Origin: a virus
Lineage: Duplodnaviria; Caudoviricetes
Reading direction: 5' to 3' (one strand)
Length of the DNA stretch: 57,695 nucleotides
IMG/VR virus record: IMGVR_UViG_3300027903_000007
Coordinates: 1 to 57,695 of that record
The translations under genes and the position numbers were made by a program. Shown piece by piece: positions 1-57,695 of this stretch. How positions within the stretch are numbered: position 1 is the stretch's first letter; each line of letters starts with the position of its first letter. Under the pieces are notes generated by a model. It was not told where the DNA came from. It ran no database searches and worked only from the letters and a program-made list of their open reading frames with translations.

Positions 1-677
1 ATACATACGAAAGCACCGGGTTTCATTCGTTTGCGATGAGCATGAGCACATAACCACATAGAAGCATTAAATTCATTATAACTACTAAGATTACTGAGGT
101 CCTCTTGTTGATCACTGTACTTCTCCAAATTAAAATAGGGAGGACAGGTGATAGCACAGTCAAATAAGCCATCAATAGCAAGGAAACGACCATCTCCTTT
201 GACATAGGTTACCCCTTTGAGTTTTAGTCTTTTGAGAAGGGTTTCATTTTCTTCAATTTGTTTAGAGCGGATTTCAAATCCAGTGTATTTGTGGCCCATA
301 ATACTAGAGACAAGACCGCGAGGGGGACCCCCAGCAAAAGCATCCAGAATATGAGATCCAATGTTTCCTGCATATCTGACAATGATCATCTCCATGAGTG
401 GGGCTGGGAACACACTGTGAGTGCCTGTGTAGATGCTTTGGTGATCTTTTCTGAAAGACTGATCACGGGCACCACTATGGCCAGTTTCATCTGTCAACCT
501 GCGCCAATCACGAACCCGACGTTTGATGATTTCGTCAGTATTCCATACTGTGGTTGTTGTAGCAAACCAATCTTTCCCTTGAGCCGGGCGCACATATGCT
601 TGTTGTGGTGTTATCAGAAGTGGTTTTGAAGTAATTAGTGTTTTGCCACTATTTTTGTCAAATCTTTTGAACAGCAT
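1..677 (-). CDS. DNA amino-methyltransferase (N6-A/N4-C type), runs off the left edge
   Basis: Not in the ORF track. Hand translation from ATG 677 is open to base 1: SAM-binding motif I 'ILDAFAGG', 'YTGFEI', 'KGDG' and catalytic motif IV 'TCPPY'. Confidence 0.85.
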   Translation of the reverse strand, partial: MLFKRFDKNSGKTLITSKPLLITPQQAYVRPAQGKDWFATTTTVWNTDEIIKRRVRDWRRLTDETGHSGARDQSFRKDHQSIYTGTHSVFPAPLMEMIIVRYAGNIGSHILDAFAGGPPRGLVSSIMGHKYTGFEIRSKQIEENETLLKRLKLKGVTYVKGDGRFLAIDGLFDCAITCPPYFNLEKYSDQQEDLSNLSSYNEFNASMWLCAHAHRKRMKPGAFVC

Positions 678-678
678 T

Positions 679-852
679 TTATACCAACTTTCGTCGAATG
701 TTATGGACAAAAGTTGATACTGTTGATTGGGAAATTCCAAATTGTTTTGCAAGGCTACCTTGTGTTTTACCTAAGTTATATAATTTTCGTATTTCAATAA
801 CATCTTGGGATACTTCATAATTTGAAAAATCAGCTATAGTTTTCCAAAGCAT
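679..852 (-). pseudogene. Internally deleted NUMOD4-HNH-HTH homing endonuclease remnant
   Basis: NUMOD4-like start 'WKTIADFSNYEVS' is joined directly to a C-terminal HTH 'VIEIRKLY..TQGSLAKQFGISQSTVS'; no HNH core lies between. Confidence 0.6.
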
Positions 853-853
853 A

Positions 854-1129
854 TCAGTTATCCCAGTCATTAAAATAGCGACGCGAGGGAGGTGGCGGCA
901 ATCGGAAGGGCGGCATGCCGGGTGCTTCTCTTCTCACGTATGGGTCTCCCCATTTTGGACCCCCACAATCTCCATAGTAAATACATGGCACGTATTGAGG
1001 GCCATAGGGACGAGGGCGTGGTTCATAATCCCGACGATCCCTGCTCCACATTGGCGGTCCGGGGTATTGTGCTGTTGCAGGTACAGTGAAAATCACTAGC
1101 GTTGCTAGAGCTAGAGCATAACATTTCAT
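854..1129 (-). CDS. Small exported Pro/Tyr-rich protein
   Basis: Signal-peptide-like N-terminus ending ATA-Q; AGGAAA upstream. Confidence 0.55.
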   Translation of the reverse strand: MKCYALALATLVIFTVPATAQYPGPPMWSRDRRDYEPRPRPYGPQYVPCIYYGDCGGPKWGDPYVRREAPGMPPFRLPPPPSRRYFNDWDN

Positions 1130-1237
1130 GTAGTTTCCTTTTCTGATTAATACGCAAGTAGGGAGATTGGCAGTGACGGACGAGGTAACTTACCAATCTC
1201 CCTCTCATTGACCCCTCGGGGAAAGGGCCAATTCAGT

Positions 1238-1804
1238 TTAAGCCCTAAAAGGAGCGTGAAGTTCCTTCATTCTGGCTCTGTAGTTCTGTAACTGTTTTTG
1301 ATAGTTAGAGTCAGCAAGCATGGATTGACGATCTTGTTGACGCTGTTTTTGCCAAAGTTCGATGCGTTTTGTGTTGCCATCATACCAGACTTTGGCAGCC
1401 TCTAGCCACTCAGAATATGACTGCATGAACAGTTGTGGCGAATCTTCATCTTTTGAGAAACGCTCAACCATGCTTTCGATGGATTTCCAGTCCGGTTCAG
1501 AGCTGCCATAGCCCTTTAGAGGGCCATAGCAAAGTCTTTCCATTATCTCGTATGGAACACCTCGCATGCAGCCATAGGCAAGGTGGCTGTTACGGGCGTC
1601 TTGTTTTAGCTCAATGCGATGCCATCGGTGTGACCAAAAGTTATTTTCGGCATAGGATTGAGAAAGCACTGCTTTTTCTGTAAGTAATGCTTTTTGACGT
1701 TGCCGGGCAAATTTGGCTCGTGCTTTCCATTTTTCCTCCTGTCGCCTGATGTACGTCATTTCGGCAGCAAGAATGAACACTTTGACTTTCAGATGTGATC
1801 TCAT
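1238..1804 (-). CDS. Conserved phage hypothetical protein (LKxKxxxLAAE...HLAYG..RG.PY type)
   Basis: 188 aa ORF with an AGGA SD lying in a leader hairpin. Confidence 0.7.
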   Translation of the reverse strand: MRSHLKVKVFILAAEMTYIRRQEEKWKARAKFARQRQKALLTEKAVLSQSYAENNFWSHRWHRIELKQDARNSHLAYGCMRGVPYEIMERLCYGPLKGYGSSEPDWKSIESMVERFSKDEDSPQLFMQSYSEWLEAAKVWYDGNTKRIELWQKQRQQDRQSMLADSNYQKQLQNYRARMKELHAPFRA

Positions 1805-1888
1805 GTTTTGTTCCTAGAGGTTGGGGTTATATGAACTATTCTTAGGCCTCTAGGAGGCCCTCTTGGTAATCTACCAGAAGTGGATCAT
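1805..1888 (-). promoter_or_regulatory. Leader peptide / translational attenuator candidate
   Basis: MIHFW-TAG mini-ORF (1888-1871); RGPP codons in the +1 frame; 9-bp stem TCCTAGAGG/CCTCTAGGA covers the downstream SD. Confidence 0.5.
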
Positions 1889-1891
1889 GAC

Positions 1892-2035
1892 TTATCTCTT
1901 TGCCTTGCGGTTCATAGAACCGGGTTGACGGTACGCTGCTGGATTATTTCCGTGTGGAAGTGATTTCAGTGTGTTGGAATGAGCAATCTTTCGCTCATTT
2001 AGTACTCTTTGCTTTCGTCGCAGTATCTTGCCCAT
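1892..2035 (-). CDS. Small basic hypothetical protein (47 aa)
   Basis: Hand-translated MGKILRRKQR...; AGGAAA SD. Confidence 0.5.
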   Translation of the reverse strand: MGKILRRKQRVLNERKIAHSNTLKSLPHGNNPAAYRQPGSMNRKAKR

Positions 2036-2049
2036 TGTATTTCCTGTTG

Positions 2050-2119
2050 TGACGCTCGGTGGGGGAATTGAACCCCCACCACATGGGGTTAGAAATCCTG
2101 TGGCCCACCGAGGCCGAGC
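2050..2119 (-). tRNA. Atypical tRNA-like gene, probably Arg(TCT), with a reduced D-arm
   Basis: Acceptor GCTCGG/CCGAGC, T-arm GGGGG-TTCAATT-CCCCC, loop TT-TCT-AA; ends G-TCA rather than CCA; anticodon stem imperfect. Confidence 0.55.
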
Positions 2120-2728
2120 TTATTGCTTTTTGGCTTCATCCTTTTCTTGAGAAGACCAATCCATGGTGGCTCCAGTAGCAGCGTAGTCAGCACGTTTTTG
2201 GCTCATTTTTCCCATGGTGGCACTCAAGTTTCTTGTTGAAGAGTTCACACTCTGTCCACCAGCACTGCCATAACTGGTAGCTTGCATAGCGTTGTCGAAG
2301 TTGGCACCGAGGAAAATCACCTGCCAATCTTTGGCACGACAGTTATCCAAGAGTGCTTTAGCTTGAGGTACACTCAATTCTTTGCTGTCATTCTCCGCAC
2401 CATCTGTCATGATGATAAGGGCCAATTTGTCGTATTTCCCAGCTTCTGCCAATTGCACAATCTTTGCAGTTGCATCATTAAGCGGGGTCATGCCACGAGG
2501 CTCGGCATCTTTGTTACTTACAGGCTGCCATGTTTCTGGGGTGATCCGATCACGGATGATTTCAAATCGGAGCCCATTAACCCCATCAAAGGTAGCAAGA
2601 GTGACGCCAGTATCCACTTTTTTATCTGCTAGATCTTTGACGTAGGTATTGATGGCTCCAAGAGCTTCATCCCATTGGCTCGCCATAGAGCCAGATCGGT
2701 CAAGTAGAATAAAATCGTGTTGTAGCAT
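2120..2728 (-). CDS. vWA domain protein
   Basis: MIDAS 'LLDRSGSM', 'GMTPLNDA', 'IMTDGAEN'. Confidence 0.85.
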   Translation of the reverse strand: MLQHDFILLDRSGSMASQWDEALGAINTYVKDLADKKVDTGVTLATFDGVNGLRFEIIRDRITPETWQPVSNKDAEPRGMTPLNDATAKIVQLAEAGKYDKLALIIMTDGAENDSKELSVPQAKALLDNCRAKDWQVIFLGANFDNAMQATSYGSAGGQSVNSSTRNLSATMGKMSQKRADYAATGATMDWSSQEKDEAKKQ

Positions 2729-2729
2729 G

Positions 2730-3500
2730 TTACTTCACTTTCTTTTTTACTGGTGTTGCTTTTGAGGTGGCTCTTTTACCAAGTTCATTTTTGTGTGTCA
2801 GCTTGATAATATGACCTTCCTTCTCCATCTTATGTCCGTTAGCAACACAGCGGGCCAAGATGTTATAATAGGTACCTCCCAGCTTAAGTTTGATTTCAGT
2901 TGCGGTGGCTCCTTGTTCAAATAAGGCTAAAGCTTTGGAGTTTTTGCTTCCTTCCATACAGCCCCATTTATCAAGGATAACGTCCTCGTCATTATGCAGT
3001 GGATGGACTCTATTAGGGGCTGATTTTTGAGGCTTCTTACGTTCTGGGCTTGGAACTTGTTTAGCAAATTTCTTACTTTTCTTTCTACTTTTTGGTTTTT
3101 CCTTCAGAATCTTTACTGGGGATGGTTCTTCAATTTCAGCTTCAACTTCTTCAGTTTCAGCCTCAACTTCTTCATCCTCAGTTTCAGGTTCATCATCTTC
3201 ATGAACTTCACCCGTTTCAGGATCAATATTTTCTTCGTTATCATCAGGACCTTCTGGGTCATCCTCACCTGTGGTGGGATCAAGATCATCGAAGTCAACT
3301 ATTTCTTCATTTTTTGAATTGTGGGCTTCAACTGCTGCATTTACCCAAAAGGCAGTTTCATCTGTCAGAGCGTCGAAGTCGTCATCAGTCAGCTTAGCTA
3401 CAGCATTCAGGATGGACTTTAGATAGTCCTGTCGATTGGCATATTTTTGACGTGCCTTGTAGCCGGTAGCTTCTATTAGCTCACGTTCAATGTCGTGCAT
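2730..3500 (-). CDS. Acidic-linker protein with a C-terminal DUF3489-like winged helix
   Basis: D/E-rich middle, K-rich patch, then 'WGCMEGSKNSKALALFEQGATATEI'. Confidence 0.6.
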   Translation of the reverse strand: MHDIERELIEATGYKARQKYANRQDYLKSILNAVAKLTDDDFDALTDETAFWVNAAVEAHNSKNEEIVDFDDLDPTTGEDDPEGPDDNEENIDPETGEVHEDDEPETEDEEVEAETEEVEAEIEEPSPVKILKEKPKSRKKSKKFAKQVPSPERKKPQKSAPNRVHPLHNDEDVILDKWGCMEGSKNSKALALFEQGATATEIKLKLGGTYYNILARCVANGHKMEKEGHIIKLTHKNELGKRATSKATPVKKKVK

Positions 3501-3514
3501 TTTGCCCTCAAGAA

Positions 3515-4054
3515 TTAGGAGTTAGCGAAGTAGCTTCGCAATTCACCAACGGGGTCAGACATTGACAAAGAAAAGCGCCTTTTCAAGCGCATATTGTGAT
3601 TTTCTCTCTGAGACATTGTCCTAGTTGGTCTATCCAACTTGAGCCTAACTCTGCCTGTCGTCAAGGCCCGTAGAACTGTTTTTAGCTCATCGGGCAGTTC
3701 ATCAAGGAGCAATGCTAGATGCCCATAATTTGGGGTGCCCTCTAGGTGCAAGGCATCAACTATGTCATCAAGACATATATTCTGATCGATGACGGATTTT
3801 TCTTTCAATCTGGCCTTGTCAATGAACATTCTATTCAGTGAAGTTCTATACAAGGCAAAAAAATGCCGCATGTCATTTACAATAGGATATTTCTTTTCAA
3901 GGGTAAAAAATAACACCCTCGCATCTTGCATTATGTCACTGAATTCTTCTATTCTGTCAAAACGCCAGAGGTTTTTTCGAACCTGCTTTATGGTCCAATA
4001 TTCAACCTGTTTTGACCAGATGGGATGCCACGATAATTGAGCACGCTCTTTCAT
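3515..4054 (-). CDS. ECF sigma-factor-like protein (region 2 recognisable, region 4 degenerate)
   Basis: 'SDIMQDARVLF..FFALYRTSLNRMFIDKAR' and 'LDELPDELKTVL'; ATG 4054 has an AGGGG SD. Confidence 0.5.
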   Translation of the reverse strand: MKERAQLSWHPIWSKQVEYWTIKQVRKNLWRFDRIEEFSDIMQDARVLFFTLEKKYPIVNDMRHFFALYRTSLNRMFIDKARLKEKSVIDQNICLDDIVDALHLEGTPNYGHLALLLDELPDELKTVLRALTTGRVRLKLDRPTRTMSQRENHNMRLKRRFSLSMSDPVGELRSYFANS

Positions 4055-4121
4055 GTGATGCCCCTTTGATAAGGTATGGGGCAGTGAAATTGTCAAAGAG
4101 GTAGCACAGAAGTCAATACCA

Positions 4122-5240
4122 CTAGGGCTTGCGTGATAGCCGCCTCAAGAGAGCGTTATTTCGTGTCATGGTATTGGCTAAGGTATTTGCTCTGTTTAAA
4201 ACGCTCTGTGCGAGCGCAGACAATCTACCTCTGCCCCACCAACCTTGGAACAATTTAGTTCCAAGGTGGTCCAAATCTTCAGTTTCTAACTCACTGGGAT
4301 CATCATAACCATCGGGTAAGTTAGCCACTTTGGCACCCAGCCACTCAGCTAGATCATTGGCAGGTTTTTCTGCTCCATGATCGAACAGAATCCATGTCTC
4401 ATTAAAGTTTTTCTTAAGCGCTCGTAGTAGTGCTATTTGACTGATTGTACAGGATGTTCCAAAGGTGCAGGTAGCCCTGAAGAATATAGGATTGTAGCCT
4501 TTATGAGTGAAATTATGATTGTCTATTCTGATAGCATCAAAAGGGCCTTCAGTGATAATTAAGCGATCACCCCCATCCTTTAATTCATCGAAGTTGAATA
4601 TGAAAGCTTTAACGTCTTCAGAGCTGGCAAGATAGCGTGGGGCATTCAATGGTTTGCCCAGAGCACGACTGGTCCAACCAATCAATTCGTCACTGTGTCT
4701 GACGGGGATGATGATTCTATCTTTGTATCTCCCCGTAAGGGAACAACGAAGATCGTAGTGTTCAATGACGTCTTGAGGATTTTCATATCCACGGGATTGA
4801 AGGTATTCAAAGAAGCGGCGTGTAATGCCCCGTACCTTGATGCGGTTGAAGTCTTTAAATTGCGGCCCTAATTGCTGACGCTTAGCTTGCTTGGCTATGT
4901 CTTCGTCATGCTTAATAACACCCCTATTGTCAGCTTCAAGAACAGCTAGTGCTGCTTCCAATGTATCAGGATCACTATGACTATATTGCTTGACTATGAA
5001 GCCAGCTTGGGGACTGGAACAGCCAAGGATGGCTTTTATAAGGGTACGTGGAGATTTCCCACGATGCTCGGCATCACGGTGACAACCCCATTTGGATGTT
5101 TGAAGGTTAATTCCTAAGTGTTCTGAAGGGTCATCTTCACCACACATTGGACATTGGATGGATAGTTCACCGCGTTTAGTATTAGGCCCTCGGGTGACGT
5201 AATGAATATTGTTTTCATCTAGGAACCTCTGCCAATCCAT
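4122..5240 (-). CDS. DNA primase (Zn finger + TOPRIM)
   Basis: 'CPMCGEDDPSEHL', 'RIIIPV..IGWTSR', 'IITEGPFDA', 'LFDH', 'DDPSE'. Confidence 0.85.
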   Translation of the reverse strand: MDWQRFLDENNIHYVTRGPNTKRGELSIQCPMCGEDDPSEHLGINLQTSKWGCHRDAEHRGKSPRTLIKAILGCSSPQAGFIVKQYSHSDPDTLEAALAVLEADNRGVIKHDEDIAKQAKRQQLGPQFKDFNRIKVRGITRRFFEYLQSRGYENPQDVIEHYDLRCSLTGRYKDRIIIPVRHSDELIGWTSRALGKPLNAPRYLASSEDVKAFIFNFDELKDGGDRLIITEGPFDAIRIDNHNFTHKGYNPIFFRATCTFGTSCTISQIALLRALKKNFNETWILFDHGAEKPANDLAEWLGAKVANLPDGYDDPSELETEDLDHLGTKLFQGWWGRGRLSALAQSVLNRANTLANTMTRNNALLRRLSRKP

Positions 5241-5451
5241 TTTGTTTTTCCCCCTTTTTCTTATAGTAGAATTTTAGTGCTGCTTTTATTATTCGGGCTT
5301 TGAACTCAGGATCTGTTTTATAGCGAAATCGCGTGTGCTCGGCGCGACAAGCTCTACACGCAGAGTATTTTTTACCTTTTGATTTGATCAAGATTGTGTT
5401 CTTGGTTGTGAAGACATGGCCTTTCTTACAACGGCGTTGTTTGCGTCGCAT
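5215..5451 (-). CDS. Small Zn-finger protein of the HNH-associated CxxGH...CxxC type
   Basis: 'CKKGHVFTTKNT...CRAC'. Confidence 0.55.
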   Translation of the reverse strand: MRRKQRRCKKGHVFTTKNTILIKSKGKKYSACRACRAEHTRFRYKTDPEFKARIIKAALKFYYKKKGEKQNGLAEVPR

Positions 5452-5600
5452 TTAAGATAATTTCCTTTGCCTTAGCCAACAAGAGTGGCCTCATATCACC
5501 ACAAAGATGTGAATTTGCTGGATCAACTTGTTCAGCAAATTCATCTAGACAAGCTATTATTTCTTCCTTGGTGATAGGATATTCTACTGTATTTCTCATA

Positions 5601-6704
5601 TTAGTGCCTTACCCCAAATCCAATTTTTCTTATTTCTGTTGTTTTGCCCTGATTGAATAGTTCAGCCAAGCTATAGCTGGGATCGGCCTTTTTGATAGGA
5701 GGGACCATCCCACCTGCTTTAGCAGCCGCTTGTGCCTCGGTATAGTTGAGCAATCTTGTATGCAGGACACCATAGCACCTGCCGGGCCGGATCAAGGCAT
5801 CATCTATGTTCTGAAAATCCAAGATATTGGTGGTGAACACCATTTTCTTGTTGGGTATTTTGATCAGACCATCTGAAATATTTAAGAATCTAGACATCAG
5901 CCTATTTCCATCTCGTTCCCGAGAAGTCAACACGGTATCGGCATCTTCAACAATCATGATGTCGCCGCCAAGTATATCCTCTGCTGGTACTTTTTCACCA
6001 TATGGTGTTGGTATGTTATCCCTATCTCCAAACAGAAAGGACTGAAATGGGCTATCGCGTTCCATCAAACGCTCATCGTAAATAATATGAGCGCTGAGTT
6101 TGTACTTTGTAATCAGATGCCGCAGCAGCGTCGTTTTGCCGGTTCCCGGTGGACCTGTTATTAAAAGCACGGACTCATTTGAATGCATGTAATCTTCAAG
6201 ATATTGTTCAGGATCTTCTAGACCTGGGTAATACTCCTTTAATATTTTATCTCCCATGGAAGGTAAATAAAACTCACGGGTATCCTCACCGTGCTTGCCA
6301 ATAAACCACCATTTGATGACTGGCATATGGTTTCGAGAAAAGTCTTCACTGATTTGCTGCAGGAGATGATCAAGAGCATCAGCTTGTGCTGTAATATCTA
6401 TTCTGTATTTACAAACGTCCCCGTGATCCTCAATATAGGCCCAAATCAGAACTGGTGATCTTTTTAAATGTCCAGTTATAACGATTGTGCGGTTATCAAG
6501 AGGCATTGTTATCCTAGCTTCGGTGAGATAGGATTTAAGCTTGAGTATCACGCTTCGTTTTGAGTTTATTTGAATGCTCAATGCCACTTCATACTTGCCA
6601 AAGAAAAAATCTCCTTCATTCTCAGCAAGAAATCGCTGACTGACTTGCTGCCACAAGCTCGCATCTTGGACACTAATTTGTTGCATTTCGTATATATTTT
6701 TCAT
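5601..6704 (-). CDS. AAA+ ATPase
   Basis: Walker A GPPGTGKT, Walker B IVEDAD, SRH 'TTN..IDDALIRPGR'. Confidence 0.88.
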   Translation of the reverse strand: MKNIYEMQQISVQDASLWQQVSQRFLAENEGDFFFGKYEVALSIQINSKRSVILKLKSYLTEARITMPLDNRTIVITGHLKRSPVLIWAYIEDHGDVCKYRIDITAQADALDHLLQQISEDFSRNHMPVIKWWFIGKHGEDTREFYLPSMGDKILKEYYPGLEDPEQYLEDYMHSNESVLLITGPPGTGKTTLLRHLITKYKLSAHIIYDERLMERDSPFQSFLFGDRDNIPTPYGEKVPAEDILGGDIMIVEDADTVLTSRERDGNRLMSRFLNISDGLIKIPNKKMVFTTNILDFQNIDDALIRPGRCYGVLHTRLLNYTEAQAAAKAGGMVPPIKKADPSYSLAELFNQGKTTEIRKIGFGVRH

Positions 6705-8242
6705 AGTTTTTGTACGCCCTTCAAAAGTTGATCCAGCAATTTCTTGCCTTGCATGTTTGCATAGAAGATACGTTCATCCACGGTACCTTCCATGAATGGG
6801 TCTATGATCCAGACCGGCTTGGTTTGCCCCGCACGGTAGATCCTTTTTTCGCCCTGTTGGCGGTTGATAGGTGAATCTGGTTCTTCAAAAAAGAACATAT
6901 AATTCGCGTGTTGTAGGTTGAGGGAGGTGGAACCAGATTGGTCGTTAAGAACCAAGACGCGGCAGTTGTCATCGTCCCTAAACCGCTTGAGTTCACCAAG
7001 TACGTCTTTCTGCCCAGACCAGATTCGAGCATGTCGGATTTTTCGGGCCTTAAGGCGCTCGCTGATAAGGTGATTAGTGTGAACAAAATGATGGAAAACG
7101 ACCATCTTACTCTCTTGGCCCATGGCATCAATGTATTCCTCCAGTAGGTCCAGTTTGGGGTTAGTGTCAAATGATACTTTGATCTTGGCGTCATTTTGGC
7201 CGTCTACGGTCATAAAGCCAGATGCCAATTGTCTTAGCTGCATATAACTGACTTCTGCTGCTCGGGTGCCGCCTGCCTTCAAGGCAGCTATGAACTCCTC
7301 AGCTGCTTTGCTGACATACCCCTCTATGGCTGTAGGAAGTGGCACTTTCCGTTTGATATACCGCTTAGCGGGTAGATCATGCATCTCACTGGCAGCATAG
7401 TGAATGGAACTGTGTTTGATCACTTTATTAAGGAGTGGCATTTTTTTCTTATCAAAAACGTATTCGTCAAATTTGGTAAAGTAATTTCGCTTCTTGATAA
7501 AAAATGCTTCTTGGAATAGGCCTTTGGTTTCTCCTAACGTCTCGCCAAAATCAATCAAGTGAAACTGCGCCCAGATATCACCTACATCCTTGCCAAAAGG
7601 TGTGCCTGATAGGCCCATCCCGTATTCACAGCCCGCACTGACGGTTTGGCACATACGATAGGTGAGTGTTCTCAAATCTGAGCATTTGTGAATTTCATCC
7701 ACCACGAAGGTATCAAAACCTTCAAAGACTTTTCGGGTGTTTGCTGGGTCTATTGTCCATCCTTTTCTCTTAGGATGATCCTCTGCCAACATAGCCACAG
7801 CGCTTTGGTAGGCAATCACATAGACATCACCATCCCGCTCTTCAAGCATGCGTAAATTCTGGATAGTAGTGCCAAGCAACGGCACCAGCTTCAAAGCGGG
7901 CGTATGCTTCTTACATTCTTCTATCCACGTATCCACGGCTGATATGTAGGGTACAAAGACAATGGCTAGGGGCTTCTCACCCATCATCTTGCGTCTGAGG
8001 ATGGAAAATAGAACAATCAGTGTCTTGCCTCCACCCATATCTATATGGAGCATGAATCGCTTTAATTCAGTGACGAGCAAGAAACATACGAGCTGGTGTA
8101 GCCATAAATTATTAAAACCCGGTAGAAGTTTCACTTCTATCGAAAATTCTTTAAGTAAAATAGGTCGTCTAAGCTCCTTGAGCCAATCATGACTATCCAT
8201 TTGACGTTCAAGGAACTGTTTTACAACTTTCTTGTTAATCAT
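6701..8242 (-). CDS. SNF2-like SF2 helicase
   Basis: 'DMGGGKT', 'VDEIH', 'LSGTP', 'LNLQ', 'QGEKRIYRAGQ'. Confidence 0.88.
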   Translation of the reverse strand: MINKKVVKQFLERQMDSHDWLKELRRPILLKEFSIEVKLLPGFNNLWLHQLVCFLLVTELKRFMLHIDMGGGKTLIVLFSILRRKMMGEKPLAIVFVPYISAVDTWIEECKKHTPALKLVPLLGTTIQNLRMLEERDGDVYVIAYQSAVAMLAEDHPKRKGWTIDPANTRKVFEGFDTFVVDEIHKCSDLRTLTYRMCQTVSAGCEYGMGLSGTPFGKDVGDIWAQFHLIDFGETLGETKGLFQEAFFIKKRNYFTKFDEYVFDKKKMPLLNKVIKHSSIHYAASEMHDLPAKRYIKRKVPLPTAIEGYVSKAAEEFIAALKAGGTRAAEVSYMQLRQLASGFMTVDGQNDAKIKVSFDTNPKLDLLEEYIDAMGQESKMVVFHHFVHTNHLISERLKARKIRHARIWSGQKDVLGELKRFRDDDNCRVLVLNDQSGSTSLNLQHANYMFFFEEPDSPINRQQGEKRIYRAGQTKPVWIIDPFMEGTVDERIFYANMQGKKLLDQLLKGVQKL

Positions 8243-8942
8243 CAGTTGGGTCTAAGAATTTTCTTGGCGGTAGGCCCTAGCTGACCATTCTGATGGGCCT
8301 GTTTGACTATCTCATAGAAGTCAATCGGGGGCATGGGGAACATGCCTGCGTCTTGTATCCTGATTTGGCCTTCGTCCTCAAACATGCAAATGACAATGCA
8401 TGCCGTGGCGTGCAGTTTTCGAGTCAGCTGTTTGGCTTCCTTAGTCATTTTAACTAAGAGCTCAGCTTTGTCGCGTGCTGTCAGCTTTGGCAGCTTTTCG
8501 ATGATTAGTTTATCCGGATCATCAGTCATTGTAGTCTCCTTGAAGAATACGAATCATCCTGAGGCGAAGTTCTCTTTTTTCTGAGAACTTATGTGCCATC
8601 CATCTAAACATAGGTGGAAGGTCCTCCCATGTAGAGCCTGCATACTGTTCAAGACGACCGTCTGCATCAATCAACAGAAGTGCTAATGCAAACTTTTGAG
8701 CAGGAACGTCTGTATCAGCTTCTGCTAATTTGGCAGCGTCAATAGGATTTAGTGATCTTCGAATGTTCATCTTTCCTCACTTTAGCCAGTGCACGTTGCG
8801 CGGCTTTGATCTGTCCTTGCGTGTTCAAGCCCGCTATCCTGCGCTTGGCGCGCAGGATGCGCAACTCATGTAACCACCAATAGCGCAATTTGAAATATTC
8901 AGGTGTGCGCAGGGGTGGCCTAAGTCTGATCCTTTTTACCAA
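8242..8942 (-). CDS. Three small hypothetical genes (8242-8529, 8522-8770, 8739-8942)
   Basis: Overlapping or abutting ORFs in operon orientation. Confidence 0.55.
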
Positions 8943-9399
8943 ACTTTACCTCCCACAATACTCGACCAACACCTCCGTTGCCAATTGCATCCCGCAAATA
9001 AGAATACTTCAAACTTGATTGAGCCCATGATTTTCTAGCTTTAAGTTCTTTAACGCGTACAAATCCAGCAGCTTTCAGGCTGCCTCCAGTTTCATCTTGT
9101 TGAGTATAAGTTATTACTCTTTGATAACCCATGGCTTTACATGCACGCATTGAAGCCCCATACAACATGGAATTAACATTCTTAGTTCCATCTGTGCAAG
9201 TGCGATTTATTTCAGCAGTTAATCCATCATCAAAATGACGGGCAATTGGTCGTCCTACCATTGCTACCCCAACAAGCTTGTCATTATTTTCTACACTTAT
9301 TGAGAATTTATGACCGCGTGGAGCCTTATTATGTCGATGCAATGCAGTGACAAAAGCACATGCTTTTCTGAATGTAATTGGGCGAATAACCAAACTCAT
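8920..9399 (-). CDS. XF1762 family / Mom-like GNAT-fold protein
   Basis: 'FVTALHRH..PRGHKFSI..GVAMVGRPIAR..EINRTCTDG..SMLY..ITYT..ETGGSLKAAGF'. Confidence 0.75.
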   Translation of the reverse strand: MSLVIRPITFRKACAFVTALHRHNKAPRGHKFSISVENNDKLVGVAMVGRPIARHFDDGLTAEINRTCTDGTKNVNSMLYGASMRACKAMGYQRVITYTQQDETGGSLKAAGFVRVKELKARKSWAQSSLKYSYLRDAIGNGGVGRVLWEVKFGKKDQT

Positions 9400-9414
9400 T
9401 CTTCACTTTCACCA

Positions 9415-9921
9415 TCACGGCCATCGACCTAATTTACGATCAAGTGCCAAGCCTTTAATGCTTCTATTATGTAAAGTTGAATGATTAATACCAAGCTCGC
9501 GAGACCATTCAGCTAATGTTTGAGTTCTCCCCTTGAAAGTTATTCTTACATTATTCCTCCTGTTGTTTTCTTGTTGTACCCGAGTAGCCCACCGGCAATT
9601 AGTCTTATAATAGCCTTTGTTATTATTCTTTCTGTCTAAGGAAGTGCCAATTGGGCTTGGCCCCATATCTTTATAAAAGATTTCAAAAACTGACCACTGC
9701 GCACAAACTTTAATTCCACGTGCACCATAATTTATGTAACCGCTACACTTTGGATTATAACAGCGTCTGTGCATGGCATACCAAGCCATATATTCTCGTC
9801 TTGAACCAGTTGGATAACGTTTGTTCCAAGGAACACACCCCTTTTTCCTTCCAACCTTATGTTTCGTCTTCTTCACCGTCTCTACCCCCTTTAGGGAGAT
9901 TGGACCAGTAGTTAGCACCAT
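9415..9921 (-). CDS. HNH-type homing endonuclease
   Basis: 'RRCYNP..YGARGIKVC..FYKDMG..SLDRKNNNKGY..NCRWAT..QENN'; the true start may lie downstream of 9921. Confidence 0.8.
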   Translation of the reverse strand: MVLTTGPISLKGVETVKKTKHKVGRKKGCVPWNKRYPTGSRREYMAWYAMHRRCYNPKCSGYINYGARGIKVCAQWSVFEIFYKDMGPSPIGTSLDRKNNNKGYYKTNCRWATRVQQENNRRNNVRITFKGRTQTLAEWSRELGINHSTLHNRSIKGLALDRKLGRWP

Positions 9922-11287
9922 TCATTAACACACTGTCAACCACAAATGTTCCCATCGCGTAATTTTGTGAGACAATCAAGGTGATTTTGTCTTCATCATT
10001 TCGGCCCCCTGCTACATGGAGACGTGCCAAACCCATTTTATGCTCGGCTACCGTCTGATTATAGGTGATGATGACATCGGCGTGGGCAATTTTGCTCCAT
10101 GCCTCGGCCACATGGTCAGAACCTACATTTTTAGCTTTTTCAGAGAGGCGATTGCCTTGACTGACAACCGCCCCTGCCATATTGCGGGATACCAAGATAC
10201 CTCGGATATCTTTATAGATTTCATCTATGGACAAACGGTAGTTGTTTTTGTCCACATTCATAAGATCAGGATAATCAACAATAAGTAAATCAGGAATAAA
10301 ACGTTCATTAGACTCCAAATTATCCAGATAGGCTTCAAGTTTCCGAACAGTGAGATTACCAGTTGGGAACTGCTTGATAATAACATTATCGAGTAGACGA
10401 GGACCAAATTTGTCAATTTTCTTTTCCAGTCTTTTTCTTATATTCGGGTCATTCATAAATAGTTTGGGTTTTATCTCGATCTCATCTAACCCCACTAACC
10501 GACCTAGCTGGTCGCGTTCGAATTTAGTGACTATTTGCTTTTCGTTACGTTTAGACATGGCGAACAGCGCTTGCATGTAACGCTGTGCTGACCTATCCTC
10601 GGACATCTCGAGCGTGATATGCACGACCCGTAACCTGTGCAAGATGGCCATTTTGGCCAGTTGGATAAGCATCCATGTCTTACCACGCTTTGCAGCTGCA
10701 ATGTACAACCACAGTTCTTTACGGGTGGGGCCGAACCCTCGTTTGTCCAACTCAGGTATGCCTGTGGGAAAACAGTGGGTACCTTGGTCTAAGAAATCCA
10801 ATACCCGATCTCGATTTGATAGTCGGAGGCCGGGGTCAAACACAGATGCCACTTGATGGCGTGATGCACTAATTAGCTTTTCAGCTTCTTCAAGCGAATC
10901 ATCAGTATCGCGTTGCAGTGCTTTAGCCAGATCAACAGCTATGGTACGCAATGATTGTCGCTTGATGAAATTTTCTAACTGCCCCATGACATATGGGGCA
11001 TTAATGCTTTCAGATTGACTGTGAATACTTAGAAGTATGTCTTCATAAAGGCTGGCTTCACGAGGGTTCTTTTTGTTTTCAAGCTTGTCGGCCATCAGAT
11101 CAGCAATGTGATCCTTGGGAGCTTTCTTATAACGATCTACGTACTCATAGATACGCGGGGCAATGACCTTGAACGGTCCTCCCCAAAATTCAAGTTCAAT
11201 TAGGTTGCGTATAGTGGCGCAGTTAAGATCATCATAACAAAGGATTGTTATGAAGTTTTCTTGCAACGCCGAAAGAGAAACAGTCAT
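9857..11287 (-). CDS. DnaB-like replicative helicase
   Basis: 'PTGIPELD', 'AAKRGKT', 'HITLEMS', 'IVDYPD', 'VSQGNR'. Confidence 0.88.
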   Translation of the reverse strand: MTVSLSALQENFITILCYDDLNCATIRNLIELEFWGGPFKVIAPRIYEYVDRYKKAPKDHIADLMADKLENKKNPREASLYEDILLSIHSQSESINAPYVMGQLENFIKRQSLRTIAVDLAKALQRDTDDSLEEAEKLISASRHQVASVFDPGLRLSNRDRVLDFLDQGTHCFPTGIPELDKRGFGPTRKELWLYIAAAKRGKTWMLIQLAKMAILHRLRVVHITLEMSEDRSAQRYMQALFAMSKRNEKQIVTKFERDQLGRLVGLDEIEIKPKLFMNDPNIRKRLEKKIDKFGPRLLDNVIIKQFPTGNLTVRKLEAYLDNLESNERFIPDLLIVDYPDLMNVDKNNYRLSIDEIYKDIRGILVSRNMAGAVVSQGNRLSEKAKNVGSDHVAEAWSKIAHADVIITYNQTVAEHKMGLARLHVAGGRNDEDKITLIVSQNYAMGTFVVDSVLMNGANYWSNLPKGGRDGEEDET

Positions 11288-11569
11288 TTATTTCCGATTG
11301 ACCAAAGCATCAAATGCAGCTTGTCCATCAGCACTGGCTGCCCATTCATCAGACTCTTCTGATGTAGCATCAAACTCACCATTAATCACTCGCTGCCGCA
11401 AAGCCAATGCGGCGGGTGTTCCGGCTACAAAAAGATCAGCTGCCAATCGCATTTCAGGGAAAGCAAGAGGGGATAGAAAGTCATGGTAATAGCCGGTTGC
11501 AGCCTTGACTGCCATCTCAGACAAATCAGCCTTACGCAGTTCATTTGCTAGGATATCTGTGGTATGCAT
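11288..11569 (-). CDS. Hypothetical protein
   Basis: ORF abuts the helicase start; start at MHTTD assumed. Confidence 0.55.
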   Translation of the reverse strand: MHTTDILANELRKADLSEMAVKAATGYYHDFLSPLAFPEMRLAADLFVAGTPAALALRQRVINGEFDATSEESDEWAASADGQAAFDALVNRK

Positions 11570-11660
11570 AAGATGCTCTTTCTGATGGCTAGCCACCAAT
11601 CATATCCAAATGGCAGAATGCCAAAGAGGATAATTCCTGTAAGTGTAGTGCTTAAGATCA

Positions 11661-12167
11661 TTATATACTCTTTTTCTTAAACATTTTAAGAATCATATGT
11701 CCCATGTTTGACTTCAGATAATCAGGGAAAGCATTGTCTACTATTTCATATATACGGGGCAGGTTATAGATCAATGCTCCAACGGATGGGGTGGCCCCTC
11801 GCTCCTTCAAATCATAAGCTATCAAACCAAATATCATTCTAAGAAAGCCTGTCTGGGTAATTTTGTTGCTATCCCATCCCTTGAAATACTTATTAAAGAA
11901 AATGATCAAACTGGGGAAGTTAGCTTCATAATGCTTGACAAGGGCTGGGGGTAGGCTGGAATAGGGCATGGGGCGGCTTATAGCGGCTGTCAGCGCTTCA
12001 AAAATGGTTTCAGGGGCCGTAGTAGCCCCATTTGAAACGTTGCTCACACGGCCCCCCAGCAAGGATATGGTTATAGCCTTAACTGCCTCCAAATCGGCAC
12101 GGTTCAGGTTTGGTAGTGCGGCAAGGATTTCATCCTTATAGATGTTGGTTGTATCTAACTTGGGCAT
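11661..12167 (-). CDS. Hypothetical protein
   Basis: Start MPKLD (about 12167) is more plausible than the TTG in the track, which runs deep into the HNH gene. Confidence 0.6.
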   Translation of the reverse strand: MPKLDTTNIYKDEILAALPNLNRADLEAVKAITISLLGGRVSNVSNGATTAPETIFEALTAAISRPMPYSSLPPALVKHYEANFPSLIIFFNKYFKGWDSNKITQTGFLRMIFGLIAYDLKERGATPSVGALIYNLPRIYEIVDNAFPDYLKSNMGHMILKMFKKKSI

Positions 12168-12516
12168 TGGTAGTCTTTCTTTTGAACTCCCTGTAGTAGG
12201 TTCTATAGGCATCAACACAAAGCTGACATCTACAGTTCTGACGTCGATAATATTGAGGAGTCCCATGAACCGAAGCATGAACTTCTTTATGATGTTCAAT
12301 ACAACGAAGTTCACATTTACTAAGCTCGTCAAAAACATTCTTAGAGGAGTAGCGCTTTCCTATTGTAAAAGACTTCGATTTTGAATCTTTATGATGAAAT
12401 TGAAGTCTTTCGACGGAGCCACAAACAACACACTTCCCACCAAGCAATGCCATGAATTGCGTTTTGCGACGATAATAGTGACGTAATTGAGGGCTTTGTT
12501 CTTTCATCGTCGTCAT
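12136..12516 (-). CDS. HNH endonuclease
   Basis: 'GGKCVVCG..LQFHH..KCELRCIEHH..H' plus a 'CRCQLC' tail. Confidence 0.75.
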   Translation of the reverse strand: MTTMKEQSPQLRHYYRRKTQFMALLGGKCVVCGSVERLQFHHKDSKSKSFTIGKRYSSKNVFDELSKCELRCIEHHKEVHASVHGTPQYYRRQNCRCQLCVDAYRTYYREFKRKTTNAQVRYNQHL

Positions 12517-12527
12517 AACCAGCTTGG

Positions 12528-12791
12528 CTATGGAGCCTCAATATCATTCAGATTCTGTCTTAACAGATCAACCGTGCGCCACTCTAGTATCTTGAGGCGG
12601 GCACGATGCAATCGCGTCTTGACAGTACCTGTTGGGATATTTAACAGTTTGGCAACTTCACCATAGGTTTGGTCAGGATGATCTCTGACATAGAGTAAAA
12701 CTTCGTACTGTTTAGGAGAGCGGTATTTCAGGACCGTCAGATAAGGGGAGTCAGTTCCTTTCAGCACAAAGTATTTTTTGTTTCTATTCAT
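12528..12791 (-). CDS. Stand-alone sigma70 region 4 HTH protein
   Basis: 'TYGEVAKLLNIPTGTVKTRLHRAR'. Confidence 0.75.
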   Translation of the reverse strand: MNRNKKYFVLKGTDSPYLTVLKYRSPKQYEVLLYVRDHPDQTYGEVAKLLNIPTGTVKTRLHRARLKILEWRTVDLLRQNLNDIEAP

Positions 12792-13057
12792 GTTTCCCTC
12801 AAGTAGACTTCATCGATTAATTTCAAGTACTCGGCAATAGGTATCCACTTGGTGGGGACGGCAAAGCCGGGTAGCCACCATCCTTCCATGGAATCAAGAT
12901 CAGGTACCAAGATAGACCATCCATCCCTGCTTCTGGCTATTCGGGCTACAATTCCTGGAAGTGTGGCATCTAGGGTAGCCCCCTGACTTCCATCCGCGGC
13001 GGCAATACCGCCAACAGCAAACAGGGGAAACATGGCACGTCGACTAAGCTTAGTCAT
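12788..13057 (-). CDS. Hypothetical protein with a Tat-like N-terminus
   Basis: 'SRRAMF' followed by a hydrophobic stretch and AAA. Confidence 0.5.
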   Translation of the reverse strand: MTKLSRRAMFPLFAVGGIAAADGSQGATLDATLPGIVARIARSRDGWSILVPDLDSMEGWWLPGFAVPTKWIPIAEYLKLIDEVYLRET

Positions 13058-13322
13058 CAGGGCAGCCTTTCAGGTTTTTGAGGACGACTTGGTGCATAAT
13101 TTGGCGTACAAACTTGATCATGAGAGGCAATCTTAGGACTTTCTCAAATTTGAGCAGATGATGCAGGTAGATACGCTGTCTACCTGTTTCCATGGTAGCT
13201 AGATAGGCTCTGCTGATTCCTACCTTTTTAGCCAACTGGGCTTGTGTCATGCCCAGTTCTTCCCTTCGAGCAACGATTAATTTGCTCATCTTGATATAGA
13301 TCGGTTCTACTTGACGACTCAT
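13050..13322 (-). CDS. XRE-family HTH regulator
   Basis: 'RREELGMTQAQLAKKVGISRAYLATMETG'. Confidence 0.85.
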   Translation of the reverse strand: MSRQVEPIYIKMSKLIVARREELGMTQAQLAKKVGISRAYLATMETGRQRIYLHHLLKFEKVLRLPLMIKFVRQIMHQVVLKNLKGCPDD

Positions 13323-13833
13323 CTGAGCCCTTTTCTGATTTGATGGATTTTGAGCATTGTCTCCCTGTGTGGCCCTGCCAATGCTTTAAGCAGGTCTTTA
13401 AGTTCATCCGTCAGTGGAATAAACTTCCAATGGCCCAAATCACGGTAACTTACCCCAATAGCTCTAGCCAAGAGGTAAGCTGGATGCTCATATCCAGTTT
13501 CTTGGCTTCCGGGGGGTTTAGGCAGGCCAAAGGTATTTCGTGCTGGCTCCCAGTATTGGCGAAATTCATCGTGGGTCATACTTTCCTCTTACGTTTGATT
13601 TGATAAATCTTGAGCATGGTCTCTCTGTGAGGGCCAGTAATGCCTAGAAGTATGATCTTTAACTCAGGGGTAAGATGGATAAGCTTCCAGTCCCCTGCAT
13701 TGAGATAGTTGATCCCTAGCTTTTTACCTAACTTCATAGAGTGATCGAATCCATGCACGTCATCATCTTCACCCCTACTTGCAAGTGCTATCCTTGCTGG
13801 AAGCCAATATTGAGTAAATTCATCGTCTGTCAT
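13319..13833 (-). CDS. Two tandem 'GPH' family paralogs (13319-13579, 13576-13833)
   Basis: Both start MTxDEFxQYW and end GPHRETMLKIxQI. Confidence 0.75.
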
Positions 13834-14468
13834 CTATGGAAGCTTCCTTTCAGCAGACAGTACAAGCTATAGTCGAGATCATTGTCTAATCCTGAAGGTG
13901 GTGAATGGGCATAGCTTTGCCTACGACAAGACAAAGCTAGTTCTGAAGTATGGAGCCAGAACACAGACAGTTTCAAGATAACCTACTTCCATAGAAGTAG
14001 GACAAGTAAGCCGGGATTGTGCTGTCGGCTTTTCTATCTTGATCATTCAATGCGGGAAAATCATACTTCCACCAAACTGTTAATGGAAGTAACTTCCTGA
14101 AGGTGTGCAGCGGTGCAGAGCCTTCTCCTGATCACGCCTCACGGCGGGACCTTAAGGTAGAAGTGGATGCCCTTCCACAGATTCACCCACGGTCTTGATC
14201 CCATGGAGTCGGCCCAAACGGAGGGCTGGCTATGGCCAGCTAACTTTGTTACCGAAGTGATCTGGACTCGGGGGCGGAGGTTGGGTTATTTAGACCCTAG
14301 CTGCCGCGAGCAGCGAATCTCAGATACTTGGTAGAAGCAAGTTTTCTGACGAAGCCGTTCAGCTTGTAACTGGGCGGCTTCACACTTCGTAGCCCTCTTC
14401 ATTATTCTTGTCAAATTGGGTTATTTGATCTGAACGCAACCCTAAAGCTTCCTTGCTTTGTTTAAGGC

Positions 14469-14498
14469 AAAAAAAACCGAGGGCGGTTAAGCCCTCGG
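14469..14498 (-). terminator. Rho-independent terminator
   Basis: CCGAGGGC-TTAACC-GCCCTCGG followed by T8. Confidence 0.85.
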
Positions 14499-14518
14499 CT
14501 CTCTTAGTTGCTGCTGGT

Positions 14519-14860
14519 TTAAACAGTGATCCTCTCGTCACTTGGCTCGTCGATGTCACTCTCATTGTTGAACAGGGCCTGCAGGAACGCGTCATCATTC
14601 AGGCTGTTCTTGTCGACTTCGCCGGTATCAGCTGCCTTTAACACTTTGGCCGCATTGGCGCTGCTGACGTCGTCGTCCATGGCCGCCAGTGAATCCACGC
14701 AGTCATCAATGGCTGACTTTTCCTCGTCCGAGATCAGCTTGGCCTTGTGAAGTTCTGCCACTGTGCGGTGCTTGGTCTTGTCATAGCCGTTCTCTGCCGT
14801 CAGCTTGAACGAAAGATGGGGCATATGGCGGTCAATCACCCTTTTCAGAAGCTTTGACAT
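14519..14860 (-). CDS. Acidic hypothetical protein
   Basis: AACAGGAAGAG SD upstream, terminator downstream. Confidence 0.65.
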   Translation of the reverse strand: MSKLLKRVIDRHMPHLSFKLTAENGYDKTKHRTVAELHKAKLISDEEKSAIDDCVDSLAAMDDDVSSANAAKVLKAADTGEVDKNSLNDDAFLQALFNNESDIDEPSDERITV

Positions 14861-14949
14861 GTGGTTCTCTTCCTGTTTTAGAGCTCCTCAGTTTGATCAA
14901 AAGTGAGCGCTCAAACCCACTTTTGCATATGGCGGGTGCCGCCATATTT

Positions 14950-15339
14950 CTATTGGCCATTAGGCCAAAACTTGAACCTATCAGCCTGCCCTAGCTGTAT
15001 GAGCCTAACATGGGCAACGGTAGCGCCATGTGGCCCAGCCAATGCCCTAAGCATGCTTTGCCTAGCTGCATCACGGGGCCTGCTACCGCGCTTAATAGCC
15101 ACATAAACAGCGCTGGCGGCATTGCTACGGCCTTGGTCATTATAAGTGTTATATCCCAAGCAGATTCTGAGAGCCGTAGCTGGGCCGCGCCTATAGCCGG
15201 GCCGGACCCACATTATAGTAACCATATCGGCGCGAATTGTTTTGTGTGTTTTTCTTTCGATAATAGCCATGGCTGGCATATTGAGCATCGCAGCTCTCCA
15301 GAGCGCGCGCCAATATTTTGGCTCGTGGGTCATTCTCAT
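14950..15339 (-). CDS. Basic hypothetical protein
   Basis: 129 aa ORF with an AGGAAA SD. Confidence 0.5.
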   Translation of the reverse strand: MRMTHEPKYWRALWRAAMLNMPAMAIIERKTHKTIRADMVTIMWVRPGYRRGPATALRICLGYNTYNDQGRSNAASAVYVAIKRGSRPRDAARQSMLRALAGPHGATVAHVRLIQLGQADRFKFWPNGQ

Positions 15340-15350
15340 GAAAATTTCCT

Positions 15351-15418
15351 AAAAGAGGAAGGGTCTGCGGACCGGGAAAACAGGAGGAGAATCCTAAAAA
15401 CCCGATCCGCACCCTTGC
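15351..15418 (-). ncRNA. Candidate anti-Shine-Dalgarno sRNA hairpin
   Basis: Stem AAGGGTGCGGATCGGG / CCCGGTCCGCAGACCCTT encloses TTCTCCTCCTGTTTT and is followed by CCTCTTTT. Confidence 0.5.
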
Positions 15419-15507
15419 TAAGTCAGTCCTAGAGGATACTGACCGCAAACTGCATGGTGGTCACTCATTCAAAGCTTAGAGCAAAACAAATTTCGCTTCA
15501 ACACTCT

Positions 15508-15941
15508 TCATGGCACTGTTTTGACAAAAGCTGATTGTTCCCCTACCACGGCATAAATCAGGTATTTGCCGCCACCAATAGTTTGTTTGGTCTTTGCTGA
15601 AGCTTCAGCCGCTACAAGCGTTGGCGCTTCATCCCTTGCATAGTGACCAACACCATCTTTTTTGACTACGGTAAAGTAGTCGGCATTTTCAGTGAACCAT
15701 GCATCACGTTCTTGATACGTTTGGAAATCAGGTAGCAGTTTGGGTTTCATGGTTGAACCTTTTGACATCCAGGTTGGTCGTTTTCGTCAAAGACAAATTC
15801 ATGTACTGCGTAAGGTGGCCCGTTCATCCAGCCTTCTAAAAATTGGATAGCGATGATGGTGCGGGTTCCAATATCAGTGACACGCCAAATATGATTGTCA
15901 CAGATAAAATCTGTACCGATTACAAATTCTGAATGGTTCAT
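15508..15941 (-). CDS. Two small hypothetical genes (15508-15750, 15747-15941)
   Basis: ATGA-coupled ORFs starting MKPKLL and MNHSEF. Confidence 0.55.
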
Positions 15942-16296
15942 GACAGAATCCTTTTCGCAACATAGAGAACCGGCCATAGCCCAAGTATCATGGCAATCCA
16001 TGCCCAAGGGTCAGGGGAAAGGCCACTTAACATTCCCATTCCAATTAGAACCCATGAAGCAGCAAAAGATATTACTGCTACCAGATCCCATGGATGTTTT
16101 ACGTTTTTGGCCATGATAGTTCTATCTCCTCATTGGTTGGTGGTGGAACTGGTTTAAGATTGAGAAGGTAGTCTTTGACCATCCTCTCACTTACTATTTG
16201 AGAGATGGACATTTTGCCAGCTCTGTTACGTTCGACGTTGATCTCTTGAAGATCAAAGTTTATCCATTGGGGCATATTTTCTCCTGAAAATTGGAC

Positions 16297-16337
16297 AAAT
16301 AAAAAAGGCCCTCGCAGGCATCACAGCTGCGAGGGCC
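16297..16337 (-). terminator. Rho-independent terminator
   Basis: GGCCCTCGCAG-N9-CTGCGAGGGCC followed by TTTTTTATTT. Confidence 0.85.
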
Positions 16338-16379
16338 AAGTCAAGCCGGGTGGGAGGAAACGAGTTCCCGACTTGTAAC

Positions 16380-16910
16380 TTAAACTTTTGCTACTTTAAG
16401 AAAGTATCTTGTGATGGGGCGTTGGCCTTTACGTTGCTCCTTAACACGTTCGACCTTGGCACCATTTTCCTCGAGGGAGTTGAGAACGTTCAGTTGAACA
16501 CTCCCAACTACAGCCTTTACTTCTTCCAGAGATGCACCGCTCTTACGAGCGTACATGGCTACAGCTTTGGATTTGGCACTTCCTTTACGAAATCCCCAAA
16601 TATCCCGTTCTACCTTGCTTTCAGCCTTTGGCTTGGCAGCCTTTACCTTATTATGGGCTTTTGCTGCCCTTACTGTGGCTTTAGGTGCGTTTTTTGCCTT
16701 AGCTAGGGCTTTGGCAGTAGCCTTTTTCACGGGCTTACCAGTGGCCTTTACAGGGGCGTGGTCTTGACCATTATTTTTATCGCTGGCTTTGGTCCGAGCC
16801 GGGCGAGACTCAACTACGCTATCTGCTGCCATGAGCATAAACTCTGCTTTGTTATTGGCATCCCTTATTAAAAATTCAGGAATATCCAAAGGGTGTGTGA
16901 TTTTTATCAC
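16380..16910 (-). CDS. Histone-like K/A-rich protein with a DUF3489-like winged helix
   Basis: KA-rich tract, then 'WGFRKGSAKSKAVAMYARKSGASLEEV'; TTGACA just upstream; start uncertain. Confidence 0.65.
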   Translation of the reverse strand: MIKITHPLDIPEFLIRDANNKAEFMLMAADSVVESRPARTKASDKNNGQDHAPVKATGKPVKKATAKALAKAKNAPKATVRAAKAHNKVKAAKPKAESKVERDIWGFRKGSAKSKAVAMYARKSGASLEEVKAVVGSVQLNVLNSLEENGAKVERVKEQRKGQRPITRYFLKVAKV

Positions 16911-17192
16911 TTAAACTTCCTTATAAGGGCTGTCAAGTGTTGTCAGATTATTTCACAAGATATAATCTTTGCTAAGGCAGGTAGAAGGTGGACTCACCTG
17001 CCTTAATAGTTTGGTTGTCAAGTCTAATCGTGGGGCCACAATCCATTTACGAGATGATAGGTTCCTATACCTATCAGGATAAAATCGAATACCCAATAAG
17101 GCATGATCCTTATGCCAAAAAGAATCTCCCCAAAGTAGTAGGAAGGGTCTGGCAAAAGAGCTATCAAGATGCATAGTGCCCCCACGATTAGT

Positions 17193-17381
17193 TCAGCCAC
17201 TAGGCTTTCCTTTCAGGTCTTCATGACGAAGGCGTGCACCTTTGCCAAGGCTTCCGATCATTTCGGCTAGATTAGTGGTGATGTTGATGGTGATATCTTC
17301 AACCTCAATTTCAAGATAAGGTTTGCCGTCAGTACCATCGACAATTTTTATAGAGGCAACCCCGTGGATTTTAACCACCAT
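17193..17381 (-). CDS. Small hypothetical protein
   Basis: ATG 17381 (MVVKIHG) with a GGAGG SD. Confidence 0.55.
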   Translation of the reverse strand: MVVKIHGVASIKIVDGTDGKPYLEIEVEDITINITTNLAEMIGSLGKGARLRHEDLKGKPSG

Positions 17382-17661
17382 TTCCTCCGAACTTGCGCTT
17401 AACTGCTGCGCGAGCTTCAGGGGTGATGGGGATGCTGTCCAAACCCAATGCTGCGTAGGTTGCAGCAAGGGTGCAGAGCTGGGGACGTTTGACCTTTTTG
17501 GTCCACCAATTGGCGGTGGTCCCAGCAGGCACGGAGCTCTTTTTCGAAAGATCCGAGTTGGACAGGCCTTGTTCACGTTTGATGCTCCACGCCAACCCAA
17601 CAGCTGGGTCTTGATCGGTGAAGTAGTACCTCGAGTACTTGATAAAGCCACGCTTAGCCAT
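17371..17661 (-). CDS. XRE-like HTH protein
   Basis: 'LSNSDLSKKSSVPAGTTANW..PQLCTLAA..ALG'; directly follows a cassette repeat. Confidence 0.7.
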   Translation of the reverse strand: MAKRGFIKYSRYYFTDQDPAVGLAWSIKREQGLSNSDLSKKSSVPAGTTANWWTKKVKRPQLCTLAATYAALGLDSIPITPEARAAVKRKFGGNGG

Positions 17662-17739
17662 TTAATCGATTCTCCTCAATTTGAAGCATGAGCGCTTCTC
17701 ACTGCCCCTTGTAAGGGGCAGGACAGAAATGCTCTCATA

Positions 17740-18093
17740 TTATATGACAGTCCACAAGCCCCGTTCTTTCAATTTCAGAACTTTCTCGGTTTTCAAGGCT
17801 TGGGTGTAGTACCCAATTCCCCCTTCAGATCCTCCTGCTTGTTTCATCAGGGTTCGGAGTTGGCTTGTGGGAAGATCAGTTCCTTTGGTAAATTGGCGCA
17901 CCAGCTCGGTAAATTTCTCTTTGATGCCACGAGCTCCAGATGCTGGTTTGATGGTGCCTTTATCTACCACTGCATTGATCACGGGGCGTGGCACGTCCAT
18001 CTTGACAACAAGACCGGCTGAAGCCCGGAGTAGCTTGGACAGGTTCTTGCCATCAACAAATACGTTTTGAATTACGAAAAGATCGTCACTCAT
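17740..18093 (-). CDS. Hypothetical protein, possible winged helix
   Basis: ORF bounded by two repeats. Confidence 0.65.
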   Translation of the reverse strand: MSDDLFVIQNVFVDGKNLSKLLRASAGLVVKMDVPRPVINAVVDKGTIKPASGARGIKEKFTELVRQFTKGTDLPTSQLRTLMKQAGGSEGGIGYYTQALKTEKVLKLKERGLWTVI

Positions 18094-18180
18094 GCCTTTT
18101 TCTCCTATTAATGAAGCATTAGTGCTTCAAGAAGCAAGTAACTTGTGTTACGTGTTTCTTGAAATACTAAGGAAGTGAGT

Positions 18181-18627
18181 ATGAGTAGATTGAAATCTAA
18201 AAGATATCTTTTAAGTGATCATAAGGCGCATGCTAAAAGCCGTGACATTGAATTTTTCTTTACTTATGAAGAGTGGCTTGCTTGGTGGGTAGAACAATTG
18301 GGGCCTGAATGGAAAAGCTTGCGTGGCAGGAAACGTGGTCAATATGTGATGGCAAGATTTGGTGACAAAGGACCTTATTTAAAAGACAATGTTAAGTGTA
18401 TTACACATGGGCAAAATGTTAAAGATGCTGCAAATAAAGGTGGTAAGGGAGTTGGACATAAATTGAATGCTCAACAAGTGAAATTGATATTTGCTTCTAA
18501 AGAAACTCAGCGTGTATTAGCTGTGAAATATGGAGTAAGTGAACGGTTAATTCGCCTGATAAAAAATAAACAGGTTTGGTTAACCGTTCTGCAGTCTTTA
18601 CAATCAGATAACATTGGTATTACTTGA
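18181..18627 (+). CDS. Free-standing beta-beta-alpha-Me (HNH-like) endonuclease with a C-terminal HTH
   Basis: 'AKSRDIEFFFTYEEWLAWW..GQYVMARFGDKGPY..NVKCI..QN'; AT-rich; antisense to its neighbours. Confidence 0.75.
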   Translation: MSRLKSKRYLLSDHKAHAKSRDIEFFFTYEEWLAWWVEQLGPEWKSLRGRKRGQYVMARFGDKGPYLKDNVKCITHGQNVKDAANKGGKGVGHKLNAQQVKLIFASKETQRVLAVKYGVSERLIRLIKNKQVWLTVLQSLQSDNIGIT

Positions 18628-19449
18628 GGATATTACTTCCAACTTTGGAAGTGGCTCAGGCCTGTCACCTTGGTTTCGCCAATTTAACATTCTGATTTCG
18701 GTGTTGTGATAAGCGGCATTCGCTGCCTTGATCATTAAGGCAATGGTCGTTATCGGATCTTTACGTTTCACCTTATCGGAGCTGAAATACATCCTGAGCC
18801 TAAAGAACGGATCATTGATGGTCACACCAGCTGGATTTTCCAACGTGAATACCATTCGCTCTGCAAGCTCTGGTGATCGGTTGGTCAGAATGTAATAGAA
18901 AAATCCAACCAATGATGGGTTGGCTAATCCACGTAATTGCATCACGCGGCTTACAGCCCGTTCCATGCCGGGGTTGTTTATGTAAGCCATCTCAATGTCT
19001 GAGTTTTCAATACGGTTGATGGGAGCCTGATATTTTTCAAGCGTGCCACGCTGCCATCGCAGCAACCATTGGAGAGCAGCAGAAGTAATGGCCCTGTGCT
19101 TGGTTGCCCCATTGAGGGCTAATACATCAGCGCCATTGCGGGGTTTCCGCAAGGTGTCAATAGTGGCAAACGCTTCTCTTTCTACGCCTTTGACAATGAT
19201 TGTTTCAATGGCGATTTTGGATTCTACAACGGCCCATAAGCGGTGCTGACCGTCTAAAATGTCACCATTAACTGAAAACTTAATGGTGTCTCCGTTGAAA
19301 CGCCATTTGCCTTCGATGATTTGAGCAGCAAGTCGCTTGACGTGCTGATCGTTTAAAGGCCGATTGAGTGTGTTGTGCTCAAGCAGCCTGACTGCTTCTT
19401 CAGGCGTCAGAATTATTCTCTTCAGATCGCCTTGACTTATTCCACTCAT
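18604..19449 (-). CDS. ParB/Srx-like DGQHR domain protein
   Basis: 'NRPL..GKWRFNGDTI..ILDGQHRLWAV'. Confidence 0.8.
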   Translation of the reverse strand: MSGISQGDLKRIILTPEEAVRLLEHNTLNRPLNDQHVKRLAAQIIEGKWRFNGDTIKFSVNGDILDGQHRLWAVVESKIAIETIIVKGVEREAFATIDTLRKPRNGADVLALNGATKHRAITSAALQWLLRWQRGTLEKYQAPINRIENSDIEMAYINNPGMERAVSRVMQLRGLANPSLVGFFYYILTNRSPELAERMVFTLENPAGVTINDPFFRLRMYFSSDKVKRKDPITTIALMIKAANAAYHNTEIRMLNWRNQGDRPEPLPKLEVISSSNTNVI

Positions 19450-19936
19450 TTGTGAATTCCTCTATCCATTTAGTTGTGTTGTGTAAGTGCATATTGATGA
19501 CTCGTTTACGGCCATTATTGCCCATCACAACTCGGATTAGTTCTTTAGGGTGAGGGAGCTCAGAAAATGTGCGTAGGGCTGGGCCAAACTTGGCCCAAAG
19601 AGCTTTATCAGTTGCAAGGGTTACAAGATGATTTGTACTTAATGTTTTTCCTACGCGTTTTCGTAATTCCTCCTTAATTTCAGGTGATATTTTTTTGCGA
19701 ATTTTGTCGGCTAGAGGCCGTACACCGATTTTGCCACTTCGAACATCCTCTATATCTTGGGAAGTTCCAAACTCAAGGACGGTTCTTGCCTGAGTAACTG
19801 AAGATCGTGAAACCCCAAATTGGGCAGCAGCAGCAGTTGCATGCAGTCCACTTTCTTTGAACGAAAGTTCCGCTGCTTCAAGAGCTTTTTGCGATGCGTT
19901 ATAGTGTGCCAAGTTTCTGCCTCTTGCTTTAAGCAT
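19400..19936 (-). CDS. HTH DNA-binding protein resembling a ParB C-terminal half
   Basis: 'AAAAQFGVSRSSVTQARTV..VRSGKIGV'. Confidence 0.6.
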   Translation of the reverse strand: MLKARGRNLAHYNASQKALEAAELSFKESGLHATAAAAQFGVSRSSVTQARTVLEFGTSQDIEDVRSGKIGVRPLADKIRKKISPEIKEELRKRVGKTLSTNHLVTLATDKALWAKFGPALRTFSELPHPKELIRVVMGNNGRKRVINMHLHNTTKWIEEFTNEWNKSRRSEENNSDA

Positions 19937-20313
19937 TAAGTCACCTCGAAGGTTCCGGGGAATTTCATGACTGCCGTGTAGGCAGCATAAAATTCAGCTT
20001 CGATGCGAATGAAAGAAGCTTTTGTTTTATTAATGAAATGCCGATAGGCACGGTGATCTCCATCCAGCACAAAATTGCTTTGTGTAATGAGCAATGGCTT
20101 TGTGAGTATGTGTTCAGGGATACTCATTGCCTTTTGAATATCCACTTCTTGGTGAAGCTTGAGCAGTGTGGGTTCGATGAACCCAGCACTAAAAGTCATT
20201 CCTTGTTCACCTAGAAACACAAATAAGTCAGTATATTGCTTGTCGTTGACTTGTGGCATCTTACTTCGGTTGATCAATGGGTAGACATCCATTGGTACAA
20301 ATTGCAGGCTCAT
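19936..20313 (-). CDS. Small ParB/Srx-like protein
   Basis: 'PLLIT..FVLDGDHR'. Confidence 0.65.
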   Translation of the reverse strand: MSLQFVPMDVYPLINRSKMPQVNDKQYTDLFVFLGEQGMTFSAGFIEPTLLKLHQEVDIQKAMSIPEHILTKPLLITQSNFVLDGDHRAYRHFINKTKASFIRIEAEFYAAYTAVMKFPGTFEVT

Positions 20314-20374
20314 TTTCTCCTCCTGTTAGAGCAAGGTTGCTCACCACTGCATGGGCCGCAGGACGTGAACATTG

Positions 20375-20584
20375 CTAGCTTAGGTTTGCTATGTCAGACC
20401 AATTACGATATGTTTCTTGTGCGTTCCAACACGTGTCAAGACACGCCAGAAGTGCCTTAACGTACATATCAATTCTGGCAGGGTCACATTTAACTATTCG
20501 TGCATATTGCAAGTCAGAAGAAGCGTTGTGCAATGCACGTTGAGCTAGCTTAACGGAACGTAATAAATACTCATTACTGTTCAT
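20375..20584 (-). CDS. Small hypothetical protein
   Basis: Stop codon abuts a repeat. Confidence 0.55.
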   Translation of the reverse strand: MNSNEYLLRSVKLAQRALHNASSDLQYARIVKCDPARIDMYVKALLACLDTCWNAQETYRNWSDIANLS

Positions 20585-20586
20585 GT

Positions 20587-21774
20587 TTAACCTCCACTTG
20601 TTGAGACAAGGATAGGATAACCAAATGGTACCTTATCCGCTACTGTATGGAAGTGGTTTTCGTGGGTGAACACCGCCCATAGTGTGGGGATGCCGGGATC
20701 TTCACCAAAATCATTCACTTCAAGGTCGGTGAGATAAATGATGCAGCTGGCATCAGGAATATTCTCACGGATGTACTTGAAAGTGTCACTAAAAGCAGTG
20801 CCACCTCCTCCACCTTTTAAGGGCTCAGGTTTTACAATGTCGCCCATCACGTAATGGAAAACATCATGGGCGCGGGTGTCAGCATAGATGACGGTCAATT
20901 GATCTGCCGTGCCTTGATCCAAGGAACCAGCTACTTCACTGAGCATTTCCTTGAACATTTTGTCATTGATACTGCCAGAATCATCCACGGCAAATACCAA
21001 ATGGCTGAGCCTGTCAGACACAACACCGGGCAATAGGGTGCCTATGGCAGTGCTGCGTCGGCTGATCCGCGCCCAAGAAGGCTCTTTGGACAGGGATTGG
21101 TCAATGAAGTTCCATGTCAAATCTTTCCATGAAACCTTTGGCCTATCTAACTCAGCAATCAGATGTCGTAGGATACCGGGCACGTTGCCAATACCGTTAG
21201 CTTTCATAACGGCTATGGCTGATCGCACGGCTTTATCCCAAACGTGTTTGGTTTGTTCTTCACCCGCTTGACCGTTTGGGGCATCCATTACACTTCCAAT
21301 GTCCCATCCGTCTTTATTTACATAGAACTCGATTTCAATTTTGGGAAACGAATCATAGATTTCTTCAGAGGTCATGCCTCTGTACTTTTCGTTAATGCAG
21401 CATTTAAAGTTTTTGCCACTGATCATGACGTCGTGGATCAAAGTGAAGCCTGAATCTTTCAGATCCAAATTGATCACGTAGTCACAGGCCGCATTCCATG
21501 GCCCGTGCTGCCGTTCTTGGCGTCTTGAGAAGTGTTTTAGGCAGCAGTGCATGACCTCATGGCATATCAGGAACTCACATTGCCTATCATCGAGTTGCTT
21601 GATGAAATCAGGATTGTAGTACAATGACACGCCATCCACTGCGCCAGTAGGTATGCTATAGTCTTCAACCAGCCGTAGTTGCATGGCTAGAAAGCCAAAG
21701 AAACCGTTACTGACTAACAGGTTTGTGCGGCCACGGATGATGTCATCATAAGCTTTGCGGTCTTTGATTTGCAT
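20587..21774 (-). CDS. Metallopeptidase + vWA protein (DUF2201-like)
   Basis: 'TGAVDG..YYN', HExxH 'HEVMH', 'WNAACDYVIN', MIDAS 'DDSGSI', 'GGGT', 'YLTD'. Confidence 0.85.
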   Translation of the reverse strand: MQIKDRKAYDDIIRGRTNLLVSNGFFGFLAMQLRLVEDYSIPTGAVDGVSLYYNPDFIKQLDDRQCEFLICHEVMHCCLKHFSRRQERQHGPWNAACDYVINLDLKDSGFTLIHDVMISGKNFKCCINEKYRGMTSEEIYDSFPKIEIEFYVNKDGWDIGSVMDAPNGQAGEEQTKHVWDKAVRSAIAVMKANGIGNVPGILRHLIAELDRPKVSWKDLTWNFIDQSLSKEPSWARISRRSTAIGTLLPGVVSDRLSHLVFAVDDSGSINDKMFKEMLSEVAGSLDQGTADQLTVIYADTRAHDVFHYVMGDIVKPEPLKGGGGGTAFSDTFKYIRENIPDASCIIYLTDLEVNDFGEDPGIPTLWAVFTHENHFHTVADKVPFGYPILVSTSGG

Positions 21775-21905
21775 TTATCTCCTCCTGTTTGAAGCATAGT
21801 GCTTCACTAAGAGGCTGGAGTAGAGGTAGGTCAAGAACTTGCTCCAGCCGATCCCCTACGTTGCCAAAAGGCGGACGTCTTACAGGGACATCTCTTAAGG
21901 CAGCA

Positions 21906-22271
21906 CTAGCGTATCTCGAACGATACCCGTTCATCGTCGTTAGGCTTCGTGTAAGCAGCAAATACTGAAGGTTTATCAGTTTTTAGTGCTTCTTGATCAA
22001 GCCGATTAGTGGGGACGATTTGCAGCACGGCTTTGAATTGATGACCCGGTACTTCGCCTGCCGTGTGATTGAGATGATCTTTGATATAGATCTTGATTTC
22101 CTTGTCGAACTTCTCAATGGTTTTGGCAGCAGCTCTGAAGCGGGCTGCTACGTCGATCTTGTCAGCGGTAGTCATCCGCTCCGTGTCTCTCACAATGGTT
22201 TCCATGATGTCTGACAGATAGTCAAGGTCTTCAACTAACTGTTTACGATCATTTTTCGAATATGGTTTCAT
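21906..22271 (-). CDS. Hypothetical protein
   Basis: AACAGGAGGAG SD. Confidence 0.65.
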   Translation of the reverse strand: MKPYSKNDRKQLVEDLDYLSDIMETIVRDTERMTTADKIDVAARFRAAAKTIEKFDKEIKIYIKDHLNHTAGEVPGHQFKAVLQIVPTNRLDQEALKTDKPSVFAAYTKPNDDERVSFEIR

Positions 22272-22283
22272 GCTCTCCTCCTG

Positions 22284-23333
22284 TTAGATGCGCAAGGTCT
22301 TGTTAGTTCTTGCCCATTTGACAAATGCCTGTGTTTCACACAGGGATTGATCCCGTTTGGTGGCATCCAAGATAACTACGGTGCTGAAATCAGCACCAAA
22401 GTGATCACGGTTTATATATTTCATTATTTGTGCCATGTTAGCAGTGGTCATATTTCTTGCCAGCAACGAGCTCAGGGCAAATCGTGAAGCTGGCTCTTCA
22501 GGAATTAATGTACTCATTGGATCTTTGATGACGTCTTCAAAGTCAGGTAAGTTCAGGGCAGTGAAGAAGGTTTCAACATCTGTTGCGGCTCCTTCACCAA
22601 CGATGCCTGACAACAGTCTGAAGCGCAGCGATCCATCCTTGGTGAATACTTTGGATGCTTGTGTCCAAGACCGTGGCGTTGGGAATGCCAACAAATCAGC
22701 TCCAGCCATTGAGAATAACATTTCAGGTCTCCACTTGATGTACCCCATCAAAAGCGGGTTGACATCGTTTAGATTGGCCCAGCGTAGCCAAGCTTCATAA
22801 TCAGGCCGGATGTGAATGTGTGCAAAACGGTTGGCAAGTGCCGTAGAAATAGACTGTGCAGCTGCACGGTCTTCCCTGCGATTACCTGCTGCCATAGGCC
22901 ACCAGCCGGGTGGCAATTTGAAGTCACCAATTTGGCGATCCAAAATCACACGATAGATACATGATTGTAAGTTACGTGGGGCATCACTAAGTTCATCGAA
23001 TGCAATGATACCACGTTTACCATCACGCTTTTCTTCAGGCCAAAAAGTAGCGCGTAGCCAAACGGCTACACGATTTTCAAGGTCAGGCACAGGAATACCT
23101 GTCAAGTCTTCAGGCAACATGGTGCTGACACGGACATCAATGAAGCCAGTTTTGTCTTCATCTTTGTCTTCATCAGCAAGTTGATGCATGATGGCTGATT
23201 TTCCGAGGCCCGGCGGTGAATGCAGGTAAAGAGGAATATCCTCTTCCCTGAAAATTCGAGCTAGCTCTTTCGCACCTTCAATAGTTTCAGTGCGAACCGC
23301 CGTGACCCCGGTGGTAACTTGGGTTTCAGACAT
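22284..23333 (-). CDS. MoxR-like AAA ATPase
   Basis: 'SPPGLGKS', 'FDELS', 'AAGNR', 'ALANRF', 'TPRSW'. Confidence 0.88.
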   Translation of the reverse strand: MSETQVTTGVTAVRTETIEGAKELARIFREEDIPLYLHSPPGLGKSAIMHQLADEDKDEDKTGFIDVRVSTMLPEDLTGIPVPDLENRVAVWLRATFWPEEKRDGKRGIIAFDELSDAPRNLQSCIYRVILDRQIGDFKLPPGWWPMAAGNRREDRAAAQSISTALANRFAHIHIRPDYEAWLRWANLNDVNPLLMGYIKWRPEMLFSMAGADLLAFPTPRSWTQASKVFTKDGSLRFRLLSGIVGEGAATDVETFFTALNLPDFEDVIKDPMSTLIPEEPASRFALSSLLARNMTTANMAQIMKYINRDHFGADFSTVVILDATKRDQSLCETQAFVKWARTNKTLRI

Positions 23334-23397
23334 ATTTTCTCCTCCTGTGAAGCATGGCGCTTCTCATATGGCAGCACTGCTGCCATAGATAGAAACG

Positions 23398-23769
23398 TCA
23401 GCTGATATCATCATCTTTGGTGGCTTCAGTGCCGTTGCCATCGCCGATGATGGTGGTGAACATATTGCTGTGCACTGTGCGAGCACGAGCTAATGCGTTG
23501 CTGAAGCGATGCCTGTTACCGACAAACATGCTGTGGTTTTCGCCATAAACGATATTTCTGATTATCGGAGGCAAGTTGATCACGTTGTTATCGGCATGCA
23601 GTTCATACATGCCATCAAAGCGAACATATTGGTGACCGCGATCCCTGAGGTACTGAGCAATGGCACATTGCCATGGATCACTTGCGTCGTAAGAGCCAGT
23701 TTTGGTTTCAAGCCAGTTGATCAAGTCTTGAATGTCGTCAACTGTAGCTTCTTTCTCAATATAAGGCAT
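23398..23769 (-). CDS. Hypothetical cassette gene
   Basis: Exactly bounded by two repeats. Confidence 0.7.
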   Translation of the reverse strand: MPYIEKEATVDDIQDLINWLETKTGSYDASDPWQCAIAQYLRDRGHQYVRFDGMYELHADNNVINLPPIIRNIVYGENHSMFVGNRHRFSNALARARTVHSNMFTTIIGDGNGTEATKDDDIS

Positions 23770-23844
23770 GAAATTCTCCTCCTGTTTGATGCATCAGTGC
23801 ATCTTTAAACGCATCTTGTGAGATGCGTTCCGTAGCTGCACTAA

Positions 23845-24714
23845 TCATTTCATGTAGCCTTGAACCTTTTTCAGGATGGCATCGGCCTTGCTGATGGTGA
23901 CAGCCCTCAGCTTGGCATCGGTTCGTAACATCACAGGTGATGCCACCAGATCAGCGGTTAGCCGCTTTTCTAGTTCAGTGATGCGTGGGTCGTTAGTGAT
24001 ATTAAGGATAGGCAACACGCGGGTTAGCTCAAAGATATTCTGCACGATTGAGTCCCGTATGATTGAATCTGCTCGCTTTCCAGCTTGAGGCTGATAGGCA
24101 CGCAGTTTTTCTACCATATGAAGGACCAGCTCTTCAATTCGCTTGAATATATCATCCATGGCGTTTTGAAGGCGTTGGTTAGTGCGTGTTTCAATATCTT
24201 TGACGATGGCCTTGCTGGCATCATTGCCAAGTTTAGCACGGAAATCATTAGCTTCTGGCACTGAATTGATTTCTACATCAAAGTCGAATTTTTCTTTGAT
24301 TTCATCAAGGCTCGGGTAATCCTCAGCATCAAACATTTTGCCGAGACGTACTGAGCCGTCTTTGATGTAATCATTTCGCATGGTCAAAAATTCTTTGATT
24401 TGAGCTTCTGCCTTACGTCGGCAATCTTGCATCAAGGCCACATAGTTGATGTAACCAGCGCTGGCTAAAATTCGCGTGCCATCGTCTTCCCATGGTAATG
24501 TGAGAAGCTTGTGGGTTTTGCGAGCTTTGGTATGGGCTTGTGAAACACCTTTTAGGAAACTAGAAGCGACGAGACGTTTGTTATAGCGGCCGGCTTCTTT
24601 GTCTGCCTTGTAGCTTTCATTGACGTCTTCAGTGATTTCTTTATCAAGCATCATGCCTGACCAAGATGATATGCGCAATGTAACCAGCATTGCACGTTCT
24701 GCTAAGTTACTCAT
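23845..24714 (-). CDS. DUF3150-like coiled-coil protein
   Basis: 'LVTLRISSWSG..K..TLPW..G.RIL..DYPS..F.F', a type commonly found beside phage MoxR/vWA pairs. Confidence 0.65.
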   Translation of the reverse strand: MSNLAERAMLVTLRISSWSGMMLDKEITEDVNESYKADKEAGRYNKRLVASSFLKGVSQAHTKARKTHKLLTLPWEDDGTRILASAGYINYVALMQDCRRKAEAQIKEFLTMRNDYIKDGSVRLGKMFDAEDYPSLDEIKEKFDFDVEINSVPEANDFRAKLGNDASKAIVKDIETRTNQRLQNAMDDIFKRIEELVLHMVEKLRAYQPQAGKRADSIIRDSIVQNIFELTRVLPILNITNDPRITELEKRLTADLVASPVMLRTDAKLRAVTISKADAILKKVQGYMK

Positions 24715-24890
24715 GTTCTCCTCCTGTTTGAAGCTGAATGCTTCTCACTGCGGCTCTTAAGCCGCAGGACAGAAACATTCACCAACTGGACCAATCCCAG
24801 TAAAGTGCGCGAGCACTTCTAGCTAAAAGTTTGTCAAGCCATTTAAAAGGATTGTATCTTTGGATTTTGGACCAAGGTTCAGGAGGTCGA

Positions 24891-25391
24891 TCACTCATCG
24901 GTTTGATTGATCACACCAGCATTCATTTTGAGATGCTCAGCAGCCATCTTTCGCATGCGGGTAGCTACTGCCAATTCAGCAATGGCTCCTGTGCGTTGAT
25001 AAATAGGATATTTGTCGCTGTTGAAGAGCTCAAATGCTTGCTCTTCAGCAAGATCGAAGAGTTGCATGGCAGCATTCCAATTGTCTACCGTGAACAAAGC
25101 CGTGGTCATCACGGGCACCAGCCTGCCGTCTCTTATTTGGTACGTGAGACCTTCTTTTTTGAAGGCTCCGCTGAGGACAAACAGGCCAAAGGCACAGGCC
25201 TGTGTTCCACAATTTACTGGGATTACAGTATCCTCTTTGTATTGCTTGATTTGGGGTACCTGAGAGAAGGGTTTAGAAAGGTCCACACTCGCATCAGCAG
25301 CCCAGACGTTGAGATTGAATTTGATTCCTTCTGGATTGACTGCATCTGCCTCAAGCAGTTCGGCACCTCTTAACATGAGATCTGTTCTCAT
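24891..25391 (-). CDS. Hypothetical cassette gene (CGTxACxxG motif)
   Basis: Repeat+RBS upstream; 'CGTQACAFG'. Confidence 0.7.
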   Translation of the reverse strand: MRTDLMLRGAELLEADAVNPEGIKFNLNVWAADASVDLSKPFSQVPQIKQYKEDTVIPVNCGTQACAFGLFVLSGAFKKEGLTYQIRDGRLVPVMTTALFTVDNWNAAMQLFDLAEEQAFELFNSDKYPIYQRTGAIAELAVATRMRKMAAEHLKMNAGVINQTDE

Positions 25392-25568
25392 AATTTTCTC
25401 CTCCTGTTAGAGCAAGATTGCTCACCACAGAAGCCCGTGGGCTTCTGGACGTCAGCAATCATGAATCTGAGTAATAGACCCACACAATGAATGTGTAGCG
25501 GATCCAGATAATGGACCGTAAATAGATGCGTCGTATATGACGACGCAAAGGCCGTTTCATTGTGTTTC

Positions 25569-28296
25569 CTACTTGATGTCGTCAATGACGAGGATGAACT
25601 GTTTGGGGTTTGTTATCCCCAATGCCTTCAGGGCAGCTTTGCGCAAGTAGACAGGGCCTATGACTTGACCGTCATTGTCATTTTTCCTTGGCTGCCCCGC
25701 ATCATCAACTTCCTGATAACGCATTGCACCGGGGGTATCATTTTTCCACACAAAGTTCAATTGAATCTTGGCCATGATTTTCTCCTCCTGTTTGAAGCAA
25801 AATGCTTCTCACAGCAGCCCTTAGGCTGCTGGACAGAAACATTCAGTTGAATGTATTGATGATGCGCTCAAGCGGTGACAATTTAGAATTTTCACCTTCC
25901 TTGAGCCAACGTCGCCAATCCTTGGCAGTTTTGGGTGGTGACAGAGCTTTGATGATTTTGGCTCGCACTTTTTTGCTGAGTTTGTGCTTCTTTGCCATTA
26001 CACAGGCTCTTTGATATTGGGAAAGCCGATGATGATATCGGCGTCATCCCAGCCTTTGAACCATTCAGTGGCAGCTATAAGGTCACTGACACCGACTTCG
26101 ATCTTGTTTTGCCCATAGGGGACGGCGGCACGAGGGGCACCAGCTATACGAGCTTGTACACCTTTTAGCCATGGGTCTGTTCTATTGTTCATGTTTCTCC
26201 TCCTGTTTGAAGCATGAGCGCTTCTCACAGCCCCCATAAAGGGGCTGGACAGAAATGCTCAGAAGTCTTCGTAGTTTCGATGTTTGTTCTCACCCTTTAC
26301 AGGCTCATCAGGACTCAGCATGCATCCGACATGCCAGCCGATGTATCCTGCAATGACAGTTGCGATGATTGTGAGTACAGGATCGATTTGGCAAGCTGCA
26401 AATGTTGCAAATACAGCAATGCCAGTAGCACTTCCGACTTTGGTTTCAAGTTTCATAACAACTCCTCCTGTTTGAAGCATAATGCTTCTCACTACCCCCC
26501 TTAGGGGGCAGGACAGAAGCATTTCACACCGTAGGATCAAGTGCGAACAGCAGGTTGGTGAGAAATGTCGCATGCATTTCATAATCAGGATGATAACAAT
26601 GCACAGTCCAGATCCCAATTGCCGAACAGATCAAAATAGTGCGGTAGTAGTGCCGCTTGACTTTGATTCTATGGATCGGGCAATGAATTTTGGATATTTT
26701 GAAGCCTCTCATTGGCTTACTTCTCCAACTGAGCAGTGACGGCTTTATCTGCCGCAGCTGCATAGATTTTCTCCCGGATGTTTTTGGTGAGGTTCAATTC
26801 AAAGTCGATATCGACAATTGAAATCAAGCCAACCAGAACCACCGCGAAAACTACTTTCAGTTGTTTGAGTGGGTCATCCATGTTTCTCCTCCTGATTGAA
26901 GCAAAATGCTTCTCACTGCCACCCTTAGGTGGCAGGACAGAAACATTCAGTTGAATGTGGAGGCATTTTCACTTGGGGCTAGAAGCTCAGCAATCCACCA
27001 ATCTTTGTAGAGAGTGTTTTTATTTCTTAATTGGTAGTTTACAGCCTCTTGTTCCGCTTCAAATGGGCCAATGTAGCGAAAGCCATAGACTGGGCTTCCG
27101 CTAATAATGAAGTATTTCATTGGAGGTCTTCTAGAGTTGGCCATGAGTGTAAGCGGCTGTTAGCACCAGCGCAAACAACAGGATGAATCCCAGCATTATA
27201 AGACCATTAGTTGGCAGGCCTTCATCTTCAGGTTCGTATTGCATGATTAACCTCCACAGTTGCGCAGTAGATGCGCGTAAGGCACGAAGAAAGTGACACC
27301 CAATGCGAAAGCTATGATCAATGCAACAGCTGTGAACTTTGCTAACATTTCCACGTTCTCCTCCTGATTGAAGCTGAATGCTTCTCACTGCGGCTCTTAA
27401 GCCGCAGGACAGAAACATCAGGTATCATCGATATCAAAGTGATCGACTGTTTCAGCAGCCAAATCTTCCTTGCGGTCACCAACAAGAAGCCAGCCATTGC
27501 CGTCATCACTGGGGTCATAAAGAACGTATGCTCCCGGTATCACCGCAACACGGGCTTTGAGGTTTGAAAGAACTTTGGCTTCGTCGACGCCTGAGTTCAT
27601 ATCTTCAGGCGTTAATGCATTGAAACAATCACGCGAGACCAACCGATAGCCTAACGCTTTAACCATGGTCTCATTTGCTTGATCATCTGTCATTAGGCTG
27701 CGTACCAGAGCCACGGTTCAATTCTGGCAATTTGCTCTTGTCGATGAATGAGGTACAGCTGCTGAATGGCTTGAAAGGAAGGCCAGTAGCGTACTCTTTT
27801 ATAACGTTCATGTTTGCTCCAACCCAAAGACACAGGTGGCGGAATGTCTGGGTTGACATCATGGCTAAGCTTATGAGATCCACTCATCTAACCCTCCGCT
27901 TGAGTGAAGGAATTTCCGTGAAGGAAATCTCGTTCTTGATCAAGCCAATGGCTTCATCAAAAGCGTTGATCCACGGTTCGTGGTTGGGGATATCTTTACC
28001 ACGGTTGATCTTTGCCATGGTAAGTCGCACATCGTCTAATATCCCCAATGCGCATGCTATTGCTATCTTACTCATGATTTTCTCCTCCTGTTGAAGCATA
28101 ATGCTTCTCACAGCAGCCCTTAGGCTGCTGGACAGAAACATTAGTCATAGGATGACGGGATGATAGGTAACTTCATGCGGTCATTCCATATAGTGCTGCG
28201 TTGTGACTTGGCCATCTCCATTTCAAACCGCTCTTCAGCAGCTGCCATTTCAATGACTATCCCTGTCACCAAAATGATCACGGTGATGCGGATCAT
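25569..28296 (-). CDS. Run of about 13 small cassette genes, several with TM segments (25569-25775, 25843-25998, 25998-26192, 26259-26456, 26524-26712, 26717-26881, 26947-27120, 27131-27244, 27247-27348, 27418-27693, 27693-27887, 27884-28075, 28141-28296)
   Basis: Starts reassigned by hand to the ATG after each AGGAGG or coupled stop; stops often coincide with the first bases of the next repeat. Confidence 0.6.
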
Positions 28297-28718
28297 TTGA
28301 AGATCAAGCCATCTAAGCCGTATGGCCCACCGCCTGATAATACCAACTCAATCAGGATGAGGGCGTACAGAACCTCAGGGAGGTACAGCACGTCATCCAG
28401 ATAGTCAGCCTTGTCAAGTGGCTTCCAGCCACCAATGCGTTTCAGGCCATCGGTGAATGTTGCACCACAACAGATGATGAACAATCCGAAGGCTGCTACG
28501 GGTGTGAAGAGCCCCCATAGTAACGCAATACCTCCCAAGAATTCAGCTATTGGTACAAACCAACTGTTGAATTTGGGTTCGGGGATATGATCATCCATCA
28601 TGGTTTGAGCCACAGTGGCATGACGCACTGGATTAAATAGCTTGTGATAGCCCGATATACTGAAAAATACCCCCATGCCTATTCGCAGTATTGTGATGCC
28701 GATTAAAGGTAGCTCCAT
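28293..28718 (-). CDS. DoxX family membrane protein
   Basis: 'LRIGMGVFFSISGYHKL..AEFLGGIALLWGLFTPVAA..GGGPYGLD'. Confidence 0.85.
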   Translation of the reverse strand: MELPLIGITILRIGMGVFFSISGYHKLFNPVRHATVAQTMMDDHIPEPKFNSWFVPIAEFLGGIALLWGLFTPVAAFGLFIICCGATFTDGLKRIGGWKPLDKADYLDDVLYLPEVLYALILIELVLSGGGPYGLDGLIFK

Positions 28719-28803
28719 TTTTCTCTCCTCCTGTTGAAGCAAAATGCTTCAAGAAACATATTTGTTTGTGGTATGCTTCTTGAAACATTAGTGAGAATTT
28801 AAA

Positions 28804-29103
28804 ATGGTTCAAACTCCGAAACGAGCTTTTCAATATCATCGCAATAACGCGAGAAGACGGAAAATTGAATTTAACTTTACATTTGAAGAATGGGTTAAAT
28901 GGTGGGAGACTAATTTAGGGCTTGATTGGTATTTAAAACGTGGATGCAAATCAGGGCAGTACGTAATGGCTAGGAAGCGAGATAGAGGTGCTTATGAAGT
29001 AGAGAATGTTAAATGTATTCTTTGTAATTTAAATAATCTTGAAAGTATGTACGGAGAGGGTAGGAATCACCCTCTCCGTAGGAGAAACATTCAGTCGCCG
29101 TGA
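28804..29103 (+). CDS. Free-standing HNH-like endonuclease (paralog of 18181-18627)
   Basis: 'NARRRKIEFNFTFEEWVKWW..GQYVMARKRDRGAYEVENVKCI..N'. Confidence 0.75.
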   Translation: MVQTPKRAFQYHRNNARRRKIEFNFTFEEWVKWWETNLGLDWYLKRGCKSGQYVMARKRDRGAYEVENVKCILCNLNNLESMYGEGRNHPLRRRNIQSP

Positions 29104-29258
29104 TGGCCTCTCAACCCCATACGCTCTTCCATGAGGTCAGCCACGTAATTGGTGACGTTTACCAAGTCTCTCATCTTGATGGCCACATAGAGCGAGGCAA
29201 GCGACACAATGAGCGTTGTGGCTGTGGCCAAGGCCAGCAGGATCATATCGACTACCAT
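29091..29258 (-). CDS. Small membrane protein (55 aa)
   Basis: Hand-translated MVVDMILLALATA...; its TGA begins a half-repeat. Confidence 0.55.
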   Translation of the reverse strand: MVVDMILLALATATTLIVSLASLYVAIKMRDLVNVTNYVADLMEERMGLRGHHGD

Positions 29259-29263
29259 GATGG

Positions 29264-29740
29264 TCAGTCTATTGCGTCGATGACGCCGACCGCGTCATTA
29301 GCTTCGAAAACTGATTCTTCAGCATCAAGCCCTTCCATGAAGCCTGCTGCTGCTGTGCCCTTCTGGCCGTTATCGTTCAGCGTGTATTCACCATTGTCGA
29401 CAAAGTAGGTGAACATGGTTGTCTGAATGACTTCGTTGACAGCTTCTCGCCATTCACCATCTTTGATGATGTTGACCCCTACGCCGACCGAGTCACGACC
29501 ATCAGCAGCCACTGTAGCAACAACGTTTTTGCCGATGTTGATGTCTTGGAAATTGACTGTGACAGTGCAGTCACCCCAAGCTGGGCCATGCCGGAGGGCA
29601 ATGGCATTGCCGAGGTTGCTAACGCGCCAGTCGTCGCCAATGCTGAGTTCGTCCAGACCTACTGTAAATTCATCACTACTCCATGTCAGGGTTGGTGTGG
29701 ACAGGGTCTTTTCGGGATCGCCTACTTTATAGAATATCAT
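29264..29740 (-). CDS. Acidic hypothetical cassette gene
   Basis: ATG follows the repeat RBS. Confidence 0.65.
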   Translation of the reverse strand: MIFYKVGDPEKTLSTPTLTWSSDEFTVGLDELSIGDDWRVSNLGNAIALRHGPAWGDCTVTVNFQDINIGKNVVATVAADGRDSVGVGVNIIKDGEWREAVNEVIQTTMFTYFVDNGEYTLNDNGQKGTAAAGFMEGLDAEESVFEANDAVGVIDAID

Positions 29741-29809
29741 AATATCTCCTCCTGTTGAAGCAGGATTGCTTCTCACAGCATCCCATAGGATGCTGGACAG
29801 AAACATTCA

Positions 29810-30016
29810 TCATTTAACTCGTAACTTCCATGGTCTTCGGGGTACTTCCGCAGGAGTGAGCCTGCGCTTTCGCTCCAGTTCAGTTTCTTGAGCTACAGCG
29901 GTTGCTATGGCAGCTCGGCATTGGTCACAGCTGACTCTCTTCTTCAGATGATACTTGTACTTGAACCATGTACCGCAATGCCTGCAATATTTACTACGGG
30001 TCGAGCCTCTAAGCAT
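29810..30016 (-). CDS. Small Zn-finger protein
   Basis: CRHC...CDQC. Confidence 0.55.
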   Translation of the reverse strand: MLRGSTRSKYCRHCGTWFKYKYHLKKRVSCDQCRAAIATAVAQETELERKRRLTPAEVPRRPWKLRVK

Positions 30017-30018
30017 TC

Positions 30019-30519
30019 TTACCTCTCTTCAAACGCAAAGCGTGAAACGTCAAGGACATACCCAACTTCGTGACGCTCAAGAGCATCAATAGAATGTTTG
30101 TGCAGTTTTGGTTGAAGTTCAAAGGCTTCCCTTTCCCATGGAAGATCTTTGTAAGCCACGTCAGAAGTACAAATGAATTTTGGGAAATACTGACCGCACC
30201 AGTTGCACCCTCCTTCTTGCTCTTGCACATCTGAAAGATCACCGCGCAAGTATTGAGCGATGTGAGTTGTTTCATGGCCAAGCACTGAGATGCCTTCAAA
30301 CAGATTGAATCCGTTTGCATTGAGTACGACCATGAAGTAGTCGGATGTTAAGCATCCCATTGACCCTAGATGATTTTTGGGGCCAATGTTTGCGCGACGT
30401 ACAGCTACGGTGCAATCACGTTCTGTGATGCCAAGATGCTTACAGTTCGACTTGAATGTTTTTGTTAGGATGGTTTTTTCCTTTTGAGTGAAACCATCAT
30501 CAAAAAGAATGGTTGGCAT
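30019..30519 (-). CDS. HExxH metallopeptidase-like protein, first gene of the cassette array
   Basis: 'LGHETTHIAQY..YKDLPWEREAF'; AAACAGGAGGAG SD. Confidence 0.75.
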   Translation of the reverse strand: MPTILFDDGFTQKEKTILTKTFKSNCKHLGITERDCTVAVRRANIGPKNHLGSMGCLTSDYFMVVLNANGFNLFEGISVLGHETTHIAQYLRGDLSDVQEQEGGCNWCGQYFPKFICTSDVAYKDLPWEREAFELQPKLHKHSIDALERHEVGYVLDVSRFAFEER

Positions 30520-31901
30520 GATTTTCTCCTCCTGTTTGATAATCATGATGATCATCGGAGGTGACAGCAACAAAGACATTCAGCTGCACTCATTTGGGGG
30601 AATGAGTCGGGGTATTTGCAGCTTTGTTCCCTATCGCTTCAGGGGGCTTGGTGGAAAAGCGATAGTTGCCTGAGCACTGTCACCACCGATAATCAAAGGT
30701 GATGAAAGGAGCTGGCCCGTAGGCCAACCCCCTTCACCTTTGTAAACAGAAGGAGGAGATATTTCACCAATGCCCATTTATGCGCAAAGCAAACTTTACC
30801 GGCAGCTGCATTAGGTTTGGGCAAACAGATAACAAGTTGATTGGTTTGCCGTTGCGTTTGAGGGGTATTAATAACTCAGGGGTAGTTTCAGAATAGAGTG
30901 TAGTGATGCTGTGTAATTGCATTCATGCTGCACATCCAAGCTTTAGTGCCGTTGCTTTATTTGCAGTTGGATGACCTGCCTACGTACCCGCGCCGAACCT
31001 AAACGGTTACAGCGGCTGTAGGTGTGGAACCCTACGAGAATTATACTTATAGGTCAGTTTGTGCGGCATTGAGTTAAGAACCCATGCCAAACGCGCCTAG
31101 CAGCCCTTAGTGGTGCCCTTGCTGAAAAGGGCTAGTACCCTAGCTAAAATTTGAAATAGCTCATTATGAGCCATTTGTGGCCCGCCTAAGGGCTATTTTA
31201 GCGTTGTAATACCGTGACTTACATTTTGACATGCAAAACCTGCCGAATTTAGTTTTAAACAGGTTTGCACATGAATGCTAATTCTTCAGCTGCTTTACTT
31301 GAGGCAAAATGGTGCATTGGTGACCGTGGCCCATGCTGGCATGTTCGGGTTTGTCAACCGTTAGCGCCTTTTATTATGCGCCTATGGCTTTACACCGTGC
31401 GCCGCATATGGCGGCATCATGCTAGCTTGCGCATGTTTCAGCGCGGGCTCAATCCGGGGCAGGTATGCTTTCACTGCTAGTGCCAGTTTGACCGGGGTAG
31501 GCTTCAATGGAAGCGCTTGTTTGTGCAGCGCCGTCATAGTGACATAAGCCTTGACCATGTAACCAGCGGGCTTGATTTGCCCTTTTCCTTTGGGGCTTAG
31601 GGCTGAGGAGCGCCGTAGCGTTCAGCTTGTAACCTTCATAGCTTAGGGGTGAGGACTGACCAGATTCACCTTGTCACCTTAGCAGCCTAGAGTTCCTGCG
31701 TTTATTGGCCGGTTTAGTGTCACGCCTTAGTGCACTCCTATTGCGGCTGGCTCACCGCGCCAGCTAAGCCTTTGAAGGGCTTAGCTGACTTTTTGCGCCA
31801 CCTGAATTCGTGCCGTGAACAGGCGCAAATCAGGCAGCAGTGCCCAACACTAACCCGGTCAAAATGTGTGCAAAGCCAGAAGTTACGCTTCTTCACAAGT
31901 T

Positions 31902-32460
31902 TTATGGAGGTGATGTTTCCGCTTTATCCCTGATCAAAAGCATTTTATAGATGGTGAGACCATGAGGGCCGGATAGAGCGCGACAGATTTCAATATCTCT
32001 AAATGTAAAATTGGTTTTCATATCCGCTAAATTCTTATATCCTAGAAGCTCACACAAAGTAACTGGATTCATGTTTCCTTGACCTAAATATGGATCAAGA
32101 TTACTATAGACCCTGATTCGTAATTCTGCATTTTCATCTCGTTGGTCCTGTGTCAGTTTCATTGACCTTATCCTTCCATTTGATCACCAGCATTTTGTAG
32201 ATGGTAAAGCCATGCGGCCCACATAGCAGTTTTAAGATGTGAGTTGATTCATCTGTCCATTCTTCAGTCATTTGTTTAATATCCTTGTATCCAAGGATAT
32301 TGGCTATGTGTCGATGTGATGGATGTGGAAATGGATTAACTAGAACAGAATCAATCAATCCTTTGGATTTCCATTCCCAAAGTCGACCATTTAAATGAGT
32401 GTAAGGGATACTGCCTAGCATATACCAATCCTCTTTGAAAAGTGGACTCATGTGAACCAC
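31902..32460 (-). CDS. Two 'GPH' family paralogs (31902-32162, 32134-32460)
   Basis: Shared 'LGYK..M..L.GPHG.TIYKML.I'. Confidence 0.7.
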
Positions 32461-33359
32461 ATCCTGATCAATTTGCGGTCTTTGTCGATGACATTGCTGT
32501 TGCGTCTGTGGATGTATTGGTATTGATCAAAGATCAAGGTATCACCAGCTGACCATGAATAGGGCACGGCGCATTTATCCAAGGCAATGTAGAGGGCCTG
32601 CAGCGCATCCGTGATTTCACGGATAGAAGGCTGTTCATGAAGTGATAAGCCCGGCAAGGCACTGACATGCCCGCGTGAAGCCAATAGCATTCCTTTGATA
32701 TTAAAAAGAGGATGGGCATAAATGCCATTATGTCCAATATAATGAGATTGTAGCTTGTCAACGGTATTTAGATGTTTTTGGCTTAGCAAATATTGGACTT
32801 CAACGACATGAGACAACTCGGTTTCAGCTAATCCGCAACCGGCATCCAAGCAATGCAACAGCACGTATTGAGGTGGCACGGGATGATACAATCCATCTGA
32901 ATGCCAATCAAAGTATTCAGTACGGTTAGAATAATCGTTGGGATTGTCTTGATGCATGGCAATAGTGTAATCCAAACCAGTGGTTTGCTTGATATGTTTC
33001 GATAGAATTGTAGCCCATTTATTGGGATCAAAATCAGGCAGATTGCAGTAGAATGGAGTTTTAAACAATTGATAATGGCTCATGTTTGTAACCTTTTGAT
33101 CAACACAGGATTTCTTTAAAACCAGTATTTTATAGATAGTAGGACCATGAGGACCACATAACAATTCGAGCTTTTCACGGTCTTCTTCCCGGAAGTTATA
33201 CATCATGATCTCACCATTGGGGTAATCCAGCAGCCAAGCTAGATGGGTATAGGCCGGATCATCTCCCATTCCAATGTTGATTATAGGGACTTTTTCGACA
33301 ACACCCCAATCTATTAACAATTCAGCGACTTGTATTCGCATCTCCCATGTGGCGATCAT
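32448..33359 (-). CDS. TauD/TfdA-like Fe(II)/2OG dioxygenase in frame with an N-terminal 'GPH' domain
   Basis: 'WHSDG..YVLLHC..WSAGDTLIFDQ..IHRR..RKLIRMW'; internal ATG at 33083. Confidence 0.75.
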   Translation of the reverse strand: MIATWEMRIQVAELLIDWGVVEKVPIINIGMGDDPAYTHLAWLLDYPNGEIMMYNFREEDREKLELLCGPHGPTIYKILVLKKSCVDQKVTNMSHYQLFKTPFYCNLPDFDPNKWATILSKHIKQTTGLDYTIAMHQDNPNDYSNRTEYFDWHSDGLYHPVPPQYVLLHCLDAGCGLAETELSHVVEVQYLLSQKHLNTVDKLQSHYIGHNGIYAHPLFNIKGMLLASRGHVSALPGLSLHEQPSIREITDALQALYIALDKCAVPYSWSAGDTLIFDQYQYIHRRNSNVIDKDRKLIRMWFT

Positions 33360-33613
33360 CTTACTAGCATCATTTTGAAAATGGTCACACCATGAGGTGG
33401 ACAGAGCATTTTGAGACGATCAATGTCGGATGAAGATAAGTGCTGGATGCAGTTTAGTTCAAAGGTGTTGAGATGGCCTAGAGTAGACCAAATTAACTGA
33501 TCTAAATCGTCCGCGGAACTGGTATTTATCTTCATCCCGGATACTAGACCAGCATCAGTTCTAAGATAGGACCAAGCACGGTAGAATATGGCGTGTTTGT
33601 CTTCTTTATTCAT
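33356..33613 (-). CDS. 'GPH' family paralog
   Basis: 'RLKMLCPPHGVTIFKMMLVR'. Confidence 0.65.
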   Translation of the reverse strand: MNKEDKHAIFYRAWSYLRTDAGLVSGMKINTSSADDLDQLIWSTLGHLNTFELNCIQHLSSSDIDRLKMLCPPHGVTIFKMMLVR

Positions 33614-33716
33614 GGAAGAGACCTTTCATTTGAAAATAGCGGCCTTTTATTATCACCTGAAACAAAAACCAAATACCAGTAGAAGTTGGTGTATCTCAGC
33701 AAACAGAGGTCGAGGT

Positions 33717-34166
33717 ATGAAAACAGCGTATTATGATCAAAAGAGTAATGCCAAGAAGCGTGGAATAGCCTTTGAGTTTACATATGAAGATTAGTTAGCT
33801 TGGTGGATAGAACAGTTAGGGCCTGATTGGTTCACAAAGCGTGGATGCAAAGCAGGACAATATGTAATGGCTTGCAACTATGACAGAGGAGCATATAAAC
33901 GTGGAAATGTGAAAGCTATAACTATTGAGGAAAATACGGCGCGTTATAATAGACGACGTAAATTAGTTAGTACTAGAGGATGGAAGTGTCTTTCAGATGA
34001 GGTGGTTAAAGGTGTCTACCTTGATCCAAATGATTATCTTACAATTGCTAGAAAGTACAAGATTACAAAGCATAAGATTCAGTGTATCAAGAGGAAACAT
34101 TATTATAGGAAGATAACTGATGCAGTGGATGCAATCTGCATTATCAAGGAGAATGGAGATTGTTAG
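33717..34166 (+). pseudogene. HNH-like endonuclease with a premature amber codon
   Basis: One frame reads 'FEFTYED*LAWW..GQYVMA..GAY..NV'; TAG at 33792-33794 sits where both paralogs have Trp. Confidence 0.75.
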
Positions 34167-34249
34167 ATTAGGTTGATTGCGGGATAATGAATGTAGATAA
34201 ATGTTACATGGACATGGGATGCGACTAAGAACAAGAAGATTGAATCATG

Positions 34250-34371
34250 CTTCGTCAGATGAGCATAAAGATTAAGACGAGGAAAACGATTTTAGTCGTC
34301 TTAATAAAGTGATTCTTCGTCAGATGAGCTTGAAATTGAAGATGAGCCATTTCTGAGTTGTCGTCTTAATA
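34250..34371. repeat. Two degenerate 65-bp tandem units
   Basis: CTTCGTCAGATGAGC at 34250 and 34315; GTCGTCTTAATA at 34295 and 34360. Confidence 0.8.
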
Positions 34372-34386
34372 GGTGGAAGCTTCTTC

Positions 34387-34432
34387 GACTTAATAGTCTT
34401 CTTCTTCAAGTGAAGAAGAAGACTATTAAGTC
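34387..34432. repeat. Perfect 22-bp inverted repeat with a 2-nt spacer
   Basis: GACTTAATAGTCTTCTTCTTCA-AG-TGAAGAAGAAGACTATTAAGTC. Confidence 0.95.
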
Positions 34433-34761
34433 ACCTGAGGAAGTCACAGGTATCAGGATAAAACAAAAGCGAGGCAATTGCCCCGCTCCTGCTCTCATCG
34501 TCGCACTTGCAAAGTTTGCTGCAATAGCCATGGCTGAGTGCTAAACCATTTCACAGCCGCCAGCCAATTGCGCCAGCTAGTCACATGCGCGTCATGTTGC
34601 ATCATTCAAACCTTCAATCAGTTTTGCTGCAAGCCGTGTTAACAAGCGCGGTTTGCGCGGTGGTAGTGAAGCCTGCGCTAGTTCAAGCTCATTTTGAACT
34701 AGCATTAGCAATAGCCAAAGTTCAGTTTCACTTAAACGCATTGCTTTGCCCTCAAAGTAAT

Positions 34762-34786
34762 GCCGCCCGCATTGGCGCGGGCGGCG
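34762..34786 (-). terminator. GC hairpin, probable terminator
   Basis: GCCGCCCGC-N6-GCGGGCGGC just after the 34798 stop; weak U-tract. Confidence 0.55.
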
Positions 34787-34797
34787 GTTGACTTACA

Positions 34798-35379
34798 TCA
34801 CAGTTGGTTGTTGGGCAAGTCAGTGACATGATTTTCAGCATGTTCAACTAACTCATGCACCGCGTCACTTGATGGGCCAAGTGCAGCACCATCAAGCTCA
34901 TTAGCCGGTACGGGCGTGACATGGCCCGCCTTGGGCTTGCGCGCCTTGCTGGCAGGCTTTTTGACCTTGGCCTTGCCTTTGGGCTGGTCAGTTTCAGCTT
35001 GACCAGCAGCCACCTTAGCCGCATCAGCCTTAGCCACGCGCTCAATGCGTTGTTTGCCTTTTGCCGTGACTTCATTGCGGTACACCTTGTGACCATTGTC
35101 AGCCAATGGCGCAGGCATTTCACGCAAAAAAGCATCAGCAATCAAACCACGCATTTTGTTCAGTTGCGGCGCACCGCAAGCCATCACAATTTGGCTACCA
35201 GTTGCACCGCAGTCACGCGTTGACATGGCAATGGCCAAGGCCTGCTTACCGGGGCGGCACCCAAGCCCGTGAACGCTGGCCAGCTGATCAACTGTAGGCT
35301 TAGGGCCTAACAGTTTCAGCTGCCAGTTTTTGAACAACGGGGCGTAATGGGTTGCGGCGTTGGTTTCAGTGTTTGACAT
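34798..35379 (-). CDS. Probable immediate-early protein, DUF3489-like winged helix plus a basic tail
   Basis: 'LGCRPGKQALAIAMSTRDCGATGSQI'; has its own promoter and terminator. Confidence 0.7.
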   Translation of the reverse strand: MSNTETNAATHYAPLFKNWQLKLLGPKPTVDQLASVHGLGCRPGKQALAIAMSTRDCGATGSQIVMACGAPQLNKMRGLIADAFLREMPAPLADNGHKVYRNEVTAKGKQRIERVAKADAAKVAAGQAETDQPKGKAKVKKPASKARKPKAGHVTPVPANELDGAALGPSSDAVHELVEHAENHVTDLPNNQL

Positions 35380-35509
35380 GATATTGACCTTTGAAGTTTT
35401 GACATAGTTGAACCGCTTACCCGTGACCTGCCCGTTTCAATGGGCACACTGTGAGGTATGGGGGCCTGAGCCCCAACGCTGCTATATGCAACGCCGCGTC
35501 AACAATGCA

Positions 35510-35538
35510 AACATATACCCTCTCACAATGTTTGTCAA
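35510..35538 (-). promoter_or_regulatory. Sigma70-type promoter overlapped by two 18-bp direct repeats
   Basis: TTGACA-N17-TATGTT; GTCAACAWTGCAAACATA at 35498 and 35534. Confidence 0.7.
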
Positions 35539-35676
35539 CATTGCAAACATAAATAAACAGAATATTTGATCAATTAATGTTACAAGCTATGCACGCAAAC
35601 ATGCATATCATCCACCGCAACTCAAGTGAGTTTGTCAGGTAAGTCGTTCACTGGACGAAGCAAGGTAAGAGGATCA

Positions 35677-35996
35677 TCTATGGAAGTAAGAGGAGGAAAT
35701 TACAGGAGTAGATAAACTGAGGAAAAGAGGTAGATGATAAGATGGTCCCCCTCCCCCCATGGCAAGGGCATGTCCTCCACTTACAGTAGATAGTAAAAAA
35801 TCCCAATACTTCCACGGAAGTAAGAAGGTTGAATCCTCTCCGTGGTATGCTATCGATTTATTTAAGTTACTTCCATGGATAGTAGAAGTACGAATCCTCT
35901 CCGTGGTATGGATAGTAAAAAATCTCGATGCTTCCACGGATACAAGAAACTTGTATCTAGATAGATCAAATTTATTCAAGCTGCTTCCACATGTAG
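35677..35996. repeat. Mosaic iteron-like repeat region
   Basis: GAATCCTCTCCGTGGTATG x2, GATAGTAAAAAATC..CTTCCACGGA x2, ATTTATTYAAGYTRCTTCCA x2. Confidence 0.75.
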
Positions 35997-36014
35997 TCCT
36001 ATATATGCACATGT

Positions 36015-37366
36015 TCAATCATCTTGGTTCTTTGTGGAAGCTTCTAGCCGTTGCAGGGCATACATGGTCAGTAAAGTAGCAATATGAGGAGATTGCAGTA
36101 TCTGATAGCGGTATACCCCCATGGGACTTAGTTTGACTATATCTCGTTGATACAAATAGGGGTAGGTATCTGGTGCTAAATACTCCTTGAAACAGGGGCA
36201 CACTTCCATCAAATGTTGAGGTAGCATGAGCACATGCTTCCAGTAGATGCCAGAAGCTTCTATAAATTCAACTCGAGTGATTTTTCTAGCTTCCATGTTG
36301 GGCTATCCAGATTGCCAGCAAGGTGACTGAATATGGATTGGATAGCCATTGATGGTGGCGGTATCCATCCGGGGTCAATTCAATCAGCATGGGATAATGG
36401 CTATGCTTGAACGGGATAGGGATGGCATCCTTAAAAGGTACGGTTGGCATGAACAACCTGAAGTCAGGCGCTTGTTTTATCTTCAGCGCCTTAACCATAC
36501 TGTCGTATTGAGCCATCGCCGCGAAGTAACCTGACCTGCTGATGCACGGATTATCTTTAATCATGGTATCTTTCCTTGCCATCCTGTTTTGGCTTTAAAG
36601 ACTTTCAACAAGGCGTAGTGGTGTGGGCTGGCCAGTATCATGATCTTGTTATAGGTTGGTTCAGTCACTTTCCATCTCCAACCGTATCGTGAGTCAGCCA
36701 CAAGCTTATGCTTTCCAATGAATGTGCTGAAGCGATGCGGGCCTTGGTGCAGAGAGGCGGTTTTGCCACCGTTCATGACTTTGTTCCAGTTATGTACAGC
36801 GTTAAGTACTTCTGACCCGTTAATGAAATATTCTGTCATTTGATCACTTAATCATGTTCCGCGCTTTGTACATGGCTAACAGGGTTTTGTAGTGTGGGCC
36901 GTTCAATGCCTTGATCTTGCGGGCTGATTCTTCAGATACTTTAATGTCAAATCGATCCCTGCCCCACCATGTGACCACTTTTAGTTTTTCGACTTGTTCC
37001 TCTTCACCAAGAAATTTCAGGTAGTGCCACATGGAAATGGATTTTAGTCCATGGAACTCATACCAACGTTCTGCTGCTATTTTTAGTTCTTGTATTGTTA
37101 TGCTCATTGTTTTCATCTAGCATCCTTAGTTCAAGCATCCTCATGATGGTATTGAAATACGGCCCACCTAATACATCCAATTTTCTTTGGATCTCTGGAT
37201 TAGTGATGTCAACAATGAAATTTCTATCTTGCCAGAAATCATTCCATGGATCATCAAGCAGGACTGCCAGCATTCGGTAGGGTAGTGGATTGGGTCTGGG
37301 ATCAACCCCAAGCCATCTTTCTATGATGTAATCTAAGAGATCTTTGTAGTAAGTGAGGTCTGTCAT
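36015..37366 (-). CDS. Five divergent 'GPH' family paralogs (36015-36296, 36286-36582, 36561-36839, 36844-37116, 37058-37366)
   Basis: C-terminal L-x-[GSN]-P-[HY]-x-x-[TA]-[LI]-[LM] in each. Confidence 0.65.
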
Positions 37367-37462
37367 CTGTTGCCCTTGATTGTTGTGGGGTATAGTATAC
37401 TGGCACTTTGTGGATTCTTCAGCTGGAAGTTATTCAATCCTTAAATGAAAGGTGGAGTGAAA

Positions 37463-37790
37463 ATGGCAAAGCATTCAAAAGCTCATCCCGGATTCGCAGC
37501 AGTTGAGAAAAAGATAGGTCAAAATCCAAAGATCAGAAATCCCGGTGCTGTGCTGGCTGCTGCAAGCCGTGGTGCTTCAAAAGCAGCGCACAAGGCCAAT
37601 CCCCGATTGAACAAGGTGAGGGGGAAGTAATATGCCTAGTAAATCCTTAAAACAGAAAAAATTCATGTCTGCTGCTGCGCATAGCCCTGCTTTTGCCAAG
37701 AAGGCTGATATCCCAGTTAAGGTAGCAAAAGAGTTTCACAATGCTGATAAAGGTAAGTATGGATACAAGCCTAAGGCAAAGGCTAAATAA
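37463..37790 (+). CDS. Two small basic late proteins (37463-37630; 37632-37790 MPSKSLKQKKFMSAAAH...)
   Basis: First rightward ORFs; GGAG and GGGG SDs; the second was hand-translated. Confidence 0.65.
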
Positions 37791-37887
37791 TTCTATTTCG
37801 CCCGGTGTATTTGTAGGCTCTCTACCGTCGCTATGGAGAGAGTGAGCTCTCAGTGATGTTGGCTTGGGCATCGGGCGAATCCTAAAT

Positions 37888-37962
37888 GCCGGTTTAGCAC
37901 AGTGGAAGTGCATCTCATTTGTAACGAGAAGGTCGTGGGTTCAAATCCTACAACCGGCACCA
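37888..37962 (+). tRNA. tRNA-Thr(TGT)
   Basis: Full cloverleaf: GCCGGTT/AACCGGC acceptor, TT-TGT-AA loop, GGTTCAAATCC, encoded CCA. Confidence 0.95.
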
Positions 37963-38035
37963 AACCACCTTGACTTAAGTAAGGAAGAACAATTATCTTG
38001 CTGGTCGTGTTCATAGGCTTACCAAGGCTTCGAAA

Positions 38036-38263
38036 ATGTCCAGTGATTTCGTTACAGGTGAAGTTAAATGGTTTAGTTCTGAGAAAGGTTATGGCTTTGC
38101 TCTTGTTGAGGGCAAAGACATTTTTATCCACAGTAAGCGTTTAAGAGAATCTGGTTTCTGTAAAGATGCAACGAGTGTGGCTTTGGAAACTGGTGACAAG
38201 TTGAAGTTCAAAATTGAATCTGGGCCAAAGGGCGCTTTTGCTATAGACATTTCAAAGGGGTAG
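38036..38263 (+). CDS. Cold-shock domain protein
   Basis: 'GEVKWFSSEKGYGF..DIFIHS..GPKGAFA'. Confidence 0.92.
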   Translation: MSSDFVTGEVKWFSSEKGYGFALVEGKDIFIHSKRLRESGFCKDATSVALETGDKLKFKIESGPKGAFAIDISKG

Positions 38264-38266
38264 ATC

Positions 38267-39412
38267 ATGACTGCACCCGGTTTGAATGAAATCAGTACTA
38301 CAACTCTTAGGAATAGGAAAATGGATAAGAAGCTCGGTGCAAAAGCTACGGCTGATATTCATAAGAGTGGTACGCATGTTCCTGATAAGGATTTTGGTAC
38401 AAAGAAAAAAGAAAGTAAAGCAGCAGGGACTGGTAAACCCGAAAAGGGCAGCCTTGCTTCAGCAGCAGCTGGAACTGATGCTACTGAGAAAAAAAGTTGG
38501 GGTGGCTCACCTGAAGATTGGGTGAGTGACTACCGTGAGTCCAAACGTAAAGGTATTTCATCTGATCAGTGGGAAGATTCTGCATCTGATAGGCTTTCAG
38601 ACAATGCCGGTGAGCGTAAAATGAAAGCTGAATCTGAGAAATCAGAAGCACCTGAATATAAATCCGGTGGTGGTGCTTTCACTAACAAGCCTAAAACTTC
38701 TCATGGCTTTGGCCATACCGCAGTCAATCATGACGGGCATCATCGAATGAGTGGTCATTCTGGTGCGCATAGAATTGGCAAAAAACGTTAACCTAAAGGA
38801 ACAGATCATGCCTACACAAATTAGAGCCCCATTACCATCTAAAGATGGTCATAAGACCCAGCCTCAAGGGCATGGTATTGGAATTCCAAAGAATGTAGTT
38901 GATAATTTGCCTAAGGGCGGTGGTGCTGGCGTACATGAGTCTCAGCCGCATGGTCATAGCCTTGGCATTCCTCAAAGTGGTACTTCTACGAAGAGTACTG
39001 GAGCCACAAGCCCCGGCAATAGTGCGGGCATTTTTAAGTCTTCTACAGGTAGTGTGTTGCGTAATTCAGGTGTAAGTGGAGCTCACAGATTAGGGTGTAG
39101 GAAGAAATGAAAAGGCGTATCAGAACACAACCGTCTAATCCTTATTACAGTGATGAACCGGCTGTATCCAAAGGTTTGATTGCCGATAAAGCACCTGTTC
39201 AAAATGCTTCACTTGGCAACAAGCCTAACAAGATCGTCGACAAAAAGCCGGGCAAGATGTCAGGTGTTGCTAATTTCACTAGCAAGGGTAAACCTCGTGC
39301 TGGTTCTTTCGCTAAGTTGCCTACGTTCGGTACTAAGGCAAAACAACCGGCTCAACTTCGTATGAGTGGGCATGCCGGTGCTCACAGGATTGGTGCAAAG
39401 CTTAAAATTTAG
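38267..39412 (+). CDS. Three low-complexity proteins sharing a C-terminal RxSGxxGAHR[IL]G motif (38267-38791, 38808-39110, 39107-39412)
   Basis: The motif is visible at each C-terminus. Confidence 0.7.
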
Positions 39413-39424
39413 TGGAGTGATTTA

Positions 39425-39964
39425 ATGACTTTGGAAGTGCATGTATCTCAGTTTTGGAATGGTGCTGATCAGGCAGCATTTGAAAACTCTGTCCAAGAAT
39501 ATGTCAATTCACTGCATGCCTTTAACATGGTGGTAGGCAAACCCCGTCCGACGGCTCACCCTCTTGTTGAGAGGGCAATTAAAAGGGTTCAAAAGCAAGG
39601 ATTCCCAGATCAGTATGTGGCTGATTATGTGGTTATTGATGATACACCACCTCCACCCTCTCTTGAGGATAAGAAAAATAAACTTATGTCTGAATTGAGG
39701 GCAGCTGAAGCCGTTGCTATGAACAGTGTGCTTCCTCATCGTAAGACACGATTGGTACATCTCAATAGTAATAAAGCTTTAACAGTTTCTGAAGAGCAAC
39801 GTACTGATGAACATAAAAAAGATATTGAATTACTTGAAAAGATTAAAGCTTTCAATGAGAAAATTATGAGGATTGCTGCTCAAGCAGAATCGGACATTGA
39901 TGATTTGACTGAACAGACAATAGATAGTTGGCAACCTCCGACATTTGAGTTAATTAATGGTTAA
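39425..39964 (+). CDS. Hypothetical protein, possibly tail-fibre-assembly-like
   Basis: PPPP linker followed by helices; GGAG SD. Confidence 0.55.
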   Translation: MTLEVHVSQFWNGADQAAFENSVQEYVNSLHAFNMVVGKPRPTAHPLVERAIKRVQKQGFPDQYVADYVVIDDTPPPPSLEDKKNKLMSELRAAEAVAMNSVLPHRKTRLVHLNSNKALTVSEEQRTDEHKKDIELLEKIKAFNEKIMRIAAQAESDIDDLTEQTIDSWQPPTFELING

Positions 39965-40556
39965 GATAATTAAATTACCAATGCCTCAAGTTGTTCCTCG
40001 TGTTGGAAATTATTTAGGTAGACCAGGTCCAACAACAAGCCAAAAGAAGTTAAAATCTTTGCGCAGGCATGCAGTCCCACCGGGGGGTATTTTGAATCCT
40101 TATGGCTGTTATGGTAATACGCGCAAGCAACGTTATAGGATTACTTGGTTTGGCTTGAAACTCAAACCTGCCCTGAGGGAGGAAGCATTGAAGAGGAACA
40201 GAATTAAACTTCAACAAAAGAAAGCGATTCAGCTTGAGTTGCATGAACTGCAAGCTTTAGCTCGTGAGAATGCTACGGCGGCAATGCACACTCTTGTTGA
40301 GATTATGAAGAATAAGCGTGCACCCGAGGCAAATAGAATTGCTGCATCAGCAGTTGTTCTTGATCGTGGTTATGGGAAAGCTTCCCAAGTGAGTATAACT
40401 GCAAGTGTCACCAATGGCAAAGCTGATAACCTCGATTCAACCGAACTCGACAAGCGAATTAGCCGAGCTCTCAAGAGAGTTGAGGATCTTACAAACCGAA
40501 CGCCAAAAGCGGGAACGGGCCAAAAACGACCTGTTAACCTACGCCTCTATAATTAA
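39957..40556 (+). CDS. Probable terminase small subunit
   Basis: Lies just before TerL; 'AMHTLVEIM..RIAASAVVLDRGYGKA..LDSTEL'. Confidence 0.7.
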   Translation: MVKIIKLPMPQVVPRVGNYLGRPGPTTSQKKLKSLRRHAVPPGGILNPYGCYGNTRKQRYRITWFGLKLKPALREEALKRNRIKLQQKKAIQLELHELQALARENATAAMHTLVEIMKNKRAPEANRIAASAVVLDRGYGKASQVSITASVTNGKADNLDSTELDKRISRALKRVEDLTNRTPKAGTGQKRPVNLRLYN

Positions 40557-42882
40557 TATCCCTAGTGGCCCGCTGCGGGAGGAGAATGAAGACGAGGTCG
40601 AACAGTTTCGACCTCGTAAGCATTTGTTCGGTGCGCATCATTTGCTCTGGCTTGATTGTCTTCAGCAAGTTGAAGATGGCAAGATAAAGCGGCTGATGGG
40701 GTTGCTGCCTCCCGGCAGTGGCAAATCAATTTATACTTCAGTTGTTTTTCCAACTCATGTCATGGGACGTTTTAAAGGCTCATCCATCATTGTGGCGAGC
40801 TATGGTTCAGAACTGCCGCGTAAGTTTGGCAGACGTGCCCGCTCAATAGTTCAACAGCCAATTTATAATCGTATTTTTGGCACTTTGCTTTCTGATGAAA
40901 GCAAAGCAGCTGATGAATGGGCGCTTAAGAATAGCAGTGAGTGGATGGGGGCTGGTATCTTGACCGGCATTACTGGTAACCGCGCTGACGGCATTGTGTG
41001 GGACGATTTGATCAAAGGTCGTGAACAGGCTGATTCTGAAGTTATCAGGCAAAAAACATGGGAAGCTTATGGTGATGATCTTCTCACACGTAAGAAACCC
41101 CAAGCTTGGGAAATTGGCGTTACCTGTATGGCAGGAGACACTCAAGTATTGATGGGTAATGGCGCTAATAAGAATTTGCGTGATATTAAGTGTGGTGATT
41201 GTGTTGCTTCTTACTATGAAGGGAAAATTGTTACTTCAAAAGTTTTAAACTGGAGAAATTGTGGTCCTGATAACGTCTTTACTATAAAGACGTTATCAGG
41301 CATTACCGTCGAGGCAAATGCGAGGCATCCGTTTCTCGTTTGCGAAAACGGAGTGTCAACATGGATAAGAACGAAAGACTTACGCCCGGGCCACAGAATG
41401 CTCCGGGTCAATGGGGAAAGTGGAAAGGTAAAACTTGCATCACAGAAGGATGCAACAAGCCAGTTTCAGCACGCGGCTTCTGTGTCACACACTACAATAG
41501 AAAGCGATGGGCTGATGGCGTTCGGCCACCATCAACAGGCGCTGTTTCAGTTCATAATGCGCATCTCAAACATAGGTATGGAATTACTGCTGAGGATTAT
41601 GACCGCATACTTGCGGAGCAAAACGGCCGTTGCGCGATATGCCGTTGTTCAAACCCCAAGACCCCAAGACGCTGGAGACGGCAATTCGTCCCAGATCATT
41701 GCCACGACAGTGGGCGGTTCAGGAGCCTTCTTTGCAATTCCTGCAATATGGTCGTCGGCTACGCTAACACCGCAGAGAATGCGCAAGCCATTGCGGACTA
41801 TCTCCGACTTCACGACGGATCCGATAGCTGAGATTACATATTCAGGCATTGAGGAAGTCTTTGATGTCCAGATCGATGGGACTGAGAATTTTATAGCAAA
41901 TGGGCTAATTTCTCATAACACGAGATGGCACGAAGATGATCCAGCGGGGCGCATCCTACCCGAAAATTATGGTGGGCAAAGTGGGTTATTGCAATGTCGA
42001 GATGGTAATGAATGGTACGTTGTATGCCTTCCTGCTGAGTGCGAACGCACTGATGATATTTTGGGACGAAAAATAGGTGAGATACTTTGGCCTGAATGGT
42101 TTACGGAGGAAATGTTTAGAGCACCTAAACGCATTCCACGTACTTGGTCGTCCCTGTATCAGCAGCGCCCAGCTCCTGACACCGGCATATTGTTTAAATC
42201 TGAATGGCTGAAATCATATGAGCAAAATCCACGCACAGGATACCCAGTAAATTTTGAGCCCGGTGATCTTAACATTTATGGTGCCAGTGATTATGCGGTA
42301 ACTAAAGATCGTGAGAATTACACGGTTCATATCGTGGTGGGGGTGGATAATAAAAGTAATATTTACATTCTTGATCTTTGGCGTAAGCAAGAGAGTTCAG
42401 ATGTTTGGGTTGAGAAATTTTGTGATTTGGTCAAATTTTGGAAGCCTATAGGGTGGGCTGAAGAAACAGGTCAGATCAATAAAGGTGTTGGCCCGTTCCT
42501 TGTAAAACGTATGCGTGAACGACAGGCATATGTCGCTCGTGCGCAATTTCCATCTACTAAGTCAAAGGCTCAGCGTGCTCAGAGTATCATTGGTCGTATG
42601 GCACAAAATGGACTTTATTGTCCTTTTGGTGCATCTTGGTTTGCTGAGTTCAGAAGGGAACTACTTTTGTTTGATGCGGGTACTTTTGATGATCAAGTGG
42701 ATGCCTTGAGTTTGATAGGGATGGTGTTAGATAGAATGATCTCAGCTGACAGTTCTTCTCAAGTTAAGGAAGAACCGAAAGTATTTTCTACTTTTCCCGG
42801 TTTGTGTACAGTTACTTTGGAAGATTTGTTTGAAGCTAATGAGATGCGTAATACCACGACTGGTATTTTAAGGATACATTAA
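40405..42882 (+). CDS. terL: Terminase large subunit containing an intein
   Basis: 'PPGSGKS', 'IVWDD', 'T/TRWHEDD', 'LYQQRP', 'SDYA', 'FDDQVDA'; the start could be ATG 40414. Confidence 0.93.
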   Translation: MSPMAKLITSIQPNSTSELAELSRELRILQTERQKRERAKNDLLTYASIINIPSGPLREENEDEVEQFRPRKHLFGAHHLLWLDCLQQVEDGKIKRLMGLLPPGSGKSIYTSVVFPTHVMGRFKGSSIIVASYGSELPRKFGRRARSIVQQPIYNRIFGTLLSDESKAADEWALKNSSEWMGAGILTGITGNRADGIVWDDLIKGREQADSEVIRQKTWEAYGDDLLTRKKPQAWEIGVTCMAGDTQVLMGNGANKNLRDIKCGDCVASYYEGKIVTSKVLNWRNCGPDNVFTIKTLSGITVEANARHPFLVCENGVSTWIRTKDLRPGHRMLRVNGESGKVKLASQKDATSQFQHAASVSHTTIESDGLMAFGHHQQALFQFIMRISNIGMELLLRIMTAYLRSKTAVARYAVVQTPRPQDAGDGNSSQIIATTVGGSGAFFAIPAIWSSATLTPQRMRKPLRTISDFTTDPIAEITYSGIEEVFDVQIDGTENFIANGLISHNTRWHEDDPAGRILPENYGGQSGLLQCRDGNEWYVVCLPAECERTDDILGRKIGEILWPEWFTEEMFRAPKRIPRTWSSLYQQRPAPDTGILFKSEWLKSYEQNPRTGYPVNFEPGDLNIYGASDYAVTKDRENYTVHIVVGVDNKSNIYILDLWRKQESSDVWVEKFCDLVKFWKPIGWAEETGQINKGVGPFLVKRMRERQAYVARAQFPSTKSKAQRAQSIIGRMAQNGLYCPFGASWFAEFRRELLLFDAGTFDDQVDALSLIGMVLDRMISADSSSQVKEEPKVFSTFPGLCTVTLEDLFEANEMRNTTTGILRIH
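41125..41919 (+). mobile_element. Intein (265 aa) in TerL
   Basis: Begins CMAGDT; block B 'ANARHPF'; ends 'VFDVQIDGTENFIANGLISHN'; +1 residue is Thr; removal restores 'GVT-TRW'. Confidence 0.92.
41361..41831 (+). CDS. Endonuclease VII-type homing endonuclease overprinted within the intein
   Basis: Different frame from TerL, GGAG SD 7 nt upstream; 'RYGIT..QNGRCAIC..DHCHDSGRFRSLLCNSCN..G'. Confidence 0.85.
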   Translation: MDKNERLTPGPQNAPGQWGKWKGKTCITEGCNKPVSARGFCVTHYNRKRWADGVRPPSTGAVSVHNAHLKHRYGITAEDYDRILAEQNGRCAICRCSNPKTPRRWRRQFVPDHCHDSGRFRSLLCNSCNMVVGYANTAENAQAIADYLRLHDGSDS

Positions 42883-45441
42883 ATGGACGTGGAACTTGAT
42901 CCACTGGCTGGGCCTGATGGTGGACGTAAGTCTGAACGCAAAGCTTTCTTCTGGTGTGACCAAATTGAAAAGATAGGCAAGGATAAAGGTTACCTTAATT
43001 TTATTAAACGTGGTCACAAGATTGAAGCTCGTTACCGCGATGAACGTAGTCGCGTTGACGAAGAGTCACGACGTCGATATAATTCACTCTGGTCCAATGT
43101 AGAGATTCTGAAGCCAGCCATTTATGGCAAGACCCCCACACCTCTTGCTGAGCGTAAGTTTGGTGACAAAGATCCTGTTGCTCGTGGTGCTGCTCAAATC
43201 CTTGAGCGCGCGTTGCGCAATGAAATAGAAATATGTGGCTTCCACGAAGCCATGAACCAAGCAGTTAGTGATTATTTGTTGCCGGGTCGTGGCACATTGT
43301 GGGTTCGTTACGAACCTCAGATTGAGGCAGGCATCTCACTGCCTAATGAAGACAGCATTGATATGAAGGATAGTAAGGAGCAATCGACTGAGTCGAGTGC
43401 TACTGATGGTGAAGATCTTGCGCCTGAGAATCAAGATGCTGAGGATAAGGATCAGGACGGTAATACGTCTGAAGAGGATCCAGCTACAGAGAAATTGGAA
43501 TCTACAGGGGACCAAATTGTTCGTGAGTCTACCCCGGTTGATTACATTCATTGGGAAGATTTTCTTATCTTTCCAGCCCAAGCACGAACTTGGGCTGAGG
43601 TAGTGGCAATTGGTAAACGTGTGTTCCTCACTTATGAGCAAATGCGTGATCGCTTTGGTAGAGAGATTGCCAAGGCAATCCCGCTTGAGAAGGATGAACG
43701 TCAAAAGGATCGTTACGAAAACACAAATGCTGAAAATGAGGTTAAAGGCGAGATATATGAAATTTGGAGCAAGCAGGACCGTACAGTTTATTGGGTAGCT
43801 TCGGGTTATGATTATCTTCTTGATCGAAAAGACGATCCGTTAAATTTGGAAAATTTCTTTCCAGTGCCACGTCCTATCATTGCTAACCAAACTACTGGCA
43901 CGATGCTTCCAGTTGCTGATTATATTCAGTATCAGGATCAGGCTACTCAAATAGACGAACTGAGCCAGCGCATAGCCATGCTCACCCGAGCTTGTAAGGT
44001 TGTTGGTACCTATAATGCTGCTGCGAAGGGCATTCAGAGGCTTTTGAATGAATCTCTTGAGAATGAATTGATCCCAGTTGATGACTGGGCAATGTTTGCT
44101 GGGGATAAGGGCGGTGTTGCTGGGCAAATGTCTTTCATGCCTCTGAAGGAGATCATTGGTGTTCTCAATGAATTAATGTCTATAAAGGAAAAGCAAATTG
44201 AGGAGATGGACAGACTTACTGGTATTAATGATTTGATGCGGGGCACAACGGATGCACGAGAAACATTGGGTGGTCAAAGGCTGAAGTCTAATAACACAGG
44301 AACACGTTTGACGAGTCGACAGAATGAGGTTGCACGCTTTGCCCGTGACACTGTGCGGATCATGGCAGATATTATGGCTCAGCATTTTTCGCCTCAGTCA
44401 TTGGTGGAAGCTTCTGGCGCAATGTATGAGGAAGGTCTTGGCATAGATCAAGATAAATTGCAGGCTTTGCAGAACCAACCACCTGCCCCTGCTTTATCAG
44501 CTCCGGGTGTTCCACCTTCTATGTCCGGAGCAGGTCCGGGCATGCAGCCTGCGGCGGCTTCTATGGGGCAACCTGCCGCTCCTCCTATGCCGCCGCAGGC
44601 TGGTCAGAATGTAGTTCCGTTCCCCAAATCCCCGATGTTGGCTCCTCCGGGTGGCCCTCCGGGGGCTCCTCCCAGTATGCCCATAACAGCCCCACTTGTA
44701 GCGCCGGGCTTGCCTATGCCTCCTCCGCCTGATCCAATGCAAATATTGCTTCAGGAGGCCTCACAGCGCATTGAGTCGGCCATCAAATTGATTCGTGATG
44801 AGCGTTTTCGCGGATTTCGGGTTGATATCGAGATAGATTCGACGATTTACGGTGATGCGACTCAAGAAAAGGTTGATCGCACTGAATTTATTTCAGAAGT
44901 TACGAAATATCTTCAAACTGCCATGGAAATGGCAACCCAAGTACCTGAAATTTTACCACTTTTAGGCAAATTGCTGCAATTTGGCGTGCGTGGCTTCCGT
45001 GTTGGCCGGGATCTTGAGTCCTCTATTGAAGAATTCTGTGATCAGTCAATCAAAATTGCTAAACAGAAACAAGCACAGGCTGCTTCTCAACCAAATCCGG
45101 AGCAAATCAAGGCGAATGCACAGGCTCAGCAAGCACAAGCTTCTTCACATGCAGCAGAAGTGCGTTCTCAGGCCGATATTGCTAAATCTCAGAATACTAT
45201 TAAGACTGAAGAACTTAAGGCCCAATCGAGTCAGCAACAGGCTCAAGCTGAGGTTATACGTCAGAAAGAAGAAAGTGCTGGTGAACAAGCAAATAACCAA
45301 GCTGACCTGATCATGAAGCAAATGGATGTGCGTATGCGTGAGATGGAGATGCAAATGGAGGCGATGCGTATGCGTGCTGAGGCTATGAAGCCAATTGAAC
45401 CAACTAAACCAGAGTCAGTGGCAGGTGGAGTAGGGTCATGA
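42883..45441 (+). CDS. Portal protein
   Basis: Follows TerL; 852 aa; helical C-terminal coiled coil; acidic and Pro-rich insertions. Confidence 0.85.
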   Translation: MDVELDPLAGPDGGRKSERKAFFWCDQIEKIGKDKGYLNFIKRGHKIEARYRDERSRVDEESRRRYNSLWSNVEILKPAIYGKTPTPLAERKFGDKDPVARGAAQILERALRNEIEICGFHEAMNQAVSDYLLPGRGTLWVRYEPQIEAGISLPNEDSIDMKDSKEQSTESSATDGEDLAPENQDAEDKDQDGNTSEEDPATEKLESTGDQIVRESTPVDYIHWEDFLIFPAQARTWAEVVAIGKRVFLTYEQMRDRFGREIAKAIPLEKDERQKDRYENTNAENEVKGEIYEIWSKQDRTVYWVASGYDYLLDRKDDPLNLENFFPVPRPIIANQTTGTMLPVADYIQYQDQATQIDELSQRIAMLTRACKVVGTYNAAAKGIQRLLNESLENELIPVDDWAMFAGDKGGVAGQMSFMPLKEIIGVLNELMSIKEKQIEEMDRLTGINDLMRGTTDARETLGGQRLKSNNTGTRLTSRQNEVARFARDTVRIMADIMAQHFSPQSLVEASGAMYEEGLGIDQDKLQALQNQPPAPALSAPGVPPSMSGAGPGMQPAAASMGQPAAPPMPPQAGQNVVPFPKSPMLAPPGGPPGAPPSMPITAPLVAPGLPMPPPPDPMQILLQEASQRIESAIKLIRDERFRGFRVDIEIDSTIYGDATQEKVDRTEFISEVTKYLQTAMEMATQVPEILPLLGKLLQFGVRGFRVGRDLESSIEEFCDQSIKIAKQKQAQAASQPNPEQIKANAQAQQAQASSHAAEVRSQADIAKSQNTIKTEELKAQSSQQQAQAEVIRQKEESAGEQANNQADLIMKQMDVRMREMEMQMEAMRMRAEAMKPIEPTKPESVAGGVGS

Positions 45442-45728
45442 CCACTCATGAAATTAGAGAATATATAGAATCTAAAATTGTTCCTCCTTTTAAGATTGTT
45501 ATGGGCAACGGGATGGCTACTCCGTCTGGTGTTTTTTATTGGGATGCTAACTTTGATGCCATTGCAATCCTGATTGGAAGGTATGACAACAACAATGTGA
45601 CTTGTCTGTCAATTTCTAGTCTTGAGCAATTACAAGCTAGGAATGATACTGAACTTAAAAAGCGGCTTGATGCTCGTTTTGATCAAGTCATGAAAACATG
45701 GGAAATGTATCTGGAGCAAGCAAAATGA
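45438..45728 (+). CDS. Hypothetical protein
   Basis: ATGA-coupled to the portal gene. Confidence 0.6.
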   Translation: MTTHEIREYIESKIVPPFKIVMGNGMATPSGVFYWDANFDAIAILIGRYDNNNVTCLSISSLEQLQARNDTELKKRLDARFDQVMKTWEMYLEQAK

Positions 45729-46072
45729 TCTATCGGCGTAGCTTTCTTAAAGGAATGTCAGCTTTGTTTATTGCTCCGGCAATTATCAGGGCTGAGAGTT
45801 TAATGCCAATCAAGGAGTATATGCCTGCGGTGCCTGCGTGGTGCCCTGAAGGTTGGCTTCCGCTTGATGGTCGCGAGATAAGCAGGAAGTTTTATCCAGA
45901 TCTTTATGCAGCTTTTCAACGTACAAGATTGCCGTTGATGATCCCAGAGTATGAAGACTCAAATGGTTTTAAAACCGTTATATCTTATAAGAATCTTATT
46001 CGTCCTAATGGGAAGTTGATGTTAGCAGGCGCTTACCACCCCTTGTATGTTCCTAAGGAACTTGATGTATGA
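45725..46072 (+). CDS. Tat-like leader plus phage tail-collar-like domain
   Basis: 'RRSFL..APAIIRAESLMP', then 'PEGWLPLDGREISRKFYPDLYAA'. Confidence 0.6.
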   Translation: MIYRRSFLKGMSALFIAPAIIRAESLMPIKEYMPAVPAWCPEGWLPLDGREISRKFYPDLYAAFQRTRLPLMIPEYEDSNGFKTVISYKNLIRPNGKLMLAGAYHPLYVPKELDV

Positions 46073-46371
46073 CAATTTTTGTTTATCGCAACGGCAAGCT
46101 CGTTGACAAGAACAAAGCAGGACCAAAGAATGAGAAGCTTGGTACGGCATCTTTTGTCATTAGTGACGAGATGGACGCTACGAGACATATGGCAACGGGC
46201 GAATATCTTACGAGTAAGGCAAAGTTCAGACAAGCGACTCGAGATGCGGGCTGCATAGAAATCGGCAACGAAACATCAACGCTCTTGAAGCCACGTCAAA
46301 AGATAGAACTAGATCGTGGGGCTCGACGTGAAGCGATTCAGCGCGCAGTCTATGATTTGCGTAATCGTTAG
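46069..46371 (+). CDS. Conserved head-module hypothetical protein
   Basis: Sits between portal and scaffold; 'TGEYLTSKAKFR..GCIEIGNE'. Confidence 0.7.
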   Translation: MTIFVYRNGKLVDKNKAGPKNEKLGTASFVISDEMDATRHMATGEYLTSKAKFRQATRDAGCIEIGNETSTLLKPRQKIELDRGARREAIQRAVYDLRNR

Positions 46372-46409
46372 TTGTATGGGTCGCACTAGCTGCCCAAAAG
46401 GAGAGTGAT

Positions 46410-47681
46410 ATGTTGAATTCTTTTACACGTCATTTTAATGAGACTGTATTCCGTGGCCCCGATAATGAAGGCGGTAGCGGTGATGGTTTGGAAAATGTTT
46501 CTGACGGTGGTGGTGACGGTGGTGATGCTGGTGGCACAGATGGTGCTGATGGCGGTGGCGAGGATGAATCGCAAAAGCCGCTTTCAGTGCGGGAGCAACT
46601 CAAGGCGTCGATTGAAGAAGTAAGGGCTGACGAAGAGAGCAAAACCAAGACACCTAAAAAGGATGCTAAAACAGGCAAATTTCAAGCTGCACCTAAATCC
46701 GGTGAAGCGCTCCCAGAAGGAGGGGAAGTACCCCCGGCAGTTACTTCCGCTGCTGCTCCTGCGGACTTGCCCCCGGAGGCGAAGGCTGAATGGGATAAGA
46801 CCCCACCTGCTGTGCAGGCGGCTTTTATAAAGCGTGGTCAGGATATGGCTGCTGGGGTCGAGCAGCTAAAGCAACGCTATAATTTGATTGATCAGGCGAT
46901 TGCCCCGCACAATGATGCCTTGCGGCAAATGAATGCTACTCCAGCGGACGCTGTTAACCGCATGTTTCTGTGGTTTAAAGCGTTGGCAGGAAGTCCTGCG
47001 CAATCCTTCCCTGCCCTTGCAAAAAGCATGGGCATTGACTGGACTAAATTAGTTGGTCCAGCTGCTCCTGCTGCTGGTATTGCCCCCGCGCCAGCGGCGG
47101 GAGCTGAAGGAGCGGGTGGTGCTCCCCCGGTTACCGAGATACCAGCACCTGTTAAGGAATACATCGGTAATCTTGAGCAGCAGCTTCAACAGTTGTCGGG
47201 TGTTGTGAACCAAATTGGTGGTCAGTTTGGAAATATGCAGCAATCTTTCCAGGTACAAAGTGAAGCCAAGACCAGAGAAAACCTTAGTATTTGGGCAAAA
47301 GACAAGCCTCACTTTGAAGAAGTTCGTCAAGATATGGCAAAGTTGATAGAGACTCAGGTAGTGCCTTTGAAGGCAAACGGTGAAGTTGATCTGGACACTG
47401 CCTACGAACGTGCTATCTATTTTAACCCTGAAGTGCGGAAGAAGGTTCTTGCTGAACAACAGCAAGCAGACCTTGCAGCCCGACAGCAGACGCAGGATGC
47501 GGCTACAACCGCTCAGCAGACGCAAGTTGGGAAAGCCCGCAAGGCCGCTGTTTCGCTTCCTGCCTCTTCCACCCCCGGAGCCACACAAGGCAACAGGGCT
47601 GTGGTTACCAAGAAGCCCGGTCAAAAGACATCAGTACGAGATGACCTTAGGCTAGCTATTCAGCAGCTTAGGGAACAATAA
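46410..47681 (+). CDS. Head scaffolding protein
   Basis: Lies just before the MCP; low-complexity and coiled-coil; C-terminal helix 'SVRDDLRLAI'. Confidence 0.75.
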   Translation: MLNSFTRHFNETVFRGPDNEGGSGDGLENVSDGGGDGGDAGGTDGADGGGEDESQKPLSVREQLKASIEEVRADEESKTKTPKKDAKTGKFQAAPKSGEALPEGGEVPPAVTSAAAPADLPPEAKAEWDKTPPAVQAAFIKRGQDMAAGVEQLKQRYNLIDQAIAPHNDALRQMNATPADAVNRMFLWFKALAGSPAQSFPALAKSMGIDWTKLVGPAAPAAGIAPAPAAGAEGAGGAPPVTEIPAPVKEYIGNLEQQLQQLSGVVNQIGGQFGNMQQSFQVQSEAKTRENLSIWAKDKPHFEEVRQDMAKLIETQVVPLKANGEVDLDTAYERAIYFNPEVRKKVLAEQQQADLAARQQTQDAATTAQQTQVGKARKAAVSLPASSTPGATQGNRAVVTKKPGQKTSVRDDLRLAIQQLREQ

Positions 47682-47808
47682 GCGTAGAGTGGTTTCGACG
47701 TGCTAAGAATATGAAAGCTGGGGCTTTCACAAGAAGCCCCGCCTCATCCTCCAGCGGTTACCATTAGGTTGGGCGTTGCGTTTTCAACCATAACCCGGAG
47801 ATATGACA

Positions 47809-48846
47809 ATGGCAGTAGGTTTTCCAAACCTGTCTGAAATTGTTACCACGACTCTGCGCAATCGTACTGGCGAGCTTGCGGACAATATGTCCCGTAATAA
47901 CGCGGCGCTGTTGCGTCTCAGCAAGCGTGGTAACGTTAAAACCTTCAGCGGTGGCCGTACCATCGTTCAAGAACTTAATTATGCTGATAACCAGACCTAT
48001 CAATGGTATTCGGGCTATCAAACTTTGAATATTGCACCCAGCCAAGTTTTCACGGCTGCGGAATATCCGATTCGTCAGTCAGCGGTTGCTGTTTCAATCA
48101 GCGGTTTGGAAGAACTCCAGAACTCTGGTGAGGAAGCGATCATCGATCTTCTTGAGTCCCGCATCATGAATGCGGAAGATACTTTCATGAACGGTCTGTC
48201 ACAAGGTATTTATGGTGACGGTACTGTGACTGGCTCAGTTGGTGGCTTGCAACTTCTTGTTGCAGCCGCTCCTACTACTGGCGTGGTAGGCGGCATTGAT
48301 CGTTCGCAGTGGACCTTCTGGCAGAATCAAACTTGGTCAGCTGCTACCAACGGCAACACTGTTCTTTCTTCTGCTTCTATCCTTCAGCAAATGGACGCCC
48401 TTTGGGTGACCCTGATTCGTGGCCGGGACTTCCCGGACTTGATCATTGCTGACAATACTACGTATCGTTATTATCTGAACGCACTGCAAGCAATTCAGCG
48501 CATTCAGATTGAAAACAGCGCACCGGATATGGCTGAGTCTGGTTTCCAGAGTCTTAAATATCTGAATGCTGACGTGGTGCTGGATGGTGGCTTCCAAGGC
48601 TTTGCTGCGGATCCATTGCCGCCTCAGATCAGTTCTTCTACTTCGGCGCTCGGTGGTGCCCCTGCTACCACAATGTACTTCCTTAATACCAAGTACCTTA
48701 TGTGGCGGCCCCATGCTCGCCGTAACATGGTCCCTCTTGATCCGGATCGTTTTTCGGTCAACCAAGACGCCATGGTTCGTTTGATTGGCTGGGCAGGCAA
48801 TATGACCTTATCCAACGCTTTTCTCCAAGGGGTGCTCACCGCTTGA
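47809..48846 (+). CDS. Major capsid protein
   Basis: About 345 aa; position; 'EIVTTTLRNR..LADN..SGGRTI..W.GNMT.SN..QGV'; start is 47803 or 47809. Confidence 0.88.
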   Translation: MAVGFPNLSEIVTTTLRNRTGELADNMSRNNAALLRLSKRGNVKTFSGGRTIVQELNYADNQTYQWYSGYQTLNIAPSQVFTAAEYPIRQSAVAVSISGLEELQNSGEEAIIDLLESRIMNAEDTFMNGLSQGIYGDGTVTGSVGGLQLLVAAAPTTGVVGGIDRSQWTFWQNQTWSAATNGNTVLSSASILQQMDALWVTLIRGRDFPDLIIADNTTYRYYLNALQAIQRIQIENSAPDMAESGFQSLKYLNADVVLDGGFQGFAADPLPPQISSSTSALGGAPATTMYFLNTKYLMWRPHARRNMVPLDPDRFSVNQDAMVRLIGWAGNMTLSNAFLQGVLTA

Positions 48847-48852
48847 AGAATA

Positions 48853-48884
48853 ATGAGGGGTACGCTTAACTGTGTGCCCCTCAT
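48853..48884 (+). terminator. Hairpin after the MCP gene
   Basis: ATGAGGGGTAC/GTGCCCCTCAT; no U-tract. Confidence 0.45.
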
Positions 48885-48936
48885 GCTGTGGTGTAAAAGA
48901 TGGATAACGCGTACCTACATGCAATGTTGATGTTCT

Positions 48937-50439
48937 ATGCAGCTATCTATGGCCCAACTACCTTTGATAGCAGATTCGGTCATTGGGAATCGCTTAGCGC
49001 TAGATCTATCCCTGCAATCGCTCATCCTGAGCCAGTTAGAAAGGCAATTGGATGTAAGTGTAAACCTGCTAAACCAAGGGTATTCGTTGATACTCGCAGA
49101 GTCAGTAGAGGACAACATGCAAGAAGTGAAGGACCTAGCTGCTGGCATGAGGGGGTTGATGGCGGGCTTGAGAAAACTCAATGTGGACGCCAAGAACCGA
49201 CTAACTTCCGAGGTCACCCGCGCACAGGTCAACGCACAAAAGGCAATGTCGCTGGCTACTGAATTAAGTGACGCCAATAGGGAGGTCGAGGATTTCCTTG
49301 GGGAGTCAGGATCAAATTTCCCTCCCTCAGAGGACTCAGATACCCCGCCTGCCGTTACTTTGCTAAAGCCTGATATAAATGGTGTTTCTTTACATCCAGA
49401 TACACTTAAGGGAAAGTAAATGGCCGTTCTTTATGTGACTGAATTTAATACTATTGGTGGCGGCGGCAACCATCCTATTTCTGGTGCGCAGTACCCTGCG
49501 GTTGCGGAACAAACAGTTGTAATTACAAGTCCTTCTACACAATCGGCAGCTTTTAATAAGAATACTACTTTTATTCGAGTCCACAATGACGTTATTTGCT
49601 CAATTGAAATTGGGGCAAATCCAACTGCGTCTCTTACTACTGCACGTATGGCAGCCGGTCAAACTGAATATTTCTCTATACCGCCGAACTTAAACTTTAA
49701 AATAGCTGTGATTACCAACACATGAGGATGTTTTGATATGATGGGAGCAGCTGGCGGTCTAGGTACCAGCAACACTTCTGATGCAGCCAATCTTGCAACG
49801 AGTGCTTCGGCACTTAGTGCACTAGCGTCATTGTTGGAGGTTGTGTCTGATCCAGCAGCAGCTAAGGCAATGCTTAAGGAGCTTAATTCAAAGAGTGCCG
49901 AAATTCAAAATCTTCTTGATCAGGTGAAGCTTCAATATCAAAATATCGAAGCCATGCATAAGGATGTATATACAAATCAGGTAAAAGTTGATGCTAGCCT
50001 CAAAGAACTGGATGCTAAAGATGGCAATTTGCGCGCTCGTGAAGCAGACGTTGCTGGTAAGCTTGAGTCGCTTCAAAGCCGTGAAGATTCATTTTTGAAG
50101 GCTAAGCAAAGCTTTGACCAAATCAAGAAACAGAAGGAAACAGAGCATGCAGAGCGTGCGGCTGTCTTGTCTAAGGCTGAAAGTGATAATGCGGCTAAAT
50201 TGGCTGCAATGATTGCTGATGCTGAAGGAGCTTTTGTTGAACGTAGGATTGCGCTTGAAGTTGATCTTGATAAACTGAAAGAAGAGTATAAGGCCAAAGT
50301 AGAAGGTGCTGACAAGCTTCATGCGGAAGCTGCTGAAGCACATAAGAAGGTATCAACAACTTTGGCTGATGCTGAAGCTAAAAAGAAATTCTATGAAGGA
50401 CGTGTAGCTTCGCTTAAACAGTTGATACAAGAGGGTTAA
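48937..50439 (+). CDS. Three late genes: helical (48937-49419, start uncertain), small beta-rich (49420-49725), coiled-coil (49738-50439)
   Basis: Operon-like spacing and SDs. Confidence 0.6.
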
Positions 50440-50589
50440 AATGGCGAAACAGGATAAATCAGGCAATTGTAAATTGTGTGGTATTTGGCGACATGTTTTA
50501 TGTCGAGATCATATGACTAAGATGGATGCGCAACGTTTGGGTAGGATGGGTGCTGCTGCAAGATGGCATTTTAAAACGGAGCGATTGTC

Positions 50590-50940
50590 ATGAGTCGACA
50601 AATGGGATATTTGATGGTTGACCACCGTGCTTCTCCGGGACTTCCTGAAGATATTGCAAGGCAGGTTGGTTATGTCCCGGAGCTCTGCCGCGAAGGTAAG
50701 ATGTTTGAAGCTGACACTTTGACTTGTGCACATTGCAAGGGGGTGGTTGTCAAGAATCCATTTCGTGTAAGAGAGCGTAACTACTGCACCAAGTGTTCTG
50801 GTCATTACATTTGCGATGGTTGCGCTTATTTGGCATCGTTATCAGATTATGTTCATGTAGACTTCGAAAAGGTTGTCGAAGACATTAAAAAGCAGACAAT
50901 CATTATGGGTAGCCCTGACACTTTGACTGGAGAACAATAA
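50590..50940 (+). CDS. Multi-CxxC Zn-finger protein
   Basis: CAHC, CTKC, H-x-x-CDGC. Confidence 0.65.
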   Translation: MSRQMGYLMVDHRASPGLPEDIARQVGYVPELCREGKMFEADTLTCAHCKGVVVKNPFRVRERNYCTKCSGHYICDGCAYLASLSDYVHVDFEKVVEDIKKQTIIMGSPDTLTGEQ

Positions 50941-52634
50941 TGGCACTTCAATTTGCTTCTATAGTTACATTTGCTGGCATTGATACGACAGGTCCAGGAG
51001 TTTGTTCTTTAACTACTGTTAATAGATCACCATCTGGTCCAAGAGCACATGAGCCGGGTATGGTATTAGGTACGGTGCTGGATCTTACAACAAACAACGG
51101 TATCACACAGCAGTTCTTGCTTTCTCAAAGTTGGTTGAATTCAGATGAAAAAGTTGCTCAGTATGGGCTGTACCAACTTGTTGGATTCAATAATGTTGGT
51201 AAGCAGTGCTTAGCTGTGTTCATGATTGCATAGTTTCATAAGAAAGGAAAATAGATCATGTCTAAGCGCATCTTTCAGGTTTCTTCGTTTACCCCGACAC
51301 AACAAGCTGACAGCGCATCTCAGTTAACAGCTGGTACTTGGGCTACGCTTAAGGCTGGCTCGGCGACTGATATTTTGAAAATTGGTAAGGTGTTGCTGGA
51401 AGGTCAGGCTTCGTCATCGGCAGTTACAGCAACTATGTTGGCCCGTTCTTCAACTCTTGCTGCTACACCAACTGCGCTTGCACTACCGAATACTGATGGC
51501 CCTGCAAATATTGCAGCTACAGCAGTGACGACAGCACCAGTTCCTGCGGTAGCTGCGACAACGGGGCCAATTAGGCAACCAGCAGTTACAATCCCGCGTC
51601 TTAATCTGACCTTTAATGCTTTCGGTGGCATTATTCAGTGGCAGACTAATCCGGGATCAGAAGAGGAATGGGTATCGGTAGGTACTGCTACCACCAGCAA
51701 CTCTGAAACGATCTTGTCTTCAGCTAACGTTGGTGCTGCTGGCTTGATTGGTGCCAATATCTTCTATGAAGTGCTGTAAGGAATAGTAGATGGCTGCCGC
51801 AACTCAGCAAACTCAAGCTATTGCTGTCGCTAATCAATTGATTGGTTTATCGACTGCATTGATATCGATTTATCAGCAAATGGTGGTGCTCGATGCAGCT
51901 TGGACGGATCAGGGCACTGCTAATGTGTTGAATGCGATGGGTACGGTGGCTTTGAATACGGATGGTTCAACGGGTACGGCTGATGTTACGCCAAATGTCA
52001 CTCACCCGCTTAGTCCTGCGCTATATTCAAATTTGTCGCGTTCATTATCTGCAAATCAAATTACGTCACTTAAGACTATTTTGGATAACATTGTGACTTA
52101 TGTTAATGGTAGCGCGGTGAGCGCGACTGCTAGTGCGCGAAGTATTCTTAATACTACTGTTGGTGGCTAAGTATGGCTACTAATTTCCTTTGGGGTCCGG
52201 TTGGCACCGTCATCCATTTGCTGACGACTGAGCTTAATACACTTGGTGCGGCTGGTGGTACTGCTTATGGTCCTGAAGTCGGTGGCGCGAATAGTGCACA
52301 GCGTGGGATGCTTTATTTGCATATTGCATCAAGTTCATTGGCATTTGTATCGTCATCTTTTGTCAGTGTTTATTTAGTGCCATCAACTACTACTGCTTCT
52401 GGTGCTACGTATCCGACATATACCTCTGGTGCGACTCCTACATATTCTGGCAATGGTTTCGTTGGTAATATTAATATCAATCCGAAAACGCAGGCTGCGA
52501 ACGTAGTTGATGAAGTATTGCCCGGTATCATCATTCCTGCTGGATTTTTTAAATGTATTTTAATTAATAGTTCTTTGGCCTTACCTGCTTCTGGTAACAC
52601 TTTGGATCTTTATCCAACGCCAACACAATACTAA
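50940..52634 (+). CDS. Four A/T/S/G-rich probable virion proteins (50940-51233, 51258-51779, 51790-52170, 52173-52634)
   Basis: Composition and position in the late operon. Confidence 0.6.
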
Positions 52635-52637
52635 TTA

Positions 52638-53861
52638 ATGTCTCAGTTCCCTTCAAACCCTAGGCAAGGCCCAGCCAAACCCTACGCATCCATTCCGCGT
52701 ATTGATTGGACGCATCCGCTAGCGGATTCACTGATCTTTTACGCCTATGACGCAGGTGGGGTGATCTATGATCTGGTAAGTGGTGGTGGCTCAGGTAAGA
52801 TAACCACATCCACAACTCACATTACCAGAACAATTTCTAAAGAAGGCTATGGTCTTAAATACCCCGGCACAGCTACTTCCGATAGCGTCTCCCTTCCTCT
52901 AGCCAGCAAAGCCACTCAAGGATTTACAAACACCGCACCCTTCTCCGCTGCGGTAGGAGTTTTTGGCAGTGTAGGTGTCAATAATGGTTACTTCACGTCA
53001 ACCGGGGATGCCACAACTGATGTCGCCGGGTTCACTGTGCAGGCTACTACTTTTGGGTTCAACTTTAATAACGGTGGTTCTCAAGTTGCTTTCAATACAG
53101 CGGTTTCAGCTAACAATTACCACACTGGTGTGGCAGTTGCGACTTCATCCACCGCTGCAACGTTATACTTTGATGGAAAGCTTGATCACTCTGTCACTGC
53201 AATAACCACTACCAATGCGACTACTAGCCAACAGGTTAACTTCAATAGCGGCACTGCTAGTAGCGTGAACTTTGGCGGTGGTTGGAATGGATTCGTCCAC
53301 TACTGGGCTGGTTGGAATCGCGTCCTATCCGCAGCTGAAGCAGGGTTACTTCATTCTGACCCATATTGTTTCCTAATCTATCCCGAGGATGAAGTTTTCA
53401 ATACGCTGGTTGGTGTAGTAGCTGCTGCTGCCGCACTTCCATTTAACACTTTATGGGTGCCGGTTACCCAACCATTAGTACCTTTCCCGCAACTACAGCC
53501 TTATAATAACCAACTATTTAAAAATCCTATTCCATTTGGTCCTTATGACTATAGTGTTGGCCCGTGGCGTGTTCATCAAACTCAAATTGATTTGTCACGT
53601 CCTACTAATCTCAATCTATTCAAGAATAATATTCCATTTTTTAATTTTGAAGGGTTAACAAGTGCAAAAAATGTTGCCAATTTAATATCAATCTTGCAGC
53701 CTTATAATCAGAACCTTTATACAGTTACAGCACAAGTCCCATTTACTCAGACAGATTGGTCGAAGTCATTTAATTTATCGCTTCCGATACAGCCAGCACA
53801 GCCCTATAATCAATCGCTCTATGCTGTTACCATCACGTTAATGGGACAGGCATGGATATAG
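52638..53861 (+). CDS. LamG/ConA-like domain plus 4 Pro/aromatic repeats
   Basis: 'NNYHTGVAV..TLYFDGKL..WNRVLSAAE'. Confidence 0.7.
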   Translation: MSQFPSNPRQGPAKPYASIPRIDWTHPLADSLIFYAYDAGGVIYDLVSGGGSGKITTSTTHITRTISKEGYGLKYPGTATSDSVSLPLASKATQGFTNTAPFSAAVGVFGSVGVNNGYFTSTGDATTDVAGFTVQATTFGFNFNNGGSQVAFNTAVSANNYHTGVAVATSSTAATLYFDGKLDHSVTAITTTNATTSQQVNFNSGTASSVNFGGGWNGFVHYWAGWNRVLSAAEAGLLHSDPYCFLIYPEDEVFNTLVGVVAAAAALPFNTLWVPVTQPLVPFPQLQPYNNQLFKNPIPFGPYDYSVGPWRVHQTQIDLSRPTNLNLFKNNIPFFNFEGLTSAKNVANLISILQPYNQNLYTVTAQVPFTQTDWSKSFNLSLPIQPAQPYNQSLYAVTITLMGQAWI

Positions 53862-53864
53862 CAC

Positions 53865-56360
53865 ATGACGGTAAGCTTTGACGCACAAAGCGCTGCGGAT
53901 ACCACGGGTGCTGCAGCAACGTCGTTTAGCGACAGTACTAATCTAACGATTGGTAACGGGCTGAAGCGTGCTCTAACAGTACTGGTTTCATGGTCAACGT
54001 CTACCGCCCCAACTGGAATCAGTATTTCGTGGAATGGTGTTGCACTTACACAGCTGATTATTCACTCAGCTACGTCGGGCAGTACAGAGGCTATCTATGG
54101 GTTGCTTAATCCAGACTCAGGCACCAATACGCTTGCGGGATCATGGACAGGTGCCCGTGATTTTTATGTGTGTGGCGTATCTTGGAGCGGTGTGGATCAA
54201 ACAGATAATACAACTGCATTTTTAACCAATTTTGGTATTGGGACAAGTGCCAATGCAACTATAACCATAGCATCGCCACCAGTCAGTGATGCCGTCTTAG
54301 CTTTCTTTGCTGTGGCAGCGACTATTACCAGCGTGACAGCTGGCACTACTCCGGGAACTCAAGTTTTCTTAGATAATACGCAAACATCCTTTAAATCTGG
54401 TGCGGTATGGAATCCCGGCACAGGTGCTAATATTACTTTGTCGGCTGCCAATACATCGGCTGCTTGGGTAGCGACTAGAGTTAGACTTGTTGCTGCACCG
54501 GATACAGTAAAACCACGTGAAGCAGTTCTCACAAAGTTATTCCAATGGGTATATGCCCCAGCATTTCAGCCTTATAATCAGTCTCTGTATTCTGTTGTAT
54601 CACAAGCACCATTTTTTCAGACAGATTGGTCGAAGCCATTTGTATTGCCACAACTGTCACCACAGCCAGTTGTGTACAATCTCAATCTGTTCACGAACCC
54701 AATTCCATTTGGGCCATATGACTATAGTCTCGGTGCTTATAGAGTGCCCCCGCTGCGTCCTGATGCGACGCAACCAGTAAATCCAAATATTTTTACCAAT
54801 CCCATTCCTTTTGCGAAATTTGACTATCCGCCAGTGGAACAACCCCCTTGGTCACCACCACAAGCTGTTCCATATAATATTAATGTTTTTACTAATTTTC
54901 TTCCATTTGGTCCATTTGATTGGAGTAAGCCTTTTAACTTGCCCCCTGAACGGCCTGTTCCGTCACGTGGGCTGAATATTAATCTATTTACCAATCCTAT
55001 TCCTTTTGCACAGTTTGATTGGAGCCATCCATTTGTTCCGGAACCATATTTTCCGGCACCTGTACAAGCGCTTAATTTGCAGCTGTTTACCAATCCTATT
55101 CCAATCTTTAATTTTATTTTGCAACCTCTAACTGAGCCATCTTTCTTTGCACCATCAACACTTTATAATGTACCGCTTTATACGGTTACAGTAGTTGCTG
55201 CTCCGTTTGCGCAATATGATTGGCCGGTTGCAAAGACACCGCGTCCACAGGTGGATGTTACTAAGCCACTTAACCCTAATATATTTACTAATCCGTTTCC
55301 TTTTACCCCAATTGATTATTCGGCAATAACCCCGCGTATTCCGCGTGCGCCAGATCAGGTTTATTATAATCTCAATGTTTACACGGTTGTCGTAACTGCT
55401 GCACCATTTGTTCCTATTGACTATTCAAAGTCATTTTTTCCACGGGTGTTACCACCTGATCCGGTGTCAGTGAATATTGAACTGTTTACTAATCCTATTC
55501 CATTTTTTAATTTTGATTTGAAGGGTGTTAGCAAGCCAGTTGGAACACCTGATCTTTCAGTCCCCTATAATGTTAATTTGTATGCTATTACTGTAACGTA
55601 TCAAGAACGTGGGGCGTTAATTATGCGCCCCTATCCATTGCGTCCAACGCCTCCTGACGTAACACAGTCTACTAACATTAATCTGTTTACCAATCTTATT
55701 CCTGTTTTAAATTACGATACATCTATTACGGCCAGAATCAAGGGTTTTTCGGATACAACTATTCCGTACAATGTTAATTTGTATGGTATTGTCACCGTAC
55801 AGGTGCCGTTTGCGCAATATGACTGGTCTGTTGGAAGATTTCCACGTCTGCCACAGGTGGGTGCACAGCCCGGTAACCCCAACTTGTTTACTAATCCCAT
55901 TCCTATCTTCAACTTAGATACGTCTACTACGTACAGGATCAAAGGATTTTCAGATACCACCATTCCGTATAATGTTAACGTCTATGGTATTGTTACTGTG
56001 CAAATTCCATTTGCACAGTATGATTGGCCAAAACCATTTGCGCCTCGTCCCTCGCTTGCGCATGCGCAAGTAACTAACCCTAGTTTATTCACCAATCCAA
56101 TTCCATTTGCTAAGTTTGATTGGCCGAGGCAAATAAATGTTCCACAGGTACCATTTGATCGTTCGCTTCAAACTAACCTGAATTTGTTCAAGAACGTTAT
56201 TCCGTTTAATCAAAATCAGTATCCAAATCCACGTCCCATCAGGCTAGGGCCAATTCCCTTGCCGCCTTACAATCAGAACCTTTACACAGCCACTGTGGCT
56301 GGTACAACTGTTCACATCGTTAAGTTCATTGGCAACATGGGTCACTTCATGATCCGTTAA
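53865..56360 (+). CDS. Virion appendage candidate: N-terminal beta domain plus about 18 Pro/aromatic repeats
   Basis: Repeating 'N.NLFTNPIPF..[FY]D[WY]..P' every 32-37 aa or so. Confidence 0.75.
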   Translation: MTVSFDAQSAADTTGAAATSFSDSTNLTIGNGLKRALTVLVSWSTSTAPTGISISWNGVALTQLIIHSATSGSTEAIYGLLNPDSGTNTLAGSWTGARDFYVCGVSWSGVDQTDNTTAFLTNFGIGTSANATITIASPPVSDAVLAFFAVAATITSVTAGTTPGTQVFLDNTQTSFKSGAVWNPGTGANITLSAANTSAAWVATRVRLVAAPDTVKPREAVLTKLFQWVYAPAFQPYNQSLYSVVSQAPFFQTDWSKPFVLPQLSPQPVVYNLNLFTNPIPFGPYDYSLGAYRVPPLRPDATQPVNPNIFTNPIPFAKFDYPPVEQPPWSPPQAVPYNINVFTNFLPFGPFDWSKPFNLPPERPVPSRGLNINLFTNPIPFAQFDWSHPFVPEPYFPAPVQALNLQLFTNPIPIFNFILQPLTEPSFFAPSTLYNVPLYTVTVVAAPFAQYDWPVAKTPRPQVDVTKPLNPNIFTNPFPFTPIDYSAITPRIPRAPDQVYYNLNVYTVVVTAAPFVPIDYSKSFFPRVLPPDPVSVNIELFTNPIPFFNFDLKGVSKPVGTPDLSVPYNVNLYAITVTYQERGALIMRPYPLRPTPPDVTQSTNINLFTNLIPVLNYDTSITARIKGFSDTTIPYNVNLYGIVTVQVPFAQYDWSVGRFPRLPQVGAQPGNPNLFTNPIPIFNLDTSTTYRIKGFSDTTIPYNVNVYGIVTVQIPFAQYDWPKPFAPRPSLAHAQVTNPSLFTNPIPFAKFDWPRQINVPQVPFDRSLQTNLNLFKNVIPFNQNQYPNPRPIRLGPIPLPPYNQNLYTATVAGTTVHIVKFIGNMGHFMIR

Positions 56361-56372
56361 TTGGGTACTTCT

Positions 56373-56972
56373 ATGACAACTTTAGACCCAGCAAACAAAG
56401 CTGTGCAAGTGACTTTGAGCAACGCGAATTTAACAGCCGTATCATCAACAATTGGTAGAACTGTTTATTCCACTACAACAAAGACGGTCGGTAAATGGTT
56501 TTTTGAAGTAACCACAACAAATGATGGCTCAGGAAATAATGAATTTGGCATAGGTTCTGTTACAAATCAGAACGTCAATGCATTTCTTGAATCTTCTGGT
56601 GGTGTTGGATTCACTTATGCTGGTGGTGGTGTTTGGAATGATAACGGAGGAGGTGGGGGCACTTCTAATACATATACTCCTGGTGCAACTTTTACAGCAA
56701 GTGTTTGTCTTGATCTAGATATTAATCTACTTTATCTTATTGTTGATGGAACACATAAAGTATGGGGGGATGCTGATACATCCACTGGAGGGGTTTCATT
56801 GACTCCGGATGCTGCTGGGTTTTTTGCCGGTCTTGTTCCTATAAGTGGGGGTGCTAGTCTTACTATAAATTTTGGTGCTACAGCTTTTGTTGCGGCAATT
56901 CCAGTTGGTTTTAGTTCTTGGGATGTTCAAGTAGCACCCCCAACAACATTGCTGCCTCAAGCCTTGTTATGA
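56373..56972 (+). CDS. SPRY/B30.2-like domain protein
   Basis: 'LSNANLTA..GKWFFEV..FGIG..LDLD..INFGATAF..PVGFSSW'. Confidence 0.7.
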   Translation: MTTLDPANKAVQVTLSNANLTAVSSTIGRTVYSTTTKTVGKWFFEVTTTNDGSGNNEFGIGSVTNQNVNAFLESSGGVGFTYAGGGVWNDNGGGGGTSNTYTPGATFTASVCLDLDINLLYLIVDGTHKVWGDADTSTGGVSLTPDAAGFFAGLVPISGGASLTINFGATAFVAAIPVGFSSWDVQVAPPTTLLPQALL

Positions 56973-57106
56973 TCTTGACGAAGTCCTTTACTTCTTATAG
57001 AAGTCATATTGGTGAAACCAATCACCCACTTCTTCGTGCGTGTCCTTGGAAACCAATTCATGGACTATAGATTTTAGAATTCCAACTCACACATGAGGAG
57101 CCTTAA

Positions 57107-57691
57107 ATGGCCGTAGGTCCCGCAATTTATAGCACCACGAATATGGAAGGTGTTGATATCAATCAGGTGTTCATCTTGAACGTTACCGGCACCCCTGAAA
57201 TTCCACGTCCTCCGTTTAGTCCCGGTCAGTTGGCTTGGGGTACGGATGGTTCAGAATGGGTGTTTTGTACTGCTAGCATTACCATCCCAGCTGGTTCAGT
57301 TGTTGTTGTAAGTCCTATTCCAGCATCTTGGTCTGTTGCCTTGATTGGTGGTGCTACTGTTACTGGTACTGCTGTTCCGTTTGGTCAGTTTGTTGGCGTG
57401 GTTGGTGGTTCTCAAGGCAGCATGCTTGTTCCTGCCCCAGCTGCTCCGCAAACTGGTACTTTCTTTTGGGTACAGGTTGCAGGTAACTGCCCGAATATCA
57501 GGTCTGCTGCTGCAGTTACTTTTGGTGCTCCACTTTTTGATGTTGCAGCGACTGCCGGAGTTGTGGGTCTAACCCCCGGTGCTAACAGCGGTTATGCGAT
57601 TACAGGCATGGTTCTTAGCCAAGCAGCTGGTTCTGTGGCTGGTCCAAATACTGGGATTTTGAATAACCCAACTATTGGTGCTGCGACTTAA
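57107..57691 (+). CDS. Probable head decoration/cement protein
   Basis: 'GQLAWGTDGSEWVF..GTFFWVQVAG'; strong GAGGAG SD. Confidence 0.6.
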   Translation: MAVGPAIYSTTNMEGVDINQVFILNVTGTPEIPRPPFSPGQLAWGTDGSEWVFCTASITIPAGSVVVVSPIPASWSVALIGGATVTGTAVPFGQFVGVVGGSQGSMLVPAPAAPQTGTFFWVQVAGNCPNIRSAAAVTFGAPLFDVAATAGVVGLTPGANSGYAITGMVLSQAAGSVAGPNTGILNNPTIGAAT

Positions 57692-57695
57692 TATT

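Follow-up and report, generated by a model that had tools for sequence, protein, structure and literature searches.

A hairpin encoded on the minus (operon) strand at 15351-15418 of this phage contig is a conserved, single-copy RNA structure in which selection keeps both the pairing of the stem and the sequence of the loop. We read it, with a probability of about 0.45, as part of a phage RNA whose anti-Shine-Dalgarno terminator loop would pair with the leaders of the cassette genes; judged from the sequences on both sides, base pairing with these leaders would be the most economical function for the conserved loop. The window, i.e., the whole stretch of DNA that was analysed, comprises 57,695 bases; it is a virus contig from IMG/VR with a rated completeness of ~62%. 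The locus comprises the following features.

15361-15414, minus strand: hairpin B, with its 5' arm at 15414-15401, a 24-nt loop at 15400-15377 and its 3' arm at 15376-15361, supported by folding, covariance model and covariation.
15377-15392, minus strand: anti-leader AUUCUCCUCCUGUUUU in the loop of hairpin B, the complement of AAAACAGGAGGAGAAU, with the apical hexaloop UUCUCC.
15351-15360, minus strand: pyrimidine tail UUCCUCUUUU directly 3' of hairpin B, mixed C/U and weak as a terminator tail.
15415-15448, minus strand: hairpin A (GGUCAGU...ACUGACU) with loop AUCCUCUAGGA, the upstream part of the conserved spacer RNA, holding a second CU-rich motif.
15508-15768, minus strand: 86-aa gene (p86), conserved in all lineages as the neighbour on the upstream side of the hairpin.
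14950-15339, minus strand: 129-aa gene downstream of the hairpin, conserved in the window's own group only.

A motif scan of the window found a single plus-strand copy of AAACAGGAGGAGAA (15378-15391), which belongs to the plus-strand 16-mer AAAACAGGAGGAGAAT (15377-15392). The copy lies in the 168-nt spacer separating two minus-strand genes, inside the 24-nt loop of the hairpin, and a check of the window sequence found no ATG, GTG or TTG at ribosome-site spacing after it. When up to one mismatch was allowed, AAACAGGAGGAGAA had 13 matches in the window against a chance expectation of 0.02, a number that was reached in none of 100 shuffles. Every one of the remaining 12 matches is on the minus strand, where 11 are the ribosome-binding sites of genes at 20.3-30.5 kb and one lies at 14865-14878. 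The original prediction had described a plus-strand motif with no start codon after it, enclosed by a stem of about 15 bp, and this picture was borne out: in the predicted fold, GGGUGCGGAUCGGG (15414-15401) pairs with CCCGGUCCGCAGACCC (15376-15361) over 14 GC-rich base pairs with an AG bulge. The loop reads UUUUUAGGAUUCUCCUCCUGUUUU on the minus strand. Within it UAGGA pairs with UCCUG while the apical UUCUCC stays free, in agreement with the partial AGGA/UCCU cage that had been proposed.

The predicted targets of this loop lie several kilobases upstream in the operon direction and share one leader design.

20315-30537, minus strand: cassette region of 16 genes, each with a leader made of a small hairpin (GAAGCAnnnUGCUUC), then (A)AACAGGAGGAGAA, then the start codon; predicted targets.

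The sequence CAGGAGGAG stands just ahead of the start codon in 16 minus-strand genes between 20,325 and 30,534. Five exact minus-strand copies of AAACAGGAGGAGAA (at 23774, 24716, 25780, 26195 and 30524) fall within 1-2 nt of the five positions at which the loop had been said to complement cassette leaders perfectly, and the near-perfect match claimed for the other cassettes held as well (16 leaders with CAGGAGGAG; 12 minus-strand copies of AAACAGGAGGAGAA at ≤1 mismatch). Outside the cassettes, AGGAGGAG occurs at a start codon in one plus-strand gene only (30751), and the late plus-strand genes are without it. The small hairpin of the leader covaries (GAAGCA/UGCUUC, GAUGCA/UGCAUC or GAGCAA/UUGCUC), and because the target sequence is directly 3' of this hairpin it should be exposed. 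The leader consensus was identical across all 9 sets compared, without variation among the lineages examined.

Each cassette gene is also preceded by a two-hairpin module, found in the window (20315-30537, minus strand) and in L008, L009, L141, L145 and L158, and kept in all related phages. Its first hairpin has a variable, covarying stem (e.g., CUGCCCC-UUACAA-GGGGCAG) without a U-tail and is followed by UGAGAAGCAnnnUGCUUC, (A)AACAGGAGGAGAA and the start codon. It may serve as a site of processing, as a stabiliser or as a phage promoter. One of the cassette genes (20587-21774, minus strand) encodes a DUF2201 putative metallopeptidase with a VWA-like domain.

A ranking of targets, which had been suggested together with the original prediction, was run within the phage by sliding the 24-nt loop along both strands of the window and computing duplex energies. 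The best site was the loop's own antisense, and cassette leaders made up 15 of the 16 best sites after it. Once the cost of opening both partners had been subtracted, the net pairing energy for the 16 leaders ranged from -5.6 to -16.8 kcal/mol. On the side of the hairpin, opening would cost 0.0 kcal/mol for the apical 6 nt and 7.8 kcal/mol for the 15-nt seed.

Relatives were sought in several collections. The phage GenBank collection held no DNA match to 14000-17000 and no protein match to the 423-aa gene, and PHROGs and Pfam gave no family for eight neighbouring ORFs, including both flanking proteins. The plus-strand ORF that overlies the element (15010-15432) has no family and overlaps a conserved minus-strand gene, and was treated as spurious. 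A search of IMG/VR with both flanking proteins recovered four related lineages. In the close relative G001 the entire spacer is near-identical to that of the window; a relative with 66% identity in the 86-aa protein has a wholly different stem (AUGCCCCGUGUG/CACACGGGGCAU), and its loop still has UUCUCCUCCUGUU. A loop-pattern scan of IMG/VR gave at least 117 stretches, which were then folded, and among the matches listed an enclosing stem was present only in the family's own contigs. Two further stems came from these listed matches (UGCCCGCUGGG/CCCAGCGGGCA and UGGCCACUGAGG/CCUCAGUGGCCA), both followed by UUUUUGU. The other listed matches, without an enclosing stem, appear to be unrelated ribosome sites or coding matches.

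To keep the loop out of the choice of relatives, a loop-independent set was assembled by searching with an alignment of the 86-aa protein. This returned the same 8 loci as before in IMG/VR, all with the hairpin downstream of the gene, and 15 loci in a metagenome collection, 13 of them with the hairpin in that place. The two exceptions are L140, which breaks off, and L148, which carries a different hairpin and lacks the motif. The L148 hairpin (around 260-330) has 11 bp and a 25-nt loop with AUCCCCCGU and without CUCCUCC, on a contig too short to show leaders. Elsewhere the hairpin varies in its details: that of L142 consists of CGCCGCUACUGGC, the loop UUUGGGAUUCUCCUCCUGU, GCCAGUAGCGGCG and the tail UUUUUUAUUUG, that of L143 has a 15-bp stem with three G·U pairs and the loop UUUCAGUCCUCCUGUA, and that of L149 has a shorter loop, UUGGCUCCUCCUGU. 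A scan with the leader pattern led to G005, a complete 93-kb relative, in which 13 leader-type copies are accompanied by a single anti-leader copy 5.5 kb downstream (in operon direction) of the last nearby leader copy; the hairpin there is formed by the stem GGGCCGGUU/AACCGGCCC and the loop UGACCAAGGCCUCCUCCUGGGUUG. Two further genomes, G006 (32% complete) and G007 (rated complete; possibly from outside this phage family), have 3 and 2 leader-type copies, respectively, no anti-leader copy and no match to the covariance model described below; the blank in G007 counts neither for nor against the reading.

The protein-based and pattern-based scans thus place the same hairpin in related phage contigs in at least eight differently stemmed versions. 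From group to group the stems have unrelated sequences (GGGUGCGGAUCGGG, AUGCCCCGUGUG, UGCCCGCUGGG, UGGCCACUGAGG, CGCCGCUACUGGC, CUGCCCGUCGUUAGG and GGGCCGGUU), and 12 of 13 lineages retain the loop core CUCCUCCUG, L143 having GUCCUCCUG instead. The original prediction expected the loop to be conserved where the cassette ribosome site is, and the loop was present in all four related IMG/VR lineages, in 13 of the 15 metagenome loci and in G005. Anti-leader and leader copies number 1 and 12 in the window, 1 and 12 in G001, 1 and 6 in G002, and 1 and 13 in G005. The place of the hairpin is constant across relatives, downstream of the 86-aa gene and of the cassettes, in an order that runs from a 176-aa gene through small genes to the 86-aa gene and ends with the hairpin, in some cases with one to a few additional small genes before it.

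Covariation was assessed on an alignment of 11 distinct hairpins with 151 pairing cells. RNAalifold predicted 14 pairs, 9 of them with changes on both sides, and compensatory change was seen in 9 of the 11 pairs of the main helix. Pairing was possible in 96.7% of the cells, compared to 45-56% when the 3' partners were shifted by 1-3 columns, and neither the observed pairing nor the covariation score was matched in any of 500 shuffles. The small inner helix of the loop is conserved as well. A covariance model built from the alignment gave one strong match per phage locus (in the window 15354-15416, minus strand, 71.5 bits), and its other matches were weak and lay at ordinary terminators; as most of the matched loci had contributed to the model, this demonstrates a single copy and does not amount to independent discovery. 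No Rfam family reached threshold in the window, the best matches around the locus being chance-level eukaryotic families.

The alignment also bears on the strand. Fifteen of its cells are G·U pairs on the minus strand that become C·A mismatches on the opposite strand, where pairing is 87.4% instead of 96.7%. Taken together with U-rich 3' tails on the same strand, this pattern identifies the minus (operon) strand as the functional one, as the original prediction had favoured; the alternative offered alongside it, a plus-strand GGA-loop sponge, was not supported by the comparison. Function could in principle lie in a plus-strand RNA, with the ribosome site or GGA in its loop acting as a decoy for ribosomes or a CsrA-like protein, or in a 13-bp duplex DNA operator used in both orientations. 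The plus-strand motif is indeed a perfect strong ribosome site lacking a start codon, and a DNA-binding protein would be indifferent to orientation. However, the G·U cells and the U-tail both point to the other strand, there is a single GGA loop where sponges of the CsrA/RsmA type carry several on the transcribed strand, and covarying stems favour an RNA hairpin over a duplex DNA site. Given the G·U pattern and the tail, the plus-strand and operator readings are the least likely of the rivals, and we give them only a very slight chance.

In its stem the hairpin resembles a Rho-independent terminator, for which a GC-rich helix of 5-15 bp is typical: the stem is GC-rich and spans 14 bp in the window and, perfect or with G·U pairs, 9-15 bp in relatives, an A-rich stretch precedes it, and a clean U-tract (UUUUUGU, UUUUUUAUUUG or UCUUUUGUG) follows it in the L141, L145, L142 and L009 groups. 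In contrast, its loop of 14-24 nt is conserved in sequence and far exceeds the ~3-8 nt of usual terminators, and a terminator consensus scan (loops of 3-8 nt) did not report hairpin B. The window's group and G005 have a mixed C/U tail (UUCCUCUUUU) instead of a clean U-tract, which makes a defined 3' end uncertain in the window's group. An ordinary operon terminator or 3' stabiliser would account for the GC-rich stem and the U-rich tail of four groups, and the conservation of its loop might have another cause, for instance a phage or host protein that binds it, with the leader match arising as the CU-rich mirror of any strong Shine-Dalgarno sequence. G005, which is complementary in a 9-nt core only, fits such an origin, as does the conserved 5' half of the loop (UUUGGGA or UUUUUAGGA), which is not complementary to the leaders. 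We consider this explanation unlikely, while allowing it a real chance. Apart from the loop length and the silent scan, it has to accommodate a conserved core that is the exact reverse complement of the most conserved 9-13 nt of the leaders, and an anti-leader orientation found once per genome against a chance expectation of 0.02 copies; as for the conserved 5' half of the loop, the inner helix that shapes the apical loop can explain it.

For the pairing of loop and leaders, which remains our preferred reading, the extent of complementarity is informative. The loop had been described as carrying a perfect 14-15 nt address. This stands for the window's group, where 15-16 nt are complementary, but it does not extend to other lineages, in which the match is 12-14 nt, or only 10 nt in L149 and 9 nt in G005. 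The leaders are unchanged even so, and 12 of them in G005 retain AAACAGGAGGAGAA. A long address is therefore not essential, given the 12-13 nt of several lineages and the 9 nt of G005. In every lineage compared, the complementarity ends at the loop and never enters the stem.

Judged by its sequence, the invariant part of the loop appears close to a generic anti-Shine-Dalgarno core. In addition, 10 of 13 lineages have a second C-rich stretch, predicted to be unpaired, at 30-60 nt upstream of the anti-leader hairpin (window 15415-15448, minus strand, and the homologous spacers of L139, L009, L144, L145, L142, L143 and L157; examples are CCUCU, UUCCCCCUCU and UCCCCCGUCCCCCC), which is weak evidence because chance alone should produce such 4-mers about once per 80 nt. 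Both features would suit a general anti-Shine-Dalgarno RNA that acts mainly on host mRNAs to shut off host translation, with the phage leaders as lesser targets: its core would be of the generic CCUCC type, and C-rich sRNAs with multiple targets likewise carry further unpaired motifs, with the same caution as to chance occurrence. Yet the 16 leaders of the phage itself match best and would be the first to be hit, and the scan of reference genomes for the 86-aa family, being empty, leaves no host leaders to rank. We grant host shut-off as the main role a slim chance.

The setting of the hairpin in the genome bears on when such an RNA might be made. Two further features of the minus strand are relevant.

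16294-16343, minus strand: canonical terminator (CCCUCGCAG...CUGCGAGGG, then U6), conserved in relatives and preceding the small operon with hairpin B at its end.
15473-15501, minus strand: candidate promoter-like element (TTGAAG, 17-nt spacer, TAAGCT) just past the p86 stop codon.

In all lineages, a canonical terminator about 1 kb upstream of the hairpin is followed by a short operon ending with the 86-aa gene, and the covariance model gave weak matches at the homologous terminator place in 5 loci. The promoter-like element is conserved with the same spacing (TTGAAG/17-nt/TAARCT) in all five lineages of the window's group and absent from the L009 group and L143; the match is weak (7 of 12 positions in the window), and a consensus promoter scan did not report it. 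It is suggestive of a start near 15466, which would give an RNA of ~115 nt. The L145 and L142 groups have one more canonical terminator, at ~85-100 nt upstream of the anti-leader hairpin, which brackets a unit of ~100 nt. For the 86-aa protein itself, a predicted fold (pLDDT 84.3) had no PDB match at E≤0.001; its best rows were weak and roadblock-like (TM ~0.2), and for this reason an RNA-binding fold is not claimed. Reference prokaryote genomes scanned with the 86-aa family held no relative, which leaves no host and no host 16S tail to compare.

Downstream of the hairpin, the tail sequence UUCCU could pair with the AGGAA ribosome site of the 129-aa gene (window 15341-15360, minus strand), and UUAGGAAAUU in this region is invariant across the five lineages of the window's group; the pairing may form a small translational lock on the 129-aa gene. 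In L138 (2860-2930) a 65-nt insertion separates the hairpin tail from the ribosome site of the 129-aa homologue. Downstream of the hairpin, the genes vary from lineage to lineage, and the synteny upstream is kept. Among the minus-strand genes downstream are those for an SNF2-type helicase, a DnaB-like helicase, a primase-like protein and an AAA ATPase, which leaves the hairpin flanked by the cassette block on one side and the replication module on the other. The genome of the window is composed of cassette, replication and structural modules. A tRNA-Thr (anticodon UGU; 37888-37962, plus strand) marks the junction of two divergent arms, and at the start of the plus-strand arm the gene for the large terminase subunit (Terminase_6N; 40405-42882, plus strand) has an intein inside (Intein_splicing and Hint domains).

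This position is also what would be expected if the roles were reversed. The hairpin would then be a terminator guarding the replication genes, and leaders with AACAGGAGGAGAA would pair with the nascent loop and disturb the hairpin so that transcription reads through; accumulation of early mRNA would in this way switch on the middle genes. The complementarity, strand and conservation data serve such a switch equally well, the tail is terminator-like, the hairpin lies exactly between cassettes and replication genes, and many leaders facing a single loop would be a favourable stoichiometry. Termination controlled by RNA pairing also has precedents in the P4 CI RNA and in the attenuators of the plasmids pT181 and pIP501. 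Against this, a complementarity that enters the stem in no lineage would leave the stem free to form, and it is the downstream genes that vary between lineages while the upstream synteny is constant. The chance that we allow the reversed roles is small.

Returning to repression by pairing, the mechanism that we infer would run as follows. The region 15351-15466 (minus strand) would yield a conserved structured RNA, either as its own transcript of ~115 nt or as the stable 3' end of the small operon ending with p86. Its 3' element, a GC-rich terminator-like hairpin, would present the CU-rich UUCUCCUCCUGUU at the apex of an unusually large loop, complementary to the (A)AACAGGAGGAGAA leader of the 16 upstream cassette genes. 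If this RNA accumulates, its loop would approach the Shine-Dalgarno region of the leaders through a kissing contact between UUCUCC and GGAGAA, from which pairing would then spread. Such pairing would prevent 30S subunits from reaching the leaders and might also open the mRNAs to attack by a double-strand RNase, so that one RNA from downstream of the cassettes would turn the whole set down as the phage moves on to its replication genes. Two points speak against pairing of this kind: a 14-bp helix within a closed 24-nt loop is topologically strained, and a single RNA species would need to titrate the 16 sites of each polycistronic message.

RNAs that expose a C-rich anti-Shine-Dalgarno loop are known in Gram-positive bacteria and include RsaE/RoxS. 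The CU-rich terminator loop of Listeria LhrC is described as binding the Shine-Dalgarno region of lapB (PMC4132741), and the C-rich loops 7, 13 and 14 of S. aureus RNAIII as pairing with ribosome sites, after which RNase III cleaves the complex (PMC2837412, where CyaR is named as well); the 6C sRNA (PMC6486639) also falls into this group. As described there, LhrC and RNAIII block initiation, and hairpin B is like them in displaying a pyrimidine-rich motif in an unpaired hairpin loop (in LhrC the terminator loop itself) that faces the Shine-Dalgarno sequences of several mRNAs, with the apical UUCUCC free and 9-16 nt complementary to the 16 leaders. The possible extra C-rich motifs upstream of the anti-leader hairpin are a further likeness to C-rich-loop sRNAs. 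Unlike these, hairpin B is phage-encoded and would act on the phage's own genes, its complementarity to a repeated leader reaches 9-16 nt where UCCC-type seeds have 4-6 nt, its 16 near-identical targets lie in one genome, and it belongs to no Rfam family.

Among phage RNAs, P4 CI is one RNA with two repeated target sites and an effect on termination, and P22 sar is likewise a phage antisense immunity RNA. To our knowledge, regulatory RNAs encoded by phages are few in lytic-type genomes, and known phage antisense RNAs act on one or two sites. The c4 RNA of P1/P7 has loops that pair around the ribosome site of the phage's own mRNA, as summarised in a review (PMC12197685). Going by that summary, c4, which acts in trans, shares with hairpin B that it is a small phage RNA with loops complementary around a ribosome-binding site and originating from the same region. 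Hairpin B has a loop complementary to repeated ribosome sites of the phage's own mRNA, as in the c4/CI type, with no family match to that type in sequence or structure by Rfam. It is unlike c4, CI and sar in that each of those governs a single operon (ant, or the P4 replication genes) of a temperate phage through one or two sites, compared to 16 here.

A functional analogue, which is not a relative, is T4 RegB, for which the shared GGAG of early mRNAs (extended consensus GGAGRAYARAA) is described as a common address for inactivating many of them (PMC3014915). The shared Shine-Dalgarno motif of early messages would serve as the address here as well, but RegB is a protein nuclease, described as helped by ribosomal protein S1, whereas the reader of the address in this phage would be an RNA loop. 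We hold somewhat more tentatively than the pairing itself the view that this lineage of uncultivated soil phages makes a single 'master' RNA, whose terminator loop would read the extended ribosome-binding site common to the early cassettes and shut all of them off together, as an RNA counterpart of RegB timed by its place at the end of the early unit.

An anti-Shine-Dalgarno loop RNA is of a known kind; that it would be phage-encoded and aimed at the phage's own repeated leader is new and partly supported by the comparison of sequences. No phage RNA that addresses a class of its own genes through the ribosome site is described in the main texts covered by a full-text literature search or in the phage-sRNA review cited above (PMC12197685). 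The comparative data already define a new conserved RNA structure. If the proposed pairing holds, it would explain the uniformity of the cassette leaders, it would be the first case found in the literature covered of one RNA addressing a whole temporal gene class through a shared ribosome-binding site, and it would offer a compact and portable off-switch in which one RNA controls many genes.

Follow-up and report, generated by a model that had tools for sequence, protein, structure and literature searches.

In this soil phage a two-state RNA hairpin recurs 16 times in series, each copy placed after the stop codon of a small gene and ahead of the ribosome-binding site of the gene that follows. 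All of the copies fall within a single block of genes in the window, i.e. the whole stretch of DNA analysed, a record of 57,695 bp. We give about an even chance to the proposal that they are cis-acting intercistronic RNA processing and insulation modules, which refold on a polycistronic phage transcript. A first-pass annotation had described the region as a cassette array separated by switchable hairpins, cut by RNase III and serving also as recombination points; its observation is confirmed and its interpretation is partly supported.

A hairpin array confined to one gene block

The whole window was searched on both strands without filters using a covariance model (R1) built from 78 non-redundant copies. 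Sixteen matches reached E < 0.01; every one of them is on the coding strand (minus) at 17671–29811, in agreement with the earlier count of about 16 elements at 17671–29812, and there is no element elsewhere in the 57.7-kb record. The 16 elements score 21–88 bits, compared to 18 bits for the best plus-strand match. The genes of the block lie on the minus strand, thus the motifs of the first-pass annotation are read on that strand: GTCC-N18-GTG, for which it had reported ten copies, occurs there 10 times, all within 17724–29798, and once on the plus strand, while a motif count located CAGGAGGAG 16 times on the minus strand (20325–30534) and once on the plus strand. A repeat search also recovered direct-repeat families of 7–11 copies at the places that annotation had named. 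Co-orientation with the genes holds for 16 of 16 window copies and for all 34 matches in four relatives. Nearly every intergenic gap of the block is an element, and most of its genes have no known function.

Each element comprises, in order, the upstream stop codon, a lower stem, an internal loop, an upper stem, a second pyrimidine segment, AACAGGAGGAG and the start codon, which lies 63–75 nt downstream in most copies. The elements and two related sites are as follows.

29745–29811, minus strand: element 1, canonical, R1 79.3 bits; upper stem AGCAUCC/GGAUGCU; stop codon 29812–29810, gene behind the element starting at 29740.
28724–28793, minus strand: element 2, degenerate, R1 38 bits; lower-stem halves duplicated to give one long perfect hairpin, variable upper stem absent, alternative hairpin and SD retained; adjoins a plus-strand HNH-like ORF, 28804–29103 (ORF match: phrog_16521).
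28081–28146, minus strand: element 3, canonical, R1 84.3 bits; upper stem AGCAGCC/GGCUGCU, shared unchanged with element 8; stop codon 28143–28141, offset -1.
27357–27423, minus strand: element 4, canonical, R1 82.2 bits; upper stem UGCGGCU/AGCCGCA, shared unchanged with element 10; 91% identity over 79 nt to the copy at 24700–24778.
26885–26951, minus strand: element 5, canonical, R1 83.7 bits; upper stem UGCCACC/GGUGGCA; alternative hairpin already in the MFE fold.
26461–26527, minus strand: element 6, canonical, R1 77.2 bits; C-G replaces the U.G of the lower stem, wobble pairs in the upper stem.
26196–26263, minus strand: element 7, canonical, R1 71.9 bits; outer lower stem GAGCA/GCUC; stop codon offset -2.
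25781–25847, minus strand: element 8, canonical, R1 86.8 bits; heads a cassette missing from the close relative G001, with the homology break at 25851.
25397–25463, minus strand: element 9, subtype B, R1 59.2 bits; lower stem AUUGCUGAC/GUGAGCAAU, kept in the orthologous G001 copy; alternative hairpin GAGCA/UGCUC; compared with the canonical type, covariation in all three segments.
24717–24783, minus strand: element 10, canonical, the highest-scoring copy, R1 87.9 bits; fold -33.4 kcal/mol, z-score -3.75 against shuffles.
23775–23846, minus strand: element 11, divergent, R1 23.3 bits, E 7e-4; 10-bp upper stem, lower stem GUGCA/UGCAC, alternative hairpin GAUGCA/UGCAUC.
23338–23403, minus strand: element 12, R1 53.7 bits; stop codon offset -1; internal loop AUC/UG, 9-bp upper stem, 3-nt loop.
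21778–21843, minus strand: element 13, divergent, R1 26.2 bits, E 1.4e-4; alternative hairpin and SD retained, upstream hairpin different, canonical long hairpin absent.
20316–20377, minus strand: element 14, subtype B', R1 40.2 bits; short upper stem.
18101–18172, minus strand: element 15, degenerate, R1 21.3 bits, E 0.002; adjoins a plus-strand HNH-like ORF, 18175–18627 (ORF matches: phrog_16521, phrog_59).
17671–17737, minus strand: element 16, canonical hairpin, R1 71.4 bits; weaker SD (UGAGGAG).
30517–30560, minus strand: ribosome-binding motif AACAGGAGGAG of the block's first gene without the bipartite hairpin, partial R1 match of 15.4 bits; also an indel junction with G001, window 30539–30517 aligning to two places there.
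22274–22308, minus strand: ribosome-binding motif AACAGGAGGAG without the hairpin, partial R1 match of 15.2 bits.

The family extends to 277 R1 matches in 58 viral and metagenomic loci, and no true copy was found in 185,579 prokaryote genomes. An 18-base pattern gave 65 matches in prokaryote genomes, only one of which has at least 5 inner pairs, compared to 132 of 194 matches in viral and metagenome loci. A known Rfam family had been named as a possible simpler explanation; no Rfam match was obtained, and the element family is outside the catalogued RNA families.

Covariation of the two structures

In the long hairpin, the lower stem measures 9 bp and includes a conserved U.G pair; above it, beyond a 3x2 internal loop, stands an upper stem of 8 bp, which is hypervariable, fully compensated and closed by UACG, UAAG or GCAA-type tetraloops. 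Among 110 R1 matches, in an alignment fitted to R1 and therefore leaning towards its structure, 96.8% of cells are paired compared to 70.6% in shuffles (0 of 500 reach the observed value) and two-sided changes are present in 15 of 17 pairs; sliding the partners reduces pairing to 37–57% of cells. Run on a MAFFT alignment, RNAalifold returned the same fold, in which compensation is seen at 10 of 16 pairs. The first-pass annotation had put the basal stem at about 10 bp with a T.G pair, which is confirmed (U.G in 76, C-G in 27 and U-A in 3 of 110 aligned copies), and all seven inner-stem pairs that it quoted are present, the copy at 26461–26527 being a wobble-containing variant.

The wobble, loop and stop-placement counts likewise come from alignments fitted to R1 and share its leaning, and the seed pattern fixed 18 bases: G.U or U.G cells number 257 compared to 49 A.C or C.A cells, the cap is UACG in 66 of 234 copies, with UAAG and GCAA-type loops next, and the internal loop is GUC/UG in 148 of 234. 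The wobbles on the sense strand and the RNA-type tetraloops support sense-strand RNA, rather than DNA, as what is structured. The remaining copies fall into a few discrete alternative classes of lower stem and loop, and several classes coexist in a single genome. Of 234 copies, 223 have a long hairpin of 15–19 bp, and the median free energy is -23 kcal/mol. The geometry of 18 nt described as fixed applies within the window but not to the family, where upper stem plus loop measure 20 nt in just over half of the copies (124 of 234); the range is 15–32 nt, a single copy of 60 nt apart. The first-pass annotation had seen the upstream stop codon often forming or abutting the first bases of the element. 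It begins 1–5 nt ahead of the lower stem in 11 of 16 window copies, and family-wide 170 of 209 copies have it at -2 or -1.

The second pyrimidine segment can pair instead with the 3' strand of the lower stem, giving a small hairpin beside the ribosome-binding site. This alternative, already noted as GAAGC...GCTTC, is present together with its covarying GAGCA/TGCTC and GATGCA/TGCATC forms and, like the long hairpin, covaries. It has at least 5 bp in 223 of 233 copies and its arms fall into about 10 classes. In 34 copies the purine strand is not GAAGC, and 30 of these pair with their own downstream segment, compared to 43% and 12% of trials with swapped partners. In a MAFFT alignment that was not fitted to the structure, pairing reaches 88.4% of cells (shuffles, 70.0%), with compensation at 4 of the 5 pairs.

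Thermodynamic models allow a switch between the two states. When the 5' strand is forced open, 13 of 16 window copies fold into the upper hairpin together with the small one. The unconstrained MFE fold is already the alternative state for 4 of 16 copies folded with their flanks (2 of 16 without), so the states are close in energy in these models. Blocking the 5' strand raises the median predicted SD accessibility from 0.37 to 0.62 (223 copies; up in 149, down in 31).

Proposed RNA processing and possible translational coupling

Under the processing model, the stop-proximal pyrimidine strand (segment 1) would pair during transcription with the purine strand (segment 2), and the two would hold the very stable upper hairpin in a two-part helix of ~17 bp, interrupted by the 3x2 internal loop, which in size and shape is a bacterial RNase III substrate. 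Segment 2 may then be freed in either of two ways: host RNase III or another double-strand endonuclease cuts at the internal loop, or segment 1 is unwound by a ribosome that terminates at the stop codon inside the element. Segment 2 would next join the second pyrimidine segment (segment 3) in a hairpin of 5–6 bp ending 4–5 nt before the GGAGG of the SD. The upstream cistron would thus end in a protective 3' hairpin, and the downstream one would carry a hairpin at its 5' end, followed by a standardised ribosome-binding site left open, so that each small accessory gene, perhaps early in infection, could be expressed independently of its neighbours.

The comparison with T7 is consistent with this model. 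Its early intergenic regions, where we take the RNase III sites to lie, fold in four of five cases into a lower stem of 5–8 bp, an internal loop and an upper stem of 9–13 bp, the fifth (5350–5430) giving the upper stem alone, and the best R1 match in the T7 early region (17.5 bits) is one of these predicted hairpins. The size and bipartite shape of the element thus match the T7 hairpins as predicted. The conserved sequence of the lower stem and internal loop is, to our knowledge, not needed by RNase III, and might instead reflect recognition by a sequence-specific protein. The window and five relatives yielded no RNase III gene, therefore a host enzyme has to be assumed. According to Pertzev and Nicholson (PMC1540722), substrates of E. 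coli RNase III typically span two helical turns, and internal loops limit the enzyme to cutting one strand, which leaves protective 3' hairpins. At a median of 17 bp plus loop, the helix of the element would be one of the shorter substrates of the E. coli enzyme.

A switch that couples translation without any cleavage would explain the embedded stop codon just as well; we regard that explanation as a whole as rather unlikely. Here the terminating ribosome would melt the pairing of segments 1 and 2, and segment 2 would take segment 3, which would otherwise weakly mask the SD; downstream translation would be best when the upstream gene is translated. The placement of the stop codon, the covariation in all three segments and the predicted gain in SD accessibility agree with such a switch, as do 11 of 16 stop-to-start folds, by our own count, that show the SD purines paired with the pyrimidine 3' arm. 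However, the predicted masking helix has only 4 bp, one a wobble pair, and the very strong SD (AGGAGGAG) would probably outcompete it. Coupling would have no need for a strictly maintained yet hypervariable 8-bp upper stem, stable tetraloops or a conserved 3x2 loop. Nor is the placement specific to coupling, as the upstream stop codon also lies in or next to the lower stem in two of the folded T7 early intergenic hairpins.

Possible cassette exchange, protein binding and transcription

As a by-product of RNA processing, repeats of ~65 nt may act as homologous recombination points for the gain, loss and replacement of cassettes. Comparison of gene content with G001 placed 8 of 8 breakpoints at element edges, as predicted by the first-pass annotation. 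Three of the eight differences lie inside the repeated ribosome-binding motif, these indels having the SD motif on both sides. However, with nearly every gap occupied by an element, whole-gene indels must fall there and the breakpoints discriminate only weakly; the signal looks like homologous exchange, expected in any case of repeats this long. Upper stems differ at orthologous positions yet recur within one genome, indicating concerted evolution: elements 4 and 10 share one and elements 3 and 8 another, and in G001 one is present in three copies and another in two.

Such features might also suggest that the elements are mainly DNA-level recombination or mobile modules shuffling accessory-gene cassettes (PeSL-like, MITE-like or homing-endonuclease landing pads) with incidental RNA structure, which we consider improbable. 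The PeSL elements of T4-type phages provide a precedent for such shuffling (PMC2839356), and the two paralogous HNH-like ORFs adjoin remodelled elements. Against this, the elements hold orthologous intergenic positions in relatives, unlike a jumping element, and their co-orientation, sense-strand wobbles, RNA-type tetraloops and exact placement between stop codon and SD argue for selection on RNA. The analogy with integron attC sites failed: just as no integrase had been visible in the window, our search found no tyrosine integrase there or in four to five relatives, four of them rated 100% complete. The window also yielded no Y1 transposase, and the DNA contigs contain no recombination joints, although rare forms would be invisible in contigs.

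Still less probable is that the lower stem and internal loop are recognised by a phage-encoded RNA-binding protein or endoribonuclease, acting as a translational repressor or a dedicated processing enzyme. The prevalence of GUC/UG, the few alternative classes and the free variation of the upper stem are compatible with this, as is the lack of a known function for most genes of the block. No candidate protein was identified, however; several stem and loop classes per genome would require a tolerant protein or more than one, and segment 3 would be left unexplained.

Finally, we think it very improbable that the elements are transcription units, each a terminator-like hairpin followed by a promoter (sigma-70-like, phage-specific or N4-type hairpin). 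The small hairpin (5–6-bp stem, 3–5-nt loop) would suit an N4-type promoter, and the nearest cultured homologues of the MoxR-like ATPase, at 30–35% identity, are presumably mostly N4-like phages. The stop-hairpin-motif-SD-start layout also resembles that of PeSLs (PMC2839356). However, neither sigma-70-like sites (26 compared to 33.2 +/- 5.8 expected), raised earlier as a simple explanation, nor terminator-like sites (21 compared to 18.5 +/- 4.2 expected) include a minus-strand site in any element, the sigma-70-like sites are not enriched, and the hairpins have no following U-tract. Searches of the window and relatives found neither a T7-type RNA polymerase nor a sigma factor, weak evidence as the polymerase control gave no match anywhere, and the N4-type promoter failed as the largest ORF of the complete relative G004 is 914 aa, leaving no virion polymerase of N4 size. 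Stems that take about 10 covarying sequence forms favour structure over promoter sequence as what is conserved.

Genomic setting and anatomy of the elements

The window has 45% G+C over its 57,695 bp and is a linear phage fragment rated 62% complete by CheckV. Genes for the terminase large subunit, portal protein and major head protein lie on the plus strand at 40–49 kb, and those for a DnaB-like helicase, a primase and a second helicase on the minus strand at 4–11 kb. Megablast returned no match between the window and cultured phages; the best identity of the portal protein is 34%, to phages of Bradyrhizobium and Brucella, and the phage is not T4-like. Further features of this setting are as follows.

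Other features of the window
20587-23333 (-): MoxR-like ATPase (phrog_1297) and DUF2201 protein with metallopeptidase and VWA-like domains
28293-28718 (-): DoxX-family membrane protein, in the small-gene block
32448-33359 (-): TauD/TfdA-family dioxygenase, in the region upstream of the block
30517-30740 (-): leader ahead of the block's first gene, conserved with the related phage G001 (84.7% over 183 nt)
30738-30701: terminator-like hairpin of 17 pairs, immediately upstream of the leader
35538-35510 (-): best sigma-70-like site on the minus strand; the promoter feeding the array was not located
37888-37959 (+): tRNA gene (RF00005, 67.7 bits), in the gap separating the divergent minus- and plus-strand gene blocks
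40405-42882 (+): terminase large subunit, 825 aa, split by an intein, with Intein_splicing (PF14890, residues 273-505) and a Hint module (residues 240-308) between both terminase halves

The closest cultured homologues of the MoxR-like ATPase are 30–35% identical to it and belong mostly to N4-like phages. The DoxX-family and TauD/TfdA-family genes are unusual, being auxiliary genes atypical of phage.

In the flagged region it is the minus strand that carries the genes, so the motifs reported in the first-pass annotation, which had described an array of some 16 hairpin elements, are to be read on that strand. The covariance model R1, built from 78 non-redundant copies and run over the record without filters, bears out both their number and their range: it gives 16 matches at E<0.01, all on the minus strand at 17671–29811, and no match comparable to the elements in the rest of the 57,695-bp record. 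The signature GTCC-N18-GTG, for which ten instances had been claimed, indeed has ten minus-strand occurrences (17724–29798), with a single plus-strand one in the whole record, and CAGGAGGAG is present in 16 minus-strand copies and one plus-strand copy over the same length. A repeat search of the window recovered families of 7 to 11 copies, and the ribosome-binding (SD) motif stands alone at 30525–30560 and 22274–22308.

All 16 elements are on the strand that carries the genes, and each separates a stop codon from the following SD. Read as RNA, the upstream stop codon leads into segment 1, the 9-nt pyrimidine-rich 5' strand of the lower stem (typically AAUGUUUCU), which is followed by three unpaired bases, GUC, and by an upper stem of 8 bp whose sequence varies by copy, nearly always with perfect pairing, and which is capped by a tetraloop. 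On its 3' side come two unpaired bases, UG, then segment 2, the 3' strand of the lower stem (AGAAGCAUU), a short loop and segment 3 (GCUUC), able to pair with segment 2; after 4 or 5 further bases the motif GGAGGAG precedes the start codon, 63–75 nt past the beginning of the stem in most copies. Across the family, 209 of the 219 copies with sufficient upstream sequence have an upstream ORF of at least 30 codons, and in 170 of these 209 the stop codon starts 2 nt or 1 nt ahead of the lower stem, so that its final bases form the foot of the stem. Of the 16 window copies, 11 have the stop codon at most 5 nt from the stem. The transcript carrying the elements is probably polycistronic.

Two covarying hairpins in one element

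The long hairpin, formed by the lower and upper stems, is genuine and folds as RNA. On sequences aligned by MAFFT, RNAalifold predicts it with compensation at 10 of its 16 pairs. Among 110 aligned matches, an alignment fitted to the model and hence leaning to its structure but with which the MAFFT-based result concurs, 96.8% of cells are standard pairs, compared to 70.6% in shuffles (none of 500 reaching the observed value) and 37–57% with slid partners. Changes on both sides are found in 15 of the 17 pairs of this alignment, and 99.8% of its upper-helix cells are paired.

When two model-fitted alignments were pooled (248 matches, 244 unique, 234 full-length), wobble pairs numbered 257 against 49 A.C/C.A mismatches, the majority of the wobbles being a single conserved U.G. 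The commonest terminal loop is UACG (66 of 234 copies), ahead of UAAG, GCAA-type and related tetraloops. GUC/UG makes up the internal loop in 148 of 234, and the discrete others (ACC/UC, ACA/CA, GC/AG) mostly retain its 3x2 shape. Of 234 copies, 223 have a long hairpin of 15–19 bp; its free energy has a median of -23 kcal/mol. A subtype present in G001 (locus L003, 6291–6356 and 6840–6904), and several times in locus L013, has a lower stem of UUUCG/CGAAG and a 2x2 loop (GC/AG), with a compensated change at the loop-adjacent pair and the alternative hairpin retained.

That alternative hairpin, in which segment 2 pairs downstream rather than with segment 1, is under selection. Segment 2 can form a helix of at least 5 bp with the sequence right before the SD in 223 of 233 copies. 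Where it departs from GAAGC, in 34 copies, it pairs with the downstream segment of the same copy in 30, compared to 43% and 12% of trials with swapped partners. About ten arm classes occur (e.g. GAGCA/UGCUC, GAUGCA/UGCAUC, GAAACA/UGUUUC, CAGUCA/UGACUG, GGAGC/GCUCC, UAGAGC/GCUCUA), and segment 1 is altered to match in every one of them. A MAFFT alignment of 20 representative rows, which retains two rows lacking segment 3 and one that is out of register, has 88.4% of cells paired against 70.0% in shuffles and 26–40% with slid partners, and four of its five pairs are compensated. These rows were picked from 26 candidates; four of the six omitted repeat classes already included, while the other two, L003:11026 and L077:1366, differ in length and form helices of 6 bp and, in its own register, 8 bp, respectively. 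That all three segments covary implies two mutually exclusive pairings. The RNA-structural part of the first-pass interpretation is well supported, as the long and the alternative hairpin both covary.

Minimum free energy (MFE) folds with flanking sequence adopt the long hairpin in 12 of the 16 window copies and the alternative in four; with only the stretch from stop codon to start codon, the long hairpin is drawn in 14 of 16. This split suggests that the two states would lie near each other in energy. A pairing between segment 1 and the SD (to ACAGGAG), drawn in two of the 16 MFE folds, was dropped: ACAG is constant across copies of differing loop class, and this absence of covariation led us to abandon it.

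Proposed processing or coupling, and comparison with known systems

We consider it about as likely as not that the elements form a refolding module for processing and insulation; such a module would be cut by RNase III, act early and affect stability and translation, all of which we infer. The main rival is a switch that would act by translational coupling, free of cleavage. Folding with the first 19 nt forced single-stranded, as they would be under a terminating ribosome or once the 5' strand is lost, bears on both: in 13 of 16 window copies the folding model then yields the upper hairpin together with the small one, and the SD is predicted to be unpaired with a probability that rises from a median of 0.37 to 0.62 over 223 copies (up in 149, down in 31). 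No RNase III gene was found in the window (62% complete) or in five relatives. One of the closest known parallels to the elements is the early region of phage T7.

We take the T7 RNase III sites to lie in the early intergenic gaps, where Dunn and Studier reportedly located them; the T7 record was used without such annotation. Folding these gaps gave, in four of five, a lower stem of 5–8 bp, an internal loop and an upper stem of 9–13 bp with a variable apex, and in the fifth (5350–5430) an upper stem only, with the stop codons of genes 0.4 and 0.7 in or beside the lower stem. R1 scored two of the T7 early intergenic hairpins, at 17.5 and 6.4 bits, compared to 21–88 bits for the window copies. 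Its best match (17.5 bits, E 0.003 over 7.7 kb) is the hairpin between genes 1.2 and 1.3 (5918–5967 of the searched T7 locus, L199; record 6417–6466), which is presumably an RNase III site.

According to Pertzev and Nicholson (PMC1540722), RNase III substrates comprise two helical turns, and internal loops confine cutting to one strand so that protective 3' hairpins remain; cleavage at the T7 R0.3–R1.3 sites is proven. In size and shape the elements agree with this description of a substrate (about two turns and a loop; PMC1540722), at the short end of its range. Like the R0.3–R1.3 sites, they are repeated intercistronic hairpins on an mRNA that is polycistronic (presumably so for the elements), with a lower stem, an internal loop, an upper stem with variable apex and a helix of about 17–20 bp, and the lower stem of either has the upstream stop codon in or beside it, with the next SD some tens of nucleotides on. 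However, there is no sequence relationship between the two, the elements number 16 in 12 kb compared to five in T7, and their internal loop is a small one of 3x2. The elements also have a third segment and, through it, a covarying alternative hairpin set at a constant distance from the SD, a feature that was not seen in the T7 folds.

A broader and more doubtful proposal, which we put forward tentatively, would make each element a natural plug-and-play adaptor for gene expression: a bistable RNA of three segments in which a terminating ribosome or an endonuclease would flip the clamped bipartite hairpin into a 5' hairpin and an open ribosome-binding site. A newly acquired gene placed between two copies would then gain insulation, stability and a standard rate of translation, and the same repeat would supply homology for gene gain and loss. 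The element is widespread in uncultured soil phages. If true, the adaptor would be a phage equivalent of the ribozyme, hairpin or Csy4 insulators used in engineering, linking expression with gene shuffling. If cleavage and refolding were confirmed, the picture of early operons processed by RNase III, as in T7, would reach to an unrelated group of uncultured soil phages and gain a built-in second conformation beside the ribosome-binding site. For engineering, the element would offer a compact natural design of about 65 nt to insulate cistrons in synthetic operons. For evolution, it would be a specific setting in which to ask if expression signals serve at the same time as scaffolds for recombination in the hypervariable accessory regions of phage genomes. 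For annotation, the covariance model flags gene starts and the direction of transcription in phage contigs that are mostly unannotatable.

Among other known systems, the PeSLs of T4-type phages are described as a strong sigma-70 promoter combined with a terminator stem-loop (PMC2839356; PMC4122927). PeSLs and elements alike are composite intergenic motifs that recur, each reaching from the stop of one gene to the SD and start of the next; both are concentrated among small genes of unknown function and placed at the junctions of insertions, deletions and replacements between related phages (PMC2839356, PMC4122927). The elements differ in having no minus-strand promoter-like site within them and no U-tract after the hairpin, and in folding as a bistable RNA whose three segments covary.

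The start-associated sequences of Cluster K mycobacteriophages (SAS/ESAS) share with the elements a conserved asymmetric SD-containing motif a few bases before the start, a single orientation, restriction to the non-structural half of the genome, and often inverted repeats around a variable spacer ahead of the motif, inside which the upstream stop may fall (PMC3203893). The authors consider that departures in the two repeats lend no support to RNA pairing, and prefer a DNA-binding protein (PMC3203893), whereas pairing in the elements is backed by strong covariation; sequences and host group differ as well. Identity with SAS/ESAS was rejected: the motif there is a 13-bp GGGATAGGAGCCC-type sequence compared to AACAGGAGGAG here, and the repeats here covary as RNA helices (PMC3203893).

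In cassette arrays of integrons, too, short ORFs alternate with imperfect palindromes (attC sites) whose outer arms are conserved, whose centre varies and which contain unpaired bases. Compared to the attC fold, which single-stranded DNA adopts with R and L boxes and extrahelical bases, the internal loop and variable centre are present, but the 257 wobble versus 49 A.C cells and the UNCG/GNRA-type loops favour RNA. The elements further differ from integrons in that no integrase was found in the window or in four complete relatives, in the coupling of each copy to an SD and in their absence from prokaryote genomes.

REP/REPIN and Correia-type palindromes are likewise multi-copy intercistronic hairpins, able to stabilise upstream mRNA, and some of them are cut by RNase III or affect termination near the stop codon. 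They are, however, chromosomal and spread by RAYT or other transposases, whereas a scan of 185,579 prokaryote species, one genome each, found no true copy of the elements. REP/REPIN was rejected on this ground and because the Y1 transposase (RAYT, PF01797) has no match in the window.

Sigma-70 promoters (26 sites compared to 33.2 +/- 5.8 expected) and intrinsic terminators (21 compared to 18.5 +/- 4.2 expected) were both rejected, neither having a minus-strand site in the elements. An N4-type hairpin promoter, a lead taken from the N4-like ATPase homologues and from the known N4 promoters, was dropped; the largest ORF of the complete relative G004, which has 17 elements, is 914 aa, leaving no virion RNA polymerase of N4 size. 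A search for sigma factors in the window and four relatives found none, as did one for T7-type RNA polymerase in the same genomes, the latter a weak negative given a control that was silent everywhere. With these searches and that for RNase III, the elements were not read as targets of an RNase III or polymerase of the phage itself.

Gene-content breakpoints at the elements and distribution of the family

In comparison with G001, proteins of the block range from 35% to 94% identity and gene order is kept. The first-pass annotation had proposed that the repeats serve as recombination points, to be sought as gene gain or loss exactly at repeats, and by blastn all eight gene-content differences from G001 do break at element edges; taken alone this coincidence is weak evidence, as nearly every gap is an element. 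At three indels one SD-containing stretch aligns to both sides (30539–30517 and 24734–24718 in window coordinates, 12181–12192 in G001), as expected from exchange between direct repeats. Orthologous positions mostly have an element in both phages with differing upper stems, while identical upper stems recur within each genome (two pairs in the window; in G001 one stem three times and two others twice each), which points to copying or gene conversion among copies. This pattern at element edges resembles the shuffling mediated by PeSLs in T4-type phages (PMC2839356, PMC4122927), minus the promoter.

Recombination at the elements is plausible as homologous exchange. The integron analogy drawn in the first-pass annotation fails, with no tyrosine integrase found in the window or in G001–G005: PF00589 has no match in the window, in agreement with the annotation's own remark that no integrase was visible, and none in G001–G005, four of which are rated 100% complete, with a control that was positive in 14 of 14 genomes. 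A search for sequencing runs that contain the sequence found one DNA run and no RNA run. Contigs of that DNA run, aligned to the region, showed no joints, and five of the six loose ends listed lie in or at elements; this is uninformative, as assembly into contigs stops at repeats and loses rare forms.

Each of the two most remodelled elements has an ORF directly next to it on the other strand from the gene block, and these two ORFs are paralogous.

HNH-like ORFs
18175-18627 (+): matches phrog_16521 and, as the longer of the two, also weakly HNH endonuclease phrog_59
28804-29103 (+): matches phrog_16521

In place of the variable upper stem, the remodelled elements have TTTCAAGAA...TTCTTGAA inverted repeats, and the two ORFs may be homing endonucleases landing in or beside the repeats.

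The first-pass annotation had named a known Rfam family or simple promoters as readings that would undo its own, and neither matched. At gathering thresholds the tRNA is the sole Rfam match and the elements have none; at E<=5 over 17500–30800 there are five weak matches, one of them on an element (Alpha_RBS, 16.6 bits compared to a cut-off of 38). Literature searches on phage intergenic repeats or hairpins and on RNase III intergenic processing sites returned no description of the family, and motif strings returned unrelated primer matches only. On these Rfam and literature results the element family appears to be undescribed; if cleavage and refolding were confirmed, it would be a large RNA family absent from Rfam.

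A pattern fixing only the two 9-base halves of the lower stem finds eight stretches in IMG/VR and, with a spacer of 16–22 bases, at least 114 in metagenome contigs. Among the matches listed, 194 fall in 128 loci, some of which overlap one contig, and 132 have at least 5 contiguous inner pairs and 62 none. R1 at E<=0.01 gives 277 matches in 58 viral or metagenomic loci totalling 339 kb. In 185,579 prokaryote species, represented by one genome each, the pattern with a 16–22 spacer gave 65 single matches and no true copy; one of the 65 has an inner stem, without other features of the element. The prokaryote scan serves as a control for chance, and the element is therefore not a bacterial repeat.

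R1 matches in related phage genomes
G004: 93.5 kb, complete; 17 matches, on one strand, within 69.2-85.2 kb
G001: 64.8 kb, 70% complete; 11 matches
G005: 76.6 kb, complete; 4 matches
G002: 93.1 kb, complete; 2 matches
G003: 95.0 kb, complete; 0 matches

Within whole relatives, the matches are clustered and co-oriented.

Follow-up and report, generated by a model that had tools for sequence, protein, structure and literature searches.

Within a 57,695-nt stretch of DNA from an uncultured soil phage of the Caudoviricetes (IMG/VR record IMGVR_UViG_3300027903_000007; hereafter the window, a fragment estimated to be 62% complete), a single promoter-to-terminator unit on the minus strand encodes an unnamed 193-aa protein with a predicted winged-helix domain and a lysine-rich tail. 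The unit lies in the early leftward gene block and coincides with a zone in which the trinucleotides TCC, TCG and TCT (TCB; VGA in reverse complement) are absent from both strands. The features considered here are as follows.

34504–35520 (no strand): zone with no TCC/TCG/TCT and no AGA/CGA/GGA on the plus strand, that is, none of the word on either strand.
35510–35538 (minus strand): sigma-70-type promoter, TTGACA-17-TATGTT.
35498–35551 (no strand): two 18-nt direct repeats (GTCAACAWTGCAAACATA) 36 bp apart that overlap the promoter; operator-like.
35474–35496 (minus strand): leader hairpin with a 9-bp stem and an ATATA loop, 108 nt upstream of the ATG.
34798–35379 (minus strand): gene for the 193-aa protein, with a predicted winged-helix domain (about residues 1–105), a long helix (106–128), a Lys/Ala/Pro-rich disordered tail and a short conserved C-terminal tip.
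34762–34785 (minus strand): GC-rich hairpin just after the stop codon (10 pairs) with a weak T tail.
34592–34741 (minus strand): 49-aa ORF with a GAGGG ribosome-binding site; cargo specific to this lineage, with no relative in the other loci.
34460–34486 (minus strand): 7-bp hairpin followed by TTTTGTTTT, the likely terminator of the unit.
34387–34432 (no strand): perfect 22-nt inverted repeat built of TCTTCTTCTTCA/TGAAGAAGAAGA, the window's copy of the GAAGA-rich element that follows the unit in related loci.
30758–31877 (no strand): second, partly depleted zone, non-coding and conserved in blocks with the related locus L001.
14950–15339 (minus strand): 129-aa gene of the small 'GPH' helix-turn-helix paralogue family, whose 3′ 205 bp form the third gap (14949–15154).

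The promoter has 10 of 12 consensus matches, although such matches are not above the shuffle expectation for the region; the same TTGACA-17-TATGTT is seen in L001. The single AGA at 35521 lies in the promoter spacer, and the word-free zone of the window thus starts inside the promoter. The ATATA loop of the leader hairpin, with different, complementary stems, occurs in 7 of 11 loci. At the other border, the first sites of the word reappear at and in the likely terminator, which was read from the sequence and from a palindrome search but was not listed by a terminator scan. Of the known RNA families, only the tRNA-Thr reached a gathering score, and weak microRNA-like hits on the 34387–34432 palindrome are chance.

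Counting the word across the window confirmed the preliminary description, which had placed a site-free island at 34504–35520. TCB/VGA occurs 4142 times in the window (one per 14 bp), yet the longest site-free gap spans 1020 bp between site starts 34501 and 35521, followed by gaps of only 205, 167 and 153 bp. The 1017-bp island holds 0 TCT/AGA, 0 TCG/CGA and 0 TCC/GGA, against 15.5, 8.3 and 12.8 per 1000 positions elsewhere, and all 62 TC/GA steps (both strands) are TCA/TGA. Within the 193-aa gene, shuffling of synonymous codons gave a mean of 27.4 sites (minimum 16 of 5000 shuffles) and recoding with genome codon usage a mean of 37.2 (minimum 21 of 5000), compared to none observed; all 18 of 18 Asp/Glu codons follow a codon ending in T. 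Dinucleotide-preserving shuffles of the island (3000 replicates) gave a mean of 39.0 and a minimum of 23 sites, and in 200 shuffles of the whole window the longest gap averaged 105 bp and never exceeded 175. Of 1407 strand-symmetric three-letter IUPAC words, TCB scored highest (64.9); the next four scores belong to three subsets of TCB (TCY, TCK, TCS) and to AKA (AGA plus ATA), all at the same place, whereas the best word outside the island scored 12.5. Among 102 ORFs of the window, the gene is the only extreme outlier (0 against 37.4 expected, z −7.7; next z −4.4). The weaker islands noted in the preliminary description are also real, with 23 sites against 80.4 expected at 30758–31877 and 1 against 19.2 at 14886–15153.

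The gap is conserved. Eight other lineages, 49–71% identical in DNA apart from one close relative (L001, 89% identical to the window in the gene), keep gaps of 768–1412 bp around the same gene. Within the gene, 0 sites against 27–45 expected were counted in each of eight lineages (the window and the related loci L001, L004, L006, L007, L008, L009 and L011), while L010 has two; the minimum over 2000 shuffles per locus was 10–30. Two partly relaxed loci, L003 and L005, have 14 and 11 sites, still below every shuffle. TCB is the top three-letter word in the window and in 6 of 8 further loci, and second in L004. In the related genome G4, the gene is likewise the only extreme outlier among 127 ORFs (2 against 31.4). 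Only 11 related loci could be read, all from one broad phage family; a DNA-pattern scan of viral contigs gave no new locus, nor did two further protein queries, and no DNA or protein match to the unit was found in cultured phages.

In its extent, the gap follows the unit. The zone starts 144–276 bp upstream of the ATG, in 7 of 9 loci ends 10–60 nt after a hairpin (in six of them followed by a T run), and covers cargo ORFs that differ in every lineage, although five of 9 lineages have no clear cargo ORF after the conserved gene. Arrays made of the word directly abut it: GAAGA/TCTTC occurs 38 times against 4.6 expected in the 150 bp after the zone over 9 loci, 29 of 43 VGAMGAVGA nonamers in 11 loci lie within 400 bp downstream, and L006 has four copies at 18-bp spacing. 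In contrast, the relaxed genome G2 has none near its copy. Depletion elsewhere is graded, as the second zone has 23 sites against 80.4 expected in the window, its counterpart in L001 32 against 76.7, and that in G4 9 against 45.9.

The 193-aa protein belongs to no Pfam or PHROG family, and a profile search of solved-structure sequences gave only chance-level matches to ribosomal protein eL42/eL44 (best E 0.045), while the ESM Atlas returned only unnamed viral clusters (best score 0.87). The structural model is confident over residues 11–120 (block mean pLDDT 88–95) and gives weak winged-helix matches (MarR-type at Foldseek E 9e-3, TFE-alpha at Z 5.6, and also TrmBL2, DnaD-N and MotA), with Z at most 5.6. 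Q72, L73, N74 and R77 of the putative recognition helix are invariant in 38 sequences.

We infer that purifying selection keeps this autonomous early transcription unit (promoter with two 18-nt repeats, leader of about 125 nt, 193-aa gene, 49-aa ORF and terminator) free of the duplex word. As tentatively envisaged here, the word is read on double-stranded DNA by a factor that is conserved across this phage family or its host group, rather than by a strain-variable restriction system. As depletion is complete in the unit but graded elsewhere, and arrays made of the word abut the unit, the reader more likely binds or marks DNA in a density-dependent way than cuts it. By inference only, our prime suspect is the unit's own product, a predicted winged-helix protein with a histone-H1-like tail, which might load onto VGA-bearing DNA, both host and phage, while its own promoter-to-terminator unit offers it no site and so stays transcribable. 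Such a 'self-blind' genome-coating or genome-marking system remains doubtful, and both the identity of the reader and what it does are speculative. A three-letter degenerate word is far below the usual specificity of a winged-helix domain, and as the rest of the phage genome carries the word at near-normal density (observed/expected 0.83–0.87), a coating protein would also sit on essential phage genes. Moreover, the relaxed loci keep the recognition helix (L003 has GAPQLNKMRG unchanged, and L005 differs at two neighbouring residues only), and the GAAGA arrays could equally be terminators or sites of another factor, the element in the window being a palindrome between convergent units. Complete absence in eight lineages would also fit an all-or-none agent such as a nickase.

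Indeed, only slightly less plausible, though still unlikely in our view, is that the unit is hardened against a frequent-cutting nickase, nuclease or base-modifying enzyme that reads TCB/VGA early in infection, be it a conserved host defence or the phage's own host-shutoff weapon. As the infecting genome is a single copy, one hit would abolish an indispensable early product, perhaps a counter-defence or protective DNA-binding protein. The zero tolerance in eight lineages, the involvement of both strands and the prospect of the whole cassette surviving as the only long intact fragment speak for this view, as does the precedent of viral enzymes reading three-letter degenerate words (Nt.CviPII ^CCD and Nt.CviQII R^AG; PMC3017599). 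G4 and G2 also carry an N6/N4 DNA methyltransferase, which was not seen in the incomplete window. However, G2's island is relaxed, and no candidate enzyme shared by the island-bearing genomes was found in Pfam scans of 90 window ORFs and 43 G4 ORFs, which revealed only homing-type HNH/NUMOD, a PD-(D/E)XK nuclease, SbcCD-like proteins and methyltransferases of unknown specificity. A comparison of gene content between the island-bearing (window, G4) and relaxed (G2) genomes, with too few genomes to be informative, yielded a sigma-like factor, a DoxX protein and an HTH-endonuclease-like gene, none of them convincing. The other early genes are not hardened, partial depletion gives no protection against cutting, and host restriction specificities normally vary, yet the word is the same in the lineages compared. 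The preliminary description had proposed that the segment is exposed first and evades a defence reading TCB/VGA, with the encoded protein neutralizing it. A reader of the word on both strands is the sensible inference, but first entry could not be shown, as G2, called complete with terminal repeats, has only a 50-bp exact end overlap and G4 and the window have no end repeat; about 2 kb of ordinary-density early genes also lie between the divergent promoter region and the island. The suggested link to DarT-type toxins is not supported, since TNTC, the four-base DarT2 motif, occurs 15 times and TTT 45 times in the island, and E. coli DarT1 has no consensus motif (PMC11543638).

The alternative offered by the preliminary description, that the phage marks the word genome-wide and leaves its early unit unmodified, was not shown and appears improbable; no read-level data were available. 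In this scenario, a bulky modification hampers the unmodified host RNA polymerase, and the product of the word-free unit opens up the rest of the genome. The host-type promoter, a Mom-family gene (PF25680) in the window at 8920–9399 (30.4 bits against Pfam's cut-off of 27.1), a dCTP-deaminase-like gene and SAM methyltransferases in G4, and the graded depletion of a non-coding zone, which fits a load effect, would agree with it. Yet the Mom family was found in 0 of 5 related records, including the complete island-bearing G4, and the TGT/DpdA family (PF01702) in 0 of 5, two of them complete, albeit by a loose first look that may miss distant DpdA. SASNY, the probable Mom context, occurs 63 times in the island on both strands, and GGC, apparently one of two motifs of the DpdA of phage CAjan, 65 times; neighbouring early genes carry TCB at normal density. 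Even less likely is a constraint on RNA imposed by an endoribonuclease of the MazF/PemK type, as in naturally ACA-less mRNAs. The gap matches a transcription unit, and three-letter words with one 'not-X' position (for example UAH) may be typical of such RNases, but VGA is equally absent from the same strand, sites of both kinds reappear at similar distances at both borders and return together in the relaxed loci, and the gap reaches into and upstream of the promoter (in other loci, 60–100 nt upstream of the leader hairpin). Mutation bias or composition, such as transcription-coupled deamination of TC, foreign origin or amino-acid content, is very unlikely to have removed the word. The island is indeed GC-richer than its surroundings (52.8% against about 45%; 4–9 GC points in all loci) and CAA/TTG is 1.5-fold enriched. 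However, shuffles that keep codons, amino acids or dinucleotides never fall below 10 sites, C-to-T decay would lower GC, and TCA is kept and even enriched (30.5 against 23.3 per 1000). In addition, the state is maintained at 49–71% DNA identity, and a paralogue of the same domain in G4 (82549–82902) has ordinary density. Codon bias of Ser/Arg/Gly alone was rejected, as the word is missing in all frames, across codon junctions and in non-coding leader and trailer DNA.

We found no description of such a unit in print. Local motif avoidance is normally a faint statistical trace of restriction pressure, whereas here 0 sites are seen against about 40 expected per gene, for a word of only three letters, in at least eight lineages whose synonymous sites have long been scrambled. 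Such a signature, we infer, can only be kept if a single occurrence is costly, and points to a DNA-reading activity of a specificity class so far known mainly from chlorovirus nickases, or to a DNA-binding protein whose own gene is built to escape it. In the restriction-motif-free, first-injected leading regions of Autographiviridae phages (PMC12455610), which carry early functions, absence of the motif is likewise local and decides the outcome against Type I restriction even though the motif is present elsewhere in the genome. There, however, the motif is the long bipartite site of one identified system, differs from host to host and involves a few sites, compared to about 70 expected sites per kb here. 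The chlorovirus nicking/modification pairs match TCB in their scale of specificity, but those viruses protect their whole genome by methylation, and no nickase was identified among the ORFs scanned here. Phi29 p6 and T4 MotB (PMC3100819, PMC4974454, PMC7827196) are small, abundant early DNA-binding proteins that act on long stretches of DNA and shape early transcription or replication, yet have no sequence or family relation to the 193-aa protein. Variable small ORFs with a conserved helix-turn-helix gene behind a strong, repeat-bearing promoter may recall acr-aca type anti-defence operons (PMC13551039), although here the conserved gene comes first and carries a long basic tail, and cargo ORFs, unique to each lineage, occur in 4 of 9 lineages. 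The protein defines a new, unannotated family of about 300 clusters at 50% identity, and the finding gives a concrete handle on an uncultured phage family of about 93 kb from soil; two relatives sit on contigs binned with Acidobacteriota MAGs.

A three-letter word, TCB (TCC, TCG or TCT) together with its reverse complement VGA (AGA, CGA or GGA), occurred 4142 times in the window, or about once per 14 bp, yet not once between the site starts 34501 and 35521, thereby confirming the 1-kb gap noted in the preliminary description. The next longest gaps measured 205, 167 and 153 bp. Inside the 1017 bp, all 62 TC/GA steps (both strands) were TCA/TGA and GC was 52.8%, against about 45%. The gene for a 193-aa protein within this island (34798-35379, minus strand) contained 0 sites, far fewer than in any of the shuffled controls, and all 18 of its Asp/Glu codons follow a codon ending in T. 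In 200 shuffles of the whole window, the longest gap never exceeded 175 bp.

Table. Occurrences of TCB/VGA in shuffled controls.
Synonymous codons shuffled within the gene: mean 27.4, minimum 16 (5000 shuffles)
Gene recoded with genome codon usage: mean 37.2, minimum 21 (5000 shuffles)
Dinucleotide-preserving shuffle of the island: mean 39.0, minimum 23 (3000 shuffles)

A scan of all 1407 strand-symmetric three-letter IUPAC words, without prior choice, ranked TCB first with a score of 64.9. The next four scores belonged to three subsets of TCB (TCY, TCK and TCS) and to AKA (AGA plus ATA), all at the same place, while the best word outside the island scored 12.5. ATA/TAT was also absent for 670 bp inside the island (34711-35381; score 13.4). 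When five islands (4.8 kb) were pooled, no other three- or four-letter word was missing.

The 193-aa protein has no Pfam or PHROG family. Among 387 candidates in the 90% clustered collection it has 161 relatives at E up to 1e-3, all unnamed or 'hypothetical', and in 1.84 billion representatives it has 301 clusters at E up to 1e-3, 205 at 1e-10 and 66 at 1e-30. DNA could be read for 11 related loci (L001 to L011), all from one broad phage family, of which nine derive from viral contigs and two from contigs binned with Acidobacteriota MAGs.

Table. Word-free gap around the gene in related loci.
L001: 1412 bp
L002 (near-identical to L001): at least 803 bp, cut by the contig end
L004: 782 bp
L006: 805 bp
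L007: 852 bp
L008: 1266 bp
L009: 768 bp
L011: 1179 bp
L010: 825 bp with two sites
L003 and L005: partly relaxed

Per gene, we observed 0 sites in eight lineages, 2 in L010, 14 in L003 and 11 in L005, compared to shuffle means of 20-45 and shuffle minima that were always above the observed value. The conserved-domain DNA of these genes is 49-71% identical between lineages, except for the window and L001 at 89%, and the absence has therefore been maintained independently many times over. TCB was the top word of all three-letter words in 6 of 8 further loci and second in L004, but was not among the top three in L005, where its subset TCY ranked second.

The window is a fragment, estimated to be 62% complete, of a phage family whose complete members are about 93 kb, namely the genomes G2 (93,560 bp) and G4 (93,069 bp), which are collinear with the window. 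The major capsid protein is 87-93% identical among the three; its best match in a cultured phage is 53%, to a Bradyrhizobium phage, followed by Myxococcus Mx8. The family encodes a family A DNA polymerase, RecA, a clamp and clamp loader, DnaB- and SNF2-type helicases, a primase-like protein (a weak, sub-threshold DnaG match) and a terminase with an intein. In the window, the large terminase subunit (40405-42882, plus strand) is interrupted by this intein (Intein_splicing, E 6.2e-13), whereas the G2 and G4 homologues are about 270 aa shorter. G4 additionally has a NusG-like protein, a protein with sigma-70 region 4 and a DnaA-type HTH. The word-free unit always lies in the leftward block of small early genes, 2-4.5 kb from the divergent region that starts the structural genes.

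In the window, the unit and its immediate surroundings comprise the following elements:
35670-36050: repeat-rich non-coding stretch upstream of the unit
35538-35510, minus strand: sigma-70-type promoter TTGACA-17-TATGTT (although such matches are not above the shuffle expectation for the region), overlapped by two 18-nt direct repeats
35496-35474, minus strand: leader hairpin with a 9-bp stem and an ATATA loop
34798-35379, minus strand: gene for the 193-aa protein
34486-34460, minus strand: 7-bp hairpin followed by TTTTGTTTT, which we read as a terminator although the terminator scan did not list it
34387-34432: perfect 22-nt inverted repeat, TCTTCTTCTTCA/TGAAGAAGAAGA

The border site of the word-free zone, the AGA at 35521, lies in the promoter spacer. 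The leader is ~125 nt long, and its ATATA loop recurs in 7 of 11 loci on stems of different sequence, i.e. GCGTTGC/GCAGCGC, GTAGGTC/GGCCTAC, ATACCGGC/GCTGGTAT and AGGCGGC/GCCGCTT. Besides the window, the hairpin is present in the leaders of L001, L005, L006, L007, L008 and L010, with an invariant loop, covarying stems of 4-9 bp and a position 108-178 nt upstream of the ATG. It resembles a boxB-type or other protein-binding RNA or DNA hairpin, yet no Rfam family matched. The gene follows an AAGGT-type ribosome-binding site; a canonical GGAG site would contain the word. Downstream of the gene come a GC-rich hairpin, a 49-aa ORF with its own GAGGG site, and the terminator.

In related loci, the word-free zone starts 144-276 bp upstream of the ATG and, in 7 of 9 loci, ends 10-60 nt after a hairpin, which in six of them is followed by a T run. 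In the window and L001, the first sites lie in or just before the last terminator. Some lineages carry extra ORFs inside the zone, of 96 and 58 aa in L001, 138 aa in L008, 67 aa in L011 and 49 aa in the window, none of which has a relative in any other locus. The zones are 4-9 GC points richer than their loci, except in L006, where the difference is 1 point.

Directly downstream of the unit, by contrast, the word becomes unusually dense. Over nine loci, GAAGA/TCTTC occurred 38 times in the 150 bp after the zone, against 4.6 expected, and of 43 VGAMGAVGA nonamers in 11 loci (about 101 kb), 29 lie within 400 bp downstream of the zone. For instance, L006 has four copies at 18-bp spacing and L011 two copies 18 bp apart. 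In the window, the element takes the form of the 22-nt inverted repeat, and three of the window's 11 nonamers lie at 34275-34414, while G2, whose island is relaxed, has none near its copy. The stretch directly upstream of the unit (35670-36050) has 61-nt and 122-nt spaced repeats with TTCCAYGGAA-type palindromes, GAATCCTCTCCGTGGTATG twice, and more sites than expected (44 against 30.4 for the spurious ORF 35674-36018). It may be an operator or iteron array.

Plus-strand genes at 33588-34166, 28804-29103 and 18175-18627 sit in a minus-strand block and encode an HTH (sigma-70 region 4-like) plus an endonuclease-like domain. The copy next to the island carries one in-frame stop after ...FEFTYED, and G4 has a convergent homologue (84486-84968) about 340 bp from its island.

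The AlphaFold model of the 193-aa protein has a mean pLDDT of 72.9, with block means of 88-95 over residues 11-120 and a disordered tail, and shows a winged helix followed by a long helix. Matches to this predicted fold were weak and generic: the best Foldseek match was a MarR-family regulator at E 9e-3, and the best VIA-align match was TFE-alpha at Z 5.6, followed by ArsR/MarR/PadR regulators, the archaeal chromatin protein TrmBL2, DnaD-N and T4 MotA at Z 4-5. An alignment of 38 members revealed 23 invariant residues, among them Q72, L73, N74 and R77 in the helix we take to be the recognition helix. The tail is variable and rich in Lys, Ala and Pro, and the short C-terminal tip ends in QL or QA in most members. 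The genomes also hold shorter paralogues of the domain without the tail, the one in G4 (82549-82902) having ordinary word density. In addition, a family of at least eight small paralogous early proteins (about 85-130 aa; window 36015-37366, 33356-33613, 31902-32460, 14950-15339 and the N-terminus of 32448-33359) shares a ...GPH(G/Y)xT(I/L)(Y/F)K... motif and shows weak similarity to the winged-helix domain of the island protein. One copy is fused to a TauD-family dioxygenase (Pfam E 6.6e-16).

Taken together, the absence of the word is complete, affects both strands, is conserved, and is co-extensive with one promoter-to-terminator unit. In each genome this gene is the only extreme outlier, with 0 sites against 37.4 expected among 102 ORFs of the window and 2 against 31.4 among 127 ORFs of G4. 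We infer that purifying selection acts against a reader of the duplex word and, because the word is the same in all lineages, that this reader is conserved with the phage family or with its host group rather than being a strain-variable restriction system. Local motif avoidance as such is known. However, full-text literature searches on unmodified regions, restriction-site avoidance in early genes and motif depletion in leading regions found no description of such a feature, and a study of plasmid leading regions reports GC richness but no consistent depletion of 4-8 bp palindromes (PMC13478746). To our knowledge, it is the form observed here (absolute, three letters, unit-exact and family-wide) that is new, with a substantial chance that the underlying mechanism is new as well.

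Two features argue for a density-dependent reader that binds or marks, rather than cuts, DNA. Depletion is graded elsewhere, as a non-coding zone at 30758-31877 has 23 sites against 80.4, its counterparts in L001 and G4 have 32 against 76.7 and 9 against 45.9, respectively, and the relaxed loci are still below every shuffle. Moreover, arrays built from the word sit at the border of the unit. As the one gene always inside the zone encodes a predicted DNA-binding fold with an invariant putative recognition helix and a histone-H1-like tail, we tentatively favor a model in which this protein, or an activity it guides, is the reader and its own unit is built to be blind to it. This remains a hypothesis in the absence of binding data: three letters is very low specificity for a winged helix, the rest of the phage genome is full of the word, the relaxed loci keep the helix, and the arrays may simply be terminators or sites of another factor.

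A possible, though somewhat more doubtful, alternative is that the unit is hardened against a nickase, nuclease or base modifier. This would fit the zero tolerance and has precedent both in chlorovirus enzymes with three-letter words (PMC3017599) and in motif-free first-injected regions (PMC12455610). However, among the ORFs scanned no enzyme was found to be shared by the island-bearing genomes, the methyltransferase is also in the relaxed G2, and the other early genes are not hardened. Nor is first entry of this segment, as proposed in the preliminary description, shown, since no physical genome end is known. The preliminary description alternatively suggested genome-wide modification with an unmodified early unit, which we consider unlikely. 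A 159-aa Mom-family protein (PF25680, 30.4 bits against a cut-off of 27.1) is encoded in the replication module of the window (8920-9399, minus strand), but was found in 0 of 5 related records, no TGT family was found in the records searched, and the SASNY and GGC words, possible contexts of Mom- and DpdA-type modification, are not avoided. The link to DarT-type toxins made in the preliminary description is likewise not supported, as TNTC occurs 15 times and DarT1 has no consensus motif (PMC11543638). An RNA-level constraint appears very unlikely given the symmetric loss of the reverse-complement word and the reach of the gap into the promoter, and mutation bias or composition more improbable still in light of the shuffles, the higher GC and the retention of TCA.

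Across all ORFs of the window, G2 and G4, the word was mildly under-represented relative to recoding with genome codon usage (observed/expected 0.87, 0.83 and 0.85, respectively), with replication genes being lowest at about 0.6-0.7. Shorter word-free gaps (105-172 bp) recurred at homologous places inside two conserved genes of unknown function (window 16380-16910 and 11661-12338), namely at 16609-16762 and 11958-12063 in the window and at 71306-71472 and 62890-63062 in G2, i.e. even where the main island is relaxed. Finally, a 373-aa gene of 69% GC (90672-91793) in the 49% GC phage G4 produces an 802-bp stretch without any WAW word and is probably a recently acquired tail- or host-derived gene, which hints at a high-GC host.

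Follow-up and report, generated by a model that had tools for sequence, protein, structure and literature searches.

How does one stretch of a phage terminase gene come to hold an intein and, in another reading frame of the same DNA, an apparently complete nuclease? The terL gene of a soil viral contig of 57,695 nucleotides (the whole of which is referred to here as the window) raises this question. A first-pass annotation had proposed that the homing endonuclease of the terL intein is overprinted in a different frame, and this proposal is borne out by the offset between the two frames, the start codon and a stop-free terL frame, all of which are kept in dozens of independent loci. We consider it likely that the locus is a mobile TerL6-f intein, placed at the ATPase C-motif of a Terminase_6-type terminase, with two genes on the same DNA, so that splicing and homing would depend on different products (Table 1).

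Table 1. Features of the terL locus, in window positions.
Feature	Position	Strand	Evidence or remark
terL precursor ORF (large terminase, Terminase_6 type, intein included)	40405-42882	+	825 aa, open throughout
N-extein, ending ...EIGVT	40405-41124	+	match to L134 (intein-less) stops exactly at N-extein end
Class-1 intein, 265 aa, Cys1 to His264-Asn265, Thr at +1	41125-41919	+	Pfam Intein_splicing
N-terminal Hint (splicing) part, intein residues 1-97	41125-41415	+	AlphaFold2
Intein-frame linker, residues 98-226 (read-through of endonuclease gene)	41416-41802	+	AlphaFold2, no confident fold
C-terminal Hint part, intein residues 227-265, blocks F and G	41803-41919	+	AlphaFold2, invariant residues
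GGAG Shine-Dalgarno-like motif, 7 nt 5' of endonuclease ATG	41350-41353	+	
Putative homing endonuclease ORF, 156 aa + stop, frame +2 relative to terL	41361-41831	+	Pfam, AlphaFold2
Endonuclease Cys3-His finger (C26, C31, C41, H44)	41436-41492	+	GQWGKWKGK motif just before
Endonuclease VII catalytic core, residues 68-149, with CAIC, DHCH, LLCNSCN	41562-41807	+	Pfam PF02945
C-extein, starting TRWHEDD (ATPase coupling C-motif)	41920-42882	+	93.2% protein identity to L134
Two 24-nt flanks (41101-41124 and 41920-41943), presumed homing site when joined	41101-41943	.	inference

The carrier gene is recognizable as a terminase (Pfam Terminase_6N, E 3.2e-5) and its true start is probably the ATG at 40414, because the alignments of relatives begin at residue 3-4. 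The intein opens with CMAGDTQVLM at 41125 and closes with ISHN at 41919, and TRWHEDD follows. Pfam Intein_splicing matches intein residues 32-265 with the middle left empty (E 3.4e-14; 53.4 bits against a cut-off of 35.8), and no Pfam nuclease family was detected in the intein frame at E values up to 0.1, in agreement with the earlier reading of a frame that is open over 265 residues and has no nuclease motifs in its middle. The class-1 splicing residues C1, H68 (in NARHPF), H264 and N265 are invariant in 24 sequences, as are V245, F246, D247, T253, N255, F256 and I257 of the C-terminal Hint part; Thr occupies the +1 position in 28 of 28, and all 26 full-length sequences aligned begin with C(M/L)(T/A/V)G and end with SHN, followed by T(R/C)W. 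The boundaries also agree with those of the annotated intein of phage Phlyer (L001, 2217-2978). In the AlphaFold2 model the first 97 residues form beta strands with pLDDT values of 89-97 (10-residue blocks), residues 229 to 265 reach 93-96, and the middle, at 28-48, is predicted to be disordered; the Pfam profile and the beta-rich N- and C-terminal parts together identify a Hint fold. The insertion lies at the C-motif of a Terminase_6-type TerL, which is the position of the TerL6-f family. The name C-motif for this site is used by Kelley et al. (2016, PMC5050341), and the portions of that paper available to us report that a homologue, the TerL6-f intein of Chandler gp6, spliced in a reporter. 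The Chandler match spans 100% of the window intein at 34.8% identity, and by homology with it the window intein, a class-1 member of TerL6-f, should be self-splicing.

The second ORF runs from an ATG at 41361 to a stop at 41829-41831 and starts 956 nt after the terL start, which puts it in frame +2 (equivalent to -1). The complete endonuclease VII-type protein that had been claimed for this frame is recovered by Endonuclease_7 (PF02945) at E 3.4e-18 and 65.7 bits (cut-off 23.6), over positions 3-81 of the 82 in the profile, and the motifs listed for it are all found: the finger CITEGCNKPVSARGFCVTHY, CAIC, DHCH and LLCNSCN. Across 24 sequences the zinc-binding C91, C94, C125 and C128 and the catalytic D112, H113 and N129 are invariant, as are C26, C31 and C41 of the finger, with H44 at least 90% conserved. 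Profile comparison with T4 endonuclease VII (1e7d) gave E 1.4e-8; the Cys, Asp-His and Asn residues align with GKCLIC, HDHE and VRGLLCNLCN of that protein, whose matching residues we take to be its zinc-binding cysteines and its catalytic Asp-His...Asn. AlphaFold2 modeled the protein with a mean pLDDT of 86.3, and a Foldseek search with this model returned endonuclease VII and Hpy99I with weak E values (0.02-0.08) and probabilities of 0.97-0.99. These results point to an endonuclease VII (His-Me finger) nuclease with predicted activity. A predicted homodimer scored 0.60, compared to 0.01 for the best of three controls, with at least 78% of contacts in common between runs and a partner pLDDT of at least 70; among proteins of solved structure, 20 of 30 one-chain pairs and 1 of 23 single chains attained this score. 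The model thus suggests that the enzyme probably acts as a dimer, although its pass may only mirror likeness to T4 endonuclease VII, since dimers of the latter have been solved. The GQWGKWKGK motif is invariant, and G.WG.W occurs in 0 of 78 free-standing relatives. The idea that this motif is a by-product of overprinting the Hint domain was rejected: at intein residues 95-103 the motif is located just beyond the folded part, and the LAGLIDADG version L144 also lacks a corresponding intein sequence.

If the arrangement is more than an accident of one contig, then both the offset and the open terL frame should be kept elsewhere. Of the embedded loci, 29 of 30 from viral contigs and 21 of 22 from genomes combine the +2 offset with a terL frame that is open over the whole endonuclease ORF; in the other two, L022 and L073, terL itself is broken. 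The offset recurs in the actinophage records Phlyer and Keitabear. An in-frame endonuclease VII intein was considered and dismissed, as its sole offset-0 case, L073, is a prophage terL split over several frames. For the window, the chance of an open terL frame over the endonuclease ORF was 10.7% (4000 synonymous-codon shuffles), and the product of the same test over 26 distinct relatives was 10^-23.4; the third frame contains 2-21 stops in every one of the relatives tested. When stops were counted over a 61-codon core, the terL-equivalent frame was open in 46 of 46 distinct embedded copies versus 16 of 72 distinct free-standing ones (Fisher p 2e-19).

The first-pass annotation had also called for a frame-by-frame look at selection, and this placed amino-acid constraint in the endonuclease frame and not in the intein frame. 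Nucleotide diversity at the three endonuclease codon positions was 0.353, 0.307 and 0.579 (156 columns, 26 sequences), and translations of the same DNA had a mean pairwise identity of 55.0% when read in the endonuclease frame versus 28.2% when read in the intein frame, with the former higher in 300 of 300 pairs. Because variation is biased to third codon positions across the family, the endonuclease frame is under long-term purifying selection. The further claim that about 470 nt are under dual-frame constraint stood only at the two ends, where folded intein is overlapped by about 45 nt on the 5' side, with endonuclease codons 1-15 coinciding with Hint residues 80-95, and by about 25 nt on the 3' side; for the remaining ~390 nt the sole requirement on the terL frame is the absence of stops.

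With regard to translation of the endonuclease ORF, the GGAG motif ascribed to it is present in the window, and 20 of 29 loci have GGAG, GAGG or AGGA at -17 to -7, compared to 10.4% of 20,853 same-phase control positions; 9 of the 29 have no such motif. In all 29 loci an ATG or GTG start is formed by the base before the invariant Trp80 codon plus the TG of that codon (for L058 and L059 the start was read from sequence 6 nt upstream of the tblastn start). The start codon is dictated by this Trp codon and the Shine-Dalgarno-like motif in part by a conserved intein Gly codon, and therefore neither constitutes independent proof of initiation. Taken at the level of sequence, the signals suggest that the ORF is translated separately. 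A possible RNA hairpin over GGAG was discarded; the fold of 41320-41420 pairs part of the motif, its energy is ordinary (z -1.22) and 29 of 200 shuffles were as good.

The element is present in some alleles at this site and absent from others. The intein-less L134 is 98.3% identical to the window in the N-extein protein and 93.2% in the C-extein; among close terL relatives the exteins abut exactly in 13 of 20 and a further 4 leave no space for one; and a contig from a run of a second study (X2) joins 41117 to 41924, so that the intein is exactly absent. Since the closest terL relatives lack the intein exactly, the element is mobile; that close relatives differ by its exact presence or absence at one site is one of the features by which a homing element is defined. 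The flanking DNA of intein-bearing and intein-less alleles differs by only ~8-13%, and in another sample there is an intein-less allele that is 95-99% alike. Relationships of the element do not follow the exteins: the nearest inteins, L004 and L005, have 74-75% endonuclease identity to the window with exteins only 46-48% identical, and intein plus endonuclease identity is 55-58% versus 30% for the carrier terL genes. On the C side, intein-bearing and intein-less alleles have in common the consensus AC.CG.TGGCA.GA.GA.GA, and the N side is variable; the joined flanks are a candidate target for the endonuclease. We saw no clear co-conversion tract beside the insertion site in the comparison of the window with L134, where the first 60-nt bin of the C-extein is 0.82 identical against 0.87 overall.

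Several other explanations have to be weighed. The two frames could be an assembly or sequencing artefact in which two compensating frameshift errors displace an endonuclease that is really in frame; the window is, after all, a metagenome-assembled viral contig, and depth in the one run that holds it (X1) is only about 5. Such errors had been named at the outset as grounds for giving up the overprinting claim, and we looked for them in a re-assembly of X1 (Logan contigs), which has the same letters as 40900-42150, with 0 differences and 0 gaps (41752-41764 uncovered). X1 may be the source sample of the window, which would make this an independent assembly and not independent data. However, 50 of the 52 embedded loci retrieved, which come from many samples, have the same offset, as do Phlyer and Keitabear, the shifted ORF keeps its start and stop, and an accidental frameshift would not give a stop-free terL frame in 46 of 46 copies. 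We therefore see virtually no chance that the arrangement is an artefact. It is also highly improbable, in our estimation, that a programmed -1 ribosomal frameshift from terL generates an N-extein/N-intein/endonuclease fusion and no free protein. Consistent with such a scenario, the endonuclease frame differs from that of terL by exactly -1, the two are co-transcribed, and no plus-strand sigma-70-like promoter was found within terL ahead of the ORF (40300-43000 searched). Against it, the window has no slippery X XXY YYZ heptamer between the upstream stop and +120, the heptamers of its relatives are scattered and non-homologous (5 of 29 loci), and 14 of 29 loci have an in-frame stop 0-15 nt ahead of the start, so that entry would be needed past a start that is conserved in 29 of 29.

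Alternatively, the nested nuclease might have been co-opted for packaging, as a junction resolvase or terminase helper whose position in terL times its synthesis. T4 endonuclease VII resolves junctions and HNH proteins serve as terminase helpers in some cos phages; membership in the endonuclease VII family, a predicted dimer such as resolvases form, and expression from the terL message would all fit. Yet the whole element is absent from the closest terL relatives and is therefore dispensable, and the excess of intein and endonuclease identity over that of terL, which does not track the exteins, is the pattern of a mobile parasite; we give a packaging role very little credence. Finally, the intein could now be vertically inherited as an inactive passenger, its endonuclease ORF open only for want of time to decay. 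Decayed versions are known, one with a stop inside the endonuclease ORF and an intact terL frame (L067), one with an internal deletion (L038) and one, a mini-intein, with only the two ends of the endonuclease ORF left (L051), and a 2025 preprint (bioRxiv 10.1101/2025.01.02.630785), in the part available to us, terms the actinophage distribution ambiguous. In the window, however, the ORF is complete and every invariant residue is kept, the third-position bias reflects long-term purifying selection across the family, and the occupied and empty alleles are as close as described above. An inactive passenger is thus very unlikely.

The scheme that we favor for a mobile intein with two genes on the same DNA is as follows. 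Ribosomes in the terL frame would read straight through to give a precursor with a small Hint domain (~97 + 37 residues), the halves of which would be joined by a floppy linker of ~130 residues without a function of its own; the Hint domain would excise itself and restore TerL. Separate initiation at the internal GGAG/ATG, in the -1 frame, would yield a 156-aa protein with a DNA-binding finger and a nuclease. In a mixed infection this enzyme may cut an intein-less terL at or near the conserved TRWHEDD-coding site, and repair from the intein-bearing copy would then copy in the whole element. We infer the independent translation, the dimeric cleavage, the target site and the capture of a free-standing endonuclease gene. 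Invasion of a mini-intein by such a gene is consistent with the sequence data, because an in-frame LAGLIDADG version exists at the same site (L144) and free-standing relatives have the same finger. A broader and rather doubtful possibility is that a single origin of the overprinted composite was followed by its spread, as one interlocked unit, among phages of several bacterial phyla, making it a stable evolutionary end state and not a short-lived intermediate. The start codon is built on the Hint Trp80 codon and the ribosome-binding site on the conserved Gly codon; selection for splicing would therefore protect the translation signals of the endonuclease, and the endonuclease could not be cleanly excised unless the splicing domain were touched. 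In addition, initiation of the endonuclease might be gated by passing terL-frame ribosomes, and homing would then be coupled to late gene expression.

An endonuclease hidden in an overlapping frame is missed by ordinary gene callers, because these allow one frame per stretch of DNA, and inteins that carry one get filed as mini-inteins or as decaying ones. The arrangement is not a local oddity, as there are ~50 distinct loci in uncultured viruses and in the prophages that Pseudomonadota, Bacillota and Actinomycetota carry. With regard to intein origin, it lends support to the view 'splicing first, endonuclease later', and its tolerance of a ~130-residue linker that needs only to be free of stops is relevant to the engineering of inteins with inserts. 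Moreover, this one site provides a natural series for the homing cycle, with empty, in-frame LAGLIDADG, out-of-frame endonuclease VII and decayed states.

Comparison with known systems shows where the window departs from them. T4 endonuclease VII (1e7d, 1en7, 2qnf) has in common with the window enzyme a His-Me finger core, four zinc-binding Cys and D-H...N, but it resolves junctions in a structure-specific manner and has no N-terminal finger, the alignment is limited to residues 77-139 of the window profile, and to our knowledge it has no sequence-specific homing role. There is precedent for a separate endonuclease gene at the position of an intein endonuclease domain in the fractured genes of Dassa et al. 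(2009); according to the 2025 preprint that cites them (bioRxiv 10.1101/2025.01.02.630785), these involve split inteins, two host ORFs and trans-splicing, in contrast to the continuous frame and cis arrangement of the window. The ShiLan insertion in a phage DNA methylase (Arsenault et al. 2025, Genes, PMC11855218) likewise has a hidden shifted-frame endonuclease, of the HNH type, with the host frame free of stops, but, according to the portions consulted, there is no splicing domain and the peptide stays in the host protein, whereas in the window a Hint domain would remove it. Another parallel is a cyanobacterial dnaX intein (Phillips, DeSimone, Gogarten, bioRxiv 10.64898/2026.09.14.751524), for which the available part of the preprint describes a disordered intein-frame middle, a folded endonuclease in an overlapping +2 ORF, frame-dependent selection and coexisting empty and occupied alleles, as in the window; it differs in having a cellular host gene (dnaX), a LAGLIDADG endonuclease and another intein. 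Chandler gp6, from a cluster B3/B4 mycobacteriophage, has its intein at the same C-motif of a Terminase_6-like TerL, and the portions of Kelley et al. (2016, PMC5050341) available to us do not mention an endonuclease in another frame; the window copy is divergent from it and is found in an unrelated phage.

The out-of-frame architecture itself was already described in 2025, for the same intein family in actinobacteriophages (bioRxiv 10.1101/2025.01.02.630785). As presented in the accessible part of that preprint, its inteins agree with that of the window in family, insertion site, endonuclease family and frame relation ('frame 3'), and its authors propose the same origin, in which a free-standing endonuclease gene was the invader. 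In the window, Phlyer and Keitabear alike, the endonuclease ORF lies on the strand of the intein, in frame 3 and flanked by the splicing blocks, and the preprint's Keitabear, Affeca and Sedona are 38.5% identical to the window in the intein frame and 45.3% in that of the endonuclease. Its survey, in that part, covers PhagesDB only, and its supplements may list more. Full-length intein matches among cultured phages number 36, all of them in Mycobacterium, Mycolicibacterium or Gordonia phages (35-39% identity). Unlike the preprint's carriers, the window is not an actinophage; its GC content is 45% and its portal is nearest to those of phages of Bradyrhizobium, Myxococcus, Stenotrophomonas, Rhizobium and Brucella (28-35% identity). 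A blastn search of terL against cultured phages matched only a 156-nt stretch of Microcystis phage Mwe-JY13 (72%). One contig from an archaeal MAG bin (L062) is the same in protein as a viral contig (L025), and the host labels of short MAG contigs were not trusted as evidence of hosts. Pseudomonadota and Bacillota genomes also contain copies. Novelty in the present case lies in the breadth of the arrangement, which extends to a virus related to phages of Gram-negative hosts and to prophages of Pseudomonadota and Bacillota.

The terL intein is quite likely to be a mobile mini-intein with an overlapping gene for its homing endonuclease, which would be translated on its own. The layout that the first-pass annotation had read from the sequence, an open intein frame lacking nuclease motifs with an endonuclease ORF in a shifted frame of the same DNA, was borne out as written, and its interpretation as an intein with a homing endonuclease overprinted in another frame is supported by the conserved layout, frame-specific selection and empty alleles. 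The contig is linear, comes from an uncultured virus and has an estimated completeness of 62%. The Pfam intein model covers the ends of the intein and skips its middle, and a search of the intein frame against Pfam nuclease families (E up to 0.1) gave no match. The endonuclease ORF starts 956 nt past the terL start and is therefore in frame +2 (equivalent to -1), with a GGAG at 41350-41353, 7 nt upstream of its ATG. The Cys/His finger and the CAIC, DHCH and LLCNSCN motifs noticed earlier were each found in it; finger residues C26, C31 and C41, zinc ligands C91, C94, C125 and C128, and D112, H113 and N129 are invariant in 24 endonuclease sequences. A profile built from these sequences has matches in T4 endonuclease VII (E 1.4e-8) and in Hpy99I, a restriction enzyme (6.5e-6).

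Features of the intein-interrupted terL locus
Feature	Position	Strand	Description
terL, large terminase, Terminase_6 type, intein-interrupted	40405-42882	+	825-codon ORF
Intein	41125-41919	+	first residue Cys 41125 (CMAGDTQVLM); last His-Asn, 41917-41919; then Thr-Arg-Trp-His-Glu-Asp-Asp
Endonuclease ORF, 156 residues	41361-41831	+	Pfam Endonuclease_7, E 3.4e-18, 65.7 bits vs cut-off 23.6

An ORF of 199 aa upstream of terL (39957-40556), which may encode the small terminase, runs about 150 nt past the listed GTG start of terL; alignments of relatives begin at terL residue 3-4, making ATG 40414 the likelier start, and the overlap remains. The sole tRNA gene of the window is a tRNA-Thr (anticodon TGT) at 37888-37962.

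The layout could in principle be an artefact in which two compensating frameshift errors had displaced an in-frame endonuclease, but re-assembly and two sets of relatives speak against this. Logan contigs from sequencing run X1 matched 40900-42150 with 0 differences and 0 gaps, leaving 13 bases (41752-41764) uncovered; since X1 is possibly the source sample (depth about 5), this is an independent assembly and not independent data. Among 50 viral-contig loci found with the endonuclease, 30 had terL around the match, and in 29 of these the offset was +2 and the terL frame was open over the entire endonuclease ORF, the exception (L022) having a terL that is itself frameshifted. Prokaryote genomes, one per species, were scanned as well; of 169 confirmed loci 80 were kept, and 22 of these are embedded in terL, with the same offset and an open terL frame in 21. 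The cultured phages Phlyer and Keitabear show this offset relative to their annotated terL genes as well. Embedded loci total 54, with 50 distinct matched DNAs. In L073, the one exception of the genome scan, terL belongs to a prophage and is broken across several frames; its apparent in-frame intein-endonuclease fusion (L073:2008-4272) was rejected as a frameshift product in a decayed prophage, the intein-bearing terL being split into at least 4 frames on a 911-kb contig of an alphaproteobacterial bin. Identical endonuclease proteins occur in L025 (a viral contig) and L062 (a 3.9-kb contig binned as the archaeon Iainarchaeum), and the archaeal assignment probably comes from faulty binning. Two loci labelled Oribacterium sp. 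and Dysosmobacter sp. (L060 and L061), which have a common isolate code prefix, are identical in DNA across the endonuclease match; this may reflect a shared phage or cross-contamination.

The structural predictions and the pattern of variation both bear on how the two frames share this DNA. In the AlphaFold2 model of the intein frame (24-sequence alignment), block-mean pLDDT is 89-97 for residues 1-97, 93-96 for residues 229-265 and 28-48 between them, where there is no confident fold; the intein is therefore a mini-intein whose floppy linker is about 130 residues long. Of the endonuclease ORF, which spans intein residues 80 to 236, the folded intein is overlapped by only some 15 codons on the 5' side and some 8 on the 3' side. 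The dual-frame constraint that the earlier note proposed for some 470 nt is therefore strongly asymmetric. Across 26 distinct endonuclease sequences (156 columns), mean pairwise nucleotide difference was 0.353, 0.307 and 0.579 at endonuclease codon positions 1, 2 and 3, so that variation concentrates at the endonuclease third position, which is the terL-frame second position. Mean pairwise amino acid identity for the same DNA was 55.0% in the endonuclease frame versus 28.2% in the intein frame, the former being higher in 300 of 300 pairs (25 sequences, L026 having been omitted for its disturbed N-terminus). The constraint on the terL frame over the endonuclease is of a different kind, namely that stop codons must be absent. 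When synonymous codons were permuted within each endonuclease ORF (4000 trials for the window), the terL frame was open in 10.7% of window shuffles, in 2.6-52% for 24 of the 25 others and in 100% for L002, and the product over the 26 sequences was 10^-23.4, a conservative null as it reuses codons that selection has already shaped. The third frame has 2-21 stops in each of the 26. Free-standing relatives served as a natural control: over a 61-codon core, 16 of the 72 distinct ones have the terL-equivalent frame open, and so do all 46 of the distinct copies embedded in terL (Fisher p 2e-19; 14 rows dropped, 10 as duplicates and 4 without core coverage).

The endonuclease itself was modelled by AlphaFold2 from a 24-sequence alignment with mean pLDDT 86.3, and its best Foldseek matches were Hpy99I and T4 endonuclease VII (probability 0.97-0.99, with weak E-values of 0.02-0.08). 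A predicted homodimer scored 0.60 versus 0.01 for the best of 3 controls (at least 78% of contacts in common between runs, partner pLDDT at least 70), a mark attained by 20 of 30 proteins solved as one-chain pairs and 1 of 23 solved as single chains; as T4 endonuclease VII dimers are already solved, this may reflect likeness only. Just ahead of the finger, GQWGKWKGK (41404-41430) is invariant or nearly so in embedded endonucleases, and none of 78 free-standing relatives has G.WG.W; in the intein frame the motif dictates the 'invariant' Gly97 and Gly100. GC content is 52% in the endonuclease ORF versus 45% in the window and terL exteins, which fits either a foreign source or the requirements that the overlap imposes.

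With regard to translation, the simplest reading is that the endonuclease would be made by independent initiation at its own internal start on the terL message, apart from the TerL precursor. In 29 of 29 loci surveyed an ATG or GTG consists of the final base of one codon followed by the TG of the next, the intein's invariant Trp80 codon (in L058 and L059 it was read 6 nt upstream of the tblastn start), and GGAG, GAGG or AGGA begins at -17 to -7 in 20 of 29, versus 10.4% of 20,853 same-phase control positions; both start codon and SD-like motif are partly dictated by conserved intein codons. An in-frame stop 0-15 nt upstream of the start in 14 of 29 loci means that a ribosome shifted from terL further upstream cannot reach the ORF, and the window contains no slippery heptamer. 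No plus-strand promoter-like site was found inside terL ahead of the endonuclease ORF. An RNA hairpin predicted at 41328-41357 pairs part of the GGAG, and its energy is not unusual (z -1.22).

Empty sites were found when 20 terL loci were scanned with the C-extein. The exteins abut exactly, the N-extein match ending one base before the C-extein match, in 13 (L134-L138, L140-L143, L145-L147 and L149); four (L139, L150, L152 and L153) are spaced too tightly to fit an intein, the site is missing from L151, and L148 carries the endonuclease VII intein and L144 a different intein. The exteins of L134 are 98.3% and 93.2% identical to those of the window in protein and 92% and 87% in DNA, and its junction reads ...GGAGTTACT directly followed by ACCAGATGG..., where the window has 795 additional bases. 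A contig from sequencing run X2, of a second study, joins 41117 to 41924 with 11 substitute letters, an intein-less allele 95-99% alike. Conversely, the nearest inteins (L004 and L005) have endonucleases 74-75% identical to that of the window, yet their exteins are just 46-48% identical, and family-wide likeness is 55-58% for intein parts versus 30% for exteins. A quick tree grouped these two with the window (SH-aLRT 99), with host labels intermixed and a weak backbone. The distribution pattern is that of an element moving between terL genes, and we infer that its endonuclease would be translated and would cleave a target site. Stages of decay were also seen: (i) L067:2795-3283 has a stop within the endonuclease and an open terL frame; (ii) L038:2765-3367 has an internal deletion and a 92-codon ORF; and (iii) L051:1-285 is a 95-residue mini-intein fragment keeping the first 25 and last few endonuclease codons.

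The terL of L144 (37-3807), about 70% identical to that of the window, contains two inteins with in-frame LAGLIDADG domains, one at the P-loop (GSGK/ALALD...THN/S) and one at the window's C-motif site, where the LAGLIDADG domain (Pfam LAGLIDADG_3, 24.7 bits vs cut-off 22.5) lies in a Hint domain homologous to that of the window, so that this site hosts alternative endonuclease modules. Mycobacteriophages, such as Porky (37% over residues 24-148), have free-standing endonuclease VII genes in which finger and core are arranged alike. Together with L144, these relatives fit an origin in which an existing intein would have captured a free-standing gene.

There is precedent for this arrangement. 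A 2025 preprint (bioRxiv 10.1101/2025.01.02.630785) describes this architecture, in this intein family, for actinobacteriophages; among its named examples are Keitabear, Affeca and Sedona, it finds the in-frame middle to be structureless, and it proposes that a free-standing endonuclease invaded. Phages named there rank among the window's best matches. Kelley et al. 2016 (PMC5050341) name the site TerL6-f (C-motif) and demonstrate splicing of the Chandler gp6 intein with a reporter. Splicing is demonstrated for this homologue only; Chandler aligns over the whole of the window's intein. Sister cases are a cyanobacterial dnaX intein with an out-of-frame LAGLIDADG (bioRxiv 10.64898/2026.09.14.751524) and a phage methylase insertion with an out-of-frame HNH and without splicing domains (PMC11855218). 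We found no report of the endonuclease VII arrangement outside actinobacteriophages in the literature searched; the preprint's supplements, outside that search, might list some. Full-length matches among cultured phages come in 36 of 36 cases from Mycobacterium, Mycolicibacterium or Gordonia phages. In contrast to these actinophage matches, the window has a GC content of 45%, and its portal is nearest those of phages of Bradyrhizobium, Myxococcus, Stenotrophomonas, Rhizobium and Brucella (28-35% identity). Embedded copies were also found in isolate genomes of Bradyrhizobium tropiciagri (948-kb contig), Kistimonas scapharcae, Oribacterium sp., Dysosmobacter sp. and Mycolicibacterium vanbaalenii, and in metagenome bins labelled Chloroflexota, Verrucomicrobiota and others, labels not relied on here for short contigs. 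Given the preprint and the sister cases, the window's element belongs to a kind already described, and what it contributes beyond the known cases is breadth.
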